Source: Planctomycetota bacterium | GTDB lineage: Bacteria; Planctomycetota; Planctomycetia; Pirellulales; Lacipirellulaceae | Reading direction: 5' to 3' | NCBI GenBank assembly: GCA_963578605.1 | Contig: CAUZEA010000001.1 | Location: 83,749-147,748, forward strand | Length of the DNA: 64,000 nucleotides | Part shown: positions 1 to 64,000 of the stretch, one piece after another | Layout: the number at the start of each line of letters is the position of its first letter | Numbering within the stretch: the stretch's first letter is position 1 | The notes under the pieces: generated by a model | The model's input: the letters and a program-made list of their open reading frames with translations, nothing else | Told to the model about the DNA's origin: nothing | Database searches by the model: none | Program-made: the position numbers and the translations under genes

Positions 1-1326
1 CACGGGACACTCCGATTTTCCGGCCGTCCGCCACTGCATATTGCCTAGTTCGCAGAAGATTTGGTTAAATGCGAGTGGAAAGAAATCGGCGAACTGTAAA
101 AAGGCAACGGGGCGACCACCCAACAGGGAACGACCAACCGATTTTCCGACAATTGTTGCTTCAGCCAGGGGAGCATTCTTCACACGTTCACCAAACTCGG
201 TACTCAGCCCCTTGGTGACACCAAACACGTCGCCTTTGGGATCTTCAATATCCTGGCCAAACAAGGTAACCCGCGGGTCGCTCGCCAGATGGTTTTTGAG
301 TACCTCCCGGATCGTATCCTTCATCGTCAATTGTGGACCTTCGTCGCAACCCCGATATTCACTGGATGGATCAGTCAGCAAAGCAGGAAGTTTTCGTTTT
401 GCGGTGTGCGTTGGCCTGGAATCGGGAACTTGCGCCGCTGCGGCTTCTGCTGCTGCCACATCCCGCCGCACTTCTTCACGAACCTGCTGCAATTCTGAAA
501 TTGCCCAGCCACTGCCAATCAGGTGCCGTTCGAAATGTTCGATCGGGTCCCCCAGTGTCGTGGCAGCCTCGATGTCGGCCGCGTTTCGGTAGATCGTCTG
601 GTCATCGGCATTTGTGTGACTTGTCAGCCGTTCTACGTTGAAAATGACCACTACCGGTTCGCGCTGCTGGCGAATGGAAGTCACAATCGCTGCCAATTCG
701 GGTGTGTCTTTGAGAACGTCGCGCCCATCGATATGGTGAATTGGTATGCCAAACAAATGGGCTGGCATTCCGTTCGGCAGTGAATAAAACGTTTTATTTC
801 GCGTGTCGGTCGAAATTGCCCACTGGTTGTCTTCAATAAAGAAGAGCACTGGCAGTTTTTCGCGGGCTGCCTCGGCACACGCCTCCAGGAATTCGCCCTG
901 TTGGGTTGTACCGTCGCCAACCGAACAAAAGGCTATTGGCCCCCCAACCTGGTGCTTGATTTCGGCTGCAATCCCAACAGAATGGAGCGCATTATTACCC
1001 ACCGGTCCTGAAAGGCTCAGGATGTGCAGGTCGTCATCAAATATGAAGGCATTCAGTTGCCGGCCATGAGAAACTGAACTGGCAGTGTAGTAGAGTGCGT
1101 TAAAAAAGACCTCTGGCTGTATTCCTCGTGCCAACATCAACGCCTTGTCGCGGTAGTGACAGTGCAACCAGTCGTCGGGTGTGAGCAACCCAGCCAGTAT
1201 TGCCGCACCTTCGTGCCCAGCCCCAGATACGTGGAACGAGGCTTCGCCACGCCGCACAAGTTCCCCTTCCAAGCGGTCGATTTCCCGTGCGGTGACCATC
1301 GCCCGGTAAAGATGCAAAAAGTCCAT
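1..1326 (-). CDS. TPP-dependent 2-oxoacid dehydrogenase E1 component, fused alpha/beta subunits (3' end runs off the window)
   Basis: Absent from the ORF track because it stays open to the window edge. Manual reverse translation is continuous: MDFLHLYRAMVTAREIDRLEGELVRRGEASFHVSGAGHEGAA...SVGDGTTQQGEFLEA...LFFIEDNQWAIST (alpha/TPP part), then LTMKDTIREVL...FGQDIEDPKGDVFGVTKGL...APLAEATIVG (beta part). First ATG is at 1326; an in-frame TAA lies upstream near 1463. Confidence 0.8.
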   Translation of the reverse strand, partial: MDFLHLYRAMVTAREIDRLEGELVRRGEASFHVSGAGHEGAAILAGLLTPDDWLHCHYRDKALMLARGIQPEVFFNALYYTASSVSHGRQLNAFIFDDDLHILSLSGPVGNNALHSVGIAAEIKHQVGGPIAFCSVGDGTTQQGEFLEACAEAAREKLPVLFFIEDNQWAISTDTRNKTFYSLPNGMPAHLFGIPIHHIDGRDVLKDTPELAAIVTSIRQQREPVVVIFNVERLTSHTNADDQTIYRNAADIEAATTLGDPIEHFERHLIGSGWAISELQQVREEVRRDVAAAEAAAAQVPDSRPTHTAKRKLPALLTDPSSEYRGCDEGPQLTMKDTIREVLKNHLASDPRVTLFGQDIEDPKGDVFGVTKGLSTEFGERVKNAPLAEATIVGKSVGRSLLGGRPVAFLQFADFFPLAFNQIFCELGNMQWRTAGKSECPV

Positions 1327-1507
1327 GCGAAGTGACTCGATGTTGGCGGGGGCAGGGAACCCGTGCTGGTAAACTGCACGAGCCGCCCGGATAAAATGAG
1401 GGGCAGGGAGTGTATGGAATATCGACCAGTCTCGAAGCGCCAATCTTGTGTTGTGTGAAGAATTTACGTCGAAAGTTCTCTGGGGGATGCCAGCACTGAA
1501 TGCACTC

Positions 1508-1931
1508 TCAGAACAACTCACAGTCCTGCAGCGGTTCGGAGAGGACCAGCAGTGTGCAACCACTCGCGATGACGCCCCTGATGGCAAACCCCAGCCAGAG
1601 TTCCCAGGACCGATCCCTGCCCACCGCTAAGGCTGTCACCACCGATCACAACTGCGGCAGTCACCTTTAATTCCACGCCCAGGCCAGACACCCAATTCCC
1701 GCTCGAGAGCTTCGCAACCTGGGTCACGCCCGCCACGCCAATGAACAAGCCCGCCAGAGCATCGATGACCAGCTTGATCGTGGTCACTTTGACACCACGC
1801 AATCGGGTTGTCTGTTCCTTGGGCCCCATGGCGGACAGGTGACGTCCGAAGACGGTCCACCGCAAAACGATCGCTAGCACTACTGCCAACGCAAAAGCCC
1901 GCCCTACCCCCAAAGGCAATCCAAACAACAA
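1508..1931 (-). pseudogene. Remnant of a ribose/sugar-type ABC transporter permease (C-terminal half only, frameshifted)
   Basis: ORF 1518-1931 reads FGRHLSAMGPKEQTTRLRGVKVTTIKLVIDALAGLFIGVAGV...AAVVIGGDSLSGGQGSVLGTLAG, matching the C-terminal half of RbsC-like permeases. The expected tail (GFAIRGVIASGCTLLVLSEPLQ) continues in another frame. No N-terminal half lies upstream, and no ATPase or binding protein is nearby. Confidence 0.55.
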
Positions 1932-2212
1932 GGCCGCCGGGCGCGTGCTGACCCTATTGCCAAGCCAGTTTGGGATCTGATTGAGTGCCCTTTGCCGTGT
2001 TCTTGCAGGAATTGAACTCTTCCTACGTAACCAACTGCGTTGGACTCAAGTAGCAGTAGGGTGGAAAACCGCTGCCCATTTGTAGAAAACGGTGCGGTGT
2101 CAAAATACGTTGGACCGACTGGCACGTGTGCCCGACCGCAGACCGCAGTGGGGTAGCGTCAAGGCGTAGCAGCGGCTGTTTCCGGCGGATCTCGCAGTCG
2201 CTTTGGGGGTAC

Positions 2213-3412
2213 CTACGGGACAATGATTGCAGTACCGACCGCCGCGCCTGCCTGCCAAAGTCCGCCCCGCGCGCTAACAGGTACAGCCGGAACAAGATAC
2301 GGAGCACAATTGCCAGGCCGGTAATACCCCAACGCATACTGGCGTTCGCAGGGTGGCGTATAACCCATGCAGTAAGGCAGCACCGGCAAACGGGCAAAGA
2401 AATGGGCGCCCGAAACAAACGGCTGCAAACAAGGCCCCCAGCTGTGCCCATACCGTTCCAGATCGACTTCTTCGAAGTAAAGCGGCTTGTGGTACAGCTT
2501 TGAAGCAGTCCAACGGTACGTCACTTGGGGCCAACAGCGTGGCTGAACCTTCTGGCCATCATTGACGGAACATTCAAAGGGAAAATCTTCACCTTCAGTT
2601 CCAACGATCGCAATATCAAGACCTATGTCGGCCAAGGTGCTGGCTTTGAAGTCTTTGAGTTCCTCGGCACAAAGCTGCTGATTGGCCTGCAGCTCTTCTG
2701 CCCGCGATAATGAACCAAAATCACTTCGGGAGGTCTGCCGGGGCGAATCGGGCCCTGCGGACTTGGGTACGTCAAATGGCAGTAATGGTCCGGATTGATC
2801 TGGCGGTGGTATTGCCAGATCGGGATTGTCTGACGACGACTGCTCAGGGTCGTCGCCCACGTCAAACGAGTCCTCAAGCTGTTTTAGTACATCCACATCG
2901 TCAAGTTGATCGAGATTTTGCAATTCCGTTTCATCGAGCTCGGGTAGCCTTAAGTCTGTTTCATCGAGCTCGGGTAGCCTTAAGTCTTGGACATTCAGGT
3001 TGTCCGTCATTAAATCGCCGATATCAAGATCTTGCAGATCCTCTGGTTGGGTCGCCTCAGGCCCTTGATCAACGGGGGCTTCGGCGAGCTGCGCCAAGTG
3101 GAGGCCCCTTTTTTGAGGCTGGCGGTGGACCACAATGCTTTTGAGTCGTACTCGGCCAGCCTCCGGGCCAATGATGCCTGCTCGCATTTGCCCCTCAAAT
3201 CGTACCGGGATGGGTTGCACCACCGGCGGTCGAGTGGAAACTGCTATGTCACGTGCTACTGGCTCGATCGCTGCCCACATCGATCTTGGACGTTGCGGTT
3301 GATCGGCCTGACGAAATTGCCAGCCGAGTTCCTCCGAAGCGGTGGTCTGGCCGACGAAGGCCAAAACAATGCCGGGCAACATTAGCAGCGTCAAGAGACC
3401 CGGGCTGGCCAC
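2213..3412 (-). CDS. Hypothetical membrane-anchored protein with an acidic repeat region and a conserved-looking C-terminal domain
   Basis: The 538-aa ORF overlaps guaB at its 5' end. A plausible start is the GTG at 3412 just downstream of the guaB stop (alternative ATG at 3382), giving the hydrophobic anchor LLTLLMLPGIVLAFVG. The C-terminus is KPLYFEEVDLERYGHSWGP...LPVLPYCMGYTPP. Confidence 0.6.
   Translation of the reverse strand: MASPGLLTLLMLPGIVLAFVGQTTASEELGWQFRQADQPQRPRSMWAAIEPVARDIAVSTRPPVVQPIPVRFEGQMRAGIIGPEAGRVRLKSIVVHRQPQKRGLHLAQLAEAPVDQGPEATQPEDLQDLDIGDLMTDNLNVQDLRLPELDETDLRLPELDETELQNLDQLDDVDVLKQLEDSFDVGDDPEQSSSDNPDLAIPPPDQSGPLLPFDVPKSAGPDSPRQTSRSDFGSLSRAEELQANQQLCAEELKDFKASTLADIGLDIAIVGTEGEDFPFECSVNDGQKVQPRCWPQVTYRWTASKLYHKPLYFEEVDLERYGHSWGPCLQPFVSGAHFFARLPVLPYCMGYTPPCERQYALGYYRPGNCAPYLVPAVPVSARGGLWQAGAAVGTAIIVP
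2928..2987. repeat. Perfect 30-bp tandem duplication inside a CDS
   Basis: gtttcatcgagctcgggtagccttaagtct occurs twice back to back. It encodes the duplicated DLRLPELDET on the minus strand. Confidence 0.9.
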
Positions 3413-3419
3413 CCGGGTG

Positions 3420-5216
<1,797 letters not shown>

Positions 5217-5786
5217 CTATTTGCTGCGACGGAAGAATCCGAGGCCAACCAGCGCCATGCTTATCAGGGCCAAAGTAGCTGGCTCAGGAATCGCGGTCAC
5301 GATACCACTGACACTGACAGCCGCAGCACCACCATCGTCAAAGTCGGCAGCGTACGAAACCGAGCCACCGTCGGCCATCACGATCTGGGCGAAGTCAACC
5401 GACATTGCGGCACTTGTGTGATTCGAGATATTGGTGATTGCACCCGTAAGCTCGGAAGCACCTTCGTCCATGGCCGTACTCAAGATATCGCCCGAGGCGA
5501 ACAGGAACTGCGAGTCTTGCGAGACATCAGCATTGACAAAGCCGAAAAATCCGTTGGCGTCGGTGAAAATTGAGGCCTGACCGGCAGGATTAACCTGGTT
5601 CATCGCCCCTGTGAAGGTAACGTCGATACCGTTAATCGGACCGGAATCCGAAGTAGCGTTCACCGTCCAAGTCGTGTAGCCGGTCAACTCCGTAGTTGCC
5701 ACACCAGTACTGGTGATAACCACAGCAGCGTTAGCGGATACAGCAACCACAAACATAACAGCAACAGCAAGTGTAAATCTTTTCAT
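5217..5786 (-). CDS. PEP-CTERM sorting-domain exported protein
   Basis: Signal peptide MKRFTLAVAVMFVVAVSANA. C-terminus IPEPATLALISMALVGLGFFRRSK shows PEP motif, TM helix and basic tail. Confidence 0.85.
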   Translation of the reverse strand: MKRFTLAVAVMFVVAVSANAAVVITSTGVATTELTGYTTWTVNATSDSGPINGIDVTFTGAMNQVNPAGQASIFTDANGFFGFVNADVSQDSQFLFASGDILSTAMDEGASELTGAITNISNHTSAAMSVDFAQIVMADGGSVSYAADFDDGGAAAVSVSGIVTAIPEPATLALISMALVGLGFFRRSK

Positions 5787-6028
5787 TTTTTCTTTCCCTT
5801 AATTTGAGTTCTCGAAGGTGTAAGTCCCGATGGTCGAGCCACGAAACACGTGCGGCTCCCACACGGAAAATTGTGATTTCGATGTCCACGGCACTCTTCA
5901 GTTTGAGCAAGCCGTGTTCATTGTCACATTAGCCCTCCTAAAGCCATCAAAACTTACAATCTGAACTCTGCAGAAAATATCAAAAGTTGCGAAAAATCTG
6001 CTAAACGTTTTCCCAAGGTTATTACCAA

Positions 6029-6784
6029 CTAGTTTCCAAGGCGTCGGCGGATAGCAAGCCCGGCCAAGGCGATACCAATCAAGGCAATGCTGGCGGGCTC
6101 AGGGACTGCCGAACCACTACCAGCACCCGCAGCGGTCAGGCCGTAGTTGCTACCGAATATACCAAAGTCGATAATGTCGACGGCCCCACCCGAACCATTG
6201 AAGTCAGATTGGGCTACAGCAGTGCCGTAATCCGCGCCGAAAGTACCGAAGTCGATAATGTCGACCTTGTTGTCCTTGTTGTAGTCGCCGTTGATACCAA
6301 AAGAACCGCTGTAAGTATCGTGGTTGACACCCGCTTCGGCGATCCGGCCGTTACCAGTATAGGAACCAGAGACCGTGACCAAACCAATCCCGCCATCGAT
6401 TTCGATGGTCAGGGTATTCCCATGCGGTGCACTCAATCCACCGGAGCCGAGGGCGGCAAAGACGTCCGTGCTATTTGCCTCTATGACAATGCCGTCGGTT
6501 ACGGTGCCCGTGAAAGGGTTGTTGCCAGGGTTGCCAACCGGGGCAATCCCATCATCTTCCCAGTCAGAGGTTTGGGTAGCGCTAACAATGGAAGCACCAG
6601 CAACACTGAAGCCGACTTCCATCGCCAAAGAGTTGCCGTCGGTGGCTGGAGCCGCCTGGACTACAAACAACCGATTGCTACCGTTCAGACCTCCATCGCT
6701 AACGCTCAAACTTGGTTGGGCCATTGCTGCCGAACCGGTAAAGACAATACTCATCGCTACACACGCCAAGCTCTTCCAGGACAT
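6029..6784 (-). CDS. PEP-CTERM exported protein with two dockerin-like (EF-hand type) repeats
   Basis: Signal peptide MSWKSLACVAMSIVFTGSAAMA. Repeats GDYNKDNKVDIIDFGTFGADYG and DFNGSGGAVDIIDFGIFGSNYG. C-terminus VPEPASIALIGIALAGLAIRRRLGN. The ORF-track start at 6799 is also possible. Confidence 0.85.
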   Translation of the reverse strand: MSWKSLACVAMSIVFTGSAAMAQPSLSVSDGGLNGSNRLFVVQAAPATDGNSLAMEVGFSVAGASIVSATQTSDWEDDGIAPVGNPGNNPFTGTVTDGIVIEANSTDVFAALGSGGLSAPHGNTLTIEIDGGIGLVTVSGSYTGNGRIAEAGVNHDTYSGSFGINGDYNKDNKVDIIDFGTFGADYGTAVAQSDFNGSGGAVDIIDFGIFGSNYGLTAAGAGSGSAVPEPASIALIGIALAGLAIRRRLGN

Positions 6785-7178
6785 TTGTTTTCTCTCCACC
6801 CTCTACGAGAAAGGAATCAAGATGACCAGAGTTGCTCATCAGGCTCCAAACCGCCTTAGGCCGAACAAGTTCGCCTAAAGGCTTCCGGTACCCGATAACA
6901 GCATCCTCCTCTAAAATTAAAAAATCGATTAACGTGACACACTCAACGCTGAGAAGCGATTTTCAAAAGTGTGCCGTCGGTACGACCCAAAACTGTCTGC
7001 TAGCGAATCCATCGCTGTTTTGGTGTATCCATTCGAAGTAACCGCATTATAAACCAAAATTAGTGAATGCAACCCTTAAAACACACAAAAGTTCTAGAAA
7101 ATCCCGATTCGTTAGAGGTTCGCCTTCTTCCCTCGGTTAACATTACCCGAGTAACCCCAACCCACGCATTATGTGCAC

Positions 7179-8234
7179 CTATTTCAAGGATGTCAAGCGA
7201 TTGCACTTGTTTTTATGAGAATTCGCAACGCCTTGTCGCACAACAGGTTGCAAATCTGCTCTCCATGAAAAACACAAGATTAAAACAGCCAAAATCAGGC
7301 TCGAAGGCTCCGGAACGGGTACCCCGGAGCCACTGCCCGGAAATGTGTTGCCAAAGTTCTGCTTCCAAACCTGGTAGTCATCGACGTCAAGAACGGTGTT
7401 GCCGTTGCCGTCGGCCCCGTCATAGGGATTCAGCACAAACTGAGCCAGCGTATCCCGCCACATCGTATAGTCACTGGCTTCAACCACTCCATTGAGGTTG
7501 TAATCTCCGGGATTGTCTGGCGGACCGACAAAATCATCTCGCGAAACGTTCGTTACCGTCAACGCCTGCGTGATCGTGCCAACGCTGTTGATGTCTAGCG
7601 GCAAGCTACTGAAGACCGACACCTGCGTGATTGGATTCAACCCGGCAAAACTTGGCGAAAGCCCAGCCGCAAACTGACCTTCTACCAGGGGAACCGCAAT
7701 ATCCCACTGGGGGTCCGATAAAAAGTCGCTTCCGGTCGCACCCCAAGGTTCACCTGTCACGTCCGTCAAGGTACTAAACATGGGGCCAATGCTTTGGCTT
7801 TCGGCTGGCTTGCCGGCGTAGTCCGGGGCCCCTCCTGAAAGCGTGCCGACACCGTAAAAATAGGATTGTTCCAACGTGCCTGACGGATCAACGAACGGGA
7901 ACTGGAAGATCTGAATCTCTTCGGTATCGCCAAAGCCGGTGTCCAAGAAATTAAAACCGGCAACCTGACCCGCGTTAATTTGTCCAGTAGGGCCCGCCAC
8001 CTGCCAGGTGGTTACACCCGTAATTTTTACACTGACCGAGGCAATGCCAAAGTTAGCGACTTGATCAGCCTTGGCGACCAACGACCAAGTACCACCAGAA
8101 CTTCTGTCGATGCGATCGTTGTACTGGAGATTAAGGGACAGATCGACCTGGTTTGCCCGGACGACTGGTACAACCGGTCCAAGACACGCCAGCAAGGCAG
8201 ATAAAAGAATGCCTTTACGAAACATCTGTTTCAT
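7179..8234 (-). CDS. Exported protein with dockerin-like repeats and an atypical PEP-CTERM-like tail
   Basis: Signal peptide MKQMFRKGILLSALLACLGPVVPVVRA. Repeats GDYNLNGVVEASDYTMWRDTL and ADGNGNTVLDVDDYQVWKQNFG. VPVPEPSSLILAVLILCFSWR is followed by about 29 extra residues instead of ending. Confidence 0.75.
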   Translation of the reverse strand: MKQMFRKGILLSALLACLGPVVPVVRANQVDLSLNLQYNDRIDRSSGGTWSLVAKADQVANFGIASVSVKITGVTTWQVAGPTGQINAGQVAGFNFLDTGFGDTEEIQIFQFPFVDPSGTLEQSYFYGVGTLSGGAPDYAGKPAESQSIGPMFSTLTDVTGEPWGATGSDFLSDPQWDIAVPLVEGQFAAGLSPSFAGLNPITQVSVFSSLPLDINSVGTITQALTVTNVSRDDFVGPPDNPGDYNLNGVVEASDYTMWRDTLAQFVLNPYDGADGNGNTVLDVDDYQVWKQNFGNTFPGSGSGVPVPEPSSLILAVLILCFSWRADLQPVVRQGVANSHKNKCNRLTSLK

Positions 8235-9037
8235 CTCCCACTGCGATTGCCGTGGTGCAAGGAACGATCGAGGTGGGACAACAAACCGCCACGTGACTGG
8301 ACCGCGGCGTGTTGGCAGAAAAACGCCTTGGGAGGCGATATCTCGTGGAACTCCGTTGCTGCTCTCATCTCGGTTCTGTTCGGTTGATGCCCGCCTGGCA
8401 AGGCATTGCTTACAGGCACAAAAGCCGGCCTATATTTCAGCTTACCTACGCCTACTATTTTGGCAAGCGAATTATTCGGGCTGAAGCACGCGCCGACAAC
8501 CGGTTTGAAGCTTGCCGCTAACCGCCATGTTCCTTCCGACTGCTACAGACCACACCGACCAGGAGAAAAAACTGGAACCGCACGGCAGAAAGCCCAAAAA
8601 AGGTTTGACGCGCCGGGGAGAATTTTGGTATTCAGAAGTTGCTCGAGCAGAAATGACTCCTTTTCTTGCAGCGAACGAGACCGTGTTTGATCCTCGCCAC
8701 TCGGCGAAGAAAGGAGAGCACAAGTTCTGGCCTTTGCTTATGGTCAGTGGGCCTTTGCTCCATGTGGATTGAATAAGTTCAATTCCTTTAACCAAAATAA
8801 CCAGGGTGCGAGCCTGGTTGAACAGGGCGATGGTTTGCGGACTGTTTCAGGTTAACCGCTGGACGGTGATTCGATCCCTGCTACTGGTGCTGCTTCACGC
8901 CAGTCACTAATGGATCGCTCGATCGAACGCCGCAGCCCGTAACGGGCACGGAACCAACAGGCAGTTTTCACCTCCGATTGTTCGATGACTGGCCGCACAG
9001 GTTTTACTCTATGGACACTCTTGATGAACCGATATAG

Positions 9038-9070
9038 CCCGTCTCGCGGTCACGCGAGGCGGGTTTTTTT
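9038..9070 (+). terminator. Orphan rho-independent terminator-like hairpin, 95 nt upstream of the cyclase-kinase gene
   Basis: CCCGTCTCGCG-gtca-CGCGAGGCGGG (one G-U pair) followed by TTTTTTT on the plus strand. No convincing plus-strand CDS lies upstream. Confidence 0.6.
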
Positions 9071-9164
9071 GTCATCAAAGCGCCTGCTAATGACTGGTGC
9101 AAAATGGACGTGGCGGGCGATAATGAAGGCGTAGCCAACCGCCCACCCCCTCATTACCGCATCT

Positions 9165-11885
9165 ATGGCTGAGCTTAAAACGTTCGTGTTCACCGACCTT
9201 GCTGACTCGGTCCGTTTGAAGGACGAGATGCCCGGGCAAAGTACCACGGAGCGCGACCAGGCATTTATTGAAACCATCTTATCGCCGCATCGCGAATATA
9301 TTGGGCGCGAGCTGGCGGCCTGCGACGGACGGATTGTATCAACTGCCGGTGACGGACACTTTATCGTGTTCGCGGATACGATTCTGGCTGCCCGCTGGGC
9401 AATCGCGATTCAAGAGATCCACCGCGATACTCCGCTCATGTCACCCCGGCACCATCCCATCGATGTCCGCATCAGCATTCACGTCGGGATCCCCCAGATC
9501 GACCCTCATGACACAAACAACTTTGTCGGCAAGCCGGTCGACTATGCTGCCCGCCTGAACGACTATGCCTCGGGGCGACAAATTCTCGTGTCGCGGAGCG
9601 TGGTGGCGATCCTGGAAGACGCTGGCATGGATGGGGTCACGTTTCACCGTCATGGTCACCGCGACTTGAAGGGCATCGGAGATATTGATGTGTTTGAGTT
9701 GATTTACGGCGATGACGGGCCGCGGCGCACCCGTCACGATCCATCCGAACTACGCGCCCGACAATGGTCGGTCATCCCCTCGACGATGGGATTGAGTGAA
9801 TTTTGTGGTACGGCCCCGCCGCCCGGAACGAAGACCCGTTTAACTTCCCAATCACGAAAGTTAGGCAACTACGAACTGGGCGAATTGTTGGGCAGTGGCG
9901 GCATGGGCGATGTCTACAAGGCCCGGCATACGCAGTTTGGACGGACGCGGGCAGTTAAGGTCATCAAGCAGCATTTCGTCGACACCGGACACGAAGAGGT
10001 CATCCGTCGGTTCTATCGCGAGATTCAGGCGGTTGGCCGACTGGAACACCCGAACATCGTGGTCGCGATCGAATCTTCGGCGCCGTCAGATGCCCTGCAT
10101 TACCTCGTTATGGAGTATATCGTTGGCGTCGACGTCGAGGGGTTGGTGGGCGAGCAAGGGCCCATGAGAATTGCCGACGCCTGCGAGGTTGCCCGCCAAA
10201 CCGCAGTCGGTCTCGCCTACATTCACCAGTACGGCATGGTTCACCGCGACATCAAGCCATCGAACCTGATGCTTACGGTTGTGGCCAATCACTCGTCGGC
10301 CGAAAGCACTCTGTTGTCGGACCAGGACGAGGCCAAGCCGAACCAATGCCTGGTCAAGATTCTTGATCTTGGCTTGGCCCTGCTGGCGAGCGACGATGCC
10401 GAACGACTTACTGTGTTCCACGACCGCGCCATGGGTACAGGCATGTACATGGCTCCAGAACAGTGGCGGACGACAAGTGTCGACATCCGGGCAGACATTT
10501 ACAGTCTGGGTTGCACACTCTACCACATGCTAAGTGGCCAACCGCCGTTTGCTGGCTCGGACCTTCGTCCTCGCCGGGCCCATGAAACGGAAAAGCCAGC
10601 CCGCATCCTCCGCACCGACCAGCCGATTCCGGCTGGGTTGCGGGCTATTCTCCGCAAAATGATGGCCAAACGACCCGCGGATCGATACGCCTCACCCATG
10701 GAAGTTGCAGATGCGTTGAAACCGTATTGTCGTGATCAGAAACTCGTTGATTTGGCCGAGTCTGGTCGCCAACAACTAACCGGGGCTCCCACCCATGCAA
10801 GTGCAGGTTCTGAGACGAAACCTGGCCTGGGCAGTCCGCCACAACCGTTGTCCCACCCTGTCGAAGAGCGGCCATTGCATAATCGATGGTTGACCACCGT
10901 GGCCGTGCTCGTGATGCTCACCCTCATCGTCTCGATAGCCCTCCTGGCAGGACGTCGCCAGGCGAACCAGCAGGACGATCAAACAGCCCGCATGAAAAGA
11001 CTGCAGTTTGTAGCCAGTGTGGCAGCCCAGGGAATCGCCGAGGATATTGAAGACCGCTTTGAGACACTCACCAGGCTGGCAGCAGCGCCGGTCCTCCGCG
11101 AAAACATGGCCGAGCTGGTGAAAAAACCGGATGATCCCGATCGGTGGGCACGGATCCAGGAATGGCTGATCGCGCGAAAATTAGCAGCGGATCCGAAAAT
11201 TGCCTCGGACAGTTGGTTCATCAACGACCTGCGCGGGGTGCAAATAGCGCGGGCCAACCCAAGTGCGAAAAGTCGTGGCAAGAGCTATGCGCACCGCGAT
11301 TACTTCCATGGCCTGGGAGGGGACTTGGACTCTACAAATAGCACAACCATCCCCAAGCCCATCACCCAACCGCATCAATCAGCCGTCTACCGCAGCACCT
11401 CCAGCGGACATTTAAAAGTCGCCTTTTCGGTACCGATCACTAACGGCGCACAACTGGAATCGAAACGCGCGGTCCTGGGAGTGTTGGCGATGTCCGTCGA
11501 CTTGGGGGCCTTTGACGTGTTGAACGATTTCAGTTCCGAAGAAAGCTTGTATCAATCGGTACTGATTGACATCGGGGACTACCAGATTGAAGGAGAGACC
11601 GGACGAGGCCTCGTCTTGCATCACCAAGGGAGGGCAAAACTTGGCGAAGGTGAGGACCTCCCTGTTGTGGGAAGACCACTGTGGGAACGCTTGCAGCAAG
11701 CGAATGAAGGCGCGGATGGCCGTCAGCGACGTGAGGGGACACTCATTGAGCATTATCTCGACCCGATTGTCTCAGGCGGGTTGTTGCAGTCGGCAGCAAT
11801 TTGCTCAGTCGACGACCGGTTACCAGCAGAGCTGGAACATGACACGAACTGGGTGGTTCTGGTGCAAGAGCCCGATAGTCCGTAA
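9165..11885 (+). CDS. Multidomain signalling protein: class III nucleotidyl cyclase domain, Ser/Thr protein kinase, one TM helix, C-terminal extracytoplasmic Cache-like domain
   Basis: Cyclase: FVFTDLADSVRL...STAGDGHFIVFAD...GKPVDYAARL. Kinase: LGSGGMGDVYKA...AVKVI...HRDIKPSNLML...DLGLA...YMAPE. TM: WLTTVAVLVMLTLIVSIALLAG. Cache-like: SWFINDLRGVQIARANPS...SYAHRDYF...VYRSTSSGHLKVAFSVPI...GVLAMSVDLGAF. Confidence 0.9.
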   Translation: MAELKTFVFTDLADSVRLKDEMPGQSTTERDQAFIETILSPHREYIGRELAACDGRIVSTAGDGHFIVFADTILAARWAIAIQEIHRDTPLMSPRHHPIDVRISIHVGIPQIDPHDTNNFVGKPVDYAARLNDYASGRQILVSRSVVAILEDAGMDGVTFHRHGHRDLKGIGDIDVFELIYGDDGPRRTRHDPSELRARQWSVIPSTMGLSEFCGTAPPPGTKTRLTSQSRKLGNYELGELLGSGGMGDVYKARHTQFGRTRAVKVIKQHFVDTGHEEVIRRFYREIQAVGRLEHPNIVVAIESSAPSDALHYLVMEYIVGVDVEGLVGEQGPMRIADACEVARQTAVGLAYIHQYGMVHRDIKPSNLMLTVVANHSSAESTLLSDQDEAKPNQCLVKILDLGLALLASDDAERLTVFHDRAMGTGMYMAPEQWRTTSVDIRADIYSLGCTLYHMLSGQPPFAGSDLRPRRAHETEKPARILRTDQPIPAGLRAILRKMMAKRPADRYASPMEVADALKPYCRDQKLVDLAESGRQQLTGAPTHASAGSETKPGLGSPPQPLSHPVEERPLHNRWLTTVAVLVMLTLIVSIALLAGRRQANQQDDQTARMKRLQFVASVAAQGIAEDIEDRFETLTRLAAAPVLRENMAELVKKPDDPDRWARIQEWLIARKLAADPKIASDSWFINDLRGVQIARANPSAKSRGKSYAHRDYFHGLGGDLDSTNSTTIPKPITQPHQSAVYRSTSSGHLKVAFSVPITNGAQLESKRAVLGVLAMSVDLGAFDVLNDFSSEESLYQSVLIDIGDYQIEGETGRGLVLHHQGRAKLGEGEDLPVVGRPLWERLQQANEGADGRQRREGTLIEHYLDPIVSGGLLQSAAICSVDDRLPAELEHDTNWVVLVQEPDSP

Positions 11886-12047
11886 AGCGTCGCCTTGATT
11901 GAGCGAGTTCTCATGCAATCGGTCGTGCCAACCGGGCAAGTCCGGTGAGGAAATTTCCAGCTTGTGCCCTTGCTCGGTGTGTTGGTCCATCCGCGCTAAA
12001 CATTGCCACGTCGTTCCCGGCAAACAGGCGGCGGTGTGGCCCCGCTT

Positions 12048-12878
12048 TCAATTCCCCAATTGTCGATTCAATGCGTCGAGGTCATTGCGGAGTTCGGTCG
12101 TGAATGACTCGAGTGTGGTTTTGGCCTCCTCGAGTTCCGAACGCAGTCGAGAAACCTCATCCCGCAATTGCCGCAACTGATCGACATCGATGGAAGTCCC
12201 GGATGTCGTCAAATTCGGGCCAGGCATCGAAGCAGCAACCTCGGCCGGGTTCCCTGCAGGGATCGGTGGCAAGGCGGTTGCTGTTGCCTCTGGCGCCTCG
12301 CCGGAACCAGCACCATGTTCACGGCGAACTTTTTCCAGTTCATGCTCGAGATAGAGCGTGTGGGTCACCACGGCACCACGGCCCTTGGGAGTCAAGTAAC
12401 TGGCCAGGCGTTTCGTTTGAAGGCTTTCCAGGAGCGGGCGCAATTCTTCGAGGCCCTTGATCGGCTCCATGCGGGCTGCCCGCCCCCGAAGTTCGCCGAC
12501 GGTCTGCGCCCCGCGCAAAAGCAATTCGGCAATGACCGCCAGTTCCACCTTATCGACCCCCAGCCAGTCATAGGCCCGATGTCGGTACTTGTCGACTCGG
12601 CCACTTCCGGTCACAAAAACGACCGCCCCAAGTTTGCGGAGGCGTTCTAAAGAATCTTCGACGGCCTCTGCGGAGAGCTGCATTTGAGGAGATCGGTTGC
12701 TTTTTTGGTTGCAACCCGCGCAGAGCCCGCTCCGTGAAAGGGGATAATTATCGGGAGTTGTCTTCGCTTTTTCGACGAGGACTCCCAAAACTCGGCGATC
12801 CTCGGCGCTTAAGGGTTGCCAAGAAGGTGCACTGGGGTTTGCGGTGTGGGGGTTTGCTGGCGGTGTTGCTTCATTCAT
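12048..12878 (-). CDS. YceH/DUF480-family protein with a C-terminal coiled coil
   Basis: LSAEDRRVLGVLVEKAKTTPDNYPLSRSGLCAGCNQKSNRSP matches the DUF480 N-terminal signature as I recall it. The C-terminus LRQLRDEVSRLRSELEEAKTTLE is coiled-coil-like. Confidence 0.75.
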   Translation of the reverse strand: MNEATPPANPHTANPSAPSWQPLSAEDRRVLGVLVEKAKTTPDNYPLSRSGLCAGCNQKSNRSPQMQLSAEAVEDSLERLRKLGAVVFVTGSGRVDKYRHRAYDWLGVDKVELAVIAELLLRGAQTVGELRGRAARMEPIKGLEELRPLLESLQTKRLASYLTPKGRGAVVTHTLYLEHELEKVRREHGAGSGEAPEATATALPPIPAGNPAEVAASMPGPNLTTSGTSIDVDQLRQLRDEVSRLRSELEEAKTTLESFTTELRNDLDALNRQLGN

Positions 12879-13003
12879 GGTTGTTTTTCAGCGGGCCTGT
12901 TTTTGCGGAGCGATCCTCGAAGTCAACGAGAGTCGCATTTGCGGCATCTCCCGGCAAGTGGTGTGGCTCAACCTACCCGACCGGAGCTTGTCAAAACAAT
13001 GGC

Positions 13004-13044
13004 GCAAAAAAAACCCCGGGAACCGCTGAGCGATTCCCGGGGTT
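13004..13044 (-). terminator. Rho-independent terminator downstream of the outer-membrane barrel gene
   Basis: The minus strand reads AACCCCGGGAA-11 nt loop-TTCCCGGGGTT followed by TTTTTTTT, about 55 nt after the stop at 13099. Confidence 0.7.
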
Positions 13045-13098
13045 GGAAAGGGTCCTGTTTGAACTCAAGACCGTATAGGTCCTGCCTCGTTCGATCAA

Positions 13099-14433
13099 CT
13101 AGAAGGTGGCAATACAATCAACTCCGAATACGACCTGGTTGAAATCGCCTCCCCCGCTGGTGTCGGACGGCGTCCAGTTGTAACGAACCTCCGGACGGAC
13201 GGTGAGGTTGGCGTGTGCCCGGTAATTGATACCACCGGTAAGCTCATAGTATGAACTATAGTCGCCGAAGATATTGCTCTTCCACCATTCAGCACGACCG
13301 CCAACGGCCCAGCAATCGTTCAGGGTGTAGAACAAGTACTGATTAATACCAACATCTTCACGATCGTTTTGATCAGTATAGTAATCACTCTGGAGAACAT
13401 ACGTCAGGCAATTCGTCAGAGTGGCATCGAAGACCACGCTGTGGCTATAGCCGTCAGTACCGTTACTCCGCTTACCGAAATTGCCGGCAGTGAGAATGTA
13501 GGCAACCGAGACGTCATCGACTACGCTGGTGCTGAAACCACCCAGGAAGCTCGAACCGTTGTCATATTGGTCGAAACCAGTATCCCAACCGAGGGTCCAA
13601 CCAGCATAGATATCGGTACCACAGTTGCTATAGGTCGCCAAAACACCAGTGTGTGTGAACGGCTCGCTATTGTACATCGTGTATGAATGGCTATAGAAGA
13701 AGTTTTGTGGAGCTGGAATAACTTCGTAGCCAACGAGCGTGAAAAAGTGACCAGCGATAACTGACCAGTCGCCATAGGCAACTTCGGCGTAAAGCTGAGG
13801 AAGAGCCCAACCGTAATAGCCATGGTCGAAGCCGTTCTCGTAGTCCCAGTGACCCGAATTGTTACCGAACGCCTGCGTTTTCTGAGCATCGGTACCGTAC
13901 ATGAGGTCAGCACGCATACCCCAATCCCAACAGCAGGGACTGGCGTTTGCCTTTTTCTCTAGGTAAAGCCATGCCTGTTGAAGTCGGATGCCATCTGGCA
14001 CGTCGTTGAATGACCCGAGGTCACCCGGTGAAAACGACATGCGCGTCGTATCACTGTGGTAACCTAACTGCGTCCAACCACCGAAGTCCCAGCAGGAGCA
14101 GGGACAGAGTTGGTCTTTGAGCGTGCAGGGATCGCCCAGGCAGCAATCATCGTAACAGTTACCCCATCCGCCACCGCAAGGGTCGCCGCCACAGCAGTCG
14201 CCACAGCCAGTGTCGCAGCAGCAATCCGATTCGCAGCAGCAATCCGATTCGCAGCAGCAATCCGATTCGCAGCCGCAATCCGATTCGCAGCCGCAATCCG
14301 ATTCGCAGCCGCAATCCGATTCGCAGCCGCAACCAGCCAAGTTGTAATTAAATGCCGTTTGGATCGTTGATTGTGCCATCACAGGCATAGCACAAAACGT
14401 CAGGACGGCCGCAGACAGTGTCCATCTCGCCAT
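13099..14433 (-). CDS. Outer-membrane beta-barrel protein (BBP7/DUF1551-like, tentative) with an extremely Cys-rich repetitive N-terminal head
   Basis: Start MARWTLSAAVLTFCAMPVMAQS (signal peptide) at 14433; the longer ORF start at 14589 is unlikely. Aromatic-rich alternating pattern throughout. The terminal ...FGVDCIATF ends in Phe as in OM barrels. The head is (CGCESD)x4 (CCCESD)x2 CCC... Confidence 0.8.
   Translation of the reverse strand: MARWTLSAAVLTFCAMPVMAQSTIQTAFNYNLAGCGCESDCGCESDCGCESDCGCESDCCCESDCCCESDCCCDTGCGDCCGGDPCGGGWGNCYDDCCLGDPCTLKDQLCPCSCWDFGGWTQLGYHSDTTRMSFSPGDLGSFNDVPDGIRLQQAWLYLEKKANASPCCWDWGMRADLMYGTDAQKTQAFGNNSGHWDYENGFDHGYYGWALPQLYAEVAYGDWSVIAGHFFTLVGYEVIPAPQNFFYSHSYTMYNSEPFTHTGVLATYSNCGTDIYAGWTLGWDTGFDQYDNGSSFLGGFSTSVVDDVSVAYILTAGNFGKRSNGTDGYSHSVVFDATLTNCLTYVLQSDYYTDQNDREDVGINQYLFYTLNDCWAVGGRAEWWKSNIFGDYSSYYELTGGINYRAHANLTVRPEVRYNWTPSDTSGGGDFNQVVFGVDCIATF
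14215..14332. repeat. 18-bp tandem repeat array, six full units plus a partial seventh, in frame within a CDS
   Basis: gcagcagcaatccgattc x3, then gcagccgcaatccgattc x3, then gcagccgcaa. Encodes CCCESD and CGCESD units on the minus strand. Confidence 0.95.
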
Positions 14434-14487
14434 GTTCACTTTTGGACTCCTTTTCCCGAGTAATTTATCGGTTGTTGCGGCAACGCT

Positions 14488-14533
14488 TGCCGCACCCACT
14501 CCGTCGAATGTGCCGCACCCACTCCGTCGAATG
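14488..14533. repeat. Perfect 23-bp tandem duplication in the 5' region of the barrel gene
   Basis: tgccgcacccactccgtcgaatg occurs twice back to back, 55-100 nt upstream of the ATG at 14433. Confidence 0.9.
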
Positions 14534-14830
14534 GAGACCCGTGCAACACGACACATGCAGCACAGGCCAGCCGGAACATCAACCGCCACTAGCCCCTACA
14601 TCGACTCCACTCACACGGAGGATGAACGGCCAAACTGACGATTTGCAGAGAATAGGCAGGGAATCGGCTTAAACTGGATAATTTTTGCCGCTTGTTGAAG
14701 AAGTGCGGCCGCCGAACCTGCCTGCTGGTGGTCAGGGGCAAAGGCGGCACGCGTTCGTTTGCATCCGCATCGGACCTGGAACGTGCCTCAGGCAGTAAAG
14801 CCCGATGAAGAAAACAGGCAATCGGGTCTT

Positions 14831-15574
14831 TCAAATCTTTTCGTTGGGATTCTCGGCTTCTTGAAAACGGTCGACTCGCCATCCAGCATTCGGCTGGGCA
14901 ACCCCACGTTTTTCCATCGTTAATGCGACCGGCAAAGATCCCGACCCGATTGGCCCCTGCACGGTAAATTGAAGAATCACCAGCTTCCGGTCATGAGGCA
15001 ATTGTTCGGTGGCAACGGTTTTGTCAAATTGGACCTTGGCCTGTTCACCCCAGTCGATCAGTTTCGCGACGACCGGCGAGGCTTTAAACTGGTCGATTGG
15101 ACTTTCTGTGGAACTGCCAAAGGGTGAGGGTACGGGAGGCTTTTTGGCCGGGCGTTGGAACGCCGTGGTAAGGTAAAACGCCGTTTCCGGCTGACCATTC
15201 CGGAGATGATCGAACCACACGAGAGCGGTTGGCCGCGCCTGCCGCGACAAGAGCCAGGTGGTAACCTGTTTTTTCATGGGCACTGCACAGGCAGAGGCGA
15301 TCGCCAAGGCCAATCCCACCAGTGCTGCTTTCCGGCCAAAGAGTCGGCCGTCGCTAGCAGCGATCTTTGCCAGGGCAAGCAGTGAAATGGCGATTCCCAA
15401 CCCGGGAATGGCTATCAGCAACGGGGCGGTGAAAACCAGGGGGGAGGCCAGGCCCAAAAGGAAGCTGAAAATGGCGAGTCCACTAGGAGACCGATACGAC
15501 GCCAACTGTTCGGCTTCGTGAGTCGATCTTGCCGGTTCTATCAACGGCTTTCCGGTCGTTACGTGAGACTCCAT
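14831..15574 (-). CDS. Hypothetical membrane protein (two N-terminal TM helices, DUF4190-like, plus a soluble domain)
   Basis: GLAIFSFLLGLASPLVFTAPLLIAIPGLGIAISLLALAKIAASDG. It is the only long ORF in this interval. Confidence 0.55.
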   Translation of the reverse strand: MESHVTTGKPLIEPARSTHEAEQLASYRSPSGLAIFSFLLGLASPLVFTAPLLIAIPGLGIAISLLALAKIAASDGRLFGRKAALVGLALAIASACAVPMKKQVTTWLLSRQARPTALVWFDHLRNGQPETAFYLTTAFQRPAKKPPVPSPFGSSTESPIDQFKASPVVAKLIDWGEQAKVQFDKTVATEQLPHDRKLVILQFTVQGPIGSGSLPVALTMEKRGVAQPNAGWRVDRFQEAENPNEKI

Positions 15575-15732
15575 GAAACGGCAGATTCTTTTGAGTCGTG
15601 TGCGGGCTTCCCGGAGAAATCGGGTTCGAAAACCCGTACCTGGGCGGAAAGCTGATCCGGGTTGGCCAGCTGCCGGGTTTTGCTTTCTCTGGGTGAGTTA
15701 GTCCTAATTCTGCTGGGAGGTGAGGCGTTACG

Positions 15733-16332
15733 TCAACGCCTGACCCGTAGCCCCGAAGCTTTTTCCAGTTTTGTACGATGGTCTGTATAGATTTTGGCGA
15801 AGGAACCGCCTTGAAACGGCACGAGCAGCTTGCCGCCATAGGCGTCTGGCGTGGTCATTCGCTCGACAAATCTCAACCAGGCCAAATCGGGAGATGCCAG
15901 TGCCGATTTTCCCTCAATTTGTTCGTGGACCAATTTCCCACCCAAGCCCTCTTTTTGGAGTGGTGCTGTGTGCAGCGTTGCGACGGCAAATGACGTGATC
16001 ACCCAGGCAGCGAGGGCTGCCATGAGCGGCCCGCAGATCGTATCGATGGGATGCTTCAATCGTAACCGCGTGGTTGACAACCGATCGGTCAACACCCTCG
16101 CCACGATCATGGTGACAACAAACAAGGCCCACAACATCAAAAAGTCGAGCAAATACGTAAACTCTCCGCCCAAGGCCTCATCTACCTTGATGGTAAGCGG
16201 CGCGTAGAACCCGAACGCGACTATGCCGCTGATAAAAACGTTCACCAAGGTAATCGTGTTGCTCCAGAGACCCTCGCGAACCATCATCGCCAGGGAAGCG
16301 AAGAATATGATACCAACGATTGCGATAAACAT
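15733..16332 (-). CDS. cvpA: CvpA-family integral membrane protein
   Basis: MFIAIVGIIFFASLAMMVREGLWSNTITLVNVFISGIVAFGFYAPL... with four predicted TM helices, the typical CvpA N-terminal pattern. Confidence 0.65.
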   Translation of the reverse strand: MFIAIVGIIFFASLAMMVREGLWSNTITLVNVFISGIVAFGFYAPLTIKVDEALGGEFTYLLDFLMLWALFVVTMIVARVLTDRLSTTRLRLKHPIDTICGPLMAALAAWVITSFAVATLHTAPLQKEGLGGKLVHEQIEGKSALASPDLAWLRFVERMTTPDAYGGKLLVPFQGGSFAKIYTDHRTKLEKASGLRVRR

Positions 16333-16342
16333 AATAGCCTCT

Positions 16343-18244
16343 TCACAGACTCAACACGCGCTGTAGTTCCTGGAGGGAGGTCACACCACGGGCTACGAGC
16401 AAGATTCCTTCCTCCTGCAATGTTCTCATGTGAGCGGCACGTGCCGCCTTGCGGAGCAGTTCCAGTTTTGGTTGTTTGACGAGAAGTCTACGAATTTCCT
16501 GATTGACGACCAACAATTCAAACAATCCGCTCCGTCCTCGATAGCCAATCCCTGTGCATTGGAGGCAAGGCTTGTCGACTTCTTCCGTCTTGGGTGTGCG
16601 ATAGAACTGCTCGACCTTGCCGGCAGGAATCCCGAGTTTTTTCAACAGCTCGGGAGAAGGCTCGTAGGCGACTTTGCAAGACTCACAAAGTTTTCGGACG
16701 AGCCGCCCATTCAATACTGCGGTAACGAGTTCTGCAAAATCGCCCTGTGGCACCTTTTGTTGAAGCATACGCAGCAGCGCTTCGGGAGCTTCTTTTGCAT
16801 GCACGTTCGTGATGATCAAACGATCATCGCGAACTTCGTTCGCCGGCTTGCAGATCTCAAACAGCATCGTTGCTGTTTTGTCATCGACAAAATCGCGCAC
16901 AATCAGCACTTCGGGATACTTGCGGATTATGGGCCCAAGTGTCGAAGCCGGCGTTTCGTTTGCCGCCGCGTTGTATGTCCAAACGTCGATATTTTCGATA
17001 TCGCGTTCCCGATGTGATTCCTCCTCGATAGCAAAGAAATCACGCATTAACCGATCCGTTTCGTACAGCGAAACGTCGGTCAAGGTCGTGAGGCCTCCTG
17101 CTGGCATGGCCGAAAGGATCAACAACCCTTTGCCAGTGCCAAGCAGCTGCAGCCAACGCTCAGCCAGTTTATCGCGCATGCCCAATTCTTCGAGCGTGTT
17201 GAATTGATCGCGACGCCCGCCCAGCAAATCGATGGCGACACGTTCCCCGGTCTTGACTCCCTGAGTCGTGACGGGACAAATGTACTTGGCGCCGTTGTAG
17301 CCTGCGCCAAACCTGCTGACTTGTTTCTTGCGGCGTTCATTTATGTCGAGCCCAGCGAGCGTCTTGATCACGGCCAGCATGACATCACCCGATTCGCGAT
17401 CTCGGGTTTCGCCATTGTGCCACACGCCGTCGATGTGATCCCGCTCCACAACGGACTGTTGCGTGTATTCAATGATGACGCGGTCAACCCGCTTGTTCAC
17501 CATGTTGGCAACCAGTTCCTTGACGATCAAATACCCGGGAGACTGTCGCGCCGTGACAAGATTGGCTTGATTTTGACGATCTTCTTCAGCCCCGATGGCA
17601 AGCAAATCGACGTTGACTCCCTTCTCATATTCGGCTTTGCGCTCCGCGTCGATTTTGATGCCAACCTTATTCGCAAGTTGTGCCATCTCGTAACGGAACC
17701 AGTCGCCGGTAAAGATCTTTTGGTGACCTTCCACGGACTTGTTGTGGATTACCACGTAGGGACTGAAGGAGGCGATGTAGGAAACGAACAGCAAACCAAG
17801 GCCCAGGGGGAAAAAACTGGGAAGCGGTGAAAACATCGGGAAGACGAAGAAAAAAACCACCAGGAAGAAAGGCAGGAACATAATGAGATTCCATTTGCCG
17901 TAGCCGAGTTCGTGGATTTGGCTATCACGATTCACCCAATCGACCGAGCGAACCCAAATCAGGAACAACAGCCAAAAGATGAGCAACTTGAGCCAACTCA
18001 CCGAAAACTGGCGGTTTCGGGGGATCGAATGGACATCGTTCCACTTGTCGATTTTTGGTGCCTGCGCTGGCAAAGCTGCTTCCGCTGGCCCCTCGCCGGC
18101 AACATCTTCACCCGTTTCCTTTTCACCCGCTTCGGGCGCGTCAACGGGGTCTTGCTGTGCGTGAGCAAGCGTCGCAATGCTACCGACCGCGAGCAAACCA
18201 CAAATCAGCAGAGCCAAACCTTGTCGGTTGAAATATGCCTTCAT
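16343..18244 (-). CDS. Membrane-anchored GspE/PilB-like protein with degenerate ATPase motifs
   Basis: Signal peptide MKAYFNRQGLALLICGLLAVGSIATLAHA plus about 3 TM helices. GspE N2-like region: RVIIEYTQQSVVERDHIDGVWH...INERRKKQ. The C-terminal tetracysteine CESCK...CLQCTGIGYRGRSGLFELL is conserved. Walker A is GLLILSAMPAGGLTTL, Walker B is YPEVLIVRDFVD, and the His box is RLIITNVHAKEA. Confidence 0.8.
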   Translation of the reverse strand: MKAYFNRQGLALLICGLLAVGSIATLAHAQQDPVDAPEAGEKETGEDVAGEGPAEAALPAQAPKIDKWNDVHSIPRNRQFSVSWLKLLIFWLLFLIWVRSVDWVNRDSQIHELGYGKWNLIMFLPFFLVVFFFVFPMFSPLPSFFPLGLGLLFVSYIASFSPYVVIHNKSVEGHQKIFTGDWFRYEMAQLANKVGIKIDAERKAEYEKGVNVDLLAIGAEEDRQNQANLVTARQSPGYLIVKELVANMVNKRVDRVIIEYTQQSVVERDHIDGVWHNGETRDRESGDVMLAVIKTLAGLDINERRKKQVSRFGAGYNGAKYICPVTTQGVKTGERVAIDLLGGRRDQFNTLEELGMRDKLAERWLQLLGTGKGLLILSAMPAGGLTTLTDVSLYETDRLMRDFFAIEEESHRERDIENIDVWTYNAAANETPASTLGPIIRKYPEVLIVRDFVDDKTATMLFEICKPANEVRDDRLIITNVHAKEAPEALLRMLQQKVPQGDFAELVTAVLNGRLVRKLCESCKVAYEPSPELLKKLGIPAGKVEQFYRTPKTEEVDKPCLQCTGIGYRGRSGLFELLVVNQEIRRLLVKQPKLELLRKAARAAHMRTLQEEGILLVARGVTSLQELQRVLSL

Positions 18245-18306
18245 CAGATGATTGTCAGGATGGTTTGCCACCATCTCCCCAAGCGCCACCCACTTGACGC
18301 GAACAG

Positions 18307-18352
18307 CTTGACTAATGGCTTGACTAATGGCTTGACTAATGGCTTGACTAAA
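18307..18352. repeat. 12-bp tandem repeat (cttgactaatgg), three full units plus a partial fourth
   Basis: Covers the pilT stop codon and the spacer to the next gene. A further cttgac copy sits at 18293. Confidence 0.9.
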
Positions 18353-19499
18353 TGATGCCTGGTTCTTTGACCTGAATTCCCTTGAGTGCCATTTTCAAGG
18401 CCTCGCGATTGGGCGCGACCTGCAGGGCAACTTCTCGATCAATCAGTTCCTTGTCGACCAGTTCCTTGAGACTTTGCGTAAAATCTTGCATCCCTTCTTC
18501 CTTCCCGATGCGAATCGCATCGGGTAGTTTTTCATCATGCTCCTCAAGCACGAGCTTCTGAACTATGGGTGAGAAATACATGATCTCAACGGCGGGAACA
18601 CGCCCAACCCCCTTCTTGATCGAAGGCAGGAGTTTCTGCGCGATAATCCCACGCATGTTGAAACAGATGGCGCTTCGCAAGGCGGAGTGCATGTCCTGGG
18701 GAAACAGGTCCAGAATCCGCCCAATGGTTGTTGCGGCACTACTGGCGTGAATCGTACCGAAGACAAGGTGGCCTGTTTCGGCTGCATGAATGGCAGTCAT
18801 AAAACTCTCCTTGTCGCGCATTTCTCCCACCAGCATGACGTCCGGGTCTTCCCGCACGGCATGCTTCATCCCGATTTCGAAGTCGATGACATCCAGGCCA
18901 ATCTCGCGCTGGTTGATCAAACACTTTTCTTCAGTGAAAACAAACTCGATTGGATCTTCAAGCGTCAATATATGTTTCCGATACCGACGATTCACCCAAT
19001 TGAGCATCGAGGCGATCGTCGTACTCTTTCCAGAACCGGTGATGCCTGCCAGCAGGATCATCCCCTGGTCATATTGACAGAGCCGCTCAATGGAGGGAGG
19101 CAAATTGAGCCCTTCAAAATCGGGAATCCAGCTATTGACTTTCCGCGCCACAAGTCCCACATGCCCTAGCTGTTGCAGCAGATTGACGCGAAATCGCCAA
19201 ACGGTCCCATCGACGTCGAGGGTGTAGGCGAAATCAGCCCCGCCGTCGTGCTCGAAGATCTTGCGATTTCGCTCATTCATCAAAGGAAAGCAAACGCGAA
19301 CCATCTCCTCGTCATCCATCGGCCCGCGCTCCAGCGGGCGGAGGATACCGTCGACCCGCAACATGGGCGGATTACCAACCTTTAAATGCAAATCGCTCGC
19401 TTCAAGTTTCACACAGGCGCGAAACAGTTTATCTGCCTCCAGGTGTTGCCGGGGGTGGATAAAACTACTCTTAAAATTGTCATCTTTGGCGGCGGTCAT
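18348..19499 (-). CDS. pilT: Type IV pilus retraction ATPase PilT/PilU family
   Basis: LAGITGSGKSTTIASM (Walker A), DPDVMLVGEMRD (Walker B), GHLVFGTIHASSA (His box), ASDLHLKVGNPPMLRVDG. Confidence 0.9.
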   Translation of the reverse strand: MTAAKDDNFKSSFIHPRQHLEADKLFRACVKLEASDLHLKVGNPPMLRVDGILRPLERGPMDDEEMVRVCFPLMNERNRKIFEHDGGADFAYTLDVDGTVWRFRVNLLQQLGHVGLVARKVNSWIPDFEGLNLPPSIERLCQYDQGMILLAGITGSGKSTTIASMLNWVNRRYRKHILTLEDPIEFVFTEEKCLINQREIGLDVIDFEIGMKHAVREDPDVMLVGEMRDKESFMTAIHAAETGHLVFGTIHASSAATTIGRILDLFPQDMHSALRSAICFNMRGIIAQKLLPSIKKGVGRVPAVEIMYFSPIVQKLVLEEHDEKLPDAIRIGKEEGMQDFTQSLKELVDKELIDREVALQVAPNREALKMALKGIQVKEPGII

Positions 19500-19514
19500 G
19501 GAGCACGTCTCCGC

Positions 19515-20288
19515 TTATTCGGCCAGGCGAACCGGGATGCCCCGGTCCGCCATCACTTGCTTGGTTTGCTGAATCGTAAATTGGCCAAAATGAAAAATAC
19601 TGGCAGCCAGGGCGGCGTCTGCCTTTGCTTTCGTAATTACATCCGCCAAATGTTCCGGACAGCCAGCTCCGCCACTGGCTACTACCGGGACCGAAACCGC
19701 TGCGCTGACCGCAGCGGTCATCTCCAGGTCAAAACCATCTTTGGTACCGTCGGCATCCATACTGGTGAGGACAATTTCCCCGGCACCCAACTGCTCAACT
19801 TGCCGGGCCCAGTCGACCGCTTCCAACCCCGTCGGAATCCGCCCCCCATTGATGTGCACTTCCCAACGCTGCTCCCCTTCGTGGGAAACACGTTTCGGGT
19901 CGATATTTACTACAATACACTGGCTACCGAAGCGACAGGCAGCTTGCCGCACAAACTCGGGATCGCGGACCGCGGCAGAATTGATCGAAACCTTGTCGCT
20001 GCCGGCTAACAGCAGCCCACGAATGTCCTCTATGGTGCGAATCCCACCACCAACGGTCAACGGCATGAAGATCTGCTCGGCGGTGCGGCGAACGACATCA
20101 AGCATAATGTCCCGCCCTTCGTGGCTGGCACAAATGTCGAGAAAAACCAACTCGTCAGCCCCCTCAATCTCGTACCGGGCTGCCACAGCCACCGGGTCGC
20201 CCGCATCGCGTAGATTCACGAAATTGGTTCCCTTGACCACCCGGCCACGGTCGACGTCTAAACAGGGAATCACGCGCTTGGCCAGCAT
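19515..20288 (-). CDS. hisF: Imidazole glycerol phosphate synthase cyclase subunit
   Basis: [33 protein letters not shown]...LTVGGGIRT...ASGGAG. The ORF-track start at 20312 is 8 codons further upstream. Confidence 0.93.
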
Positions 20289-20420
20289 CCCAATGTGAGC
20301 AATCTTGGGCAATCTCAGTGAAAAATGGGGGAAATCACACTAAACCTTTCAGTGTAAGTAGGCCTCCGGGGAGGGTCAACGGGCAGACGGCTGGCCTGGG
20401 CGACCTGAACTGGACGGCTC

Positions 20421-22475
20421 TCAAGCATGGTCCAGTGAACTGTCGGCTGGGGAACCCTCCTCAATCACGCAGTTGGGAAGCGATTCCAGGAACAAGCGGC
20501 CATACGCTTTGCTGCAAATGCGAGGATCGAGGCAGACGACCGTCCCAAAGTCGTTTTGGGTGCGGATAAGCCGGCCAAAACCTTGTTTGAACTTGATCAC
20601 CGCCTCGGGGAGTTGATAGTCGCGGAATGGATTTCCCCCGGCTACCCGAATCGCTTCGAGCCTGGCCTCGAGTAATGGCTGGTCCGGAACGCTAAAGGGA
20701 AGTTTGGCAATGATCACGGTCTGCAGGGCGTCACCCGGCACGTCGACCCCATGCCAGAAGCTGTCGGTTCCCAACAACACAGCCCGCGGGTTCTGTCGAA
20801 ACTCGTTGATCATTTGCGTACGTGGCATCCCATCGGCCTGGCTGAGCAGGCGCAAGTTCCACGATGTCAGCCAGGGGGCGAGTGCCGAACCGAATCGTCT
20901 CATCATCTCGTAACTGGTTAGAAGTACAAAGGTGTGGCCATCCGTTTTGGCAACAAAATGTTGAATCTGCTCTACGCACTGGCTCTCGTACGCTTCACGT
21001 TCACTCGTCGGATCTGGCATCTGGGGCAAGGTGATAAACTTTGCCTGCTCTTGGTAATTGAAAGGACTACCCAATTGAATCGATTCACACTGTGTTAATC
21101 CGATCCGCGATTTAAAGAACTCAAAGGATTGTTCCCGGCCAACGCCGAGAGTTGCGCTGGTCATAATCACGGTGGGGACTTTGTTGAAGAGGTGTTCTCG
21201 AAGAGCCGGCCCAACGTCAATTGGAGCGGCTGCGAGAGTGATTCGGGGGCGACCTCCGCGTCCTAAAAAAGCTTCCAGCCAGTAAACAGCATCTGCCTGC
21301 TTCTGAGACCGCCAGACTTCAATCTCGCCGGCCAGCACCATCAACCGGTCATGGGCAGCGATGAAGTCGTGGCGCTCCGACTCAATATGAATTCGCTGGC
21401 CGGCTGACTTAACACCGTGGGCAACCCTCTGCAGTGCGGTGGTCAGTTTGTTGGCGACGATTCCCCCTTCGATCACCCGACCATTGGATGGGGCGTAGCG
21501 ATCTTTCCACTGCCAAAGGTCGCCAAAAAACTCATCGGCGTGCAAGCGACAACCATCAACTTCTCGTGCCAGCTCGCGCAACTCGTGATGGATCAGCAAA
21601 CCTTTTTGGGTGCGATCGTTGTAGAGCTTGTTCAGCGTGTAGTCGACTTGTCCGCTTGTGACGCGAATTCCCAGGTGATTTCCTGCCACCGACTCGATGG
21701 TATGGGCTTCATCGAGAACCACCACGTCGTAATCGGGCAAGATGCTTACCCCTGAGCGGCGGAGGGCAAGGTCGCTAAACAAGAGCGCATGATTGACAAC
21801 CAGGATCTGCGCGTTCTGGACACGCCGCCGGGCTTTGAAATAAAAGCACTTGCTATAAGTTGGGCAACGCCTCCCCAGGCAATTCCCACTATCGCTGGCA
21901 ACTTCGTCCCACACCGACCCGAGCGGCTGGTGGTCGAGGTCGCTGAGGGAACCATCGACGGTACCCTTAGACCAGCTCGCAAGCTCGCGCAACTGGGTGA
22001 ACTCTTCATCGACCGAAAACATGCTGTCGGCACGTGCCAGCGCTGCCTGCAATCGTCGCAAGCTCAAATAGTTCCTTCGTCCTTTCACCAACACGGCGGT
22101 GAATTCACGGGGGATGACGGCATTCAAAAGCGGCAAATCATTGCCCATCAGCTGCTCTTGAAGACTGATCGTTTGTGTCGAAACGACGATCCGCGTCGGC
22201 GTTGATTGCCGATTCTCGTTTTCAGCGGTGGCCCGCTGTTCAGCGGTCAGGGCCGGCTGGGTGGCCGCGAGGATCGCCGGTACGAGATACGCGAAGCTTT
22301 TGCCAATCCCTGTACCCGCTTCGGCAACAAGATGATGCTGGTTCTCAATGGCTTTGGCCACGGCATCCCCCATGGTCAACTGCTCAACACGGTGCTCGTA
22401 GTTTGCGAGCCGGGCCGCGATACGACCGGTCGGGCCGAGAATTTCGGCAACTGTGAGAGGGACAGATGGGGTCAC
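20421..22475 (-). CDS. dinG: DinG-family ATP-dependent DNA helicase (superfamily 2, DEAH)
   Basis: [17 protein letters not shown] (motif I), [11 protein letters not shown] (DEAH), C-terminal [12 protein letters not shown]...QGFGRLIR. The GTG start overlaps the thiG stop (GTGA at 22472-22475). Confidence 0.85.
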
Positions 22476-23332
22476 CGCGGTTTGAGTGAAATAACACCCT
22501 CGTCAGGGCTGCTGGCTGTGGCATAGAGTTTTTTCGGTATCCGCTCGGCGAGGTATGCCAGGCGACCCGCGTCACAGGCGAGGCGCATCGCCCGGGCCAT
22601 CGATACGGGAACTCCCGCGTGAGCAATGCCGGTATTCAAGAGTACGCCATCCACACCCAGTTCCATGGCCACCGTGACGTCGCTCGCAGTCCCCACACCG
22701 GCGTCGACAATGACCGGATAGTCGGGATCATTTTCCTTCAGGTACTCCAGGCAAATGCGGATGTTATTCGGATTCAACACGCCCTGCCCCGACCCGATCG
22801 GACTGCCAGCCGGCATCACGCTGGTGGCTCCCGCTTCTTTCAGGTGGCGGGCGATCACGGGATCGTCGGTTGAATAGCAGAGAACCTGGAATCCTTCGGC
22901 AACCAGCTGTTCGGTCGCTCGAAGGGTTGCTACCGGGTCGGGAAGCAGGGTGCGGGTATCGGCCAACACCTCCAATTTCACCCAGTCGGCTCCCGAGTTC
23001 TCCAACCCGAGTAGAATCTCGCGTCCCAAGCGGGCAACACGGACCGCATCTTCCGCTGAAAAACAGCCTGCCGTGTTCGGCAGGAGCGTGTACCGACTGG
23101 TATCGATCGCATCGATAAGGTTCTTCCCGTCGGCATCGATCAACCTGTCGCGCCGGACCGCAACGGTAATGCAATCGGTACCCGAGGTGTCCAACGCCTC
23201 GCCCATTAGTTCATAGCTGGCATACTTGCCCGTACCGACAATCAACCGGCTTTGCAGGGTATGTGTCCCCAATTGAAGTGGATCGTCGACAGTCGTGAAC
23301 GGCTGAGCTAGTCGAGTTATTTCTGGTTCCAT
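22472..23332 (-). CDS. thiG: Thiazole synthase
   Basis: [32 protein letters not shown]...LPNTAGC...[13 protein letters not shown]...[13 protein letters not shown] at 23332 is preferred over the longer ORF start at 23398. Confidence 0.9.
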
Positions 23333-23421
23333 CAAATCTGCAACTCCGTTTGGTCCCTGAACGGTTGGGGCCGAGCTGGTTGAACCAACTGAGCCCACCC
23401 AAACTTTATCTTATGGCGAAG

Positions 23422-23622
23422 TTAGCCGCCACCGACTAACGTCACCACTTCCAGTGCATCGCCCGATTTCAGCTCGGTTTGAGCATGGCGTGCCCGCGGT
23501 ACCAAATCGCGGTTCACTTCGACTGCCACGTGCGGAACGGCCACTGCAAGTTCCTTCAGCAGGTCGGCCACCGTTAATCCATCGGCAATTGCACGGCTTT
23601 GCCCGTTAACAGTAATCTGCAT
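23422..23622 (-). CDS. thiS: Sulfur-carrier protein ThiS
   Basis: MQITVNGQSRAIADGLTVADLL...GDALEVVTLVGGG, about 66 aa, with C-terminal GG, immediately upstream of thiG. Confidence 0.8.
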   Translation of the reverse strand: MQITVNGQSRAIADGLTVADLLKELAVAVPHVAVEVNRDLVPRARHAQTELKSGDALEVVTLVGGG

Positions 23623-23663
23623 CGTATCCACAGGAATGCCTTCCTTTGCTGTGGGCAACTCAC

Positions 23664-24191
23664 CTATTGTTCATCGCGAACAAAAGCGGTTCGCATCTGA
23701 ATAACACCCAGGGGAACCAAAGAGCCAATCTGCGGTTTGCCGGCAGCCTGCATGCCAGGATTCCAGGGAATCGTGTAGGCAGCCACTTTTCCAGTACTGG
23801 CTTCGGCAATGTATACGCTGCTATCGGCGAACTGGAAACCAGATCGCCCACGGGGTATTTGGGTCAAACCGGTTACCATTAAGTATCTCGACTTTCGTCC
23901 TGAGTTTTCAAAATCAGACGCGATATTGTACGTAAAACGAGAATTGAACTGTCCCGTCTTGGGATTGAGGACCGCTGCCCTAAGGTCTCCGGTCAGGAAA
24001 TCGAGAAAAAAAATCGCTTCCACGCCATTTTTCACCAGCCCGGTGGCAATCGCAAACTTGTCGACGCCTTGAGTGGCGCTGGCGTGAAGTGGAATATTTG
24101 GCCACAAGCCCTGGATGTTGAGCCCGACCATCAGGCCCAACAAGAGGCCAATTGCCAGATAAAGCGGGGCCTTGGTTTTTGACGGTATCAT
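23664..24191 (-). CDS. Hypothetical N-terminally anchored exported protein
   Basis: MIPSKTKAPLYLAIGLLLGLMVGL anchor. No competing ORF of comparable quality. Confidence 0.5.
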   Translation of the reverse strand: MIPSKTKAPLYLAIGLLLGLMVGLNIQGLWPNIPLHASATQGVDKFAIATGLVKNGVEAIFFLDFLTGDLRAAVLNPKTGQFNSRFTYNIASDFENSGRKSRYLMVTGLTQIPRGRSGFQFADSSVYIAEASTGKVAAYTIPWNPGMQAAGKPQIGSLVPLGVIQMRTAFVRDEQ

Positions 24192-24280
24192 GGTGGTATT
24201 CTCCCGATTTCCGGTCTGGTTCCACGGGGGCTGGAAATCTGGGGCCCCAATTGTATCGTACCGGTTTCGATGGTTTGATT

Positions 24281-24724
24281 CTAGCGTCCTGGTGATTCAG
24301 CCTCAGTGGTTTCGGAACCGGCCTTTTCAGGGTCCCGATCTGTATTCTTTTTCGCAGCGGCAGCCGCTGATTGTTCCGTGGCTTTGGACCGTGCCGTCTG
24401 TTGCAGACGGCGCAAAAAGTCCATTATCGTGGGTTGGGGAATCACCTGGGTCCGGCCATAAGTATACTGGTCGGCAATCACGGTTCCTGCGCGTACCACG
24501 TCGATATTGAGTTGGCCACCAGCCCGAACTGCCTGTGGACTAGGTCTGCCAAGTGAACCAATCATCTGGGGCGGAGCCAGGGGGCTGCTCTCACCGTCAA
24601 TCAGCGTGAGTTGTTCACAGACGACGTGTCGCGACCAGGTCTGGTCAAATAGTTCGTCGCGCAAAGCGACTCCCAGGGCGAGAAACAGCAGGGGATACAC
24701 AATCCAGCGTTCACGCTCACTCAT
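24281..24724 (-). CDS. Hypothetical N-terminally anchored protein
   Basis: MSERERWIVYPLLFLALGVAL anchor. Co-directional with its neighbours. Confidence 0.5.
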   Translation of the reverse strand: MSERERWIVYPLLFLALGVALRDELFDQTWSRHVVCEQLTLIDGESSPLAPPQMIGSLGRPSPQAVRAGGQLNIDVVRAGTVIADQYTYGRTQVIPQPTIMDFLRRLQQTARSKATEQSAAAAAKKNTDRDPEKAGSETTEAESPGR

Positions 24725-24837
24725 GGAACGTTCCTTTCGGGAAAGCCAGGATGGCGGACAGACGAAAAAGAGACTTGTGGTTTTGGAAGCTTCGATGGTG
24801 GGGGCGTTGGTAACTCCGACTCGTCGACTTCAACCCG

Positions 24838-25287
24838 TCAGGACCGTCGACGTACAAACAAAAGTGACCCGAACCTTGGATCGGCTCCCTCCTCGATAAG
24901 TGTAAACTGATGGCCGTCTGCGGAAAGAGCAACAGCGAAGTTGCGGACTTCCAGCGGCATCGATCGATCTTCCGGACGTTCGGCCACCAATTGCAGGCGG
25001 AGTTGCCTACCATTGGCATTCAAGACCTTCCAGGTGCCACGTAGACGTTCCTGTTGGTCTCCTCGCCACATCTCAACACTTTGGTCTCCTCGCAAATCGA
25101 GCGTCAGTTGGAAATCCAGTCTTTGCAGATCTGTCGGCTCCAGATCGTTGTCCGACGAGGCGCCGGTGGGACGACCTTCCCAAGTCCCGACCAATTGCCG
25201 AGATACCGCCGTATGACAGCCAACAATGCCCAGCAATCCGACCAACAAGAGCCTCTCGACCCGTATGCTCCGCTCAATCACAAACAA
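24838..25287 (-). CDS. Hypothetical lipoprotein
   Basis: LLLVGLLGIVGCHTAV is a lipobox-like sequence near the N-terminus. Confidence 0.5.
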   Translation of the reverse strand: MFVIERSIRVERLLLVGLLGIVGCHTAVSRQLVGTWEGRPTGASSDNDLEPTDLQRLDFQLTLDLRGDQSVEMWRGDQQERLRGTWKVLNANGRQLRLQLVAERPEDRSMPLEVRNFAVALSADGHQFTLIEEGADPRFGSLLFVRRRS

Positions 25288-25473
25288 TCTCGGTCTCCGA
25301 TGGACAGATAAGCCGTCGTGGTTTGGAAGGAGAATCCGAACGTCGGTCTCATTGTAAGCATCCGGCAGTCAGTCGACCAAGAGAAAGAGGTTGCGACGAG
25401 TCTCAACGAAAGCCTGAGGCGAGAAACAAAAAGCCACCCGCTGACAACCAGGGGTCAACGGGTGGCCACGAAG

Positions 25474-25548
25474 GGTGGCTGATGGGGCTTGAACCCACGA
25501 CCTCCGGAACCACAATCCGGCGCTCTAGCCAACTGAGCTACAGCCACC
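25474..25548 (-). tRNA. tRNA-His (anticodon GTG)
   Basis: The reverse complement reads G-GTGGCTG-TA-GCTCAGTTGGCTAGAGC-G-CCGGA-TTGTGGT-TCCGG-AGGTC-GTGGGTTCAAGCCCCAT-CAGCCAC-C. It folds as a cloverleaf with the extra G-1 typical of tRNA-His. CCA is not encoded. Confidence 0.9.
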
Positions 25549-25610
25549 ACCGCAGAAGAACGCATCAAACTCGGTATCTTGACTGGGACTTTCGTGCCTC
25601 GGGCACTCCA

Positions 25611-25733
25611 TCACCGGGTACGCGATCGCCAGGCCAGCGCTAACAACGCCGCTCCGGAAACCAATCCCACTGCGAATGTCAGCAAAAACTCTGGCATTTC
25701 AAAATGCGTGATGTGGGCGATCAATTCTGTCAT
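25611..25733 (-). CDS. Possible 40-aa small membrane protein (below the ORF-track cutoff)
   Basis: Manual translation gives MTELIAHITHFEMPEFLLTFAVGLVSGAALLALAWRSRTR. It has one hydrophobic helix and no other support. Confidence 0.25.
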   Translation of the reverse strand: MTELIAHITHFEMPEFLLTFAVGLVSGAALLALAWRSRTR

Positions 25734-26115
25734 TGCTTGGTCATCTCCGTCGGTTCTGATCAGTATCAGATCTGTATCGGAACCAGTTCATAGCTCAAGG
25801 GTTCAAATTCGCGGGGGAAATCAAACCTGGCCCAATGATCTTTCGACACGCCAGTCTCCCAACGAAACTGCTTTGAGGGTCCCTCCTACCATACAGATCG
25901 ACCCGAGTGGCAGCAACCGGTCAAGAATTCGTTGCCAGCTGCATGGTAAGCTTATTGGATAAATTGGTGTCCCCTTGCTCATCTCAGAGCCCCACCGCAA
26001 AGAGCCTTTGACCGACCCAAAAAATCACCGCTTCCGCAGGAAACAAAAGAAAACCGGACCACTGCGTGGTGCGAAAATTCGGCCAACTAGCCGGTTTCCG
26101 GGAATTCCAGGGCGG

Positions 26116-27558
26116 TTACCGGCCTGTGCTCTGAAGAAACTCAAGATATTGGCGATCGAGTTCGGTAGAGGACTGTCCCGTGGCTTCGGCAAGTGATGCC
26201 GAGCTATCGCGACCGGCATAGACGTCGAGAAGATATTGAACAAACGGCTCACGATAGGCTCCCTCCCTGGCATGCATCAGAAAGGTGGCCAATCCGGCCG
26301 ACTGGCTGTAGAGCTGACGAATATCAGGGTTTCGCTGCAGGTCAAGCTTGCCGAAACGGGTGAAATCGGCCAGGGGAAGATAAACCTGGTCGCTCACCGC
26401 TCGCTTTGCAGCTGCTGGCAACCTTCCGGCCGAGGCCGTTCCAATCGTGTAATAAGGGTGCCCTGCAGAATCGACGTGCTCCACGAGCGACTCAAAATAA
26501 GTGGCGACCCCTTCGATGACCCAAAAGTTAGCTATCTGACCAACGTGCCGGACAGCCTTGCGGGACTCGTGAAAGAGTTGATGAACCGCCTCGTGATAGA
26601 GGGTCGCCAGGGCATGGTCCGGTAGCGTTTGCAAGCGGTTGGACTGCCCTCCGGGGGCCTGGGATGAACCGTTATTTTGCCCGGCATAGAAATGCGCCTC
26701 GCCGAGGGTATCGAAATAGATTCCCACTGTCTTTCCAATCTGCGGCTGCCGCTGACGAAGCGCTTCGACATATTGCTGATGATCACGATGGTAAACCACG
26801 TGAAACGGCTTGCTCCGCTGGGGCGGGTTGCGCTCACCTGCAAACAGCTGGCGAACTTCGCGCTTGCTGAGGTCGAAGGCCGCAAACAATTGCCGCCACA
26901 CCTGGTAGAGCCCTTCCAGGTGGGTGGCCAATTTGGCTCCCGCTTCCAGGCTGTGATTGGTGGTCACCAAGAAATGATCCGTGCGGATTCGCCAGCCCGT
27001 TTCGATTGTCTGGTGCCGACGGGCATCGACTTCGGCGGTGACCCATTGGTTGCCCACCCGCCGTTCGCCACGTTCATAGCGGAAGAGGTCGTGCACACCA
27101 ATCCAGCCAAATTGCGGATGCCAGGCCTTTTTGCGATCAGCCATTTTACGGGCCAACGGGGTCAGCCACTGACCGGCGTGTTGCTGGTAACCCAGGATTC
27201 GACGGGCGGCCGCGTGATTCGGGTCGCAGCGAACCACTTCGGTGGCCCACTGCAGGGCAACCGATGCATGGCCCGATTCCGCGGCACGCTGGGCAAGTGC
27301 AAACAGTTCGGTTGCATAGCGGCGTTCCGCCGATGACACCTCGCCCGTTCTCCCGGGGACCGGGCAGTACTGGTTCGCGGCCACGAACAAAAGTTCGCCA
27401 TGCGCAGGATCTGCCGGTCGTCCGGTCTGAGCGGCATACCGGGCTACCAGGTTGCGATGTGCTTGTTGAAGTTCGCCAGCGGCTTCCCGTGCCCGACTGG
27501 AGCTCGTCAGCAAGCAACCCGCCAGGAGAATCAAGGCTAAATAGCGCAATGGGAGCAT
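26116..27558 (-). CDS. Exported HExxH zinc-metallopeptidase-like protein (DUF1570-like, tentative)
   Basis: Signal peptide MLPLRYLALILLAGCLLTSSSRA. Motif ATLYHEAVHQLFHE. Confidence 0.7.
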   Translation of the reverse strand: MLPLRYLALILLAGCLLTSSSRAREAAGELQQAHRNLVARYAAQTGRPADPAHGELLFVAANQYCPVPGRTGEVSSAERRYATELFALAQRAAESGHASVALQWATEVVRCDPNHAAARRILGYQQHAGQWLTPLARKMADRKKAWHPQFGWIGVHDLFRYERGERRVGNQWVTAEVDARRHQTIETGWRIRTDHFLVTTNHSLEAGAKLATHLEGLYQVWRQLFAAFDLSKREVRQLFAGERNPPQRSKPFHVVYHRDHQQYVEALRQRQPQIGKTVGIYFDTLGEAHFYAGQNNGSSQAPGGQSNRLQTLPDHALATLYHEAVHQLFHESRKAVRHVGQIANFWVIEGVATYFESLVEHVDSAGHPYYTIGTASAGRLPAAAKRAVSDQVYLPLADFTRFGKLDLQRNPDIRQLYSQSAGLATFLMHAREGAYREPFVQYLLDVYAGRDSSASLAEATGQSSTELDRQYLEFLQSTGR

Positions 27559-27698
27559 ACGTGAAGTTCTGGGAGAATGGCGGTCCTCTGCGGGGGACCC
27601 GCGGATACCTCTATTCTACCATCTGTACGAAGATTGAAACGGTATCTGCACGGAGAATGAAACTGGACCGGAGCAGGATCCCTGTTTCGCCTGACGGA

Positions 27699-28697
27699 TC
27701 AGTGTGCGGCAAACGCGGCATCGAAGATCAACTGACTTGGCTGAAAGTCAATTCGCTTGACAAATTCGCAAGCCTCGCGGAGCCCATGCTCACGATCCAT
27801 GCCGTTATCTTCCCACTCGACACTCAAGGGACCATCGTACCCCACCACGTTGAGAGCTCTCACGATTTCTTCGAAGTTCACACTGCCACGACCGGGTGAA
27901 CGGAAATCCCAGCCACGGAGCGGGTGCCCAAAATTAAAGTGACTGGTGAGAATCCCTGTTTTTCCATCGAGGGTAACGATCGAATCCTTGACATGCACAT
28001 GATACATTCGATCAGGAAATTCGCGAATGAACTGAACCGGATCCACTCCCTGCCAGTTAAGGTGGCTGGGATCGAAATTGAATCCAAACTCTTCCCGGTT
28101 ATCGAGGACGTCGAGGGCCCGACGAGCGCTATACAAGTCGAAAGCGATTTCGGTCGGGTGAACTTCCAGGGCAAACCGTACGCCACATTCTCCGAAGACA
28201 TCGAGAATCGGATTCCAGCGATTGGCGAAGTCTTGAAAACCTTCATCGATCCTGTCCTCGGACACCGGTGGAAACCCGTAAACCAAATGCCAGATCGACG
28301 AACCTGTGAAACCGTTCACAATACCTACGCCGAATTTTTGTGCGGCGCGGGCCGCATTCTTCATTTCCTCGGCAGCTCGCTGACGCACCCCCTCCGGATC
28401 ACCATCACCCCAAATGTAATCGGGTAGAATATCACGGTGGTGACCCTCGACACGGTCGCAAACGCATTGTCCGACGAGATGATTGCTGATCGAGTGGCAT
28501 TGCAAATCAAACCGATCCAACAGGTCACGTTTGGAATCGGTGTAGTCGGGTTCGGCCAGCGCTCGATCGACTTCAAAATGGTCACCCCAGCAGGCGAGTT
28601 CCAGGCCCTGGTAGCCCGCATCGCTTGCCAAACGCGCAAGGTCTTCGAGAGGCAAATCTGCAAATTGTCCAGTAAAGAGGGTAACAGGTCGCGCCAT
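27699..28697 (-). CDS. Sugar phosphate isomerase/epimerase (xylose isomerase-like TIM barrel)
   Basis: [41 protein letters not shown]...LEVHP...HVHVKD...SVEWED. Confidence 0.85.
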
Positions 28698-28887
28698 TGG
28701 AAAGACTCCTTGTAATGATGGCAATTTTTCTTGGAAAAGATGGGGCTCAATGCATCTGCCAGCAGTCTGGGTACAGCCGTCCGCTGGAAACCAACGAGCC
28801 GATAACCAGCCGAACTCAACTCCTCATCCGAGTTGTACGCCTGTCAATGACGCTCATCCCCTACTTTGGGCATGCTATACTTTTGAA

Positions 28888-29913
28888 ATGCGTACCTTTG
28901 GACAAACTTTCGCGACCGTTTTAGTTCTCACAACCCTGGCCCACGGCGAGGCGCCGGTCGATGTCGAACTCGTAGCTCCACGCGGTTTGCAAGTTACCGC
29001 ACCTCAAGCATGGTTGCAACTGCTCAGCAAGATGCAGTTAGGACAAGTCCGGATTCGCTCAACGAGTCGACCCGGTGGTTCCCGCCTGGAACCGAGCATC
29101 AAGAATCGGGGAACCGAGCAGCACCCCCGCTATCACGTGTTGGGCTTGTTGACAGCGGACGGGAAGCTCGTTTTGCCCGGCGGGACGTTCAAACGTAACG
29201 ATCCTGGAAAGTTGAACGACTACTTCCAGCGCCTCGCAGCCGATGGACCGGAAGGCGTGACCGCTCCGCGGGGAAACTTTGGTCTCACCGAGCGGCAATT
29301 CCATACCGTTCACGATGCACTTGCCACCAAGGTCCGCTTCCCCACGCATGGAAAAACGGTCCAGCAATTCGTCGATCAGCTGGCCAACGAGTTGAGCCTT
29401 CCGTTGGTCCCTGACCAAGACGCCCACCGCGTCCTGCGGAGTGCAGAGCCGGTCACCAACGAAGTCGAGGGGTTATCGGCCGGAACGGCACTGGCAGTCT
29501 TGTTGGGTAACTGTGGGCTGGCACTCCGCCCCGAGAAACCACGGGGTCAGAATCCTCGGTTACAAATTGTTCGCGCTCAACAAGATCTCGAAGTGTGGCC
29601 TGTCGGCTGGAAACCCCAGGAACGCCCACGCGAGCTGGCCCCAGTTCTGTTTGAGTTTCTTAACGTTGAAATTTCCGGCTACTCCCTGGCCGAAGCTCTG
29701 GCCGCAGTCGGTCCGCGTTTAGGGATGCCGCTGTTAATCGACCGGTCAACTCTGGAGCGTCATAACATTGACCCGACTCAAATTAAAATCGAGCTTCCCC
29801 ACACGCGAACCTACTACAAACGGGTGCTTGACCGCATTCTGTCCCAGGCCCGCTTGAAAGGGGAATTGAAGGCGGACGAAGCAGGCAACGTGTTTTACTG
29901 GGTTACCAGGTAG
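28888..29913 (+). CDS. Hypothetical secreted protein
   Basis: The internal ATG gives signal peptide MRTFGQTFATVLVLTTLAHGEA. The longer ORF start at 28750 lacks one. Confidence 0.65.
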   Translation: MRTFGQTFATVLVLTTLAHGEAPVDVELVAPRGLQVTAPQAWLQLLSKMQLGQVRIRSTSRPGGSRLEPSIKNRGTEQHPRYHVLGLLTADGKLVLPGGTFKRNDPGKLNDYFQRLAADGPEGVTAPRGNFGLTERQFHTVHDALATKVRFPTHGKTVQQFVDQLANELSLPLVPDQDAHRVLRSAEPVTNEVEGLSAGTALAVLLGNCGLALRPEKPRGQNPRLQIVRAQQDLEVWPVGWKPQERPRELAPVLFEFLNVEISGYSLAEALAAVGPRLGMPLLIDRSTLERHNIDPTQIKIELPHTRTYYKRVLDRILSQARLKGELKADEAGNVFYWVTR

Positions 29914-30015
29914 CCCAGCAGAACGAAAGCCGCCACCCAGGGGGGACGTCGGTTCGGCAGAACCTACCGGTGGCTTTCTTCTTTCCGACTGCCTCGCGGC
30001 GGGCAAGCGGCGACG

Positions 30016-31824
30016 TCATAGCAATTCGTCGAGTTCTTCGACCAGGCGTTCGAAATAGGCGAGCGCTGACTGGACCGGTTGCCGCTGCTCCATATCTACC
30101 CCCGCGTCCCGGAGCAACTCGAGCGGGTATTTTGAGCACCCCCCCTTGAGAAAGGAGAGGTACTCGTTCAGTTCCTGGGAACCACCATTCATGACCCGCT
30201 CGCTGAGCGCGATCGCGGCAGACAACCCGGTCGCATACTTATAGACATAAAAGGCGCGGTAAAAGTGCGGGATCCGGAAGCACTCCAGCGCCAGGCACTG
30301 GTCCCGTACAAAATCAGGACCGAAATACTGCTCGAGCAACAAGCTGTACGCCTGTTTGAACCAGTCGACCGTAAGCGGCTCTCCCGACTCTGCTGCTTCG
30401 TGGGCAATCTTCTCGAACTCTGCAAACATGGTTTGGCGAATGATGGTCCCTCGAATGGCATCAATTTCACGGTTAATCAGGTAGGCTCGTTGTGCGTCAC
30501 TTTTTGCATTCTGCATCAAGTGTCGTCCCAGTAGTTGCTCGTTAAAGGTACTCGCCACCTCAGCGACAAAAATCGTGTAGTCGTAGTACTCGAACGGCTG
30601 GTGCTGCGCCGAAAGGTGGCTGTGCATCGAGTGACCTGCCTCGTGGGCAAGCGTGAACACGTGGTCGAGCACGTCGGGTTGGTAGTTCATGAGGATGTGC
30701 GGGTCACCGTCGTACGAACCACAGCTAAAGGCGCCGCTCTGCTTGCCTTGATTCGGGTATCGATCGCACCAACGACCTCGCAAACCTGCCTCCAGGACAG
30801 AACAGTACTTGTCGCCCAGCGGTTGCAGGGCCGCAATGATCGTCTTGACGGCCCGGTTCCACGGTTGCCGTACACGGAGCTCACTCAAGATGGGCACATA
30901 GGTATCGTAATGGTGAAGATCCCGCAAACGCATCTTGCGACGACGGATCTCAAAATAGCGATAGAGCACCGACAGTTTTTCGTGTACGGCATCGATCAGG
31001 TTGTCGTACACGGCAACCGGCACATTGTCTTTGAATAACGATTTTTCTCGGGCACTCGCAAAACCACGCGCCTTGGCATAGTAAACATCGCGCTGAATCG
31101 ACCCGCTCAACGTGGCGGCCAGCGTATTTTCGTGTGCCGAGAACTGCTCATAGTACTGATGGAATGCCTTTTGCCGCACGCGCCGTTTGGGAGAATGCAA
31201 GAAAACGGAGAACGTCGCATGGGAAAGTTCCACGTCGTCACCCGCTTCATTGCGGACGGTTCCAAACTTGAGATCTGCATCGGTTAGTTGACGGAAGACT
31301 TTGCTGGCTGCCCGGGACATTTCGGCCTGCATCGCGAGGAGTTTTTCTTCGCTCCTGGCAAGCGTATGGGGCTGATGACGCAGCAACCGCTGGAGCTTCA
31401 GCCGATACGGCCGGAGTTCCCTGGCCGGAAGAAACCGTTTCAGACGGGACTTGGAGATGGCAAGGATTTCAGGACGTATGAAACTGGCTGCCTGGGCAGC
31501 CTTGCTGTCAGCGTGCTGATAGCGACCTTGCATCCGTTGATAGGTGCTGTTGGCCGTATCCTCGGTCGTTTTCAAAAAGGCGTATGTCTCGAGCTTTTCG
31601 GCAGTCCGCTCAAACTGACTGTCAAATCGCAAACAACTCGCCAACGCTGCGGCACTGTCGCCCAGGGTCGCGCAAAACTTTTCGTAGCGGGGAATGGTCT
31701 TTTCCCACTTCTGGAATGCCTTTTCCCATGCCTTGTCGTTGGGAAACAAGCTGGAAAGATCCCAGGTATCGGCTGGTCTGGTTTTCGTTCGTGGCGGAAG
31801 TTTGTGTGCTTTGCTCATAAACAA
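30016..31824 (-). CDS. pepF: Oligoendopeptidase F (M3B family)
   Basis: TLAHEAGHSMHS zinc motif. Length about 600 aa, with family-typical N-terminus WDLSSLFPNDKAWEKAF. Confidence 0.9.
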   Translation of the reverse strand: MFMSKAHKLPPRTKTRPADTWDLSSLFPNDKAWEKAFQKWEKTIPRYEKFCATLGDSAAALASCLRFDSQFERTAEKLETYAFLKTTEDTANSTYQRMQGRYQHADSKAAQAASFIRPEILAISKSRLKRFLPARELRPYRLKLQRLLRHQPHTLARSEEKLLAMQAEMSRAASKVFRQLTDADLKFGTVRNEAGDDVELSHATFSVFLHSPKRRVRQKAFHQYYEQFSAHENTLAATLSGSIQRDVYYAKARGFASAREKSLFKDNVPVAVYDNLIDAVHEKLSVLYRYFEIRRRKMRLRDLHHYDTYVPILSELRVRQPWNRAVKTIIAALQPLGDKYCSVLEAGLRGRWCDRYPNQGKQSGAFSCGSYDGDPHILMNYQPDVLDHVFTLAHEAGHSMHSHLSAQHQPFEYYDYTIFVAEVASTFNEQLLGRHLMQNAKSDAQRAYLINREIDAIRGTIIRQTMFAEFEKIAHEAAESGEPLTVDWFKQAYSLLLEQYFGPDFVRDQCLALECFRIPHFYRAFYVYKYATGLSAAIALSERVMNGGSQELNEYLSFLKGGCSKYPLELLRDAGVDMEQRQPVQSALAYFERLVEELDELL

Positions 31825-32008
31825 TCGTGGGTGGCATGCAATCAGCGCGGAGGGTCGCGGAACCGATCACGAAAACTACAATATGAAGGACAACGACTTC
31901 GTTGGGGGCAAACTCCAAAAGCGACTCGCACCGAGTGGGGAAAGCAAAAAATGGGGTGTTCGTGCGTTGGACTCAATCGCCTGGCCGCCGGCGGCCATCC
32001 GTAAAACA

Positions 32009-33028
32009 TCACCAGGAAAGCAGCGCCGTACCCCAGGAAAGTCCGGCACCAAACCCACACAAGAGAAGTCGGTCACCGGGGGAAATCAGGCCTGCACGAA
32101 GCGACTCGTCCAGCGCGATAGGAATCGAGCCGGTCGACGTGTTGCCGTAATGATCCAGGTGCATAACAACCTTTTTACGGTCGATGCTCATGCTCTCGAC
32201 AACCGCTTCGAGAATCCGCTCGTTCGCCTGGTGAAACAACCAAAGTCGCACGCTTTCCGCAGGACATTCAGCCGCCTCCAGTATTTGTTTCGACGAGTCC
32301 TCGACGAGTCTCACAGCCCATTTGAAAACACTCCGGCCATCCATCTCCAAATACCATCGTTCCCCACTGGTGCAATCGGTCGTAAATGGCTGCTTGGAGC
32401 CACCAACAGGGCGCTTGAGCAAATCGGCACCTGACCCGTCGGCACCAAGCGTGTACGCATCCAGGCCCTGTTCTGGGTCTCCAGGCGCCAAAACCACTGC
32501 CCCTGCACCGTCGCCAAACAAGGGATAGGTACGTTTGTCTTGCGGATTGGTGATTCGCGAATTGATATCAGCACCAATAATCAGGGCACGACGGCTACAC
32601 CCGGTTGCCACGTACTGAAAACCAGTCACCATGGCATATAAAAACCCGGCACAAGCCGCGGACAAATCGACGGCCGCGCAATGCAAACCCAACTGATGCT
32701 GGACTTGGGTAGCCGTCGCCGGTAACAGATAGTCGGGAGTCATGGTTGCCATAAGCAACACGTCGATGTCGCGGTGTGCAACACCAGCGGCTTCGATGGC
32801 GTTTTGGGCAGCGCTGACTGCCATATCACTGGTGGTCATGTCTGAGGGCGCATGACGACGTTCTTGAATACCGGTCCGCTGAAGGATCCAGTCAGCATCG
32901 CAACCGAGCGAAGCGAGGTCGTCGTTCGTGACCACGTTGTCAGGCAAGAAGCTTCCCGTGCCAACAATTTGCACACCCGAAAGCTTGCGAATGGGTGAAC
33001 GGCTGAGTGGTTCGGCTGCGTCTGACAT
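32009..33028 (-). CDS. fabH: 3-oxoacyl-ACP synthase III
   Basis: DLSAACAGFLYAM (active Cys), FHQANERILE, HYGNTSTGSIPIAL, GFGAGLSWG. Confidence 0.9.
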   Translation of the reverse strand: MSDAAEPLSRSPIRKLSGVQIVGTGSFLPDNVVTNDDLASLGCDADWILQRTGIQERRHAPSDMTTSDMAVSAAQNAIEAAGVAHRDIDVLLMATMTPDYLLPATATQVQHQLGLHCAAVDLSAACAGFLYAMVTGFQYVATGCSRRALIIGADINSRITNPQDKRTYPLFGDGAGAVVLAPGDPEQGLDAYTLGADGSGADLLKRPVGGSKQPFTTDCTSGERWYLEMDGRSVFKWAVRLVEDSSKQILEAAECPAESVRLWLFHQANERILEAVVESMSIDRKKVVMHLDHYGNTSTGSIPIALDESLRAGLISPGDRLLLCGFGAGLSWGTALLSW

Positions 33029-33211
33029 CGGACAGTTTGGCACGCCTGGGAAAGGCGAGTTTAAAAGCGGAGTAGGATGGGGACTGCAGGGTAAGTCTTT
33101 GCAGCAGTTTGGGCAAGCCCGCCGTTTTTTCTGCCAGGTCCACCTCCCTGAAACCTGACCGGAATGACGTTCTAACCCGCCTCCCCCAACGACTGCGGTG
33201 GTCCGCGGTTC

Positions 33212-33892
33212 TCATGCGACCGCGGCCGAACGCTTGACTTCGTACAGCCATGCATTTCCCTGTTTACCTACGGTCCGCAAGGCTTTCATTTCTCGCAAAC
33301 AGTAGGCCATGCGTTGGGCAATCCACCGCTCAACTGCCAACTGCTTAGCCAAGTCCCCGGTATGAAAGGGAGTTGGCAAGTTCTCCGGAAGTAACCGGCA
33401 AAGATCTCCAAGCGTACGAAATGAAACTTCCTCGACGATTTCCGTCAGCTGCTGATCCTCGACCTCAAAGTCCGTGGCGCGGCGCCAACGACGCCGGCCG
33501 TGCCCCGGATAACGTAATTCCTGAACTTCGACCAGAGGTACGCGGAGTGTGAGTCGTTTGTGGGGAAACACCTTGGTAAAATAGACCAGTTCATCGAAGA
33601 TACTGAGAAGTTGTCCGCGTTTGGGGCTCCACCGACGCGATTCTTCGCGCCCTCCTTTACGACTTTGCTTGACTAAAGACTTCCTGACGACAATCGGTTT
33701 GACGACGTGCACCGTGTGACGCTTGAGCAGTTTGTGCAACTTGTCGCGTATGGCGGCCAGCGACCCATGTTGAATTTCGACGAGAGTCCCGCCATTGACG
33801 ACGTCAATTCGAAACCCATCGACGGGAACCTCGTACCGTGCGTGGGGTCGGGCGTAGTGTTCCTTCAACTGTCGGTGGAGCGAAGTTTCCAT
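33212..33892 (-). CDS. Hypothetical protein with a CoiA-like / PD-(D/E)xK-type N-terminal motif and a basic C-terminal region
   Basis: METSLHRQLKEHY...VPVDGFRIDVVNGGTLVEIQHGSLAAIRDKL resembles the H...D-x(n)-E-x-Q/K core of CoiA-type nucleases. This is recognition by eye only. Confidence 0.5.
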   Translation of the reverse strand: METSLHRQLKEHYARPHARYEVPVDGFRIDVVNGGTLVEIQHGSLAAIRDKLHKLLKRHTVHVVKPIVVRKSLVKQSRKGGREESRRWSPKRGQLLSIFDELVYFTKVFPHKRLTLRVPLVEVQELRYPGHGRRRWRRATDFEVEDQQLTEIVEEVSFRTLGDLCRLLPENLPTPFHTGDLAKQLAVERWIAQRMAYCLREMKALRTVGKQGNAWLYEVKRSAAVA

Positions 33893-34074
33893 AGCACCGC
33901 TCTGGGGATCAGAAAATCAGGCTGCAACCGTGGCCTGCACTTCGGTGCACCGCTTAACCCTTCCTTGGACTGGCGGTTTCACCGTTGGGGATTTCCACTC
34001 CAACCTGCGTGGGGAGAGGCTCCGGGGGAAAATCGACCGTGATGGATATCTCTCCGACCGCGGAGGATGATGTC

Positions 34075-34629
34075 TCAAGCAGGCTCAACCTCAACATCAA
34101 AGTCAGCAATCGTAAAAAGCGTATCGAGGCGATAGCCACGGGCACTAAAAGCCTCACGTCCCCCTTCGAGCCGATCCACAATCGCCAACACACGCTCGAC
34201 CCTCAAGCCAACCGCCTCACAGTGCTCGATGGCTTTGAGACTTGAGCCGCCCGTGGTAACGACATCTTCGACAATCACCAGTCGCTCACCTTCACGAAAG
34301 GGCCCTTCGACAAATCGATCGGTACCATGCCCCTTCGTCTCTTTGCGAACCATGACACCTCGCAGTGGGATGTTGCGGATCCCTGCCAAGGTGAGGATCG
34401 CGGCGGTGATGGGATCGGCGCCGATTACCATGCCACCCACCAGGTCGGGAAGTTCGTCGCCCAAAAGGGCCAACATACCCTCGCCGATTAACCTGGCTCC
34501 CGCCGCATCCAGGGTGACCTGCCGGCAGTCAAGGTAGTAGTTTGCCTGGAGGCCTGAGGCAAGCGTAAATTTGCCAAATTGCAGGGCATGTTCGCGAATA
34601 AGCGCCTGGAGTGCATCTCGATCGTACAT
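34075..34629 (-). CDS. pyrE: Orotate phosphoribosyltransferase
   Basis: FTLASGLQANYYLDCR, PRPP loop LVIVEDVVTTGGS. Confidence 0.9.
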   Translation of the reverse strand: MYDRDALQALIREHALQFGKFTLASGLQANYYLDCRQVTLDAAGARLIGEGMLALLGDELPDLVGGMVIGADPITAAILTLAGIRNIPLRGVMVRKETKGHGTDRFVEGPFREGERLVIVEDVVTTGGSSLKAIEHCEAVGLRVERVLAIVDRLEGGREAFSARGYRLDTLFTIADFDVEVEPA

Positions 34630-34642
34630 AGGCCTTAACTAG

Positions 34643-35944
34643 TTACCGACGGATAATCACCATCGAACCAACCGACAGTATGTCCGACAGCTCTTTGGCA
34701 TCGCGCTGCGTCATCTGAAGATTTGCCGACGAAGAACTAGCTCGACCTGTCAGCCCCGAAGTACTTCCCAAGGTAAGGGTCGCGGGAGGCTGGGTCGTCG
34801 CCGTACTTTTCAAAAGTAACATGCGGTCGACAACAGGTTTCGCGGGTAGCGTGATCACCGTACTGATCTGGGAAATATTGCCACCAGAACCAGGCATCAC
34901 CAACTTCTCTTCAACCAACCATTCCCCTTCGCCAAACGTAGCCATCGAAGGAACCGTTACCGTGAACTTACCTGCGTAGCGCCCCTGAAGCAACAGGGTC
35001 AACTCACCCGCCGAAAGGTTGAGCATCCCCATGAAGGGGCCACGCACGACTTTCAGCTTTTGACCAGGCAGGACAGCGTCAGGAACGCTGACTCCGTTGA
35101 CGTTCGCCAGCAATTGCCAAGGCACCTGATACTGCTGGGCGATCGAAACAAGCGTGTCTCCTTCCCGCACCGTGTAGGGAGGTTCCAGCAGGTGCTCGGT
35201 TGAATAAATCACCGTACCCGCAAGTTGGTTTAACAACGTCTCGAGTTCTTTCTGCTGGTCGGTTGAAAGGGATCGATCGCCGTAAAATTGGGAAAGCAAC
35301 AAATGGGCCTGGGCAAGTTCTCCCTGCTGAAGTTTGGCCTGAATACTTGGTCTGGCCATCGCGTAGGAACCTGTCGGAGTGGCCAGTTCTGCGGCTTTCG
35401 GTGGAGCTACCTCGACAAGCTCAGCAGGTGTGGTTGACATGGCCGCATCTCTACTCGCTAACGGCGATCCTGCCGGCGGCTGCGTGGCGGCTACCGGTTC
35501 CGCGGGCGACGAACCCTCACGGTAGTTTGCGGTGGGAACCGTACGCGGAACCGCTGGCGGTGTGATGACCGCCGGAGGCGTGGCCGGTTCTTGAGGTGCG
35601 GGCGGTCCCAAAGGAGGAAGCTCCGGGATTTGAGGAAGCGCCGGGATTTCGGGGATCGCAGGCAAACCGGCTGGGCTTTCAGCAGCGGGCGGCGCGGTGG
35701 CAGCCGATGCCCGACTGTCAGGTACCGCTGAATTCACCTGCGGTGGTGGAGGGGTCCAGGCAGGCGGCGCCGAAGCTGGGGGCGGCGACGCAGTGTCGTC
35801 CAAACCTGGGACACCCGAGGTGAGTTCCCAGGCCGAGTCGGTCGAACTGCTCACCTCAGGCCCTTCCTGAATTTTGAAGTAGAGGAAGACACCCACCACC
35901 GTTAGGATCGTGATCGTGACTAGTGGTCGGATAGATTTCATCAT
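34643..35944 (-). CDS. Membrane-anchored Pro-rich LysM protein with a degenerate YkuD (L,D-transpeptidase)-like C-terminal domain
   Basis: Start MMKSIRPLVTITILTVVGVFLYF. LysM: YTVREGDTLVSIAQQYQVPWQLLANVNG...LPGQKLKV. C-terminal: LNLSAGELTLLLQGRYAGKFTVTV...SSSANLQMTQRDAKELSDILSVGSMVIIRR. Confidence 0.75.
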   Translation of the reverse strand: MMKSIRPLVTITILTVVGVFLYFKIQEGPEVSSSTDSAWELTSGVPGLDDTASPPPASAPPAWTPPPPQVNSAVPDSRASAATAPPAAESPAGLPAIPEIPALPQIPELPPLGPPAPQEPATPPAVITPPAVPRTVPTANYREGSSPAEPVAATQPPAGSPLASRDAAMSTTPAELVEVAPPKAAELATPTGSYAMARPSIQAKLQQGELAQAHLLLSQFYGDRSLSTDQQKELETLLNQLAGTVIYSTEHLLEPPYTVREGDTLVSIAQQYQVPWQLLANVNGVSVPDAVLPGQKLKVVRGPFMGMLNLSAGELTLLLQGRYAGKFTVTVPSMATFGEGEWLVEEKLVMPGSGGNISQISTVITLPAKPVVDRMLLLKSTATTQPPATLTLGSTSGLTGRASSSSANLQMTQRDAKELSDILSVGSMVIIRR

Positions 35945-36067
35945 TCGTCCTCCTTGACGTCGTGTTGAATGGGTATGGATTGACCGGGTTCGGAATGGAT
36001 CGACCGGGCAGGTTTTTAGCACCCCCCTTGGATCGCCGAAGTTAAGCCCGCACCTTTCGGGGCATCG

Positions 36068-36337
36068 ATGGTTGCACAATTCGATACCAACAACGAACTC
36101 GAAGACTGGGAATACCCGGATGACCCTTCAGACGATGACTCGTTCGTTGACGAACCGGCACTGGTCCCTTGCCCTGAATGCGGTGCCCAAATGCTTGAGG
36201 ACCTGGAGCAATGTCCAACCTGTGGCCAGTATGTCAGCTTTTCAACCAGTGCCTGGGAGGGTAAATCGGTTGGCTGGATGTTGTTGGGTGTACTTGGTGT
36301 GGGTGCACTCATCCTTGCGCTTTTGTTCGGCATGTGA
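36068..36337 (+). CDS. Small zinc-ribbon protein with a C-terminal TM helix
   Basis: CPECGAQM...CPTCGQYV followed by GWMLLGVLGVGALILALLFGM. Has an acidic N-terminus. Confidence 0.5.
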   Translation: MVAQFDTNNELEDWEYPDDPSDDDSFVDEPALVPCPECGAQMLEDLEQCPTCGQYVSFSTSAWEGKSVGWMLLGVLGVGALILALLFGM

Positions 36338-36474
36338 AGTTGTTGGTCAACGGCGCAAAAATCCGGTCGTGGATCGTAAAGTAAACCCGAATTTGCCACC
36401 ACACCGGATTCGGACCTCAAAACTTGGGACAGGTCGAATGCCAGCACGGCTAGCATCCTGCTGACCAACAGCCA

Positions 36475-37830
36475 CTACGCGTTGGAGTTTGTTTCGGCTT
36501 CCCCCCGCAAGATCGCGCGAATTTTTCCGAGTCGCCTGGCCAGCTCCTGTTCAAAGCCGCGCTCGACCGGGCGGTAATACTCACGCGTGACTCCTAAATA
36601 ATCCTGGGCTGCCACAGCTCCTTCGGCATCGTGGGCATACTGATAGCCATCCCCATGTCCCAGCTGTGCGGCACCTGCATAGTGGCGATCGCGGAGTTGC
36701 CTGGGCACCGGCACGATCCTCGCTTCGGTGACGTCGCGGCGGGCTTCGGCAATGGCAACCGTCGCCGCGTTCGACTTGGGTGCACATGCCAGGTAGGTCA
36801 CGGCTTGAGCCAGGGTGAGTTGGCATTCAGGAAGTCCAACCAGCTCGCACGCTTGCATCGCAGCCACGGCCAGGGGCAAAGCATTTGGATCGGCATTGCC
36901 GACATCCTCACTGGCAAGAATCACCAGGCGGCGGGTAAGAAACCGGACATCTTCGCCACCCTCCAGCATGCGGGCCAGCCAGTAGATCCCCGCATCAGGA
37001 TCACTACCCCGGATACTCTTGATCAGCGCGCTGGCCGCATCGTAGTGTTCGTCACCGGCCGCATCGTAACGAATCGCCTTGCGCTGGACAGCATCGGCTA
37101 TCTGTTCGAGGGTGAGCTGCAGCGGGCTGGGTGGCTCTGTGCGAAAGAGATCGCTGGAAAGGACGGCGATCTCTAAAGTGCTGAGTGCCCGACGTGCATC
37201 ACCGTCGGAAACTTCTGCCAGGAAATCAAGTGCGTTATCATCGAGACCTACTTCGTACCGCCCGAAGCCACGCTCGGCATCGGCTACTGCCCGCTCAAGG
37301 ATTTCTTTAACGTCAACCACCGAAAGTGGTTCAAATTGGAAGACGTGGCTACGACTTACCAAGGCATCATTGACCGTAAAAAACGGGTTGGAGGTGGTGG
37401 CGCCAACGAGAATGACAACCCCATTCTCGACATCGGGTAACAACACATCTTGCTGCGCCTTGTTAAAACGATGGATTTCGTCAATGAAGAGTAAAGTTTG
37501 CTTGCCGCTGGTCACCAATTCGTTGTCTGCATCTTCCAACAACGCCCGAAGTTCTTTGACACCGCTCGTCACGGCGCTGAGTTGTCGAAATCGACATTGG
37601 GTCTCCGTTGCCAGGAGTCGAGCCAAGGTCGTTTTGCCCGTACCAGGCGGTCCATAAAAGAGAATGGAACCAAGCCGTTTTGCCTTCAGCATGCGCCACA
37701 ACAACTTTCCCTTGCCGAGAAAATGTTGCTGCCCACAAAACTCTGCGAGGCATCTGGGGCGCATGCGGGCCGGAAGCGGCTGGGCCCGCTCCCTGTTTTT
37801 CGCTTCACTGGCTGCAAATAAATCGCTCAT
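36475..37830 (-). CDS. rarA: Replication-associated recombination protein A (AAA+ ATPase)
   Basis: ILFYGPPGTGKTTLARLLA, LFIDEIHRFNKAQQD, C-terminal MgsA domain HYDAASALIKSIRGSDPDAGIYWLARML. Confidence 0.92.
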   Translation of the reverse strand: MSDLFAASEAKNRERAQPLPARMRPRCLAEFCGQQHFLGKGKLLWRMLKAKRLGSILFYGPPGTGKTTLARLLATETQCRFRQLSAVTSGVKELRALLEDADNELVTSGKQTLLFIDEIHRFNKAQQDVLLPDVENGVVILVGATTSNPFFTVNDALVSRSHVFQFEPLSVVDVKEILERAVADAERGFGRYEVGLDDNALDFLAEVSDGDARRALSTLEIAVLSSDLFRTEPPSPLQLTLEQIADAVQRKAIRYDAAGDEHYDAASALIKSIRGSDPDAGIYWLARMLEGGEDVRFLTRRLVILASEDVGNADPNALPLAVAAMQACELVGLPECQLTLAQAVTYLACAPKSNAATVAIAEARRDVTEARIVPVPRQLRDRHYAGAAQLGHGDGYQYAHDAEGAVAAQDYLGVTREYYRPVERGFEQELARRLGKIRAILRGEAETNSNA

Positions 37831-38066
37831 AGCATGGATCCGTAGCTTATCATCGAATCGATCGTGGTCATATGATAGTGCGGTCGCGTGCGAAAATTTT
37901 TTGTGCGGGCTGCTGTCGCCTCACAGGCCGGGGCGCCGCCAGTCGCCTTCACGACCCTTCTCTTTTCGCTGGGCTGCGGGCTGACAACTGCTAGGGTGCT
38001 GACGCAACGCATTGTGCCGATCGACTCCGGTTCTGACGAAGCATCACAGCTGCGAAGTGGTGACCG

Positions 38067-38723
38067 TTAGTCCGGCTCGCTGATCCCGCCCGGTGGCAAC
38101 ATCTCCCGCAAAGGGCAGGTGTCGCACTTTGGCGTTTTGCGGCAATAGTCGTGACCAACGCGAACCAGCAGGGCGTGATATTCATTAAACATGGAGGCAT
38201 CGTCGGGCAGGCTGCCCTCAAAGTAGTCTTTGATTTGGTCGTAGTCGGCGTCGTAGCCAATCCAACCATGGCGGGCAAGTACCCGATGGGTATACGTATC
38301 GACGACGAAAGTCGGCACTCCGGCAGCGTAAAGAAGAATAGAATCGGCCGTCTCCGGGCCAATCCCGTTGACCGCCAGGAGTTGTTCGCGGAGTGTCCCC
38401 GGATCGCTTGCGAACATCGCTTCTGTGGAACCAGCGTATTGTTCCACCAGAAGCCGGAGTAGATTTCGCAAGCGATTCGCCTTGATCCGAAAATAGCCTG
38501 CCGGACGAATGAGCTCCTGGAGTTCCTGTTCTGGCAAGTCGAATAGTTGGCGGGGTTCAAGCAAGCCTGCGTCACGGAGATTAGCAATCGCCCCCTCAAC
38601 ATTCTTCCATGATGTGTTCTGCACCAGTACGGCGCCGACCATCACCTCAAAGGGTGATTCCCCGGGCCACCAGTGTTGTGGCCCGAAGACTTCCAGGAGT
38701 CGATCATACAGTTCCGTCAACAC
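38067..38723 (-). CDS. Endonuclease III-related HhH-GPD base-excision repair protein
   Basis: LLAVNGIGPETADSILLYA (HhH), VDTYTHRVLAR, C-terminal Cys cluster CRKTPKCDTCPL. Confidence 0.85.
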   Translation of the reverse strand: MLTELYDRLLEVFGPQHWWPGESPFEVMVGAVLVQNTSWKNVEGAIANLRDAGLLEPRQLFDLPEQELQELIRPAGYFRIKANRLRNLLRLLVEQYAGSTEAMFASDPGTLREQLLAVNGIGPETADSILLYAAGVPTFVVDTYTHRVLARHGWIGYDADYDQIKDYFEGSLPDDASMFNEYHALLVRVGHDYCRKTPKCDTCPLREMLPPGGISEPD

Positions 38724-39343
38724 ATCAGGCCCTTTAATCCCTGAGGCCCGGCCGAGAGCGTGCTCTCTGAAATGCCGAGGGGCACATCGCCGGGAGTGGG
38801 TGTTACCTGCCGACTCCTGAAAATCATGGCAGCTGGTTCTGGCCGCAGTGTGAACACAGCGGGTTCCCTGAAACCCACAGATGGAAATTCTCTCTCAGAA
38901 TTCTGTGTTCAGCATGGGAATCGGACCAAAGCAATTGTGGAGTGAGCACGACGAGTCGTCAACGCGAACAAACACGCCCTTCCACCACGTTTCCTGGAAA
39001 AGCGAGGCTCATGGAAAACCAGCACCGAACACCAGGCAGGCAATCCATCGAACAGACGACCGCGCTAGCTGGTGACAGAACGTGCAGAGGTTTAAGGCAG
39101 CGCAGTTCACCCCGCAAATGGGCGCGCCCTCGACCGTTACCGCCCCGTGAACTTTTAGCAAGCACCCTGGCAGGCTGCCAAAATCGAGGAGCGATCGGGA
39201 TTCCCCATCTGTCGTGCGCGATCAACGGTCCCGAAATCGTCCACGGGGTCTCCACAAGAACAGAAATTACAAGATTGTCAACCCTGAATAAACTGGAGAT
39301 TTTCAGGCGGAGAACCGACCTTTGTAGTCTGTTTCGCCAGTGG

Positions 39344-39407
39344 GTATAATAAAACCTGATTGATGCCAAGGCAACGTATAATGAAACGTGATTGATGCCA
39401 AGGCAAC
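39344..39407. repeat. 32-bp tandem duplication, each copy containing TATAAT
   Basis: gtataataaaacctgattgatgccaaggcaac is followed by gtataatgaaacgtgattgatgccaaggcaac (2 mismatches). It lies 95-158 nt upstream of the GTG at 39502. Confidence 0.9.
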
Positions 39408-39446
39408 ATTGAAGCAACCATGGTGATGGATAAAAAGAGCCTGCAG

Positions 39447-39478
39447 GAGGCGTCGTGCTCAAACCGAGGCGACGCCTC
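39447..39478 (+). promoter_or_regulatory. Leader stem-loop between the duplicated TATAAT modules and the start codon
   Basis: GAGGCGTCG-14 nt-CGACGCCTC is a perfect 9-bp inverted repeat, followed by AGGAG 8 nt before the GTG. Confidence 0.4.
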
Positions 39479-39501
39479 ACTAAGTTCAGGAGCTGGTAAT
39501 T

Positions 39502-40044
39502 GTGCTGTCAGTAAGACCCAAAATCGCTGAGTTGGTATTTCAGCTTTATGGACGTCCACTTCATCCGGAATTGTTTGAGATCCACCGTGCGCGCACGATC
39601 GATCGGGGCGGTTACTCTGCGACGGTTCAAATTACCAGCACAGGACACCTGGTAACCTGGCAATATGAAGGGCTGATTCTGACGGAAGTGGCAACGGCTG
39701 CCCATCATCCCCTGCCGCAAAAGCGAAGGTTGATGTCCCATCAACTCAAGGGATGCTGCGATGACCGGGTTAATTGTCGAGGCGGGATCCACTACGAAGT
39801 CGAGTTCTCGCTGGAACCGGTCAATCAGGATGCCTTTTGGCTTTACCAGAAAGAACTCACGCTAGCCGGAGCGCGTAAAGGAATGGTGCACCATTTTGAA
39901 TCGAGCGGGCGCTTCGGGTTGGGAGCCCTGAGCTACATCAATTTGGAATCTCGCGATCGCAGCCTGAAAGTCCAGGCGTTTCACACCTTTCCCGATGACC
40001 ACGCGATCGTCAAGACCCAGTCGATCTTTGCGCTGCCCAAATAG
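39502..40044 (+). CDS. Hypothetical protein, DUF2617-like (tentative)
   Basis: GTG start with an AGGAG Shine-Dalgarno. N-terminal LVFQLYGRPLHPELFEI resembles the DUF2617 signature as I recall it. Confidence 0.6.
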   Translation: MLSVRPKIAELVFQLYGRPLHPELFEIHRARTIDRGGYSATVQITSTGHLVTWQYEGLILTEVATAAHHPLPQKRRLMSHQLKGCCDDRVNCRGGIHYEVEFSLEPVNQDAFWLYQKELTLAGARKGMVHHFESSGRFGLGALSYINLESRDRSLKVQAFHTFPDDHAIVKTQSIFALPK

Positions 40045-40101
40045 CCAGGGCAACATCCGGGCGGGGGATCGGTGTGTCAGCAGCGGGTGCGCCGGTCAGC
40101 A

Positions 40102-41970
40102 TCACGGTTGCTGCTGTGAGGCCAAGGTCGTTTCAAAAAGATCCAGTTGTCGCTGCAGAACCTGCATCGAACCATCTTTTGCGACTGCCACGCGTTGATA
40201 TTTCACCGCGTTTTCGTAGTCACCTGCTGCGTAGTAGCACCGCCCCAGCGTATCGAGGTATCCGGCCGAACTCTCTCCCTCGGGCAACAAATCGAGTGAT
40301 CGCTGGGAATAACGAATCGCCTTTTGGAAATCACCCTCGGTGTTGCTGACCAGCCATGCCCACTGGTTATAGGCCATGGAGTCGTCCGAGGTGTTGTCGA
40401 TTTCACGTTGAAACTCCCGAGTTAAATCAGCGATCCGCATCCTGACTTCGTCGCGCCACGCATCGTCGATATCACCAGCAGTGTACATCGCGATCACGAC
40501 ATCGGCATCCTGGGGACCGAGTTCGATGGAAGCCCGCAGGTGCTTTTGCTCACTGGCGTTATCTTTTTGGTCCCGAAAGTGGGCAGCCATAAAAAAGTGG
40601 CGCCGTGCTGCCAGTCGTTTTGGCGTCATGAGCCACGATTCACCGCTAGCCGAGGTAAACCGCTTCCGAATCCGATTGTAAGTATTGCGGAAATCGGTGT
40701 CCTGCTCCATGCGTTCTTCGAGGGGCTGAAGGGCCTCTGCGGCTCGTTTGTGTTTGGTGGTATCAAACAGCAGATTGGAAAGCCAGGTGCGGGCGACCAG
40801 CGACCATGGTGAGTCGATTGGTTCGGCATCGATCGTAGCTCGATATTCCTGCTCGGCCCACTCCCACTGACCGCGGTGCAACAAGAAGCTATGGGCATCG
40901 GACAACCTTTCCAGGGGTTGTTGAACAGGGCGATGTAGTGCGCGTGTAGCCAGTTGTTGGGCCTCCTCGAGACGTCCCTGTGCCTGGCGGGCAATCGCCG
41001 CCACATACTGGGGTCGACGCGATTGGGCAAGCCGCTGCTGGTAGCGCGTCAGTAGTTCGTCGAGTGCCTCCCAGGCTTCGATCTCGGAAAACCAGTCAAT
41101 CAATTCAACCATCGTCGTTTCGAACTGATCGGGATCGTGATCGAGAATTCGTGCCATCATGTCGAGCGCCTGTTCGGTCTGATCTAACTCCTGGCAAAGG
41201 TTCAGCAAATGCCACATGAGTTCCACCACAACTCGATCGGTGGTTTGATCCATTCTGCTTTGCGAGGTCGCACTCGCGCTACGAACAAGGTCTGCTTCGG
41301 CATCGATGATCTCTTTCCAGGACTTGAGCGCCGCCTGCGGAGCACTCAGCTGCTGGACGTAAAGCCGTAACCAGTCGGACCCCCGTCGGCTACTGCTGTC
41401 AAGCTCTGCGGTGATCGTGGCAGGGTCAACTTTTTGTGGTTTGTCCTGACGGTTTTTCGATCGCAGCAAAGCTGTTGCTGCAGTGCGGGAGACGTACTCG
41501 ACCGGATCAAACCGCACAATGCGGCAAAGAGGTGCTACGTTGTCGGAGCGCGGCATTCTTGCAAGTTGCTCGATGATCTTAACCCGTTGATCATCCGACT
41601 GATTTCCATAGTCACTGAACTTGGAGCGAATAGCGGGGGGATCATCCGCGTCAACCCAGGGGATCGAAATCTTTCCCAGCAAGTATCCAGCCGCAGCGGC
41701 AATCTCCGGATCGACATGGCTGACTGATGCATGCAGCTTGTCAAAGGCAGGAATCCCGATCTGGCGAAGTTGCTGTTGAGCCCGCCGCCTTTCGACGTAC
41801 CGCTGGCTACCTAGTTGAGAGATCAGTCGGTCGAGCAACTGCAGTTTGGCAGAGTCGGCCTCTGCCGCCCCCGGGTCGAGACCAACTCGCCGCGCATCGT
41901 CGGCGCGAATCACGGAGGTGAGCAGCACGAAGCCCAGCAGTGGCAAAAGAATCGATTTGGCTAACGTCAT
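40102..41970 (-). CDS. Secreted TPR/HEAT-repeat protein
   Basis: Signal peptide MTLAKSILLPLLGFVLLTSVIRA. C-terminal TPR units include AGYLDTLGRCYYAAGDYENAVKYQRVAV. Confidence 0.75.
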   Translation of the reverse strand: MTLAKSILLPLLGFVLLTSVIRADDARRVGLDPGAAEADSAKLQLLDRLISQLGSQRYVERRRAQQQLRQIGIPAFDKLHASVSHVDPEIAAAAGYLLGKISIPWVDADDPPAIRSKFSDYGNQSDDQRVKIIEQLARMPRSDNVAPLCRIVRFDPVEYVSRTAATALLRSKNRQDKPQKVDPATITAELDSSSRRGSDWLRLYVQQLSAPQAALKSWKEIIDAEADLVRSASATSQSRMDQTTDRVVVELMWHLLNLCQELDQTEQALDMMARILDHDPDQFETTMVELIDWFSEIEAWEALDELLTRYQQRLAQSRRPQYVAAIARQAQGRLEEAQQLATRALHRPVQQPLERLSDAHSFLLHRGQWEWAEQEYRATIDAEPIDSPWSLVARTWLSNLLFDTTKHKRAAEALQPLEERMEQDTDFRNTYNRIRKRFTSASGESWLMTPKRLAARRHFFMAAHFRDQKDNASEQKHLRASIELGPQDADVVIAMYTAGDIDDAWRDEVRMRIADLTREFQREIDNTSDDSMAYNQWAWLVSNTEGDFQKAIRYSQRSLDLLPEGESSAGYLDTLGRCYYAAGDYENAVKYQRVAVAKDGSMQVLQRQLDLFETTLASQQQP

Positions 41971-42021
41971 AATAGGTTGGAACAACGATGAACACCGGGG
42001 GCGAACACACAAACTCACAAC

Positions 42022-42465
42022 TTAATCCCGCTCTTCGATTTTTTGGATGTACTGGCGCATCCGCTCCACCTCATCGGTTACGTGGCGGAGTCGCAGCATG
42101 TTCTCAATCCGTTTGAGAAGTTCTACCTTATTGACAGGCTTTGACAGGAAATCGTCGGTTCCCGCTTCCACCGCGCGTTCAATATCACCAAGTTCGTTGA
42201 GTGCCGTGACCATCAGAATCATGATTCCACTGGTGGCAGGGTCGCTCTTGAGCTGACTGCACACTTCGAACCCACTGAGCTTGGGCATCATGATATCAAG
42301 CAGAATCAGGTCCGGCTGAAAGGAACTGACCTTCTCGAGTGTCTCCTGGCCATCCACTGCGACCGCTGTCTCCACGTCGAGACCGCTCAAATATGCGTCA
42401 AGCAGTTCTATATTCTGCTCGTTGTCGTCAGCGATGAGTATGCGACTGCTGGGGGTGTCGTCCAT
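42022..42465 (-). CDS. Single-domain response regulator (CheY-like receiver)
   Basis: ILIADDNEQN...PDLILLDIMMPKLSGFEV...MVTAL...FLSKP. Confidence 0.9.
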   Translation of the reverse strand: MDDTPSSRILIADDNEQNIELLDAYLSGLDVETAVAVDGQETLEKVSSFQPDLILLDIMMPKLSGFEVCSQLKSDPATSGIMILMVTALNELGDIERAVEAGTDDFLSKPVNKVELLKRIENMLRLRHVTDEVERMRQYIQKIEERD

Positions 42466-42515
42466 TACGGTGATGGTTCTTACGAGGAATGGGGATTAAG
42501 GAAACGAAGGATTAC

Positions 42516-43781
42516 TCAAGCCGTCACGCTGTCTGCAGTTAACTCCGCAGTCGGAACCGGGAACTGCTGGCAGAGTTCGCCCACCTGGGCCCGAATCGTG
42601 CTGTGGAGCGCCTGGTCGTCGGGGCTCCTTAGCCCCCCGAGCATCCAGGCAGCAATCGTGCGCATCTCGGCAGGTCCCATCCCGCGGGTCGTCAACGCAG
42701 GCGTTCCCACACGGATACCGGAGGGATCCACCGGTTTGCGCTGGTCATAGGGAATCATGTTTTTGTTGACAGTGATAGCGCAATAATCGAGTACCTTTTC
42801 GGCGATTTTTCCACCAATGCCCAACGGGGTTACATCGACCAGCAGCAGGTGGTTGTCGGTACCCCCACTCACCAGCGACAAACCACCTGACAGGAGGGCG
42901 GCAGCCAGTTCCTGGGCATTGTTCATGACTTGCTGGCAATAGGTTTTGAACTCGGGGCGGAGCGCTTCGTCAAAACAGACGGCTTTGCCGGCGATGACGT
43001 GCATCAGCGGCCCTCCCTGGATGCCAGGAAAGACTTTGCTGTTGATCGCTTTGGCATATTCCTGTTTGGCAAGACAAATGCCACCGCGTGGGCCACGCAA
43101 AGTCTTGTGCGTGGTCGAAGTAACAAAGTCAGCCACCGGTACCGGGTCGTCATGCAATCCGGCAGCTACCAAACCAGCGTAGTGGGCCATATCGACGAGT
43201 AACTTGGCATCAACTTCGGCGGCGATTTCCGCAAATTTCGCGTGCGGGATCTCGCGTGGGTAGGCACTTGCACCCGCCACAATGAGTTTGGGTCGAAGTT
43301 CGCGGGCAAGCCGGGCAACCTGGTCAAAGTCGATTCGATGGGAATCGCGCGACACGCTGTAGCTATGGAAGTTGTAGAGCATGCCCGAAATGTTCAATTT
43401 CATGCCATGCGTGAGATGACCCCCATGGGCCAGATCCAGTCCCAAAACGGTATCACCGGGCGACAACACCGCCAGGTAGATCGCCGTGTTGGCTTGGGAC
43501 CCTGAATGGGGTTGGACATTGGCGAACTCGGCACCAAACAACGCTTTGGCCCGATCGCGGGCCAAATCCTCGACGACGTCGACATATTCGCACCCACCGT
43601 AGTAGCGTCGCCCTGGATAACCCTCGGCATACTTGTTGGTCAACACGCTGCCGACCGCCTGCATCACGGCCGGGCTGGTGTAGTTCTCGCTGGCAATCAT
43701 TTCCAACCCACTCTGCTGACGCTCAATTTCGTCGGCAATGGCGGACCACAGTTGGGAATCATGTTGAGCAAGATAATTCAT
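42516..43781 (-). CDS. glyA: Serine hydroxymethyltransferase
   Basis: [36 protein letters not shown]...[12 protein letters not shown]. The ORF-track start at 43859 is an extension. Confidence 0.95.
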
Positions 43782-43884
43782 TGGAAATGAGGGGCTCCAG
43801 GTGAAAACAGCAGGATGAAGGCTACCCTTCATTGTTGAATTGGGTCCGAGCAGTGTCAATCGGAGTGCCCGATCGCGATCGAGG

Positions 43885-45195
43885 TCACCGATCGTGTTGG
43901 ATCGTCACGCGGAGTGTGCCGTCATTGTCGCCAAGGCGGCCTGGTGAATCATTCACACTTAGATAAAGCGTACCGTCATGCTGGGGGCGGACGGTTGTAT
44001 CCAAACCGAGCACCCATGGTTCGAGAAAATGGGCAGCACGTGATGGTTTCCCGCCACCAGGGTCGATCGCGCCCAGCAACACCCCGAGCGGATTTCCGCG
44101 ATGATACTCCAGCGACACTCCGCCAGGCTCACACCACCAGGGTCCCGCCTCGTCCGCGGAAATCTGGTACCGCCCGCTGGCCAGGATCCGGTAGGTTTCT
44201 CCCGATTTCAGCAGCAGTTGTGAGGACTGCCAACCCCGATCGACACGCAGGTCAACCGTCTCACTGCCAGCGATCGGCTTTCCGGGCTGAAAATCGATCG
44301 CCGTTCGCTGAATGTCGTGCCCGTGGTCAAGCGTGGCCACGAAGTTTTGCCACTCGATCGAAAGCTCATCCCAATCGTCAGCGAAGAGATTGCGAACCCG
44401 CGTGTTGAAAGCAGGATCTCGCACGTGGGCGAGTAAAGAGCGAAACCGCTCACGATAACGCGGATGATCGTCCAACAAGCGTGCGGCAGCCCAACACCAT
44501 GCGTAAGCTTTGTTATCGAGAAATTTCCGGTTGTCGGTGGCCAGAACCGCAGGCAGCGTCATCGCCTGGTGGTCTGCAAAGGCATCTTGAACCAGCTTGA
44601 TGCGGCCAAGCATGGGCACCTCGCTGCGCGAAGTTGGCAGGTGGCGAAGCACAAGTCTGCCACTTGCCCGATCCAACCGATGGGTTGCCAACAGCTCGGC
44701 CATGCCTTCCATGAACCAGCCAGGGCCACAACGCCCCAGCTGCGTTGCCATGAAAGCATGGGTCCCTTCGTGCAACAGCAAGTGGCGACGGTAGTACGGG
44801 GTCGGTTGCTCAACCAACCAGAGTTCATGACCCCGCGTAAATCCGTGGCGAAAACCGTCGTTCCCGGGCGGCATGAGACCAACCGCATCAAACCTGGCAC
44901 GATCTTGAATCAAATACGCCCGCATCCGCCAATCGCTGGTTCTAGATCGGTCAACCCCGAGGGCATCGGCCCACTGGGGAACTGCTTGATCAAAAATGGC
45001 CGGGAGTTGATCCACCTCGGCATCGGCAGGGAGATCGGTGTAGAGCGTGAGATGCTGACTTTCGAGCTTGCGGATCCCGGCGGCACCGATGCGGGTTTCA
45101 TCCACTCCAGGGACCTGGGCCAACAGCTGGGACGCGAGCAGAACCACGGTCCACAGGCTGACCCGGCAAGTTGAGAAAGTGCATTGAAAAGTCAT
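43885..45195 (-). CDS. Exported HExxH zinc-metallopeptidase-like protein (DUF1570-like, tentative) with a beta-rich C-terminal domain
   Basis: Signal-like N-terminus [16 protein letters not shown]. Motif [13 protein letters not shown]. Confidence 0.7.
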
Positions 45196-45243
45196 TTGAT
45201 TGCCCGCGGTCAGGATTTGGCTGCCACTCGGGAAGTGGCTGTC

Positions 45244-48200
45244 CTACGGACCGAACAGTTTCTGAAGCGCTTTGTTAAGCTCTCCGCCAAGTTCCTCGCC
45301 GAGCGCGCCGCCAGCCACTCCGCGGAGAAGCTGCGTGGAAAGCGCCATCACTGCGCTGGCATCGACAGCAGGACGTGAAAGCGTGCCGCGCACAGGGATC
45401 TTCACCACCTGACCGAGCAACCCGGCGAGCCACGGCACATCGGCCACCCAATTGTCGGGGATCGGAATCATAACTGTTAGATCAAGTGTTTGGTTCAAAC
45501 CAACCGAGCCCTGTGAGCGCACAATCACGTCACCGACGTGGAACTCCAAACCTTCATGATACACACGTCCGCCGACAAGGCGGAATGGAACGGCGCAATC
45601 GCGGATTTCCAGCAGCTTCCTGGGAGGTCGATTCACCAAAGCCTGCGGATTTCGGTTCTTGAGCAGATCCTCGACAGTCTGAGCCAGGCCGACCCATTGT
45701 TCGGTCGACGACCCGGGCAAAACATCGATCGTATGAATCTCTAACGTACCCGCCACATCCGCTTGCTGGCCATCCACAAGTGGTAGACGAGCTGCCGCCA
45801 AATCCATCGAAAAAAGACCTTCGCTCTGGGTTGCATCCGCCAACACGGGTGCGATGTATTTGAGCATGACATCGCTCACTTCGGGTGAGACGTTGACGTT
45901 GGTGAACAACTTCCCGGGAGGCAAGGTCAGCTCACCAGGGGCGGGAGCGATTTTTAGCACCGGCGCCGTTGAAAAGCGTCCCTGTGCCACGGCAAAATCG
46001 AGCGGGGCAAATCGAATGCTGCCGCTGGCAAGTTCGCCTTGTACAACCCCGGGACCCAGTGTCAGACCAAACACCCGGGCACCCTGCCATGGCGCGGCAA
46101 ACTTTGCGCGTAAGGCCTGGGCCCAGTGATCAGCGGACGTTGAGACAAGTCGTGCCGGAACTGCCGGATTCGAATTCACGCCAAGCAAAGGGCCAACCAC
46201 ATCGAATGTGGCCTGCTCGCGACCCTGGAACTCGACCGTGGTACCTACGTATGGCTTGATGAGCGCCGTAATCCGGGCCAGATCATAGTCCAGCGTGCCG
46301 CGAAGGTTGACATCACCGGTTGTTTGCAAACGAGCCACCGTCCCGCTGGTCGTCATCGTGAGGGTTTGCGAACTGATTTGCAGAGCATCGAGCGAAAGAA
46401 GTTCCACTTGTTTTTGGTACGTTGTCTGCCCAGTGACTGTAAGAACGGGTTCCTGCCAAATGGTTTCGTAGCCACCTCCCTGGGGTTGAAGCTGAGCTAG
46501 CGTTAAGTTGTCTCCCTGGAGATTGAGCTCGGCACGGACCTGCTTCTGGCTTCCCTCAAACCGCAGGTTGCCCGTCACCATGCCACTGGTTTTCCAGGCG
46601 GGACGCTGGCCTGGGATACTCCGCAGCGAGCCAAGTCTGGCCACATCGGCCCGCACTGTCAGCGTTCCCAAGGCCACGGGCAACCCCTCGTCGGGGAACA
46701 CCACCTGCACGTCTCGGCCCGCAACCTCGGCAGTGCTACAAACGAATTGCAGCTCTCGGGAAACGAGTTGGCGCTGCCTGCCGTCCCAACGCAAATCGCC
46801 AGTCAGTGTGACGCGTGGCTCATCGATTTGCCAGCCTGACCCCACCCCGTGGAGATTGGTCACTACGAGTTTGCAACTCGAAACATCGAGCTGATCTGCC
46901 GCCAGGCGAAGCTCTGTGTTCAAATCGAGTTCACCATCCACTTGCCACGCAGTCGTGTTGACGATTGGGTGGGCCCGCGCGAGCCACCGTCCGACGTGTC
47001 CCTGGGCACGAATGGCTAAAGACCAGAGCGGAGACTCTTTCTTGAAGTCGATCACACCCTGTATCGTGGCGTCGAGCATGTCGTCTTCGGCACGCAGCTG
47101 CAACTCACCCGCATCCAATCGGACAAGCCGCCCTGTTTGATCGAGTGCTCCCTGGACCGTGGTGGTGATCTGCAGTTGCGGTTCCTCCCAAACCGTGGTG
47201 CCACCCGATTGAAGGGAAAAATGATCGAGGCGAAACGAACTGTCAGCCGCAAATTTCCCATCCGCAGTTTTCTGCCACACCAACTGCGCGGTGCCGGTAC
47301 CGGCAGGTTGCCACGCGCCCAAATCAATAAACTGACCAAGCTGCCGGGCCAGCCGGCTGAGATCAAACTGAGCCTCTGCGCGAAGATTCTGCGCATCGCC
47401 CTGGGCGGTAATTCGGCAAAAGTCCGCCACGCATTCAAGCCGGTCGATGCGGAACTGGTGACCACCGAGCATGGTCTCGAAATCGATACGAATTGGCTGT
47501 TCCCACCGCAAGACTTGTCCGTGGCTCGTCGCTACGAGTTGGGCGGCGTCCAAGGAGCCCGAAAGCTGGTGCCCCCCCTCCAGCGGTTGGTTGCGAATCG
47601 CGAGGTTCAACGCTCCGGAAGTGATGGTTGTCCCTGGACGAATGTGGAGGGTGTTGGGAAGCATCTCGGCAAGCCTGGCCAGATCAAGATTGCCCTGCAA
47701 GGTAAAGTCTTGCGGAGCGATCACGTCGCGCGATGTTCCACCGGTCAGGGAGGCCCATTCGATGGTCCCTTGAGCGGTCAGAGTGCCAATTTCCGAGCGA
47801 CAGGCAAGTTCGTTGATCAAAACCTCGCCGCCCTGCGTGTAGATATTCCAGGGGGCATCGACACGCCGCAAACGAAAACGGTCGGCGGCGAGGCTTCCGG
47901 CGGTAAAATCAAGCTCCTCGATCGTGAGATTGCCGCTCGAGGCAAACCGGTCCGGCAATATCCCGATCCCCGCCTTGAAAGCATGTCCAGCTGGCAAATC
48001 ATGTCCAGCTGGCCAAGTGGCGAATCCTTCCACGGTAAGCCAGCCGAGCAACTGTGGCCGATCCGTCACATTTTGCAGCCAAGGGGTCAGCGGGCCCATC
48101 GGCACGCGATTACAACGGCAATCAAACCGGTTGCGCCCTTCGGGTGTCTGCCCCAGTCTAACGGCAAAGCAGCCTTCAGCGACGTTGCCTGCGGAATCGA

Positions 48201-48852
48201 CCGGTGGCGTGGGGTTGACAGGGTCTTCTCCCGGAACAACCCGCCCGGCGGCTGTGAGGGCCATCAATCCCTGGTCAGATTGACCCGACCTGAATTCGGC
48301 ATTGGTGTTTTCGATGCGCCAAGTTTGACCGGTCGCCGCATCCTGGACGACGACCGCTGCGTTGGTAACGCGGACCACCGCTTGAATCTCCGACGGCAAC
48401 TCGAGGAAGGAGGACTGTTGCTCTGCGATCGGCTCATTGTGCGACTTCCGCAGGGCCTGGAGAACGTCTTGCCAGTTGCTTCCATCGGGGCGAACGCGAA
48501 GGTAGACCACGGGTGATTCGACGGAAACTGTCCCCAAGCTTCGCGGGTTTCCCAACAACGCCAGTGGTGAGCGATCGATCTTCACCACGCTGGCGGTGAA
48601 CAACGGTTGACCGGCCGAATCGTTTAGCTGTAGGTCGTAGATGGCCGAGGGCGCAAACCAACTGATCGAAGCCCCGCCGCTTGTGAGGCGAAGTCCGTCG
48701 TGGGGAACCCATAGCTGTAAACATTGATTCCGCAAACTGGACTTGGCAATCAGCACCGGTAAAAGTGCGACGACGATCGCCAGCAACAGCAATACCGACA
48801 ACACTCGGGGAAGGACTCTCCCAAGCCGATTCGTGGTGGCAAGTTTCGACAT
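45244..48852 (-). CDS. Large (about 1200 aa) N-terminally anchored beta-rich envelope protein, AsmA/TamB-like (tentative)
   Basis: Start MSKLATTNRLGRVLPRVLSVLLLLAIVVALLPVLIA, followed by a long G/T/L/Q-rich sequence without catalytic motifs. The function call is weak; the CDS itself is strong. Confidence 0.6.
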   Translation of the reverse strand: MSKLATTNRLGRVLPRVLSVLLLLAIVVALLPVLIAKSSLRNQCLQLWVPHDGLRLTSGGASISWFAPSAIYDLQLNDSAGQPLFTASVVKIDRSPLALLGNPRSLGTVSVESPVVYLRVRPDGSNWQDVLQALRKSHNEPIAEQQSSFLELPSEIQAVVRVTNAAVVVQDAATGQTWRIENTNAEFRSGQSDQGLMALTAAGRVVPGEDPVNPTPPVDSAGNVAEGCFAVRLGQTPEGRNRFDCRCNRVPMGPLTPWLQNVTDRPQLLGWLTVEGFATWPAGHDLPAGHAFKAGIGILPDRFASSGNLTIEELDFTAGSLAADRFRLRRVDAPWNIYTQGGEVLINELACRSEIGTLTAQGTIEWASLTGGTSRDVIAPQDFTLQGNLDLARLAEMLPNTLHIRPGTTITSGALNLAIRNQPLEGGHQLSGSLDAAQLVATSHGQVLRWEQPIRIDFETMLGGHQFRIDRLECVADFCRITAQGDAQNLRAEAQFDLSRLARQLGQFIDLGAWQPAGTGTAQLVWQKTADGKFAADSSFRLDHFSLQSGGTTVWEEPQLQITTTVQGALDQTGRLVRLDAGELQLRAEDDMLDATIQGVIDFKKESPLWSLAIRAQGHVGRWLARAHPIVNTTAWQVDGELDLNTELRLAADQLDVSSCKLVVTNLHGVGSGWQIDEPRVTLTGDLRWDGRQRQLVSRELQFVCSTAEVAGRDVQVVFPDEGLPVALGTLTVRADVARLGSLRSIPGQRPAWKTSGMVTGNLRFEGSQKQVRAELNLQGDNLTLAQLQPQGGGYETIWQEPVLTVTGQTTYQKQVELLSLDALQISSQTLTMTTSGTVARLQTTGDVNLRGTLDYDLARITALIKPYVGTTVEFQGREQATFDVVGPLLGVNSNPAVPARLVSTSADHWAQALRAKFAAPWQGARVFGLTLGPGVVQGELASGSIRFAPLDFAVAQGRFSTAPVLKIAPAPGELTLPPGKLFTNVNVSPEVSDVMLKYIAPVLADATQSEGLFSMDLAAARLPLVDGQQADVAGTLEIHTIDVLPGSSTEQWVGLAQTVEDLLKNRNPQALVNRPPRKLLEIRDCAVPFRLVGGRVYHEGLEFHVGDVIVRSQGSVGLNQTLDLTVMIPIPDNWVADVPWLAGLLGQVVKIPVRGTLSRPAVDASAVMALSTQLLRGVAGGALGEELGGELNKALQKLFGP

Positions 48853-49019
48853 CAAGAAGATCCGTGGAGGTTTGTAGTGGTTACCGTGCGACCACCGGGA
48901 AATGCTCCCGGGGCAGCGGCTTGCAAGGACCGGCATTCTAGAAATTCAGGCCGTTTCAGGCCAGCAAGACTGGCCCCGCAAAGCCGGAAAAATTGCGGCA
49001 TGCTAGCATGCAACCGGTT

Positions 49020-51362
49020 CTACAACTCGAAGTTAAACGTCCGAGTCAGGTAGCGCCAGAGACGCTGACCCAGCGTACGGGGTGCCGTCTTAATCCTCCC
49101 CTGGCCAACGAGCCCGACTCGGAGGATGTCATCGATGTCATCGTCTGGCAGGGGCGCAACCGCCTCGTAATAGGGCTTGAGGGGGCGATCGGTCCCGGTC
49201 TGATCCATCTGGCTGGGAATATTGCCGCCATGAAGCCCGGAGAGACGTCGGGGGGTTTCCTTGAGATTCTCCGCCGACTTCTGCTCGATCTGGCTGGTGT
49301 AGATGTGGTCCGCAGACTGATCGAGCATGATGTCAACTTCTTGCCCCTTTTCGACCAGGGCAATGTCGTTCTGATCAATCACCATGCGTGCTTCGAGACG
49401 GTGGGGGTCCCCAATCAGGCAGAGCTTGGTACTGGGTAACAATACGGCTCCGAGGTTTTCCGGATCCAAGGGCGATCCGGACCAGCTGGGCAAGCGACGG
49501 TCGTCATCAGGGGGTTCTGGCAGCCGCGGTGGAGCCATGACCACACCCGCTTCAGGCGCAAAGATGCGGAGCCGCTCTGCATCGAGTCTCAATTGCTCGA
49601 GGTTAGTTTCAACCGATTGCAACGCCTTGTTTGTTTGGGCAAATTCACCCGCGGAACGTCGCGAGTCTCCTCCGATCTTACGGAGGCTGGCAAGTCGTGT
49701 TTGATACCAGCGTCGCTCTCCTTCTTTTTCGGCAATTCCGAGCTCGTTGTCGATGTTCGAGAGCCAGGCCAGCAACTGCCCTTTTTCGACGACTTCACCA
49801 GGCTTTACGCGCACGTCTTCCAACACCCCGGGAACTTCAACATAAACAATAGCAGGATCACGGGGATGAATTTCCAGGCTGCAAAACACTCGGGCGGGGA
49901 GTGGAATGAACATCACTCCACTAATAACCACCGCGATTACCACGATCGTCGTCACCATGGGGGCACGTTTCACTTTTCCTAATCTCCCTGGTACTTTGAG
50001 AAACTTGTAAAGCTTCCAGAACGGCTGCACGATCAGACCGTAGAGTGCTGCAACGGCAATCAGCTGGCCGATGATTTTCAAACCGTAAGGCTCAAAAACC
50101 CTGTTCAGGAAAAACAAAATCGAGAGGACAATGACCCAGCGATAAATGGATGCCGCCACGGTGTAGAGGGCAAAGAGACCCTGCTTGCGTTTGGGCAGGA
50201 AGGGATCTTCCGGCTCTTCCAGGCCCAAACACCAGGAGCCGAGTTTACGGCTTAAGATCGCATTGGCTTTTTGGCGGAGATTGGGAATTTCGAGAATGTC
50301 GCTGAGGATGTAGTAACCGTCGTATCTGAGGAGTGGATTGGCATTGAACAGAATCGTACTCACCGAGCAGATGAACATCACGTTGAGCGCAAAATAATGC
50401 AGTGCACCTGGATTGGTAAACCACCAGATAAATGTACCAATCGAGGCGAGCACCAATTCGATGAATATTCCTGCCGCGCCAATAAATGCGCGATGCCAAC
50501 GGTTTGGCAGCATCCACGAATCGGAAACGTTGCAATAAAGGCACGGCGTCAGCACGAGAAACATCACACCTATTTCATGACACTCACCGCCGAAATGTTT
50601 GCAGGAGAGCCCGTGACCAAACTCATGCACAATCTTGGTCACTGCCAGGGTCAACCCCAGCCAGAGCCAATTCTGGGCAGCGAAGAAGGATTGAAACGAC
50701 GGCAATCGTGACTGGAACGTCTGAAATTGCACCAGCACAAGCGTCAACGCGCTCAACACCAACAGGCAACTAAAGAAGAAAGTAGACTTGCCAAAACACC
50801 AGCGAAAATAGGGATAAATGATGTTCAGAATCGGATCGGGGTCAAACCCCTTGAAACGAAACGCCAGGATGTTGGTCATATTAGCCAACCGCTGCTTCCC
50901 GGTACGTTCCTTGCCCCGCTTGCTGAGTTGGACACCTTGACCAGCCACCCCGGTGATCACCAACCCGCTACGGTGCAGCATGCCAATGAACTGTTGTAAT
51001 TCGTCCGGTTGAATCGTCTGGGGGGGAAAGTCGTTGGCAAATTGCTCAGCAATTTCCTCCAGGCTTGATTGACCATCGAGCATTTGCAGGATGGAAAATT
51101 CTTCTTCTTCAAACCGAAAATACTGCAATCCGATCGGCTCTTTCACGACCCAGTAGGCACGGCCCTGATACCGGTGCTTTCTTGCGACCAAGTCAGGCCG
51201 TACGCGGATCGACAGCTTGCGGCTGGAACTCGGAACCAAACTTTCGGCCAGGGTTGCCATAGAAGCTTTCGAAGACTGCGAAGTTCCGAGGTACCACCTG
51301 TCGACCCGATCGGCAGGCTTCACGAGCATGGAAAATTTCCCGGCCAATCGCCAACTGCACAC
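49020..51362 (-). CDS. Fusion protein: PqqD/RRE-like domain, polytopic M50 (site-2-protease-like) metalloprotease, C-terminal HlyD-type adaptor domain
   Basis: FSILQMLDGQSSLEEIAEQFANDF...ELQQFIGMLHRSGLV (PqqD-like). HEFGHGLSCKH and NANPLLRYDGYYILSD (M50 HExxH and LDG-type motifs). C-terminal EVPGVLEDVRVKPGEVVEKGQLLAWL...IFAPEAGVV (barrel-sandwich). The true start may be ATG at 51260. Confidence 0.8.
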   Translation of the reverse strand: MCSWRLAGKFSMLVKPADRVDRWYLGTSQSSKASMATLAESLVPSSSRKLSIRVRPDLVARKHRYQGRAYWVVKEPIGLQYFRFEEEEFSILQMLDGQSSLEEIAEQFANDFPPQTIQPDELQQFIGMLHRSGLVITGVAGQGVQLSKRGKERTGKQRLANMTNILAFRFKGFDPDPILNIIYPYFRWCFGKSTFFFSCLLVLSALTLVLVQFQTFQSRLPSFQSFFAAQNWLWLGLTLAVTKIVHEFGHGLSCKHFGGECHEIGVMFLVLTPCLYCNVSDSWMLPNRWHRAFIGAAGIFIELVLASIGTFIWWFTNPGALHYFALNVMFICSVSTILFNANPLLRYDGYYILSDILEIPNLRQKANAILSRKLGSWCLGLEEPEDPFLPKRKQGLFALYTVAASIYRWVIVLSILFFLNRVFEPYGLKIIGQLIAVAALYGLIVQPFWKLYKFLKVPGRLGKVKRAPMVTTIVVIAVVISGVMFIPLPARVFCSLEIHPRDPAIVYVEVPGVLEDVRVKPGEVVEKGQLLAWLSNIDNELGIAEKEGERRWYQTRLASLRKIGGDSRRSAGEFAQTNKALQSVETNLEQLRLDAERLRIFAPEAGVVMAPPRLPEPPDDDRRLPSWSGSPLDPENLGAVLLPSTKLCLIGDPHRLEARMVIDQNDIALVEKGQEVDIMLDQSADHIYTSQIEQKSAENLKETPRRLSGLHGGNIPSQMDQTGTDRPLKPYYEAVAPLPDDDIDDILRVGLVGQGRIKTAPRTLGQRLWRYLTRTFNFEL

Positions 51363-51409
51363 GAAAACTTGTCGCTGGAGCCGGCGCTACGGACGACTGG
51401 TCGGAAACA

Positions 51410-52447
51410 CTATTTGACCCGGTCGCTGAGCAGAACTTTCTCTGCCGTACCGAGATGGATGGTCATGGTGGCCTGTACCCCAGGATGGATTTGCCAGTTA
51501 CCGTCGACTAGTTCGTTGGTGACCTCAGCCCGAACTTTCCAGCAGTAGTCCTCACCACCGCGCCAGACAGCCACCGGATTGACCCAGACGATTTTTCCCT
51601 TGGCTTTTGCGGATCTGCCTCCACCAGCTGCCACGTCCACCGTCACCCCACAGCCAAGGATCTGGCTGGGCTCGAATTTTTTGACGCCGATCTCACCCTC
51701 AACATAGAGGGTATCGAGTTGCACCAGTCTCAAGATGGGGTCACCCGGGTTCACCCATTCCCCCTGTTGACGGAATATCTTGACGATCTCGCCTTTGCAG
51801 GGAGCAAGGATGGTCCGACGCTCAATCGCCATTTCCGCCGCTTCGAATTCGGTTCTTTTGGTCCAGTAATCGTATTTAGCCAGTTCGCGGTCGTTGCCGG
51901 CTTTTTCGATCGCCAGACCTGCCCGTTCGGCATCGAGCCTCAGACGCTCAAGTTCCACAAAGGGCACTGCCCCTTTGCGTTTGCGATCCAAATCCTGGTT
52001 GAGCTCATATTCTTTTTCGGCAACTTTGTGGGCTTTGGTGGCGTATCGGACGTCGATGTCGTCTTCGGCCTGTTTTTTCGCTTGCGCCATACCGTATTTG
52101 GCAGCGGTCTTTTGCATTTGAGCTTGCTGATCATCGACGCGGCCCAGTTCGGCGTTCTCTTCGACTCGACTACCTTCCTCAACGTCAAGCTTGATCAGCA
52201 AGCCTGGCTCAGAAGCCGAGACGCGGAGGTCTTTGGCAGGTTCGACGATGCACTCGGTAACCACCGGGTCTGCTGAACTGGACGGCTCTGTCGGCGCGGC
52301 CTCTTGGGCTCTCACCACGAGGTGGGTGGCGAGGATCAGACCAAACACAACCGGGAAATTCGATGTTTTCATATTCTTGATTCCGAGGATACATGCCCTG
52401 CGAAGGGTACTAGCCAGCGGTTTTGCCGCAATCAACTTCTTTTTCAT
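51410..52447 (-). CDS. HlyD-family periplasmic adaptor (membrane fusion protein)
   Basis: VSASEPGLLIKLDVEEGSRVEENAELGRVDD, long coiled-coil segment, ILAPCKGEIVKIFRQQGEWVNPGDPILRLVQ. The ATG overlaps the upstream TGA (ATGA). Confidence 0.85.
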   Translation of the reverse strand: MKKKLIAAKPLASTLRRACILGIKNMKTSNFPVVFGLILATHLVVRAQEAAPTEPSSSADPVVTECIVEPAKDLRVSASEPGLLIKLDVEEGSRVEENAELGRVDDQQAQMQKTAAKYGMAQAKKQAEDDIDVRYATKAHKVAEKEYELNQDLDRKRKGAVPFVELERLRLDAERAGLAIEKAGNDRELAKYDYWTKRTEFEAAEMAIERRTILAPCKGEIVKIFRQQGEWVNPGDPILRLVQLDTLYVEGEIGVKKFEPSQILGCGVTVDVAAGGGRSAKAKGKIVWVNPVAVWRGGEDYCWKVRAEVTNELVDGNWQIHPGVQATMTIHLGTAEKVLLSDRVK

Positions 52448-54609
52448 CCGAACCGGAACAACACATGCCGTTTGAATGCGTCGATCAGCGAGTGAAAGAT
52501 GACGTAACCAACCGGTTGTTCACCGCAATGGACCTTGGCCGTCGCCCCGGCATTCACTTTGGGATCGGCAACGATTTTACGGAGTTCATCCTGACCGAAG
52601 GTAACACGAATCAGGACGGCGTTACCGGCGTCGTCGTGAGGCTCGACAACTTCTTCAATCTCGACCACCTGGCCCGTCAAACGGTCTGAGGGGTGCGTCG
52701 CCAGAATGAATGTGACCTCTTGGTCACCACCACTCTGATCCCAGTATTTCTGAATATGTCGCATCCGCGACTCCGGCATACTGATTTCCAGTTCCCAGTC
52801 ACCCGCCGGATCGGCAACGGTCATGAGTTGTTCACCGGGCGTGACGGTCCGCCCCAGCAGCTTTTCCTCAAGTTCCCACGTAATGACCTGCCCAGCAATG
52901 GGACTGTAAAGCTTCAGTTTTTCACTTTTCTGGCGGAGCAGGTCGAGACGCGTTTCCAAAGTTTCTTTTCGCACTCGAAGCCCGGCGAGAGCCGCCGCTT
53001 GCTCGTGTAGTTGCTGTTCATAACTGTCGCGCCCGTCGTCCGAATCGCGCTGCGTTGCCCGCATCTCTTCCAAAACTTCCTGATATTCCCCCTCGGTCTG
53101 CTTGATGTCAGTCTCCAAATCGATACTTTCCTGAATGACCAACAGCTGACCTTGATCGACCGGTTGATCGTTGGTGACCAGGACCTGACGGATTTCGCCA
53201 TTGAGCGCAGCAAAGACTCGGGCCCGCTCGACCGGGCGCAACCGCGCATCACCTTGAGGGGCAAACTCGTACGGCACAAAGACCGCAACAGCCACCAAAA
53301 TGGCCGCGGCTCCGATGACCAAAAGCGTTTTGGGCAACTTGCGGCCCCGAAACAAACCGGCCGCCTTGCCCAAGGTCTTCCAAACGGGCATTAAAAACAG
53401 CCCTTCATACTCGACTGCGTTGTTCAGAGCGGTCGAACTGTGACTGCGAACCACGTCGACACGGTGCGTAAAACCATCTGCAGGCCGGCTGTCAACCATC
53501 TGTTCCACGATCAAAGCGCCCAGGAGACGTGGCGGGGTTTGATCGGTACGGAGATCTTCTTCATCACGGGGTTCGAACAGTGGCAACACGGCCATCGCCT
53601 TGGTATGCGACTCGTCGACATACGTCTCGAGCGCCTGTTCGACCTGGGGGGCCATGTTGGACGTGTCGCCCGTGTACCACACATCTTCACCGGTACGGGT
53701 CACGGCGTGGGCCAGTTTGCCCAGCAGCACCGTCACGTTGGAGCGCTTGTCGAAGGCGTCCTGCCCACTGATGGCTTCAATCGGACACCGCTGACCACGC
53801 TGAATCGCGATACTGACACGGTCGCAACCGATCAAGCGCCGCCCCTCATTGGCGATGGTGTACGCAGTCTGGCGGACTTCCAGCTTTTCATGGGCCAGTC
53901 GCGTAAACGACTCAAGTTGTTCCCACAACAATTGCTTGTCCGAAAGATGTCGCAGCCGCCGCCCACGCAGGAAATCGCTGGCCAGTTCGCAAGCCTGCAA
54001 GAGAAAACGCAAATAACCGCGCTGCGTGGCAGCTCGAGCCCCCGGCCGTTGGAATACTTCCACCACACCCTGGGCCCCCTGGTCATTGTGGATCGGTCCC
54101 AACACCAAGAGGAACTCGGTCGGATTTGCCGCAGTCGACTCGTCGTCATCGCTTTCTCCCGCGTGACCCGAGTGCGGCGCAACGAGTGCCCCCTCCGTGC
54201 CCTCGAGCACCTGGTGGAGCAACCGGGCATGTTGCATTTGGGCAACTTGATTTTCGGCCAGCTCTGCGTGGCGGAAATTGATTTGATATACCAGCTGCAA
54301 GCCACCGTTGTCGGCGACCGTCCAGACAGCCCCCCCCACCGCTGCCAACGCCGTAACGACACGGTTCAACAGTGCGTCGTAGAAGGCTTCGGGAGTGACA
54401 TCGGTTCGAGAGAGTTCGGCAATCTCCTGAATCAGGCCCTGAATCTCACGCTTGGCGCGAGCGACCGCCTCGGCATCGATCGTCGGGGCCCCGCCTGGAG
54501 AATCCGCCGGATTGGAATATTGGGGTGGGTTCACAATGTGGAAAAAATTTCGGTGGGTGGTGTGTAAAAGCTTAGGCGAGAGGAATGACTGCGGAATCAC
54601 CCGGTTCAC
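52444..54609 (-). CDS. GAF-GAF-TM-HlyD protein (cytoplasmic sensor modules fused to a periplasmic adaptor)
   Basis: GAF-like 1: LAAVGGAVWTVADNGGLQLVYQ...LLVLGPIHNDQGAQGVVEVFQ. GAF-like 2: IGCDRVSIAIQRGQRCPIEAISG...AMAVLPLFEP...LGALIVEQ. TM: LLVIGAAAILVAVAVFVPY. HlyD: VFAALNGEIRQVLVTNDQPVDQGQLLV...LYSPIAGQVI. GTG start is uncertain. Confidence 0.8.
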   Translation of the reverse strand: MNRVIPQSFLSPKLLHTTHRNFFHIVNPPQYSNPADSPGGAPTIDAEAVARAKREIQGLIQEIAELSRTDVTPEAFYDALLNRVVTALAAVGGAVWTVADNGGLQLVYQINFRHAELAENQVAQMQHARLLHQVLEGTEGALVAPHSGHAGESDDDESTAANPTEFLLVLGPIHNDQGAQGVVEVFQRPGARAATQRGYLRFLLQACELASDFLRGRRLRHLSDKQLLWEQLESFTRLAHEKLEVRQTAYTIANEGRRLIGCDRVSIAIQRGQRCPIEAISGQDAFDKRSNVTVLLGKLAHAVTRTGEDVWYTGDTSNMAPQVEQALETYVDESHTKAMAVLPLFEPRDEEDLRTDQTPPRLLGALIVEQMVDSRPADGFTHRVDVVRSHSSTALNNAVEYEGLFLMPVWKTLGKAAGLFRGRKLPKTLLVIGAAAILVAVAVFVPYEFAPQGDARLRPVERARVFAALNGEIRQVLVTNDQPVDQGQLLVIQESIDLETDIKQTEGEYQEVLEEMRATQRDSDDGRDSYEQQLHEQAAALAGLRVRKETLETRLDLLRQKSEKLKLYSPIAGQVITWELEEKLLGRTVTPGEQLMTVADPAGDWELEISMPESRMRHIQKYWDQSGGDQEVTFILATHPSDRLTGQVVEIEEVVEPHDDAGNAVLIRVTFGQDELRKIVADPKVNAGATAKVHCGEQPVGYVIFHSLIDAFKRHVLFRFG

Positions 54610-54801
54610 CTAACCACTGCGGCAATCTCTCTACCTTTAATGTATCGCAATCCAGTGCCAACGCAGACCTGATGTCTGGAGAACACCCCCTCGAATCCGG
54701 CAAACCCCGTCCCTCAACCGGCATAATCGGTCTGATCCCAAGGATTATTACCACTTCTGTGGCGTAGGCAAACCGGTTTTTGACCACTGCCGTCAACCTG
54801 C

Positions 54802-54845
54802 TTGGGGTGTCTCCATACAAGGATTGGGGTGTCTCCATACAAGGA
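54802..54845. repeat. Perfect 22-bp tandem duplication in the divergent region between the adaptor genes and infA
   Basis: ttggggtgtctccatacaagga occurs twice back to back. Confidence 0.9.
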
Positions 54846-55097
54846 AAAGGTCCCCTGCGCGCTCGAAATGGCGACCTGTTTTTCCCGCCTCTACCGACGC
54901 GTCGCACTGGACGACTCCGCTGCCAGGATGGTACGATTGTACATGGCTGGAGAGGTTTCAGCCCGCCCAGAGGACCGGCCATGCCGGTCAGGTGAATTCG
55001 GGACCGACCGCTCTGGGCGAGGAAAATTCATCGGCGGGGGCAGGCAGCCGATCCTTGAGTCCGTAGAGCCAATTCCAGCGGAGCAGCATTTCCATTC

Positions 55098-55322
55098 ATG
55101 GCCAAGCAGAAAGAAGAAGCCCTCGAAGTCGAGGGCACCGTTGTGCAAGCCCTGGCGAATACACGATTTCGGGTTGAAATCGAAGGAGGCCACATCGTCT
55201 TGGCCCACGTCGCCGGGCGTATGCGCAAGCACTTTATCCGGATCGTACCCGGCGACCACGTCCGCGTAGAACTCTCTCCCTACGATTTGACCAAGGGTCG
55301 AATTGTCTACCGCGAACGATAG
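55098..55322 (+). CDS. infA: Translation initiation factor IF-1
   Basis: [72 protein letters not shown]. Confidence 0.95.
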
Positions 55323-55470
55323 TTCTCCCCGAAAAACTTTCGGAAATTCTGACTGGCGGGCGCTTCGTCGCTTGGCGCGGCGCGGGAAAAGGGCCACGAT
55401 TGTTGGGAACCATCCTCGCTTTGCAGGTGTATTCTAAGTTAGACACCTGTAGCCGTGCGGCCCATCCCCG

Positions 55471-55506
55471 CGACTGGATTAAAAGCAGCGACTGGATTAA
55501 AAGCAG
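55471..55506. repeat. Perfect 18-bp tandem duplication, intergenic
   Basis: cgactggattaaaagcag occurs twice back to back, about 125 nt upstream of the GTG at 55630. Confidence 0.9.
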
Positions 55507-55629
55507 AATGTCGTTTGATGGATAAGGCCCGAAGGATCTGGCAGGCAAAGCGTATTTGGCATTCGTTTGATTGTACTTTCCCAGCTTAGTCCGAAATTGT
55601 CATTGTTCCTGTAATACGGAGAATCGATT

Positions 55630-57432
55630 GTGATCCACCGCCGTACCGTTTTGTTGACCTACTTTTGTCTGCTAACGACCACCGCACTCTGCCCGCTCGC
55701 GACAGCCCAGCCCACGTTACAGCCAACAAAGGCCGCTTTCGCAGTTGTCGGCGAACACGAATCGGTCGCCACGATAGCCATTAACAGTTACGACAACCTG
55801 CTTGCCGATGCCAATTTCATCGGCAGCCTGGCAGGTTACCCTGAAATCGGCAATATGGTGGAAGGCTTCATCGCCTTGTTCACCCAGGGGAAAGGCCTGG
55901 TTGGCCTCGATAAGTCCAAACCGTGGGGAGTACTTATCACGACCGACGGTAAGGAGTTCATGCCGATTGGCTGTCTGCCAGTCCACGACTCGAAGGACCT
56001 GCTGCAGCTGCTGGCCGCCTTCCAAATCAAAGTCGATGAACGTGACGATCACCTCGTGGAAATCACTACCCCGAACGGTCCGCCGCTTTTTGTGGTCGAA
56101 AAAGATGGCTGGGCCTACATTTCCAACAAAAGCGAATACCTGGACCCGGTTCCTGCCAACCCCGAACAACACTTCAGGTCCCTGGTCAAAGATTACGATC
56201 TGGCAGTGCAAGCTTCCGTCCAGAAGATTCCGAGCGAATACCGCGATTTGGCGATTGATCAGCTTCGCGCTGGTCTGCAAGAAGGACTGAAAAAGGAAGC
56301 GGATGAGGATGACGAAACCTTCGAAACCCGTAAACGATGGTCCGAATCGCAGTTGCAAAACATCGTGACGGGTATTGACGAGATCGATCAGGTTGTCATC
56401 GGCTGGGCGATCGACTCCAGCAAACAAAACACCTACTTCGACTTTATCTACCGGGTCTTGCCAGAAAGCGATCTCAGTAAATTGCTGGCGTCGATCGCTG
56501 CAAATGTCCACTCCAACTATGCCGGATTCTATCAACCTGAATCGGCCGCGTGCCTCACCTTCATCGCCAAATCCGATCCTAAGTTCAACGAGCGTGGAAT
56601 CGAGCAAATGAAGGCGACGATGTCGACCCTGCGGGAACAAATTGCCAACGGAATCGACAAAGAAGATGGGGATCTCCTGAAAAACGCAAAAACAAAAGCA
56701 GCTCTCAAAAAGGTCGTGTTTGGATTTCTCGACGCATTCGAAGAAACAGTAGCAACGGGTAAATCGGCAGGAGGGGCTGTGCTGGATCTCTCCCCAGATT
56801 GGTTGACAGTTGTAGTTGGCTGCTACGTGAAAGACCCCAGTAAGATTGATGAAAGTCTCCACGAACTGGCCAAAATAGCGGAAAAAGAGCCTGAGTTCCC
56901 GGGGGTAAACTGGAATGCCGACGAACATGAAGGAATCACGTTTCACACTATTCAGGTTCCCATCGGCGACGACGACGCGGGAGCCGACGATGACGACGAA
57001 CAAGCAAAGAAACTCGAACAAGCAAAGAAACTCTTAGGCCCGACGGCCGACTTCTCGATCGGCGTTGGAAAAGAGTCGGTCTATTTTGGCTTCGGACGTG
57101 ACAATTTGGGGAGAACCAAGGAAATTATCGACTCTTCCCTGGCTCAACCCAACAAACCCATGCCCATGGCCGAATGGATGATCTCGTTAGGGCCTATTAT
57201 GGAGGTGGCTGCTGAATTCTCCGACGACGATGACCCGCAGCAAAAGAAGATTTTGCAAACCATTGTCCAGATGTTGCGAAATGAGTCCCAAGGTAAAGAC
57301 CACGTTACCGCTGTCGCTACACCCATTGAGAACGGATTAAGATATCGCGTCATCGTTGAAGAGGGTGTTCTCCGAGCTTTGGGCAAAGCTGCCGCGGCTG
57401 CCAGCCAGGGCGCTGATGGGAGTGGTTCTTAA
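55630..57432 (+). CDS. Hypothetical secreted protein, acidic
   Basis: GGAG precedes the GTG. Signal peptide MIHRRTVLLTYFCLLTTTALCPLATAQP. The competing antisense ORF 55717-57021 has implausible composition. Confidence 0.7.
   Translation: MIHRRTVLLTYFCLLTTTALCPLATAQPTLQPTKAAFAVVGEHESVATIAINSYDNLLADANFIGSLAGYPEIGNMVEGFIALFTQGKGLVGLDKSKPWGVLITTDGKEFMPIGCLPVHDSKDLLQLLAAFQIKVDERDDHLVEITTPNGPPLFVVEKDGWAYISNKSEYLDPVPANPEQHFRSLVKDYDLAVQASVQKIPSEYRDLAIDQLRAGLQEGLKKEADEDDETFETRKRWSESQLQNIVTGIDEIDQVVIGWAIDSSKQNTYFDFIYRVLPESDLSKLLASIAANVHSNYAGFYQPESAACLTFIAKSDPKFNERGIEQMKATMSTLREQIANGIDKEDGDLLKNAKTKAALKKVVFGFLDAFEETVATGKSAGGAVLDLSPDWLTVVVGCYVKDPSKIDESLHELAKIAEKEPEFPGVNWNADEHEGITFHTIQVPIGDDDAGADDDDEQAKKLEQAKKLLGPTADFSIGVGKESVYFGFGRDNLGRTKEIIDSSLAQPNKPMPMAEWMISLGPIMEVAAEFSDDDDPQQKKILQTIVQMLRNESQGKDHVTAVATPIENGLRYRVIVEEGVLRALGKAAAAASQGADGSGS
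56998..57033. repeat. Perfect 18-bp tandem duplication inside a CDS
   Basis: gaacaagcaaagaaactc occurs twice, encoding EQAKKLEQAKKL. Confidence 0.9.
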
Positions 57433-57660
57433 CGAACCAAGGCGTGCACTCGGCGATCCTCTAGACCAGCAACCAGGGAGCTGGCTTTCATGCCGGTCGC
57501 GAAAGTTCGTAGGATGAGGGTACAGGAGGGCACAACCACGGGGCCCGTCCTGCTGGAAGCGTCCGTTCAAATCTCCCCGCTTTGATGCGGCATCAACCCA
57601 CGAGCCAACAACCAGTGACTACATCCCCAACAGGGTTGGCACGAGAACCCCGCTGAACCG

Positions 57661-58971
57661 ATGACCAAGATTGTTGAAAATACCGCTTTGCTGCTCACCG
57701 AAATTGCTGGCCAGCCGATTGCCGACCTGGTCTCGAAATACGGGACTCCCTGTTACGTCTACGACGCGGAAACGATGACCCGGCGGATTGCCGACCTGGC
57801 CCAATTCGACGTGATCCGCTACGCCATGAAAGCCTGTTCGAACCTCGCGGTGCTCGATCTGATGCGACGCCATGGAGTCGTTGTCGACACGGTAAGTCTT
57901 GGTGAAATCGAGCGTGCCCGTGCCAGTGGATACAAGACCCAACATCCCCAGGTACCGCCCATCGTCTACACAGCCGATATTTTCGATCGGGAATCGCTCG
58001 AATCGGTCGTCGCACAACAAATCGCGGTAAATTTGGGTTCGCCCGACATGATCGATCAATACGGCGAAGCGTATCAGGCCGCGACCCAAAACGGCAGCGA
58101 ACTACCACGTCGCGAAATCACCTTGCGGATTAATCCTGGTTTCGGGCATGGACATAGCCAGAAAACAAATACGGGGGGGGAACAATCAAAACACGGCATC
58201 TGGCATGATCAACTTCAGCAATGTATCGACCAGGTACGCCGATACGATCTGGTGGTCACCGGTATGCACATGCATATTGGCTCGGGAACCGATCTTGCGC
58301 ACCTCAGCCAGGTGTGCGACGCCATGGTCCAGGCCACCACCACCGTGGGACCCTCGGTGGAAATGATCAGTGCCGGCGGCGGGCTGCCCATCGTTTACCA
58401 GCAAGGTGAACAAGAAATTGATATCGCTGCCTATTACCAACTTTGGGACCAGGCCCGCCAGAAACTCGTCCAACAATTCGCGCACCCGGTCAGCCTCGAA
58501 ATTGAACCGGGCCGTTTCCTGGTAGCCGAAAGTGGGTATCTCCTCGCCGAAATTCGGGCCGTCAAAACCATGGGTAACAATTGCTACTACCTGCTCGATG
58601 CCGGCTTCAATAATCTGGCACGCCCCATCCTCTACGGTTCTTACCATCCGATGGCCATTTGTCCGACCCAACAACCCGACCTCTCCAGACCGACCCGCGA
58701 GGTGGTGGTTGGGGGCCCGCTCTGCGAATCGGGTGACATCTTCACCCAAGAAGAAGGTGGTTTCGTCAACCGGCGGACTTTGCCGGAAGCGGGTGTCGGC
58801 GATTATCTGGTCATCGGTTGCGCGGGCGCTTACGGCGCGGTGATGGGCAGCAATTACAACTCCAAGCCGCTCGCCCCGGAAGTTTTGATCGAAAAGGGGA
58901 CGCCCCACCTGGTCCGTGCCCGCCAAACTTTTGAGGATCTTGTCCGAGGGGAACAAATTCCAGGGAAGTAA
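57661..58971 (+). CDS. lysA: Diaminopimelate decarboxylase
   Basis: YGTPCYVYDAETM...IRYAMKACSNLAVL (PLP Lys)...HMHIGSG...VGGPLCESGD...GAYGAVMGSNYNS. Confidence 0.93.
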   Translation: MTKIVENTALLLTEIAGQPIADLVSKYGTPCYVYDAETMTRRIADLAQFDVIRYAMKACSNLAVLDLMRRHGVVVDTVSLGEIERARASGYKTQHPQVPPIVYTADIFDRESLESVVAQQIAVNLGSPDMIDQYGEAYQAATQNGSELPRREITLRINPGFGHGHSQKTNTGGEQSKHGIWHDQLQQCIDQVRRYDLVVTGMHMHIGSGTDLAHLSQVCDAMVQATTTVGPSVEMISAGGGLPIVYQQGEQEIDIAAYYQLWDQARQKLVQQFAHPVSLEIEPGRFLVAESGYLLAEIRAVKTMGNNCYYLLDAGFNNLARPILYGSYHPMAICPTQQPDLSRPTREVVVGGPLCESGDIFTQEEGGFVNRRTLPEAGVGDYLVIGCAGAYGAVMGSNYNSKPLAPEVLIEKGTPHLVRARQTFEDLVRGEQIPGK

Positions 58972-59150
58972 TGGTGTGGATCGACGCCCGCTTGACAAAC
59001 CAGCTGTAGCTAGCTGGCGGCCTGTCCGCGAAACCGGCTGATTTCATCTCAGAACGGCTTGGCCCCTGCCCGATGAGGGGGTAAGATTGTGATATCTTTC
59101 ACAAAGGATCGCGATTTCACAAAAGGCCACCCCACGAGCCTCAATTCCGC

Positions 59151-59549
59151 ATGGCGAAAAAAGGTCCCCGCAAGAAAGTCCCCAAAGAACTGGCCGTGAT
59201 CAATGCAGATAACTGCACTGGTTGCGAGTCGTGCCTGGAGGTCTGCCCGGTTGATTGCATTGAGATGAGATCTATCAATCACGGCATCATCAAGGGTAAT
59301 CAACAGTGGTGTGAAATCGATCTGGAGCGATGCGTGGGATGTGAGATTTGTGTGCACATACCAGGAAAGAAGTCGAACCCGTATGAGCTTTTGGTCTGCC
59401 CCTGGGACGCCATCGAAATGGTCAAGACCGAAAACGTGGCTCAAGTGGTCGCCCAGGTTGGGGGGCCGCCCGAGTATATCCACGACAATTGGGACCGGCT
59501 TGTTGGCACGGCCCAACATCTGGCCGAACTCCGCGGTGCCACCGTCTGA
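59151..59549 (+). CDS. 4Fe-4S dicluster ferredoxin-domain protein
   Basis: CTGCESCLEVCPVDCI and CVGCEICVH...CPWDAI. Confidence 0.8.
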   Translation: MAKKGPRKKVPKELAVINADNCTGCESCLEVCPVDCIEMRSINHGIIKGNQQWCEIDLERCVGCEICVHIPGKKSNPYELLVCPWDAIEMVKTENVAQVVAQVGGPPEYIHDNWDRLVGTAQHLAELRGATV

Positions 59550-59767
59550 GTTTCTTGGCCGTTGAGCTTGGGCATGTTGAACTTTGCTGTTCAAGGTCTG
59601 GTTGGCGATGGCGGATCGTAGCTCGATCGGCAGCGATCCACGGTAAAGTTTCCCACACGGCGATTCTGAGGGTGCGAGTCAGGACCGGGGCCATCGCGAC
59701 TTGCTAGCTCACCAATAATGTTGGATATTAGATTGAACATTGCACGAAGCATGAGGATGTTGAATCA

Positions 59768-61639
59768 ATGCCTCTTGAACCAGGGAAGATCTATCAAGGC
59801 GATTGCCTTGAACAGATGTGTGAAATCGCGGATGGCTCGATCGATCTTGTTTTTGCCGATCCGCCATTTAATATTGGCCACAAGTACGACAAGTATGACG
59901 ATCGTCGGGACGACGGTGCTTATGTCGACTGGTCGAAAGCTTGGATCGAGTCCGTTTACCGCATACTGAAACCAAACGGCACGTTCTGGTTAGCCATTGG
60001 TGACGAATACGCGGCAGAACTGAAGGTCGCCGCCCAGCGGGAAACCCGATTTTGCACCCGCAGCTGGGTCGTGTGGTATTACACATTTGGTGTGAATTGC
60101 ACGAAGAAATTCTCGCGTTCGCACGCACACCTTTTGCATTTCGTAAAAGACGAGAATGATTTCACCTTCAACGCCGACGATCCGGCACTTCGGATCCCTT
60201 CAGCGCGGGCTTTAGTCTACGGCGACAAGCGGGCCAACCCGAAGGGACGCCTGCCGGATGATACCTGGATCCTGCGGCCCCAGGATTTTCAGTCGGACCA
60301 ATACGGCTACGATCCTCGGCAAGACACCTGGTATTTTGCCCGGGTTGCCGGCACTTTCAAAGAACGGCAAGGTTTTCACGGCTGCCAGATGCCTGAACAG
60401 CTTTTGGGGCGGATTGTTCGAACCAGCAGCAACTCGGGGGATCTCGTGCTGGACCCCTTCGCCGGCAGCGGAACGACGCTCGCGGTGGCGAAAAAACTGG
60501 GCCGTCGATGGCTGGGGTGTGAGCTTTCGGCAGACTATGTCCGTTACGCATCCGAGCGACTGGAAGCCGTCAAGCGGGGTGATCCACTGACTGGCCCGGC
60601 CGACCCCATCGCCAGCGCACCGACCACAGCCGCTGGTCGTCGCCTACCCGGGAATCCGGCAGCCGAAGCAGCCGTCCAAGCACAAGAATCGGTGGAATCG
60701 GCTCCCACAGCAGCGTCGGCAACGGCGGGCACCGATCAGGGTACCCAGACCATTAAGCCCGCTCCTGAAGAAAAACAAACGTCTGGCCAGGTCGATCGGA
60801 CTGCGGCGGCAATTTTCACCAGGCCGAATGTCCGCAAGTTCATCCGTGATGTGCTCGTAGATGCCTTCTACGGCACGCATGACGGATACTCCTCCGACTG
60901 GCTCCTGGCCAACCCCGATTTGCAAAATGCCTTTCACGGCGCCTGCCGCCACCAGGGGCTCATTGGCAACCCAGCCGATTGGAATCATGAACTGATCCGC
61001 CTCCGCAAAGCGGGTCAATTCCCCAAACGAGGCAAAACGAGGTCGATCCCGGTAACGGCTGCAGAAATGGATGCCTACAACTTTGCCGCGGAAATCGCAT
61101 GGCGACTGGCAAGCAATGAATTTAAGGACTCCTCGCTCGACGAGATTTTTTGTGATCCGGTAAAAGCAGCCAGTTTCGACCGCCGCGCGAAACGCTTCAC
61201 ACCAGGGTTCCATCCCAGCCAGTATCGCTGGGCAGCACTGCGGCTCCGAAAAGCGAGTCGGGAACTTGTCAAAGAAGTCAAAGCGTTTCACTATGTCTTT
61301 GAAACGCGGAACTTCACGCGATTTCAACGCTGGGACCGGTTGAACCACGACCGCTATGCGGGGATCCCGGGCGTTTATTTGTTGCGGGGCGAGGACAAGC
61401 AACCACTTTATATTGGAGAAACCTCCAACCTGGGTGAACGGCTGAGCCGCCATCGGGACTCTCCAGCGACAGCGCAGAGGGTTCGGCACATTGCCTGGAT
61501 TTCTGATCGCCAGTTGCCGAGTCGTGAATATCGCCAGCCGCTCAAGGTCGCTTTGGTAGATCGGTATCAGCCCCTCTGGAATGTGAATCTGGTCGGCGTT
61601 TCCGAAGAAGTGACTGCGCCAGAAAATCACGTGGTGTGA
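59768..61639 (+). CDS. Beta-class N6/N4 DNA methyltransferase fused through a low-complexity linker and a middle domain to a C-terminal GIY-YIG-like module
   Basis: DLVFADPPFNIG (motif IV) precedes VLDPFAGSGTTLAVA (motif I). Ala/Pro/Thr-rich linker follows. C-terminus is GVYLLRGEDKQPLYIGETSNLGERLSRH...LVDRYQPLWNV. Confidence 0.85.
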   Translation: MPLEPGKIYQGDCLEQMCEIADGSIDLVFADPPFNIGHKYDKYDDRRDDGAYVDWSKAWIESVYRILKPNGTFWLAIGDEYAAELKVAAQRETRFCTRSWVVWYYTFGVNCTKKFSRSHAHLLHFVKDENDFTFNADDPALRIPSARALVYGDKRANPKGRLPDDTWILRPQDFQSDQYGYDPRQDTWYFARVAGTFKERQGFHGCQMPEQLLGRIVRTSSNSGDLVLDPFAGSGTTLAVAKKLGRRWLGCELSADYVRYASERLEAVKRGDPLTGPADPIASAPTTAAGRRLPGNPAAEAAVQAQESVESAPTAASATAGTDQGTQTIKPAPEEKQTSGQVDRTAAAIFTRPNVRKFIRDVLVDAFYGTHDGYSSDWLLANPDLQNAFHGACRHQGLIGNPADWNHELIRLRKAGQFPKRGKTRSIPVTAAEMDAYNFAAEIAWRLASNEFKDSSLDEIFCDPVKAASFDRRAKRFTPGFHPSQYRWAALRLRKASRELVKEVKAFHYVFETRNFTRFQRWDRLNHDRYAGIPGVYLLRGEDKQPLYIGETSNLGERLSRHRDSPATAQRVRHIAWISDRQLPSREYRQPLKVALVDRYQPLWNVNLVGVSEEVTAPENHVV

Positions 61640-61713
61640 ATGCGGCTGACCGATCACCACCAGCAACCCTGCCAGGCGAGCCCAGCAGGCCACGCGAGCC
61701 GGTTTGTACCCGC

Positions 61714-62805
61714 CTAGCCGGATGGATCGGCAACTTCGGTCTGTTGGACCGTCCGGGCAATCTTGCGGTTCTCCTGTTGCACCAGTTGACCGCAGGCAGC
61801 AGCGATATCGGCCCCGAGCGAATAGCGGATGGTTGTTGTGTAGCCAGCCGATTTAAGAATGGTGGCAAACGCATCTCGGCCAACGCGTTCGGTACTTTTC
61901 AGATGGGGTGCCTCTCGGATGGGATTGAATGGAATCAAATTGACGTGCACGCGCAAGCCATTGAGCCACTCCACCAGTTTATGCGCATCGTCAGCTGAAT
62001 CATTACGACCCGCCAACATGAGATATTCAATCATCACGCTGCATCGCTGAATCTGATTGATCCGCTCAAGCGCCATGTGCAGTTCCGCGAGGGAATACCT
62101 GGCTGCCAGGGGAATGATCTGCTGGCGAAACTCCTGGCATGCACTATGCAAACTGAGCGCCAGGTGGACTTCGGGAAACCGCCCCGCAGAGCGGATCATC
62201 GCAGCCGGAATTCCCACCGAAGATATCAAAATGCGCCCCGGTGTGTGGTGGAACAGCCGTGGGTCGAGTAACGCATTAACCGTTTCGTAGAGAGCCTGTT
62301 CATTGTGAAATGGCTCACCCATCCCCATAAATACAATATTGCGTACACGCCGGCCTTCTTCGGCAAGCAGTTCTCCGGCAACCACAATCTGATCCAGCAT
62401 TTCGGCAGCAGAGAGATCGTGGGCAATCCCCATTTTTCCGGTCGCACAAAAGTCGCAGTTCGCAGCGCAGCCAACTTGAGACGAAACACAGAGTGACGTC
62501 CGTCCCGACCCTGATCGCAGCATGACTGTTTCGACCAAATAGCCCTGTGCAGTGCGGAAGAGAACCTTCGTTGCACCGTCCAGTTTCGAGTCGTATCGTC
62601 CCTCGACGGTCAGCGTGCGGAACTTGAGTTGTTGACGAACTGCTGGGCGCTGCTCCGTTGGAATTTCTGCCAGGGCTGCCTCGGGGCCCAACGATTTCTT
62701 GAAGAAAGCGGTGCGCAAACGGCGAATCCGTTGCGGTTCGATGCGGAACTCCGCTCGCAAGCGATCGACCGAAACGGAATCATAAATGCTGCAAGAAGCC
62801 ATCAC
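61714..62805 (-). CDS. rlmN: 23S rRNA/tRNA adenine-C2 methyltransferase, radical SAM
   Basis: CVSSQVGCAANCDFCATGKMG, VFMGMGEP, SLHS, and C-terminal GADIAAACGQL with the conserved Cys. Confidence 0.9.
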   Translation of the reverse strand: MMASCSIYDSVSVDRLRAEFRIEPQRIRRLRTAFFKKSLGPEAALAEIPTEQRPAVRQQLKFRTLTVEGRYDSKLDGATKVLFRTAQGYLVETVMLRSGSGRTSLCVSSQVGCAANCDFCATGKMGIAHDLSAAEMLDQIVVAGELLAEEGRRVRNIVFMGMGEPFHNEQALYETVNALLDPRLFHHTPGRILISSVGIPAAMIRSAGRFPEVHLALSLHSACQEFRQQIIPLAARYSLAELHMALERINQIQRCSVMIEYLMLAGRNDSADDAHKLVEWLNGLRVHVNLIPFNPIREAPHLKSTERVGRDAFATILKSAGYTTTIRYSLGADIAAACGQLVQQENRKIARTVQQTEVADPSG

Positions 62806-62822
62806 GCTGGATCCCGAATCTG

Positions 62823-63872
62823 CTAGTCTTGCCGGGCAATGTCACACGGAACTTTGCTTTTCGCGCCGGGAATCTCGACCACGAATTGGGGGACAGCATA
62901 TCCCGGCAACCGCTCACGTAATTGCTTGAGAATAAACTGGCCCTGATGCGGGGGAACCTCAAAATGGGCCGCGCCCGACACCCGATCGAGCTGGTGCAGA
63001 TAGTAGGGCATGACGCGAAGGTCGACGAGACGTTCGGCAAGCGCCAGTTGGGCCTCCACGGAATCGTTCACCCCCGCAAGCAAGACCGCCTGATTCAAAA
63101 CCGGGATCCCCGCATCAATCAGCGCCCCAATGGCCGTCACGACATCTCCAGCCAGTTCCTGAGCATGATTCGCATGAATGACCATCACCGGCACCAGACG
63201 CGTGCCGGTCAACCACTCGATCAGTTCGGTGGTCACGCGTTCGGGGATGACAACGGGCAAGCGGCTATGAACCCGCAGGCGACGAACATGGGGGATGGCG
63301 GCCAGGCGGTCGGCCAGGGCGGCCAGGTGCTCGTCGACCAGTGTGAGAGGATCGCCACCACTGAAAATCACTTCGTGAATCGATCTGTCCGCGGCAATCG
63401 TGGCCAAAACCGGCTGCCAGCTGGCAAGCGAGTTGGGCGTTTGCTCGTATGGAAAATGCCTGCGAAAACAATAACGGCAATGGACAGCGCAGGCACCGGT
63501 CACCACCAACAACACGCGGCCGGGATATTTCTGGAGCAATCCGGGAGAAAGGGTCGCAGCCGCATCGCCAACGGGATCGGCAACAAATCCGGGCGAATCG
63601 TCCATTTCGGCCTGAACGGGCAGGACCTGACGGAGCAGCGGATCCGCCGGATCACCCGGCACCATCCGGCCAATGTAGCCCCGCGGGGCGAAAAGGGGGA
63701 AATCGCTACAGGCAGCCTTGGCACGCAGGGCAAATTCCTCCGGCAATTCGAGCAGTCCGCAGAGTTCAACCGGATCTCGCACCGCGTCCTTCATCGCCGC
63801 CTGCCACGACTCATAACCGGATTCTGCACTGCCGGGGCGGACAGATGCGGTTGGGCAGGTTAGAATTGGCAT
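62823..63872 (-). CDS. epmB: Lysine 2,3-aminomutase-like radical SAM enzyme (KamA/EpmB family)
   Basis: VTGACAVHCRYCFRRHFPY, FSGGDPL. Divergently adjacent to efp. Confidence 0.75.
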   Translation of the reverse strand: MPILTCPTASVRPGSAESGYESWQAAMKDAVRDPVELCGLLELPEEFALRAKAACSDFPLFAPRGYIGRMVPGDPADPLLRQVLPVQAEMDDSPGFVADPVGDAAATLSPGLLQKYPGRVLLVVTGACAVHCRYCFRRHFPYEQTPNSLASWQPVLATIAADRSIHEVIFSGGDPLTLVDEHLAALADRLAAIPHVRRLRVHSRLPVVIPERVTTELIEWLTGTRLVPVMVIHANHAQELAGDVVTAIGALIDAGIPVLNQAVLLAGVNDSVEAQLALAERLVDLRVMPYYLHQLDRVSGAAHFEVPPHQGQFILKQLRERLPGYAVPQFVVEIPGAKSKVPCDIARQD

Positions 63873-63926
63873 CCACCTGTCCTACCACATCTGCACTTCA
63901 AGGGAAAGCGAACGGGAACACGTATC

Positions 63927-64000
63927 GTGGCCAGCTACAGTACGAACGAATTCAGAAAAGGTCTGAAAATCCAAATTGACGGCGTGCCCTTCCAAATCGT
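63927..64000 (+). CDS. efp: Elongation factor P, 5' fragment (runs off the window)
   Basis: Manual translation from the GTG gives MASYSTNEFRKGLKIQIDGVPFQI, the canonical EF-P N-terminus. Confidence 0.8.
   Translation, partial: MASYSTNEFRKGLKIQIDGVPFQI

Follow-up and report, generated by a model that had tools for sequence, protein, structure and literature searches.

A BBP2 porin gene from a Planctomycetota bacterium of the family Lacipirellulaceae was found to encode, ahead of its 16-strand barrel, a cysteine-rich arm built in part from an in-frame array of 18-bp repeats. The gene lies within the window analysed in this study, a stretch of DNA of 64,000 nucleotides. Judging from the sequences compared, the head forms part of the translated protein and evolves under selection, which maintains its cysteine pattern, C-G/C-C-[ED]-x-x. 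Among the functional ideas considered, disulfide cross-linking into the envelope appears to fit the evidence best. The more detailed proposal, a periplasmic tether arm of the 16-strand porin whose thiols are oxidatively cross-linked into the envelope, is put forward tentatively, and we give it slightly less than an even chance. We rate such a porin arm as undescribed within the literature searched, and of a known kind.

The porin gene and its repeat-bearing head

The minus-strand open reading frame (13099-14433/14439) comprises 444 aa counted from the ATG at 14433, from which all residue numbers given here are counted, and ends in a TAG stop codon (13101-13099; Table 1). The true start of the coding sequence is likely the GTG at 14439 (MNMARW...) rather than this ATG, since the GTG stands 7 nt past AAGGAG and homologs begin with MN[VI]V[RK]W; the homolog P0161 begins with MNMARW. 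The choice between the two codons leaves the cysteine head unaffected. The Shine-Dalgarno sequence is unchanged in all four related gene copies, and the leader is conserved among the four aligned copies, of which only the window copy carries a 23-bp tandem duplication (14488-14533). The terminator-like hairpin starts 55 nt after the porin stop codon, and the same hairpin was found downstream of the L001 gene copies. An Rfam scan of positions 12900-14900 returned nothing but sub-threshold chance matches to miRNAs and sRNAs, some of them on the repeat, which were discarded. The neighbouring genes encode a Ser/Thr kinase, a DUF480 protein, a CvpA-like protein, two T2SSE ATPases, HisF, a helicase and ThiG; no functional link, no thiol-oxidase or partner gene, and no metal-resistance genes were found in this neighbourhood.

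Table 1. Features of the porin gene and its flanks, in window positions.
Feature	Position	Strand	Basis or details
Porin gene	13099..14439	-	ORF list and sequence, Pfam BBP2, 2854 homologs
Conserved 5' leader/promoter region, ~240 nt	14440..14680	-	TRF and alignment of four gene copies
Shine-Dalgarno sequence AAGGAG	14447..14452	-	7 nt before GTG 14439, 13 nt before ATG 14433
Sec-type signal peptide, aa 1-20 (MARWTLSAAVLTFCAMPVMA↓QS), AxA-type cleavage site	14374..14433	-	Inspection
Conserved mature N-terminal tip QSTIQTAFNYNL, aa 21-32	14338..14373	-	Motif count and alignment A3
18-bp tandem array	14213..14332	-	TRF: 6.7 copies, 99% match, score 219
Non-repetitive Cys/Gly/Asp-rich head part CCCDTGCGDCCGGDPCGGGWGNCYDD, aa 71-96	14146..14223	-	Translation
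Junction motif CCLGDPCTLKDQLCPCSC, aa 97-114, conserved, immediately ahead of strand 1	14092..14145	-	Alignment, motif count
BBP2 (PF07642) 16-strand beta-barrel, aa 117-444, C-terminal Phe	13102..14085	-	Pfam, AF2, Foldseek
Intrinsic-terminator-like hairpin, 15 pairs then T run	13012..13044	-	Terminator scan

The signal peptide was recognised by inspection from its positive n-region, its hydrophobic core and V-M-A at positions -3 to -1, and its cleavage context, [AG]↓[QED][STE], is kept in 71 homologs. The sequence-only reading had placed the cysteine head right after the signal peptide; instead, the conserved 12-residue tip QSTIQTAFNYNL, followed by Ala-Gly, separates it from the first cysteine. 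The tip follows the pattern QSxIQTAFNYxL, with head residues A7, F8 and L12 invariant or nearly so (alignment A3), and the core motif [TSADL][AS]F[NDSTE][YFC] was present in 70 of 120 close homologs, compared with 7 of 120 shuffled sequences. A lipoprotein reading of L-T-F-C14 was rejected, as the Phe at -1 misfits a lipobox and the cysteine is found in only 18 of 52 homologs.

The presence of a Cys-repeat head on the barrel, as first described, was confirmed: 28 cysteines are contained in the 80 residues from aa 35 to 114 (35%), within a head of 95 aa and a precursor with 35 cysteines in total. Its units are exactly (CGCESD)4(CCCESD)2, followed by CCCDTGCGDCCGGDPCGGGWGNCYDDCCLGDPC...CPCSCW. 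Six full units occupy positions 14331-14224, four of them TGCGGCTGCGAATCGGAT (CGCESD) and two TGCTGCTGCGAATCGGAT (CCCESD), and a partial seventh encodes CCCD. No nucleotide differences separate units of the same variant, and the variants TGCGGCTGCGAATCGGAT and TGCTGCTGCGAATCGGAT differ by one G>T change (Gly>Cys), in agreement with the earlier description of a nearly perfect array in two variants. The regularity of the array is far beyond chance; its copy number of six is that of the assembly. The spacer between tip and junction is hypervariable, strongly acidic, devoid of Lys and Arg, about 20-35% Cys and predicted to be disordered, and the head as a whole has a net charge of about -15 to -20 with 1% Lys plus Arg. 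The junction motif, G[DE][PA][WCFYI]x[LIVM], occurred in 106 of 120 close homologs and 39 of 150 distant representatives, compared with 1 and 5 shuffled sequences, respectively; within its pattern, CCLGDPxTL...PC, G100 never varies and L99 hardly does.

Diversity and copy number of the arm among homologs

A search with the window protein retrieved 2854 homologs. Rather than an oddity of one gene, the head proved to be clade-wide in BBP2 porins of the Pirellulales/Lacipirellulaceae, with more than 70 homologs (50-66% identity) bearing Cys-rich acidic repeats of their own. Across 71 homologs, heads span 67-126 aa (median 93) and contain 8-35 cysteines. Other repeat units found in these heads include CGCEEPS, CCCDEPS, and CACEPD, suggesting that Cys-rich repeats expanded independently. 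The best GTDB representative is 56% identical, the closest sequences are metagenome contigs, and the exact window protein was absent from a collection of 15 billion proteins. A head-only HMMER search (63 aa of repeats) yielded 134 word-sharing candidates and none at E<=0.001, a fruitless outcome attributable to low complexity. With a head profile (alignment A3), 13 matches were obtained, all of them short or partial porin fragments, two with PF07642 and none with other domains; this search, of poor sensitivity, thus provided no evidence of the head on other families. Comparison of the head with Pfam (E<=10), NCBIfam and PDB identified no family, only chance matches to the Ser-Asp repeats of ClfA/ClfB (E 0.05-0.1), and to caspase-3 (E 0.4-0.7), all PDB matches having E>=0.37. 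In the open-access papers searched on BBP2, planctomycete porins and Kustd1878, no description of a Cys-rich N-terminal arm was found.

In the related genes P0001, P0002, and P0005, gene callers began at internal Met codons past the head, and heads are often found as fragments at the end of a contig. Since gene callers trim the head and assemblies break there, public protein sets under-represent it.

Four gene copies, drawn from three assemblies, have 5, 6, 6, and 8 units and keep the reading frame throughout, and the identical unit sequence was also seen in metagenome assemblies that are independent. The recent expansion and copy-number variation suggested in the sequence-only reading are thereby borne out, as relatives possess 5, 6, or 8 units versus 6 here. 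Sequence comparison indicates that the array is young and gains or loses whole units in frame, via slippage or unequal recombination. P0161, located on a 921-bp contig, possibly has a single unit, which assembly collapse could explain. Such a widely ranging copy number suggests that the exact length of the arm is not critical. In the paralog L001b, four third-codon positions vary among the six units, and all replacement sites are the same.

The sequence-only reading could have failed in two ways: the array might be an assembly error, or it might lie upstream of the real start and remain untranslated. The internal start calls and contig-end fragments mentioned above would accord with such an artefact, as would the fact that the exact copy number in the window is taken from the assembly only. 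Nevertheless, we consider an artefact extremely improbable. The same units, always in frame, are present in independent assemblies; the only signal peptide, which an outer-membrane barrel needs, is encoded upstream of the array; a Shine-Dalgarno sequence precedes the GTG/ATG start; unit-to-unit variation in L001b is exclusively synonymous; more than 70 full-length homologs keep the head; and the array, with 120 bp, would be shorter than typical 150-nt reads.

Across 150 representatives, the pre-barrel region ranges from about 40 to 650 aa and includes Cys-free acidic, Pro-rich, and Lys/Glu-rich versions. No cysteine is present in the arms of the distant members P0125, P0141, P0145, P0165, and P0181, indicating that cross-linking is not the general function of the arm. 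In 6 of 20 long-arm relatives, N-terminal PDZ domains precede an extended low-complexity spacer, after which comes the same barrel. As PDZ domains of bacteria serve to bind proteins in the periplasm, these relatives favour a periplasmic arm. The hypervariable length and composition of the pre-barrel region, the free variation of copy number among close relatives and the lack of predicted head structure in the AF2 model could all be accommodated if a flexible acidic spacer were sufficient and the Cys repeat were a slippage-driven fashion of the clade without a thiol-specific role. This explanation is judged unlikely, given that Cys-rich units of different sequence arose independently in many lineages, that the L001b units diverge only synonymously, that the spacing of cysteines is strongly non-random, and that 42-51 of 52 homologs retain the cysteine in several columns of the head, which co-vary with barrel cysteines (see below). 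Moreover, given the cost and reactivity of cysteine in exported proteins, a content of 20-35% would hardly be neutral.

Predicted topology and cysteine arrangement

BBP2 was the only significant family in the Pfam search (PF07642; 239 bits for a cut-off of 26.2, E 1.1e-70, profile positions 4-339 of 339); no BBP7 match was obtained at E<=1, and the initial label of "BBP7-like" was abandoned. The description of the BBP2 family covers the barrel alone, leaving the Cys-rich N-terminal arm outside the family model. BBP2 comprises the DUF1597 putative porins, TCDB 1.B.66, and pore formation is presumed for the family as a whole. Planctomycetes are one of several phyla for which a TCDB survey lists these porins, describing them as "of unknown structure and function" (PMC4827864).

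The AF2 model (pTM 0.74) contains 16 strands, with most of the barrel at pLDDT 85-95; together with the BBP2 match and the C-terminal end ...VDCIATF, it upholds the earlier claim of a signal-peptide-bearing outer-membrane barrel ending in Phe. Residues 1-90 have a pLDDT below 50, and the junction reaches 67-84, with a helix at aa 105-109. Long loops, including a long L3-type loop, follow the odd strands, and turns of 2-8 residues follow the even ones, a canonical porin pattern that places the N-terminus, and with it the head, in the periplasm. On the basis of this predicted topology and the general porin rule, the head most likely hangs in the periplasm, which speaks against viewing it as a surface element. 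Autotransporter-like threading of the head to the cell surface, where it would act in adhesion or cross-link the surface, was also weighed. The combination of an N-terminal extension and a C-terminal barrel superficially resembles type Va autotransporters, and repeat-number variation, as observed here, is common in surface proteins. However, the fold is that of a 16-strand general porin with a long L3-type loop and not a 12-strand translocator, no autotransporter family was matched, relatives bear PDZ domains on the same arm, and the conserved Cys partners lie where the barrel has its short turns, on the periplasmic face, making surface exposure very improbable.

The top Foldseek matches were 16-strand trimeric porins (E ~1e-11). 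The first of them, OmpM1 of Veillonella parvula (8bys, PMC10628300), likewise has a 16-strand barrel after an N-terminal periplasmic extension (E 3.8e-11, TM 0.48/0.63, 13% sequence identity). Since OmpM1 scores about as OmpF, Omp32, and OmpT do, the likeness is generic to 16-strand porins and indicates no special relationship. Whereas OmpM carries an SLH domain and a stalk, the window protein has a Cys-rich disordered segment instead, with neither an SLH nor any other Pfam domain in aa 1-116 and no helix predicted in aa 21-104.

Among 52 aligned homologs, cysteine is found at position 97 in 51, at 112 in 43, at 167 in 40, and at 374 in 51, and at C71, C73, C77, and C81 in 42-47. In a set of 238 sequences, cysteines 97, 112, 167, and 374 tend to be present together (odds ratios 3-22, p 2e-3 to 9e-20, kinship being ignored). 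All six barrel cysteines (167, 168, 271, 342, 374, and 440) are located at predicted periplasmic turns or ends. The four co-occurring cysteines could equally form a metal site. Within the head, CxC, CxxxC, and CxxxxC dominate the spacing, which is strongly non-random compared with shuffles, and CxxC is depleted three-fold (63 observed versus 179 expected). Head Cys counts are even in 32 and odd in 39 of the 71 homologs; the absence of an even bias speaks against a fixed knot within the molecule and would allow bonds between molecules. A knottin-like defined fold was dropped on this parity test.

These features also bear on the possibility that a metallothionein-like head binds Zn, Cu, Cd, or other soft metals at the periplasmic pore exit, with a buffering or detoxifying role. 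Its 35% Cys in CxC/CC arrangements, its predicted disorder, resembling that of apo-metallothioneins, a Cys count without even-number constraint, and many Asp and Glu residues that might add hard-ligand capacity would suit this role. Repeat-number variation would scale capacity, as segments do in fungal multi-segment metallothioneins. About 30% Cys, CxC/CC motifs, predicted ligand-free disorder and modular repeats are shared with metallothioneins, both bacterial (SmtA/BmtA) and of the fungal multi-segment Cu type. Unlike these proteins, however, the window head is an exported, barrel-attached domain of a 444-aa protein, very acidic, depleted in CxxC, a motif common in metal sites, and without a family match. 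No metallothionein family was matched by the full protein at E<=1, no metallothionein or other Pfam entry was matched by the head even at E<=10, PDB gave chance matches only, and the marked negative charge and near-absence of Lys and Arg differ from classical metallothioneins, which are Lys-rich; the designation "metallothionein-like" therefore found no sequence support. In addition, the head is predicted to reside in the periplasm, an oxidising compartment, relatives have Cys-free spacers or PDZ-tipped arms instead, and metal-resistance genes are absent nearby. Metal binding is thus regarded as a doubtful explanation; were it to occur, the head would represent an unusual periplasmic, porin-attached metal buffer.

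A possible attachment porin in the planctomycete envelope

According to the preferred reading, disulfide cross-linking, the arm would hang off the periplasmic rim of the porin, and the conserved junction cysteines would bond to their conserved counterparts in the barrel's periplasmic turns. In the spacer, the CxC/CC thiols would be oxidised to heterogeneous, largely intermolecular disulfides, with adjacent porins or other Cys-rich envelope proteins as partners, thereby knitting the porin lattice into a detergent-resistant, cystine-rich protein layer of the planctomycete envelope, and the conserved tip would engage a partner in the periplasm. The porin would in this way act as an attachment porin, like OmpM or the chlamydial MOMP/OmcA/OmcB complex, with non-homologous attachment parts; for the window porin we propose a double role like that of OmpM1, which is both pore and tether.

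Disulfide cross-linking of MOMP, OmcA, and OmcB is established in Chlamydiae, which share the PVC superphylum with planctomycetes and whose envelope pairs a porin with Cys-rich proteins. Cys-rich OmcA and OmcB form with MOMP a structure-giving complex that is thought to replace or supplement peptidoglycan (PMC2811131). No Chlam_OMP or OmcB match was found for the window protein in Pfam, and there is no homology to MOMP, OmcA, or OmcB. Furthermore, the Cys-rich element is fused here to the porin as a low-complexity repeat, whereas the chlamydial one is a separate folded protein. Planctomycete walls have been reported to be mainly proteinaceous, with cysteine-rich YTV proteins in wall preparations (PMC8567305). 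These YTV-domain proteins of Planctomycetales, Cys-rich like the head, are possible cross-linking partners, but they belong to a different family without a barrel, and the window protein had no YTV match in the Pfam search.

The first description of an SDS-resistant, cystine-rich proteinaceous planctomycete envelope reportedly dates from the 1980s. None of the known systems for tethering the outer membrane was detected in planctomycetes by a survey of the whole phylum. Two open questions about this envelope, its protein- and cystine-rich walls and the lack of a recognised outer-membrane tether, meet in a widespread and probably abundant porin family with an exported arm of 20-35% Cys, a conserved tip and proposed Cys contacts to the barrel rim. 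A wider proposal, to which we assign a low probability, is that BBP2 porins with periplasmic arms constitute the missing outer-membrane attachment system of Planctomycetes, the arm being disulfide-polymerisable in Pirellulales and PDZ-tipped in other clades. The head offers a concrete gene for tests in cultured Aeoliella, Botrimarina, and Posidoniimonas. If the wider proposal is true, the porin lattice would belong to the SDS-resistant, cystine-rich proteinaceous envelope, and the arm would represent a third solution to outer-membrane tethering beside Lpp/Pal/OmpA and OmpM, with a tether length tuned by in-frame gain and loss of repeats.

The cysteine-repeat array and its translation

Read from ATG 14433, the porin gene encodes 444 residues in the order MARWTLSAAVLTFCAMPVMA/QSTIQTAFNYNLAG(CGCESD)4(CCCESD)2CCCDTGCGDCCGGDPCGGGWGNCYDDCCLGDPCTLKDQLCPCSCWD, after which comes a barrel with the C-terminus ...VDCIATF. 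The cysteine count of the sequence-only reading was borne out exactly, with 28 Cys among 80 residues (35-114), and the near-perfect 18-bp array in two variants that it described was recovered by Tandem Repeats Finder (6.7 copies, 99% matches, score 219). At the DNA level there is no variation among the four CGCESD units or between the two CCCESD units, and one G>T change separates the two types. Because homologs begin with MN[VI]V[RK]W, translation probably starts at GTG 14439; the choice between this GTG and the ATG leaves the head (the Cys-rich segment between signal peptide and barrel) unchanged.

Coordinates of the features discussed (window positions, unless metagenome contig L001 is named)
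Feature	Position	Strand	Detail
Porin gene	13099-14433/14439	-	
18-bp tandem array	14213-14332		
Terminator-like hairpin, strong	13044-13012		3' of the stop
AAGGAG	7 nt upstream of GTG 14439		GTG in frame
Porin 5' leader	14440-14680		~240 nt
Perfect tandem duplication in leader	14488-14533	-	23 bp, CATTCGACGGAGTGGGTGCGGCA x2
Homolog of L001 DUF480 gene	12048-12878		related ANPHTANPS segment
906-aa protein	9165-11885	+	syntenic with L001
Spurious small ORF on repeat	14110-14370	+	
Spurious small ORF on repeat	14159-14332	-	
Spurious small ORF on repeat, L001	914-1087	-	
Tandem segmental duplication, L001	828-4113		JGI 3300034980, Ga0315337_000218
In-frame coding tandem repeat, L001	4358-4413		15 bp x 3.7, start of DUF480 gene
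PDZ-tipped distant BBP2 relatives	P0144, P0148, P0151, P0157, P0186, P0235		771-980 aa

Comparison of sequences at least 75% identical revealed 5 to 8 units, supporting the earlier idea of copy-number change by slippage. A relative on metagenome contig L002 (96% identical) carries (CGCESD)3(CCCESD)2, and two paralogs on L001, 75% identical, have different arrays, comprising eight units in copy a (CGCESD, CCCEAD, 4x CCCESD, CCCESN and CCCEAD) and six, all CGCESD, in copy b. In the homolog P0161, from a 921-bp contig, the count is possibly as low as 1. In every gene copy (window, L002, L001 a and b) the same signal peptide is followed by the head in one reading frame, and the six units of copy b vary at four third-codon positions and zero replacement positions, a hallmark of purifying selection on the peptide. 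These observations speak against a downstream start that would leave the repeat untranslated, and an artefactual or untranslated head can be all but dismissed, the one reservation being the exact number of units in the window assembly. Public gene calls of close relatives that begin at an internal Met and omit the head (P0001, P0002, P0005 and others) are an annotation artefact, not biology; these called starts also drop the signal peptide, and a spurious small ORF is sometimes called on the repeat. Head-only fragments cluster at contig ends, indicating that the repeat breaks assemblies.

The L001 copies form a tandem duplication of the whole porin unit, which runs from the leader through CDS and terminator into the first ~100 bp of the DUF480 gene downstream; that gene itself has a coding repeat at the protein N-terminus. 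Across paralogs, the leader equals the coding region in conservation over its whole length, and its 23-bp sequence is single-copy in the three related gene copies. It also contains a perfect hairpin (GCGGCAA-GCG-TTGCCGC) that may stabilise the mRNA or play a regulatory role. The 906-aa protein contains a Ser/Thr kinase domain together with two weak matches, an adenylate/guanylate-cyclase-like region at the N-terminus and a Cache-like one at the C-terminus.

Barrel topology and the modular plan of the family

Residues 117-444 match BBP2 (PF07642, 239 bits) in Pfam, which gave no match to the BBP7 family named earlier; residues 1-116 matched no family in Pfam and further family searches. An AlphaFold2 model (alignment of 52 homologs, pTM 0.74) predicts a confident 16-strand barrel, in agreement with the proposed barrel with a terminal Phe. 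Odd strands are followed by long segments (8-28 residues, the third loop containing a helix) and even strands by short ones (2-8 residues). As modelled, this is canonical porin topology, in which the two termini, and the head with them, would be periplasmic; exposure of the head at the cell surface is contradicted by this porin fold and by the existence of PDZ-bearing relatives. The pLDDT is below 50 for residues 1-90 and reaches 67-84 in the junction just before the barrel (91-115). All Foldseek matches in the PDB were 16-strand trimeric general porins, with the attachment porin OmpM1 ranking first, yet indistinguishable from OmpT, Omp32 and OmpF.

Among homologs of the protein (2854 word-indexed; 1934 representatives at 50% clustering), the sources that carry a name are Aeoliella, Botrimarina, Posidoniimonas, Lacipirellulaceae and Pirellulales. 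The search for such heads on other barrels of the family was fruitful: the window protein and its 120 closest homologs yielded 71 recognisable full heads, with lengths of 67-126 aa (median 93), 8-35 Cys (median 17), a net charge of about -15 and 1% Lys+Arg. Their repeat units are lineage-specific (e.g. CGCEEPS, CACEPD, or CCCDEPS, in seven copies in P0055), and therefore Cys-rich repeats expanded independently many times. The cleavage site and tip (aa 21-32), [QE]xx[IV]Q[TS]AF[ND]YxL, are conserved in 70/120 homologs versus 7/120 shuffled sequences, and the junction, C[CN]LG[DE]P[WC]TL, in 106/120. Among 150 more distant representatives, the sequence ahead of the barrel is hypervariable, spanning ~40 to 650 residues of Cys-rich, Cys-free and acidic, Pro-rich or Lys/Glu-rich type, and in 6 of 20 members with a long arm, the arm starts with one or two PDZ domains. 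The family is thus built from four modules, namely tip, spacer, junction and barrel, and the window protein represents its Cys-repeat form, an undescribed variant in which a general-porin barrel bears an N-terminal arm predicted to be periplasmic.

In the PDZ-tipped relatives, 1-2 PDZ domains precede 300-550 low-complexity residues and the BBP2 barrel, an architecture of which we know no description. A second conserved N-terminal motif, roughly LQQPxxVAP...YDSYYxQ....SPSD, occurs in 23/150 representatives versus 1 shuffled, and is borne before the barrel by many homologs (e.g. P0043, P0057, P0072, P0208, P0242). In some proteins it continues directly from the TAFNY tip motif, suggesting a longer ancestral tip module.

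Cysteine pattern and a putative envelope tether

Mature proteins showed no bias toward even Cys numbers (32 even, 39 odd), which argues against a fixed, fully paired intramolecular fold for the head. Cys spacing in heads is non-random, with CxxC depleted (63 observed vs 179 expected), CxxxC and CxxxxC enriched, and CxC mostly having Gly at its centre and Glu or Asp after it. Cys columns are conserved in head and junction (C97 51/52, C77 47/52, C112 43/52). This spacing and conservation, the recurrent independent expansions and the synonymous-only unit divergence all contradict the reading as a purely neutral linker. Each of the six Cys in the barrel sits at a turn or end predicted to be periplasmic, including the conserved C374 (51/52) and C167 (40/52), and Cys at 97, 112, 167 and 374 tend to occur together across a set of 238 sequences, with odds ratios of 3-22 from statistics that ignore phylogeny.

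Metal binding, as in metallothioneins, is a possible role, consistent with head composition, predicted disorder and the lack of parity constraint. However, profile and PDB sequence searches yielded no metallothionein or other family match for the head, and CxxC depletion, extreme acidity, the predicted periplasmic location and relatives with Cys-free arms also argue against it. Parity, spacing, barrel Cys placement, co-occurrence and the absence of a family match, together with the modelled periplasmic topology, favour oxidised thiols in the head. The junction would be stapled onto the barrel rim, and CxC/CC sites of the spacer would form many heterogeneous disulfides, probably intermolecular. 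Disulfides within CxC are strained and prone to exchange, and cnidarian minicollagen domains and similar Cys-rich repeats polymerise by disulfide reshuffling. A disulfide-cross-linked tether is the mechanism we infer for the head, with slightly less than an even chance of being correct. Overall, the original observation is confirmed and its interpretation supported in part.

In the related Chlamydiae, a porin and the Cys-rich OmcA and OmcB build a structure-giving outer membrane complex (PMC2811131), and OmpM of diderm Firmicutes doubles as pore and tether (PMC10628300). On paper, the window porin works like both, but it is a member of neither, having no MOMP or Omc homology and lacking the SLH domain and stalk of OmpM. 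Planctomycete walls are reported to be mainly proteinaceous, with Cys-rich YTV proteins in wall preparations (PMC8567305), and, of the known tethering systems, a survey detected none in Planctomycetes and suggested that theirs is new or strongly altered (10.1101/2021.05.31.446380). The Cys-repeat porin type is widespread in one planctomycete clade, with an array that evolves rapidly and in frame, and the finding makes two questions about the envelope of planctomycetes directly accessible to experiment.

Follow-up and report, generated by a model that had tools for sequence, protein, structure and literature searches.

What do three HlyD-type adaptors do when no pump is encoded beside them? This question is raised by three co-directional minus-strand open reading frames (G1, G2 and G3; Table 1), which were found where a first-pass annotation had placed them in the window, that is, the whole 64-kb stretch of DNA analyzed here. 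Our comparison with related loci suggests a widespread and apparently undescribed gene module of which this trio is the conserved core, and which may export very large proteins by a new route. In agreement with the first-pass annotation, a full-text literature search found no functional description of such an architecture, and the module goes unmentioned in an adaptor review, a Chem Rev review of type I secretion systems (T1SS), a 2026 preprint on giant proteins and the Planctopirus essential-gene paper.

Gene layout and domain architecture

Taken as the longest open reading frames, G2 would extend to 52447 and G3 would open at a GTG at 51362. The homologues of G3 are about 745 aa long with a conserved M1, so the ATG at 51260 is its most likely start, and since the homologues of G2 open with a short signal peptide, this gene probably begins at the ATG at 52372. 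The ATGA at 52444-52447, initially read as an overlap of G1 and G2, is present in the sequence but is probably not their real junction, because the start of G2 probably lies downstream; the likely gaps are 71 nt between G1 and G2 and 149 nt between G2 and G3. Promoter and terminator scans gave results close to the shuffled expectation, no Rfam element was found near the trio, and PADLOC returned no defence-system matches. The locus is surrounded by housekeeping genes.

Table 1. Positions of the trio, of its downstream neighbor and of the domains and motifs assigned within G1 and G3
Feature	Position	Strand	Description
G1	52444..54609	-	cytoplasmic alpha/beta domain and GAF, one TM helix, periplasmic HlyD/MacA-type adaptor
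G1 N-terminal cytoplasmic domain	53944..54480	-	residues 44-222; conserved alpha/beta, many invariant columns
G1 GAF domain	53470..53874	-	residues 246-380; PF01590 E 2e-6, 28.8 bits (cutoff 22.4)
G1 TM helix	53272..53328	-	residues 428-446; hydropathy 2.66
G2	51410..52372	-	periplasmic HlyD-type adaptor with N-terminal signal peptide; 320 aa from probable ATG 52372
G3	49020..51260	-	putative RRE (PqqD-like), M50 intramembrane metalloprotease and HlyD-type adaptor fusion; 746 aa from most likely ATG 51260
G3 RRE/PqqD-like winged helix	50946..51218	-	residues 15-105; predicted cytoplasmic
G3 polytopic M50 core	49896..50843	-	residues 140-455; about 7 TM helices
G3 HEFGH	50613-50627	-	residue 212, in predicted helix
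G3 NANPLLRYDG	50316-50345	-	residue 306, in predicted helix
G3 periplasmic adaptor module	49023..49895	-	residues 456-746; barrel-sandwich, alpha-hairpin, beta-barrel
G4	45244..48936	-	1230-aa AsmA/DUF748-like envelope protein

All three proteins belong to the HlyD family, with HlyD_3 and/or HlyD_D23 above cutoff in each, and every adaptor module follows a TM helix or a signal peptide. G1 (721 aa from a GTG; identical to the 718-aa database protein P0271) matches HlyD_D23 at 37.3 bits (cutoff 30) as well as HlyD_3, its profile matches the structures of MacA, EmrA and ZneB, and 2941 homologues were found. A basic RGRKLPK stretch precedes the TM helix, and the N-terminus is therefore predicted to be cytoplasmic. 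The two GAF modules first claimed for this region were reduced to one: residues 246-380 match the Pfam GAF domain, but residues 44-222 were not recovered as GAF, with a probability of 4.8% in hhalign against the GAF region, no Pfam GAF match, and a weak GAF_2 match in one of eight homologues. AF2 confidence was low over residues 44-222. The cytoplasmic region is the most conserved part of G1, and a part in docking or coupling would explain this as well as the ligand gating by GAF that was first put forward.

G2 is a conventional periplasmic adaptor, as first annotated, with Pfam matches to HlyD_3 (41.3 bits) and HlyD_D23 and a 64-bit match to the NCBIfam model RND_mfp.

The only enzyme of the trio lies in G3, where an intramembrane metalloprotease is joined to a putative leader-peptide-recognition (RRE) domain. 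Pfam places the core among the Peptidase_M50 proteins (PF02163, 33.2 bits; cutoff 27.2), followed by HlyD_3 (31.9 bits; cutoff 22.2), and both catalytic motifs are intact, bearing out the M50 core and third HlyD module of the original description. These motifs, HExxH and NxxPxxxxDG, are kept in all 75 planctomycete and six of seven proteobacterial homologues, with an identical 94-residue spacing. The AF2 model of the C-terminus (pLDDT 83.7) has a MacA/MexA/AcrA-type adaptor fold, in which helices 503-528 and 534-562 form the alpha-hairpin, and Foldseek matched it to MacA, MexA and AcrA with E values from 5e-13 to 1e-10. The PqqD-like start was recovered for most family members but fell short in the window protein itself: PqqD (PF05402) matches occur in 12 of 16 family members (best E 3e-6), and G3 scored 17.7-21.1 bits against a cutoff of 23.4. 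The top PDB sequence matches of this region were the RRE TfuB1 (E 0.04) and PqqD (E 0.14), and AF2 models this N-terminal domain as a beta-sheet followed by three helices (pLDDT 84-92). Given an N-in orientation and an odd number of TM helices, the RRE would be cytoplasmic and the adaptor periplasmic.

Absence of a pump and conservation of the trio

The first-pass annotation had reported no pump and no TolC in the window, and this was confirmed: no ABC, RND, MFS or TolC gene was found among the approximately 35 large open reading frames scanned, no open reading frame combined a Walker-A with an LSGGQ motif, and the TolC profile gave no match. The window thus contains neither a classical type I secretion set (ABC, HlyD and TolC), for want of an ABC ATPase, nor a tripartite pump of the RND, MFS or ABC kind, for want of an inner-membrane pump gene beside an adaptor gene. 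A SecA-like gene, DUF3467, TolC and a leader-bearing open reading frame were all absent from the window and from a further 10 kb past its right edge, and SapC was found neither in the window nor in the planctomycete loci.

The trio itself is conserved across Planctomycetota, with the order G1, G2, G3 kept in 48 of the 59 loci that have enough flank. The G3 family comprises 4543 clusters at 50% identity (E ≤ 1e-30), with homologues of full length found to as low as about 36% identity; species-representative genomes contain at least 596 such loci. Immediately before G1, 8 of 48 loci carry a SecA-like gene encoding 660-750 aa, which is present in 10 loci altogether, and DUF3467 adjoins the trio in 23 of 70. 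The latter is the sole recurrent small neighbor of the planctomycete trio and is found also in giant-protein clusters; a search of its profile against PDB sequences gave no informative match to a fold. The first-pass annotation had allowed that orthologous loci might sit beside a pump displaced from this one; across 80 planctomycete loci, no ABC, RND or MFS gene recurs as a neighbor of the trio.

Full-length G3 homologues also occur on proteobacterial plasmids, including those of E. coli, at 23-31% identity (28.6% and E 2e-72 in one full-length alignment with a plasmid protein), and they are accompanied there by two further HlyD adaptors. The correspondence is one-to-one: in addition to G3, G1 best-matches the long, GAF-containing adaptor, and the best reciprocal match of G2 is the short one. 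The proteobacterial counterpart of G1 matches GAF, GAF_2 and GAF_3, and, as in the window, a long adaptor, a short adaptor and an RRE-M50-adaptor fusion are encoded together. A large or giant protein gene adjoins 10 of the 12 plasmid clusters, eight of these genes measuring 12-49 kb. TolC is found in six clusters, a truncated SecA-like ATPase (Pfam SecA_DEAD, 1e-97 to 1e-104; no SecA_SW) in five and DUF3467 in four; no ABC transporter lies inside any of the 12, even where TolC and the three adaptors are contiguous. Linkage of the three-adaptor set to TolC is limited to Proteobacteria, with none in the 80 planctomycete loci. On a Phyllobacterium plasmid, a classical T1SS ABC/HlyD pair lies 3 kb from the cluster on the other strand.

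A reading of G1-G3 as conventional efflux or type-I adaptors, with the pump and outer-membrane factor encoded elsewhere and the M50 fusion as an accessory, would agree with their passing the HlyD thresholds, with their resemblance to MacA, MexA and EmrA, with the database name "efflux transporter periplasmic adaptor" and with the T1SS pair near one plasmid cluster; planctomycete operons are, moreover, often dispersed. We consider this reading unlikely, however, as no ABC, RND or MFS gene recurs in the 80 planctomycete loci or inside the 12 proteobacterial clusters, and as known pumps do not combine an intact protease with three unlike adaptors, of which two have conserved cytoplasmic domains of large size. 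The earlier view, which set the trio apart from standard efflux pumps, is supported, and no pump family recurs beside it.

Leader-bearing giant proteins as candidate cargo

Near their N-terminus, eight of the ten proteobacterial proteins encoded next to a cluster carry a basic stretch and LE(P/x)RxLL or MF. Two of the eight match NF012209 at 28-29 bits (cutoff 17), two were called by annotation and four were read directly from the sequence. The motif is that of the NCBIfam family "LEPR-XLL" and resembles the Pfam family "Planctomycete extracellular"; we found no processing or export machinery assigned to LEPR-XLL in the literature. Large proteins in the planctomycete trio loci bear leaders of this kind, with a 6-fold higher motif density in their first 120 residues (P = 1e-4); 10 of 12 matches are preceded by 6-11 K/R, and PF07595 matches are weak and correctly placed, the scores lying below the NF012209 and PF07595 thresholds. 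Because related loci link the trio to giant proteins that share an N-terminal leader, the cargo of G1-G3 is likely to consist of very large secreted or surface proteins. The small peptides or signals proposed at the outset were therefore not supported, the linked genes encoding giant leader-bearing proteins instead. Similarly, the adaptors are partnerless in the window, as was claimed, but related loci in two phyla link the three-adaptor set to a SecA-like ATPase, DUF3467 and giant leader proteins.

This linkage also bears on regulated intramembrane proteolysis, in which a ligand bound by GAF, or an envelope signal picked up by the HlyD modules, would lead the M50 protease to cut a regulator loose from its membrane tether. 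The M50 enzymes RseP and SpoIVFB act in this way, GAF is a common sensor domain, and a position among housekeeping genes would be in keeping with such a role. Signaling of this kind nevertheless appears quite improbable here: none of the genes conserved next to the trio encodes a sigma factor, an anti-sigma factor or a transcription factor, the M50 enzymes closest to G3 are RRE leader peptidases rather than RseP-type enzymes with PDZ or CBS domains, and the association with TolC, SecA-like genes and giant leader-bearing proteins would be left unexplained.

The kinship with leader peptidases could instead point to a small RiPP-like peptide, with the RRE-M50 part cutting a short precursor free of its leader and the adaptors channeling the peptide out. 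The N-terminal 410 residues of G3 are homologous over their full length to the RRE-M50 leader peptidases of RiPP systems (E 4e-52 against the NCBIfam model daptide_HExxH, NF041824; 1e-13 against YydH/LiaK, NF058609), and have the same catalytic motifs and a predicted RRE fold. Unlike G3, however, the daptide and YydH/LiaK proteases are not fused to a periplasmic adaptor; their substrates are short modified peptides, and they are served by separate ABC exporters. G3 falls under both family cutoffs and was rejected as a daptide equivalog, with 177.6 bits against a cutoff of 300 and no daptide neighbors. The conserved neighbors of the trio in 80 loci include neither a precursor-like small gene nor a modifying enzyme, and the near-universal presence of the trio in the phylum and its housekeeping context are unlike biosynthetic clusters. 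All of this makes a RiPP product very unlikely. Two radical-SAM genes in the window (61.7-63.9 kb) lie 7 kb off, beside efp and an EpmA-like gene, and were rejected as RiPP maturases on account of these neighbors.

A further gene, G4, was absent from the first-pass annotation; it is co-directional with the trio, begins 83 nt downstream of G3 and has sub-threshold Pfam DUF748 and AsmA matches at its N-terminus. It adjoins the trio in loci L001, L002, L006 and L047, lies 5 kb away in L066 and is absent elsewhere; with its adjacency limited to the closest relatives, it probably stands outside the core module. An envelope-biogenesis or lipid-trafficking machine formed by the trio with G4 would draw on this spacing, on the gene order kept in the closest relatives and on the ability of AsmA-like proteins to bridge both membranes, but is hardly credible given adjacency in only 4 or 5 closely related loci of 80, the absence of G4 from the proteobacterial clusters and a weak hairpin 3' of G3.

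A putative ABC-independent export apparatus

We thus favor, with a probability of roughly 0.55, a reading in which G1-G3 supply the core, at the inner membrane and in the periplasm, of an ABC-independent, type-I-like apparatus that would recognize, process and export large proteins whose N-terminal leader is basic and closes with an LE(P)RxLL-type motif, a function carried over by comparative genomics alone from relatives in another phylum at 23-31% identity. By homology to the leader-binding domains of RiPP systems, the cytoplasmic RRE of G3 would bind the leader, and the M50 site, with its intact and conserved motifs, may cleave it on the cytoplasmic side of the membrane. By analogy with TriABC, a pump with two adaptors, a mixed MacA/AcrA-like periplasmic duct could form from G1, G2 and the C-terminal part of G3; this duct would dock onto an outer-membrane channel, in Proteobacteria TolC according to gene linkage. 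A truncated SecA-like ATPase, without the C-terminal wing and scaffold region, may supply the energy; some lineages have its gene within the cluster, and in this genome it presumably lies elsewhere. DUF3467 may serve as a small cytoplasmic helper, and the conserved cytoplasmic domains of G1, including GAF, might couple or regulate the motor or the cargo. The part of the SecA-like protein as the motor is tentative, its gene being missing from seven of the 12 proteobacterial clusters and from most of the planctomycete loci. In a two-step variant, the SecA paralogue would drive Sec-type translocation with M50 as the leader peptidase, and the adaptors and channel would serve the outer-membrane step only.

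Several known systems share part of this design. In double-glycine-leader type I exporters, namely colicin V export (CvaA-CvaB-TolC) and the peptidase-containing ABC transporters (PCATs), the N-terminal leader is recognized and cut by a protease within an inner-membrane export complex, an HlyD-type adaptor leads to TolC, and the cargo genes are adjacent; however, the protease there is a C39 cysteine peptidase carried on an ABC transporter and the substrates are small, whereas the trio has an RRE-M50 unit on an adaptor, no ABC transporter, three adaptors and apparently giant cargo. The T1SS of giant adhesins (LapA/LapBCE, SiiE/SiiCDF, MpIBP) likewise combine very large repetitive surface proteins with adjacent adaptor and TolC-family genes, but use a C-terminal signal and an ABC transporter in place of an N-terminal LEPR-XLL-type signal with a linked M50 protease and SecA-like ATPase. 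Accessory SecA2 systems (mycobacterial, or the streptococcal aSec for serine-rich giant adhesins) also rely on a shortened SecA paralogue for dedicated, often very large cargo. They are Gram-positive or mycobacterial and work with SecY or SecY2, whereas the SecA paralogue of the present module (about 640-750 aa, no SecA_SW; none in the window) is linked to HlyD adaptors, M50 and TolC. TriABC-OpmH and MacAB-TolC have the MacA/AcrA-like fold and provide a precedent for unlike adaptors in one ring; their base is an RND or ABC pump, whereas the trio has three unlike adaptors and a base with cytoplasmic GAF and RRE domains and a protease.

Only tentatively, at rather less than even odds, would we go further and propose from these gene associations that the trio marks a distinct, unnamed class of diderm secretion system: ABC-independent, built on three HlyD-type adaptors of which one is fused to RRE-M50, driven by a truncated SecA with a possible DUF3467 helper, opening through TolC or, in planctomycetes, another channel, and carrying LEPR-XLL/"Planctomycete extracellular" cargo.

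Such a class would be the main route by which Planctomycetota release their giant and large extracellular proteins, and would also serve giant adhesin-like proteins encoded on proteobacterial plasmids, including those of E. coli.

If the export reading is correct, it would offer a handle on the export of the large extracellular proteome in Planctomycetota, whose envelope biology is still debated. It would give a function to a very large family now named "efflux adaptor", "biotin/lipoyl-binding protein" or "YydH-like protease", and would explain the LEPR-XLL/Planctomycete extracellular motif, a mark of many of the largest bacterial proteins. It would also imply that a TolC-type duct can rest on a protease and a SecA-like motor rather than on an ABC, RND or MFS pump. 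In E. coli, the plasmid version opens the export idea to standard genetics; it is rare in this species, occurring in 24 of 5426 complete genomes.

Domain composition, membrane topology and surroundings of the adaptor trio

Three co-directional ORFs were found on the minus strand at window positions 49020-54609, as the first-pass annotation had described, and membership of the M50, HlyD and GAF families was recovered within this trio. The first gene, G1, carries a single TM helix (residues 428-446) between a Pfam GAF domain above threshold (residues 246-380) and HlyD_D23 and HlyD_3 matches (residues 463-671). Of the two GAF modules originally proposed for it, only this one was recovered; residues 44-222 form a highly conserved N-terminal domain, and its reading as a second GAF was rejected. 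G2 is a plain HlyD-type adaptor, in agreement with its earlier description as a conventional periplasmic adaptor. Since its homologues begin with a short signal peptide, its start was probably misplaced, and the ATGA overlap probably does not mark the true G1/G2 junction.

The M50 core and HlyD-like end claimed for G3 were both borne out, with Peptidase_M50 above threshold, the catalytic HEFGH and NANPLLRYDG motifs intact and an HlyD_3 region at the C-terminus. From the N- to the C-terminus, the AlphaFold2 model (pLDDT 83.7) comprises a cytoplasmic sheet-plus-three-helix domain, approximately seven TM helices, one last TM helix with basic residues ahead of it, and a periplasmic module matched by Foldseek to MacA, MexA and AcrA (E ~1e-12). 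The proposed PqqD-like N-terminus was matched weakly in G3 itself, but 12 of 16 family members match Pfam PqqD. Among PDB sequences, the lasso-peptide RRE TfuB1 and PqqD itself match this region best; its assignment as a putative RRE is supported at the family level. The RRE-M50 region is homologous to RiPP systems (daptide_HExxH, E 4e-52); identity with the daptide-protease equivalog was rejected (177.6 bits versus a 300-bit cutoff), and PADLOC returned no defence family matches.

The approximately 35 large window ORFs scanned were housekeeping or planctomycete-typical genes (including SHMT, MgsA, FabH, LysA, IF-1, ThiG, HisF, IMPDH, PilB/PilT-like ATPases, DUF1570 and a BBP2 porin), with no ABC, RND, MFS or TolC proteins among them. 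A motif scan of the window for ABC ATPases and a TolC profile search were likewise negative, upholding the earlier claim that neither a pump nor TolC is encoded in these 64 kb, and none of the four was found in the 10 kb beyond the right edge. No leader-bearing large protein occurs in the window, which holds only the three-gene core of the module that related clusters contain.

G4, 83 nt downstream of G3, may encode a bridge-like envelope lipid-transfer protein; because it adjoins G3 only in the closest relatives (syntenic in loci L001, L002, L006 and L047), it was rejected as part of the core module. The secreted protein after G4, with a homologue also after G4 in L047, has weak collagenase, flagellinolysin and PA-IL-like matches. 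A radical-SAM pair adjoins efp and an EpmA-like gene (tRNA-synt_2, 314 aa) just past the window edge, and probably serves EF-P modification, not RiPP chemistry. Three further window genes are listed in the table.

Coordinates of the trio and other features, in the window unless a compared locus (L handle) is named
Feature	Position	Strand	Description
G1	52444-54609	-	GAF, one TM helix, HlyD modules
G2	start probably 52372	-	plain HlyD-type adaptor
G3	start most likely ATG at 51260	-	746 aa from this start
G4	45244-48936	-	1230 aa, N-terminal TM helix, sub-threshold AsmA/DUF748 similarity
Secreted protein	43885-45195	-	436 aa, HEGTH motif
Radical-SAM pair	61714-63872; L094 1-10000	- (window)	two adjacent genes
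DNA methylase	59768-61639	+	623 aa, N6/N4 methylase fused to C-terminal GIY-YIG nuclease domain; same place in L094
Ser/Thr protein kinase	9165-11885	+	906 aa, N-terminal weakly nucleotide-cyclase-like, C-terminal dCache-like region
Signal-peptide protein	55630-57432	+	600 aa, between infA and lysA, without Pfam family; position kept in related Pirellulales contigs L001, L094
Lone G3-like genes	L043, L044, L051, L059, L062, L074, L077, near 10001-12200		subfamily without G1/G2
Truncated SecA paralogues	L083 11094-13079; L084 11180-13096; L091 13032-15056; L099 11105-13066		SecA_DEAD E ~1e-97 to 1e-104
SapC-family gene	L091 12218-13039		Pseudosulfitobacter cluster, between M50 fusion and SecA-like gene
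Repeat-protein gene	L093 685-3300	-	13-kb gene, Azospirillum sp. TSA2s plasmid p2

Trio homologues are linked across phyla to TolC, a SecA-like gene, DUF3467 and giant proteins with a leader

The G3 architecture is very widespread: its 50%-identity clusters number 13403 at E<=1e-3 and 4543 at E<=1e-30, and alignments span the whole protein down to ~36% identity. At least 596 G3 loci were present in species-representative genomes, and among the best 80 of these, 79 were labelled as planctomycete lineages and one was unclassified. Using profiles of the G1 cytoplasmic region and of G2 on 59 loci with enough upstream sequence, the contiguous order G1-like, G2-like, G3 was detected in 48, a conserved gene order, with G2 alone before G3 in three and lone G3 paralogues in eight, some preceded by a DUF481 barrel. 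At four lone-G3 loci a small signal-peptide DUF481 protein, predicted to be an outer-membrane barrel, lies directly upstream (cluster c15; Pfam-checked in L062 only), and some genomes carry a trio together with a second G3 copy. Clustering of all flanking ORFs gave no recurrent pump or TolC, which argues against a transporter merely displaced in the window; it identified two recurrent neighbours, a DUF3467 protein (23/70 loci) and a SecA paralogue of 660-750 aa, the latter directly upstream of G1 at 8 of the 48 loci (10 loci overall).

When annotated plasmids were searched with G3 by tblastn, homologues were found in Alpha-, Beta- and Gammaproteobacteria (87 records), six of them covering at least 80% of the query. 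Nine of 12 neighbourhoods inspected contain two further HlyD-type adaptors beside the fusion gene, and 10 of the 12 a large or giant protein gene, eight of these spanning 12-49 kb and annotated as LEPR-XLL, LamG-like, Ig-like, tandem-95 or autotransporter-associated repeat proteins. Six clusters contain TolC, five a truncated SecA-like gene (Pfam SecA_DEAD, preprotein cross-linking domain and P-loop_SecA, with SecA_SW not found by Pfam) and four DUF3467; no ABC transporter was found inside any of the 12. The E. coli cluster on NZ_CP081687, for example, encodes a 4460-aa Ig-like protein, TolC, two adaptors and the M50-adaptor fusion, whose zinc-binding motif reads HELGH. By sequence, the window proteins correspond one-to-one with the plasmid components. 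The fusion protein is the counterpart of G3 (E 2e-72) and the short adaptor that of G2; G1 pairs with the long adaptor, in which Pfam likewise recovers a GAF domain. Both phyla share the M50 motifs and the spacing of 94 residues between them. The RefSeq names of the tabulated SecA paralogues ('DEAD/DEAH box helicase' or 'prepilin peptidase') look like systematic mis-annotations, these proteins being SecA-like by Pfam and NCBIfam. One of these clusters includes a gene of the SapC family, whose known setting is otherwise the type I secretion loci of S-layers.

Among 10 adjacent large proteins, eight open with a basic stretch and, after it, an LE(P/x)RxLL or MF motif; two of these eight bear the LEPR-XLL annotation. 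Examples are ...MEPRVLLSADP, ...LEPRVLLNADV, ...FALESRQLFDGAA (E. coli), ...FALEPRFMFDAAG (Azospirillum, where the true start is upstream of that annotated), ...MALEARYMFDAAA (Variovorax) and ...FEALEPRLLLSADF (Mesorhizobium), and the tested leaders scored 28-29 bits on NF012209 (cutoff 17). The annotated start of the TSA2s repeat-protein gene falls within the repeats; its ORF reaches ~400 codons further upstream, to an N-terminus with a basic stretch and ALEPRFMFDAAG. Planctomycete loci also encode large proteins (664 to >2100 aa) with a leader of this kind. The density of the motif is six-fold higher within the first 120 residues than over the remainder (P = 1e-4), and 10 of 12 matches have 6-11 Lys/Arg among the 30 residues before them. 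These N-termini gave weak matches to Pfam 'Planctomycete extracellular', all correctly placed and all sub-threshold.

Proposed mechanism and relation to known systems

Comparative genomics, the basis of all functional claims made here, suggests that the G3 RRE would bind the leader, as in RiPP systems, and that its M50 domain would cleave it. The three adaptors could form one mixed periplasmic duct, with the SecA paralogue supplying energy and the G1 cytoplasmic domains coupling or regulating the process. A two-step variant, involving Sec-type inner-membrane passage followed by adaptor/TolC-mediated outer-membrane passage, is equally compatible. The proposed mechanism is weakest at the planctomycete outer-membrane partner, none being linked, and at the energy source in clusters without a SecA-like gene.

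The systems closest in working are the leader-cleaving type I exporters (CvaAB-TolC, PCATs) and the giant-adhesin T1SS. However, the protease of the module belongs to another class than that of the leader-cleaving exporters and is fused to an adaptor, whereas theirs is fused to the pump, and the module, lacking an ABC transporter, does not fit the definition of a T1SS. We rate it as a form of TolC-type trans-envelope secretion, and the chance that it merits a secretion-system class of its own is substantial; the module was not found described in the openly accessible literature searched. The E. coli version, plasmid-borne and present in 24 of 5426 complete genomes, opens the module to direct experimental testing.

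Follow-up and report, generated by a model that had tools for sequence, protein, structure and literature searches.

Does the gene that lies between a ferredoxin-like gene and rlmN in this planctomycete encode a DNA methyltransferase that also cuts DNA, or a methyltransferase whose nuclease fold has lost that activity? The window, by which is meant the whole 64-kb stretch that was analysed, holds a single uninterrupted ATG-to-stop ORF of 623 amino acids, spanning 59768..61639 on the plus strand exactly. The initial annotation divided its product into three parts, a methyltransferase, a linker with a middle domain, and a GIY-YIG-like end, and this anatomy is upheld by profile searches and an AF2 model. 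The features of the locus, with the basis for each, are:

59768..61639, plus strand: methyltransferase / helical-repeat / GIY-YIG-like fusion gene, 623 aa (ORF map, full-length homologues, single frame in relatives)
59768..60577, plus strand: beta-class SAM-dependent DNA amino-methyltransferase domain, aa 1-270 (PF01555 match aa 25-262, nt 59840-60553)
59858..59869, plus strand: motif IV, DPPF, aa 31-34, catalytic loop (read from sequence)
60458..60478, plus strand: motif I, FAGSGTT, aa 231-237, SAM-binding loop (read from sequence)
60581..60640, plus strand: conserved stretch C-terminal to the methyltransferase domain, DPLTGPADPIASAPTTAAGR, aa 272-291 (family alignment)
60641..60814, plus strand: variable low-complexity Ala/Thr/Pro linker, aa 292-349 (conservation, composition)
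60815..61297, plus strand: all-helical domain, aa 350-510 (AF2 model, hhalign internal repeat)
60878-61033, plus strand: helical repeat 1, aa 371-422 (hhalign self-comparison)
61121-61276, plus strand: helical repeat 2, aa 452-503 (hhalign self-comparison)
61355..61603, plus strand: GIY-YIG-fold domain, aa 530-612 (Pfam, profile against UvrC, Foldseek)
61640..61713, no strand: 74-bp spacer ahead of the convergent rlmN-family gene (ORF map; site of a standalone paralogue in related genomes)
61714-62805, minus strand: rlmN-family gene, convergent with the fusion gene (ORF map)

The neighbours are those named at the outset, lysA, a 4Fe-4S ferredoxin-like gene and an RlmN-family gene, to which infA and epmB can now be added. 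No mobile element was found at the locus, and promoter and terminator scans returned background level only. Its sole anomaly of composition is the GC-rich linker, where local GC reaches 0.62.

A methyltransferase domain and a helical-repeat domain

Homology shows the N-terminal 270 residues to be a beta-class SAM-dependent DNA amino-methyltransferase, as had been read from the motifs. Pfam PF01555 (N6_N4_Mtase) matches aa 25-262 with E=4.1e-52 and 177.8 bits (gathering score 26.7), spanning model positions 1-220 of 221, and DPPF (aa 31-34) stands upstream of FAGSGTT (aa 231-237), the circularly permuted order of the beta class. The sequence FADPPFNIG around motif IV is invariant in the family alignment, while motif I is kept in the close family and reads FSGSATT in distant clades. 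The adenine-specific DNA-methyltransferase model NF008572 matches with E=4.9e-49, under its equivalog cut-off, and relatives of the domain in the PDB include MboIIA, CcrM (6pbd) and RsrI. PADLOC returned generic methyltransferase matches for this domain, the best being Type II methyltransferase models, with MTase_III also matched. Since motif IV carries an Asp (DPPF) and the best matches are to adenine-specific enzymes, the predicted methylation target points to N6-adenine. The domain is well conserved: column conservation is about 90% among close family members, dN/dS is 0.09-0.11, and identity is still 57-63% to the remotest loci that were compared (Gemmataceae, Planctomycetaceae and Phycisphaeraceae); identity at this level across such distant clades suggests a single conserved target site.

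The methyltransferase domain is followed by the segment DPLTGPADPIASAPTTAAGR (aa 272-291), which has the pattern 'G..L.G...P..SAP.T' in the close family and is visible in distant members. The linker beyond it varies in length, with column conservation of 0.14-0.18 in the close family and dN/dS of 0.5-0.9; aa 275-349 include 19 Ala, 10 Thr and 8 Pro.

The middle domain, for which no function had been recognised, consists entirely of helices in the AF2 model (pLDDT 94-98) and contains two tandem repeats of about 52 aa (hhalign probability 96.6%, E=6.7e-10; weaker in another run), each ending in a basic 'LRLRK' helix. Its dN/dS is 0.16-0.18. Searches of Pfam, NCBIfam and the PDB gave no relative, and Foldseek no match in the PDB or BFVD. 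As confidently modelled, the helical-repeat domain is a new fold that has no solved relative, and it probably serves in DNA binding or dimerisation. The model was built on a 72-sequence alignment and reached a pLDDT of 94.9 and a pTM of 0.90. An earlier run on a shallow alignment of 24 sequences, in which the GIY-YIG part stayed below pLDDT 50 and Foldseek gave meaningless ferritins at E>0.5, was set aside.

The GIY-YIG-fold tail and its standalone paralogue

A GIY-YIG layout had been proposed for the last 90 or so residues, and a profile search bears this out. Pfam GIY-YIG (PF01541) matches aa 535-574 with 24.7 bits and so passes its gathering cut-off (22.6), albeit over model positions 3-41 of 78 only. 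NCBIfam Cho/UvrC models match weakly over aa 529-608, the family profile aligns with the UvrC GIY-YIG domain 1yd6 at E=4e-5, and the only PADLOC match in this region is a 22-bit one to PDC-S14. In the AF2 model the region has a pLDDT of about 97 and the expected beta-beta-alpha-beta-alpha order of strands and helices. By Foldseek, the last 85 or so residues superpose on UvrC GIY-YIG structures with a TM of 0.70, an rmsd of 2.1 Å and a probability of 1.00, and the domain matches Eco29kI with a probability of 0.99.

Much of a GIY-YIG active site is present: Tyr537, Tyr548/Gly550, Glu551, Arg558, His562 and Asn605. The motifs read GVY (aa 535-537) and YIG (aa 548-550), position 548 being Tyr or Phe among relatives. 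Tyr537 is found in 121 of 121 close and 44 of 48 distant relatives; Arg558, which aligns with the conserved first-helix Arg of UvrC, in 115 and 40 of these respectively; and Asn605 is near-invariant in both groups. What is missing is the Glu by which a helix of GIY-YIG nucleases holds their one catalytic metal (PMC3045582). The hand alignment in the initial annotation had placed a Lys at this position, and the profile alignment likewise sets Lys593 opposite UvrC Glu76. Glu is absent from position 593 in all 72 fused copies examined; the window gene has Lys, and elsewhere Gln (the commonest), Trp, Arg or Phe is found. The UvrC residue numbers E76 and K32 are those we take to be correct, with the profile alignments of fusion and paralogue as a further guide.

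Val594 of the query had been considered a lineage-specific loss of the catalytic Glu, a reading abandoned when a wider alignment revealed Glu594 to be derived in one subclade; the widespread state is Glu551 with a non-acidic residue at 594. The GIY-YIG domain has a dN/dS of 0.11-0.24 in the window lineage. This is purifying selection, and the tail is therefore functional rather than decaying.

In at least 14 species, about one fifth of the related species, a standalone paralogue comprising a helical domain and a GIY-YIG domain lies directly downstream of the fusion gene on the same strand. The two genes are adjacent or overlapping, with a 4-nt overlap in the three contigs that have gene calls, and in one syntenic relative (L081) the paralogue sits between the fusion gene and rlmN. 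Clustering of flanking ORFs from distant clades at 50% query coverage recovered only alternative-frame ORFs inside the fusion gene; the paralogue was found by HMM search. The paralogue is one of a large family, whose 250-270-aa members are named 'GIY-YIG nuclease family protein' in sources. Its active site is fully canonical, with a Glu that aligns to UvrC E76, and its motif reads LYVGE...KHLDHSDNK...ALE.ELI.SR.P.FN. In the window the paralogue is absent: rlmN comes directly after the fusion gene, and the module occurs just once in the 64 kb. The earlier statement that no restriction gene is adjacent thus stands for the window and fails for the family. A paralogue might lie elsewhere in the source genome, beyond the window.

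Comparison of the two proteins shows the C-terminal 270 residues of the fusion to be a diverged duplicate of this small nuclease, built of tandem three-helix repeats and a UvrC-like GIY-YIG domain. Paralogues are 51% identical to one another, against 32% among the fused C-termini of the same genomes, and by this measure evolution is faster in the fused module than in the paralogue. Fused copies vary at His562 and at the YIG Tyr, both of which are constant in paralogues. The idea that the catalytic Glu had been relocated from the helix to position 551 is weakened, as the canonical paralogues have Glu551 too.

Inheritance and competing explanations

The fusion is found as one ORF of about 580-680 codons in some 70 species genomes, with more than 240 near-full-length proteins in databases, and the architecture forms 752 clusters at 50% identity. 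Full-length homologues of the window protein have 57-94% identity at 98-100% coverage; more than 120, at 57-64% identity, belong to Pirellulales/Lacipirellulaceae, and a second set of 119 was built around a Thermoguttaceae member. All but two of the 78 species loci retrieved are labelled Planctomycetota (Lacipirellulaceae, Aeoliella, Botrimarina, Pirellulaceae, Thermoguttaceae, Planctomycetaceae, Gemmataceae and Phycisphaeraceae). The gene is present in every one of them, without the patchy distribution of a mobile restriction-modification (R-M) system, and the order infA, unknown, lysA, fdx, fusion gene, rlmN, epmB is kept in approximately 40-50. The C-terminal module is nearly always joined to N6_N4_Mtase. 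Apparently standalone profile matches of about 360 aa begin with the last 54 or so residues of that Pfam domain and were rejected as truncated gene calls of the fusion. No relatives were found in 2.9 M viral contigs, and no conserved partner besides the paralogue in distant clades. On these comparative grounds, the fusion gene is part of the Planctomycetota core, inherited vertically as a single copy in conserved synteny. The methylase-GIY-YIG fusion with such a middle domain had not been recognised as characterised, and no paper describing the family was found in the literature searched.

The favoured explanation, in which we place about even confidence, is that the gene is the methyltransferase half of an old, Planctomycetota-specific pairing of methyltransferase and GIY-YIG nuclease, surviving here as an orphan enzyme of housekeeping type with a pseudo-nuclease tail. 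The fused module would bind DNA through its basic LRLRK helices and the Tyr, Arg and Asn retained on the GIY-YIG face, and a C-terminal DNA-binding domain is indeed essential to the beta-class orphan methyltransferase CcrM (PMC6787082). Where the paralogue exists, the fused module may dock it, a proposal made because Hpy188I is a dimer in which the Glu helix is swapped between subunits. In the window lineage the partner appears to be missing from the usual interval between the fusion gene and rlmN, so that the product would most likely only methylate the chromosome, at a site conserved across the phylum. Some observations run against a pseudo-nuclease: the GIY Tyr (the general base in Hpy188I), Arg558 and Asn605 are retained, and retention of an acid at 551 or 594 tracks the absence of the paralogue, as would fit a need for a catalytic carboxylate when the fused domain is alone.

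These observations lead to an alternative that we regard as possible but doubtful, in which the protein is a single-chain methyltransferase and active nickase, serving for example in repair or strand discrimination. Glu551, or Glu594 in one subclade, would supply the carboxylate, with Tyr537, Arg558, His562 and Asn605 acting as usual. An acid occurs at 551 or 594, never at both, in 60 of the 66 species loci with enough downstream sequence; all 52 paralogue-less copies have one and all six acid-less copies have the paralogue beside them (Fisher p=3e-5, a statistic that ignores phylogeny). The subclade without Glu551 has gained Glu594-Asp595, although the acid seems to have moved from 551 to 594 only once in evolution. 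Such a non-canonical site is sterically plausible because residue 551, immediately after YIG, matches His76 of Hpy188I, the side chain of which enters the first coordination sphere of the metal in the product complex. Hpy188I is active with Lys in place of the YIG Tyr, so the fused domain could carry either Tyr or Phe at 548 without being inactivated; purifying selection on it is as strong as on the methyltransferase. Set against this, Glu551 is shared with the canonical paralogues and is hence ancestral rather than a relocated ligand, while the commonest residue at 593, Gln, is the classic isosteric inactivating change, with Trp, Arg and Phe also found there. Residue 594 comes directly after 593 in the helix, generally pairs with Arg598 (i+4) and may just stabilise the helix; furthermore, the fused module changes faster than the paralogue. 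A broader proposal, which we consider unlikely, is that Planctomycetota carry an ancient, vertically inherited methyltransferase-nuclease pair whose architecture would be new, in which the fusion with its pseudo-nuclease copy is docked, via the paralogous modules, by a translationally coupled canonical GIY-YIG nuclease. Such a pair would be R-M-like but domesticated to housekeeping, for instance methyl-directed strand nicking analogous to Dam/MutH, rather than defence, and lineages without the partner, that of the window included, would still nick by means of a kept or regained carboxylate, Glu551 or, in a sister clade, Glu594.

The initial annotation had suggested either a single-chain R-M enzyme or a repair enzyme, and it is the former that has lost ground. 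Methyltransferase and nuclease fold do share one chain, PADLOC ranks Type II methyltransferase models highest, and GIY-YIG Type II restriction enzymes exist (Eco29kI, Hpy188I). Yet the gene is core, present in every species locus retrieved, with conserved synteny among housekeeping genes; identity in its methyltransferase domain holds at 57-63% even between the remotest of the clades compared; and there is neither a mobile element nor a viral-contig relative. Compared with Type IIC/IIG enzymes, the methyltransferase motifs are complete and the nuclease site keeps its other residues and Glu551 but lacks the canonical Glu, in 72 of 72 copies. The adjacent cognate endonuclease gene of a Type II system is likewise missing in the window, where the ferredoxin-like gene and rlmN flank. 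A self-contained single-chain R-M enzyme is thus unlikely, given core syntenic inheritance, a conserved methyltransferase and the missing Glu, and an ordinary mobile Type IIC/IIG-like enzyme acquired for phage defence is very improbable. That a frameshift or assembly error had joined two genes was a concern raised at the start. The gene is split by frameshifts in some relatives from long-read MAGs (L009, L014, L033, L034, L036, L043, L046 and L081), but the breaks fall at differing points inside conserved domains, with no common domain boundary, which is the pattern expected of assembly errors. The window ORF is continuous, and the same in-frame fusion is present in independent assemblies of some 70 species and in over 240 proteins from databases, leaving an artefact a negligible prospect.

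Significance and comparison with known systems

Dam and CcrM are examples of phylum-wide orphan DNA methyltransferases that proved to have an organising role in replication, repair and the cell cycle. Planctomycetota divide without FtsZ and have unusual cell cycles, and we know of no comparable orphan methyltransferase described for them; the fusion gene is a strong candidate for such a role. New here are a methyltransferase that would bear a degenerate duplicate of its own partner nuclease, and a naturally occurring set of genomes, some with the active partner and some lacking it, open to comparison of methylomes, nicking and fitness. Among planctomycete methyltransferases, Hiraoka et al. 2022 (PMC8919816) list M.PspCM1200mP2I from Planctomycetaceae (m6A at CAAAT) and CM1200mP2_32760, and they had a construct toxic to E. 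coli; these are candidates for comparison with the fusion family. Cultured members are available: Aeoliella sp. SH292, Aeoliella straminimaris, Botrimarina hoheduenensis Pla111 and Anaerobaca lacustris.

UvrC and Cho are the closest relatives of the last 85 or so residues in both sequence and structure, sharing the GIY Tyr, the YIG Tyr, the Arg and the Asn of the UvrC lineage. However, the fusion has no UvrB-binding, RNase H/EndoV-like or HhH domains and carries Lys at the equivalent of the metal-binding Glu76; scores of 15.7 bits against 285 for UvrC (TIGR00194) and 22.7 against 367 for Cho (NF007833) reflect alignment of the GIY-YIG region only.

The pair recalls Type III R-M systems, in which a beta-class Mod precedes Res: a beta-class PF01555 methyltransferase gene has a nuclease gene behind it on the same strand, and this nuclease may depend on the methyltransferase. 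Solitary Type III Mod genes are common. The paralogue, in contrast, is a 250-aa GIY-YIG protein without a helicase/ATPase domain, and its proposed coupling is via paralogous domains; no evidence was found for Type III behaviour of the pair.

In the Eco29kI and Hpy188I systems a DNA methyltransferase is likewise associated with a GIY-YIG nuclease, just as the relatives of the window gene have a canonical nuclease gene directly downstream. Those are mobile two-gene systems in which methyltransferase and nuclease are unrelated, whereas here the methyltransferase carries a degenerate copy of the partner, and the Planctomycetota pair is chromosomally fixed across the phylum, with the partner absent from the window. 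An engineered Eco29kI R-M fusion exists (PMC3039593).

Natural single chains with an N-terminal amino-methyltransferase and a C-terminal GIY-YIG domain have been described in five Lactobacillales species, as fusions of a COG4123 methyltransferase to an Slx1-like GIY-YIG domain (Dunin-Horkawicz et al. 2006, PMC1564403), and standalone versions of these occur in operons. They differ from the planctomycete family in the methyltransferase (COG4123, with an NPPY motif), in the GIY-YIG domain, which is Slx1/YhbQ-like rather than UvrC-like, in having no helical-repeat domain and in not being phylum-wide.

CcrM resembles the fusion in being an orphan enzyme of the PF01555 beta-class fold, vertically inherited over a large clade, in which a linker joins a non-catalytic C-terminal DNA-binding domain that is needed for activity (PMC6787082); the tail described here would bind DNA in a comparable way. 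The window protein is not an orthologue of CcrM (NF050803, 118 bits against a cut-off of 830) and comes from another phylum. Where the tail of CcrM is a SAND/PWWP-like beta domain of about 85 aa, that of the fusion is a nuclease-derived module of 270 aa, made of helical repeats and a GIY-YIG fold.

Domain architecture of the fusion protein

The fusion gene belongs to an undescribed, phylum-wide family of housekeeping-type methyltransferases with a nuclease-derived tail, and in the window it lacks the partner nuclease still present in some relatives. The features concerned are as follows.

55630-57432, + strand: 600-aa protein with a signal-like N-terminal segment and the acidic stretch DDDAGADDDDEQAKK
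59768-61639, + strand: fusion gene, uninterrupted from ATG to stop, 623 aa
60581-60640, + strand: conserved motif G(D)PL.GP.DP..SAP.T..G (aa 272-291 of the fusion gene), from alignments
61714-63872, - strand: RlmN-family radical-SAM gene adjoining epmB

Pfam matches N6_N4_Mtase at aa 25-262 (E=4.1e-52) and GIY-YIG at aa 535-574, the latter spanning only the first half of the model and scoring 24.7 bits, slightly over the gathering score of 22.6. NCBIfam adds weak Cho/UvrC matches over aa 529-608 and, below threshold, a match to its model of YhdJ-type adenine methyltransferases. A sequence profile alone reaches UvrC with E=4e-5. Among solved structures, the N-terminal domain has MboIIA, CcrM and RsrI as relatives, and its motif order, DPPF (aa 31-34) followed by FAGSGTT (aa 231-237), is that of the beta class. 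The initial annotation had described this amino-methyltransferase with DPPF ahead of FAGSGTT, a C-terminal GIY-YIG-like module that a profile search should detect, and lysA, ferredoxin and rlmN as neighbours; its descriptive statements are all accurate, and the finding is real. Homology shows the N-terminal domain to be a predicted SAM-dependent DNA methyltransferase, its target probably adenine N6. The aa 272-291 motif lies directly C-terminal of this domain, opening an otherwise variable linker; it is kept from Lacipirellulaceae to Gemmataceae and Planctomycetaceae and could be a docking peptide.

An AlphaFold2 model of aa 350-623, built from a 72-sequence alignment, has a mean pLDDT of 94.9 and a pTM of 0.90. 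In this model aa 350-510 are all helical, comprising two tandem units of ~52 residues (aa 371-422 and 452-503), each closed by a basic LRLRK helix; profile-profile comparison relates the two halves with 96.6% probability (E=6.7e-10). Pfam, and Foldseek searches of PDB and BFVD, returned no relative of this helical domain. Residues 530-612 are modelled in the order beta-beta-alpha-beta-alpha, as in GIY-YIG domains, and superpose by Foldseek on the UvrC N-terminal domain (TM 0.70, rmsd 2.1 A, 82 columns), with further matches to Eco29kI, T4 endonuclease II and phage GIY-YIG proteins.

Distribution, synteny and inheritance

Database searching recovered >120 full-length homologues (98-100% coverage) from Pirellulales/Lacipirellulaceae metagenome bins, two at 86-94% identity and the others at 57-64%. 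Per-column conservation in their alignment is ~90% for the methyltransferase domain, ~15% for the linker (aa 292-349), ~80% for the middle domain and ~65-75% for the GIY-YIG region. A second search, seeded with a Thermoguttaceae member, added 119 full-length relatives, one of them named as coming from Anaerobaca lacustris. When 1.84 billion representative proteins were searched with a profile of the last 274 residues, 752 clusters matched, and the complete proteins nearly always carry an N-terminal N6_N4_Mtase; many of the 360-aa 'standalone' matches proved to be truncated gene calls. Among 2.9 million viral contigs there was no relative.

Scanning a single genome for each species gave 78 loci with the C-terminal module; apart from a Bacillota bin and a 'Granulosicoccus' bin, all bear the label Planctomycetota. 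In ~70 of the 78 the module lies, downstream of a DPPx motif, within a single open frame of ~580-680 codons, so that an artefactual fusion, whether by frameshift or assembly error, is scarcely credible. The loci without a single frame are long-read bins with frameshifts; in L009, L014, L033, L034, L036, L043, L046 and L081 the gene is split into 2-3 overlapping frames with differing break points, most simply explained by sequencing frameshifts rather than real gene fission.

The module is rare outside the methyltransferase fusion. A Bacillota MAG (L079, 5766-6740) encodes a standalone 324-aa protein with the helical repeat and a degenerate GIY-YIG region, and protein P0270 joins the module to DUF6575. 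In a Thermoguttaceae MAG (L058), an additional ORF that clusters with the family and is located ~5 kb downstream of its fusion gene may be a second methyltransferase. The contig labelled uncultured Granulosicoccus sp. (L049, CAXMSB010000021.1) carries the planctomycete fusion gene and its paralogue, together with fdx, rlmN and epmB at 57-84% identity to the window; the neighbours are planctomycete-like, and the contig appears to be of Planctomycetota origin, misplaced in a gammaproteobacterial MAG.

In the window the fusion gene is accompanied by infA, the 600-aa protein, lysA and a 4Fe-4S ferredoxin-like gene, and on the opposite strand beyond it by the RlmN-family gene, whose convergent end lies only 74 bp from the fusion stop codon, and epmB. 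The order infA, unknown, lysA, fdx, fusion gene, rlmN, epmB (then efp) is kept within the Lacipirellulaceae-like clade; the neighbours differ in distant clades, among whose fusion loci no common flanking gene was found. The 600-aa protein has no NCBIfam match; in 17 related loci a homologue (28-73% identity) occupies the equivalent site, flanked by infA and lysA. The RlmN-family gene scores 261 bits, slightly short of the 290-bit equivalog cut-off. As epmB acts in EF-P beta-lysylation and is followed in relatives by efp on the opposite strand, this is a conserved translation-related cluster. Many relatives (L001, L002, L081 and L084, for example) have a divergently transcribed AP_endonuc_2 gene (xylose-isomerase-like TIM barrel) between the ferredoxin and fusion genes, a site occupied in the window by a 218-bp spacer only.

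Compared with copies from Gemmataceae, Planctomycetaceae and Phycisphaeraceae, the window's methyltransferase domain is 57-63% and its C-terminal module 33-44% identical. Distribution, synteny and identities together fit a core gene passed on by vertical descent and do not fit a mobile restriction-modification system.

The standalone paralogue and the active site

When all open frames of the fetched loci were searched with an HMM, 14 species and one truncated case proved to have a second ORF (~255-330 codons), in the same orientation as the fusion gene and immediately after it, that consists of the helical-repeat and GIY-YIG module alone. On three long contigs with gene calls, the start of this ORF overlaps the stop of the fusion gene by 4 nt; one of the three, L081, has exactly the window's synteny plus the paralogue between fusion gene and rlmN. 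The 64-kb window contains no second copy of the module. The paralogue family numbers 1113 hits at E<=1e-5, partly C-termini belonging to fusion proteins; lengths of 250-272 aa prevail among the best 120, and some are labelled at source 'GIY-YIG nuclease family protein'. Paralogues from different lineages share a mean 51% identity, fused modules from paralogue-bearing genomes 32%, and paralogue and fused module 25-36%. This places the duplication far back in time and marks the fused module as the degenerate copy, which has evolved faster.

All 14 paralogues have the Tyr, Tyr, Glu551, Arg and His residues and a Glu at the canonical helix position, aligned with UvrC Glu76; Asn is present in 13, the exception's frame stopping short of that position. 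The fused domain retains Tyr537 (GIY), Tyr548 and Gly550 (YIG), Arg558, His562 and Asn605, His562 and the YIG Tyr being variable among fused copies. In the profile alignment to UvrC, which has no gaps through the last helix, Lys593 stands opposite the metal-binding Glu76, as the initial annotation had suspected. Across 72 species copies residue 593 is never Glu (0/72); Gln is the commonest, the others being Lys, Trp, Arg and Phe. Structures of Hpy188I bound to DNA assign the role of general base to the GIY Tyr; the Arg on the helix touches the phosphate and the attacking water, the single metal is anchored by the helix Glu, and the YIG Tyr is replaceable, its place in Hpy188I being taken by Lys (PMC3045582). 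Judged in this way, the one metal-holding residue is missing from the fused domain.

Acidic residues in the fused copy and presence of an adjacent paralogue, 66 species loci with sufficient downstream sequence
Acid at 551: no adjacent paralogue, 31; adjacent paralogue, 8
Acid at 594: no adjacent paralogue, 21; adjacent paralogue, 0
No acid at 551/594: no adjacent paralogue, 0; adjacent paralogue, 6

Proposed function and known systems

It is possible, though doubtful, that the fused domain is nevertheless active, making the protein a single-chain methyltransferase-nickase. An acid at 551 or 594 is always retained where the fused domain is alone (all 52 loci), and its absence is associated with the paralogue (Fisher p=3e-5, uncorrected for phylogeny). 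Residue 551 comes straight after the YIG Gly, and its Hpy188I counterpart, His76, enters the metal's first coordination sphere in the product complex (PMC3045582). However, Glu551 is shared with the canonical paralogues and is therefore not a relocated ligand, and Glu594 usually pairs with Arg598 one turn on and may merely stabilise the helix. Gln, the commonest residue at 593, is moreover the classic substitution by which a Glu is inactivated. For the window's lineage, the linker has a dN/dS of 0.5-0.9, the methyltransferase one of 0.09-0.11 and the GIY-YIG region one of 0.11-0.24; the GIY-YIG region, being under purifying selection, thus does something. An ordinary defence enzyme is very improbable given the vertical core-gene pattern, which together with the missing canonical Glu also makes the single-chain restriction enzyme proposed initially the less likely reading.

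We lean, with roughly even confidence, towards a methylating enzyme with a DNA-binding, nuclease-derived tail that may dock the paralogue where present. The C-terminal module would bind DNA and aid the methyltransferase; in CcrM, a SAND-like C-terminal domain holds the non-target strand, and its deletion abolishes activity (PMC6787082). In genomes with the paralogue the module may dock this nuclease; Hpy188I works as a dimer, with the Glu helix supplied in trans (PMC3045582). In the window's genome methylation alone would be expected, unless a non-canonical site is active.

No published study of the family was found in the literature searched, although automated JGI annotation labels some members 'DNA modification methylase/predicted GIY-YIG superfamily endonuclease'. 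A possible lead is a marine Planctomycetaceae bin in which an orphan methyltransferase has been shown to make m6A at CAAAT, and the construct of another was apparently toxic to E. coli (PMC8919816). Among the closest described systems, which include Type III Mod/Res gene pairs, CcrM shares the methyltransferase class and the logic of a DNA-binding tail, but that tail is unrelated. UvrC and Cho are the closest GIY-YIG relatives and have no other domain in common. Eco29kI and Hpy188I have separate methyltransferases, and the Lactobacillales COG4123/Slx1-like fusions combine other methyltransferase and GIY-YIG lineages (PMC1564403). In none of them does a methyltransferase carry, within one chain, a degenerate copy of its own partner nuclease.
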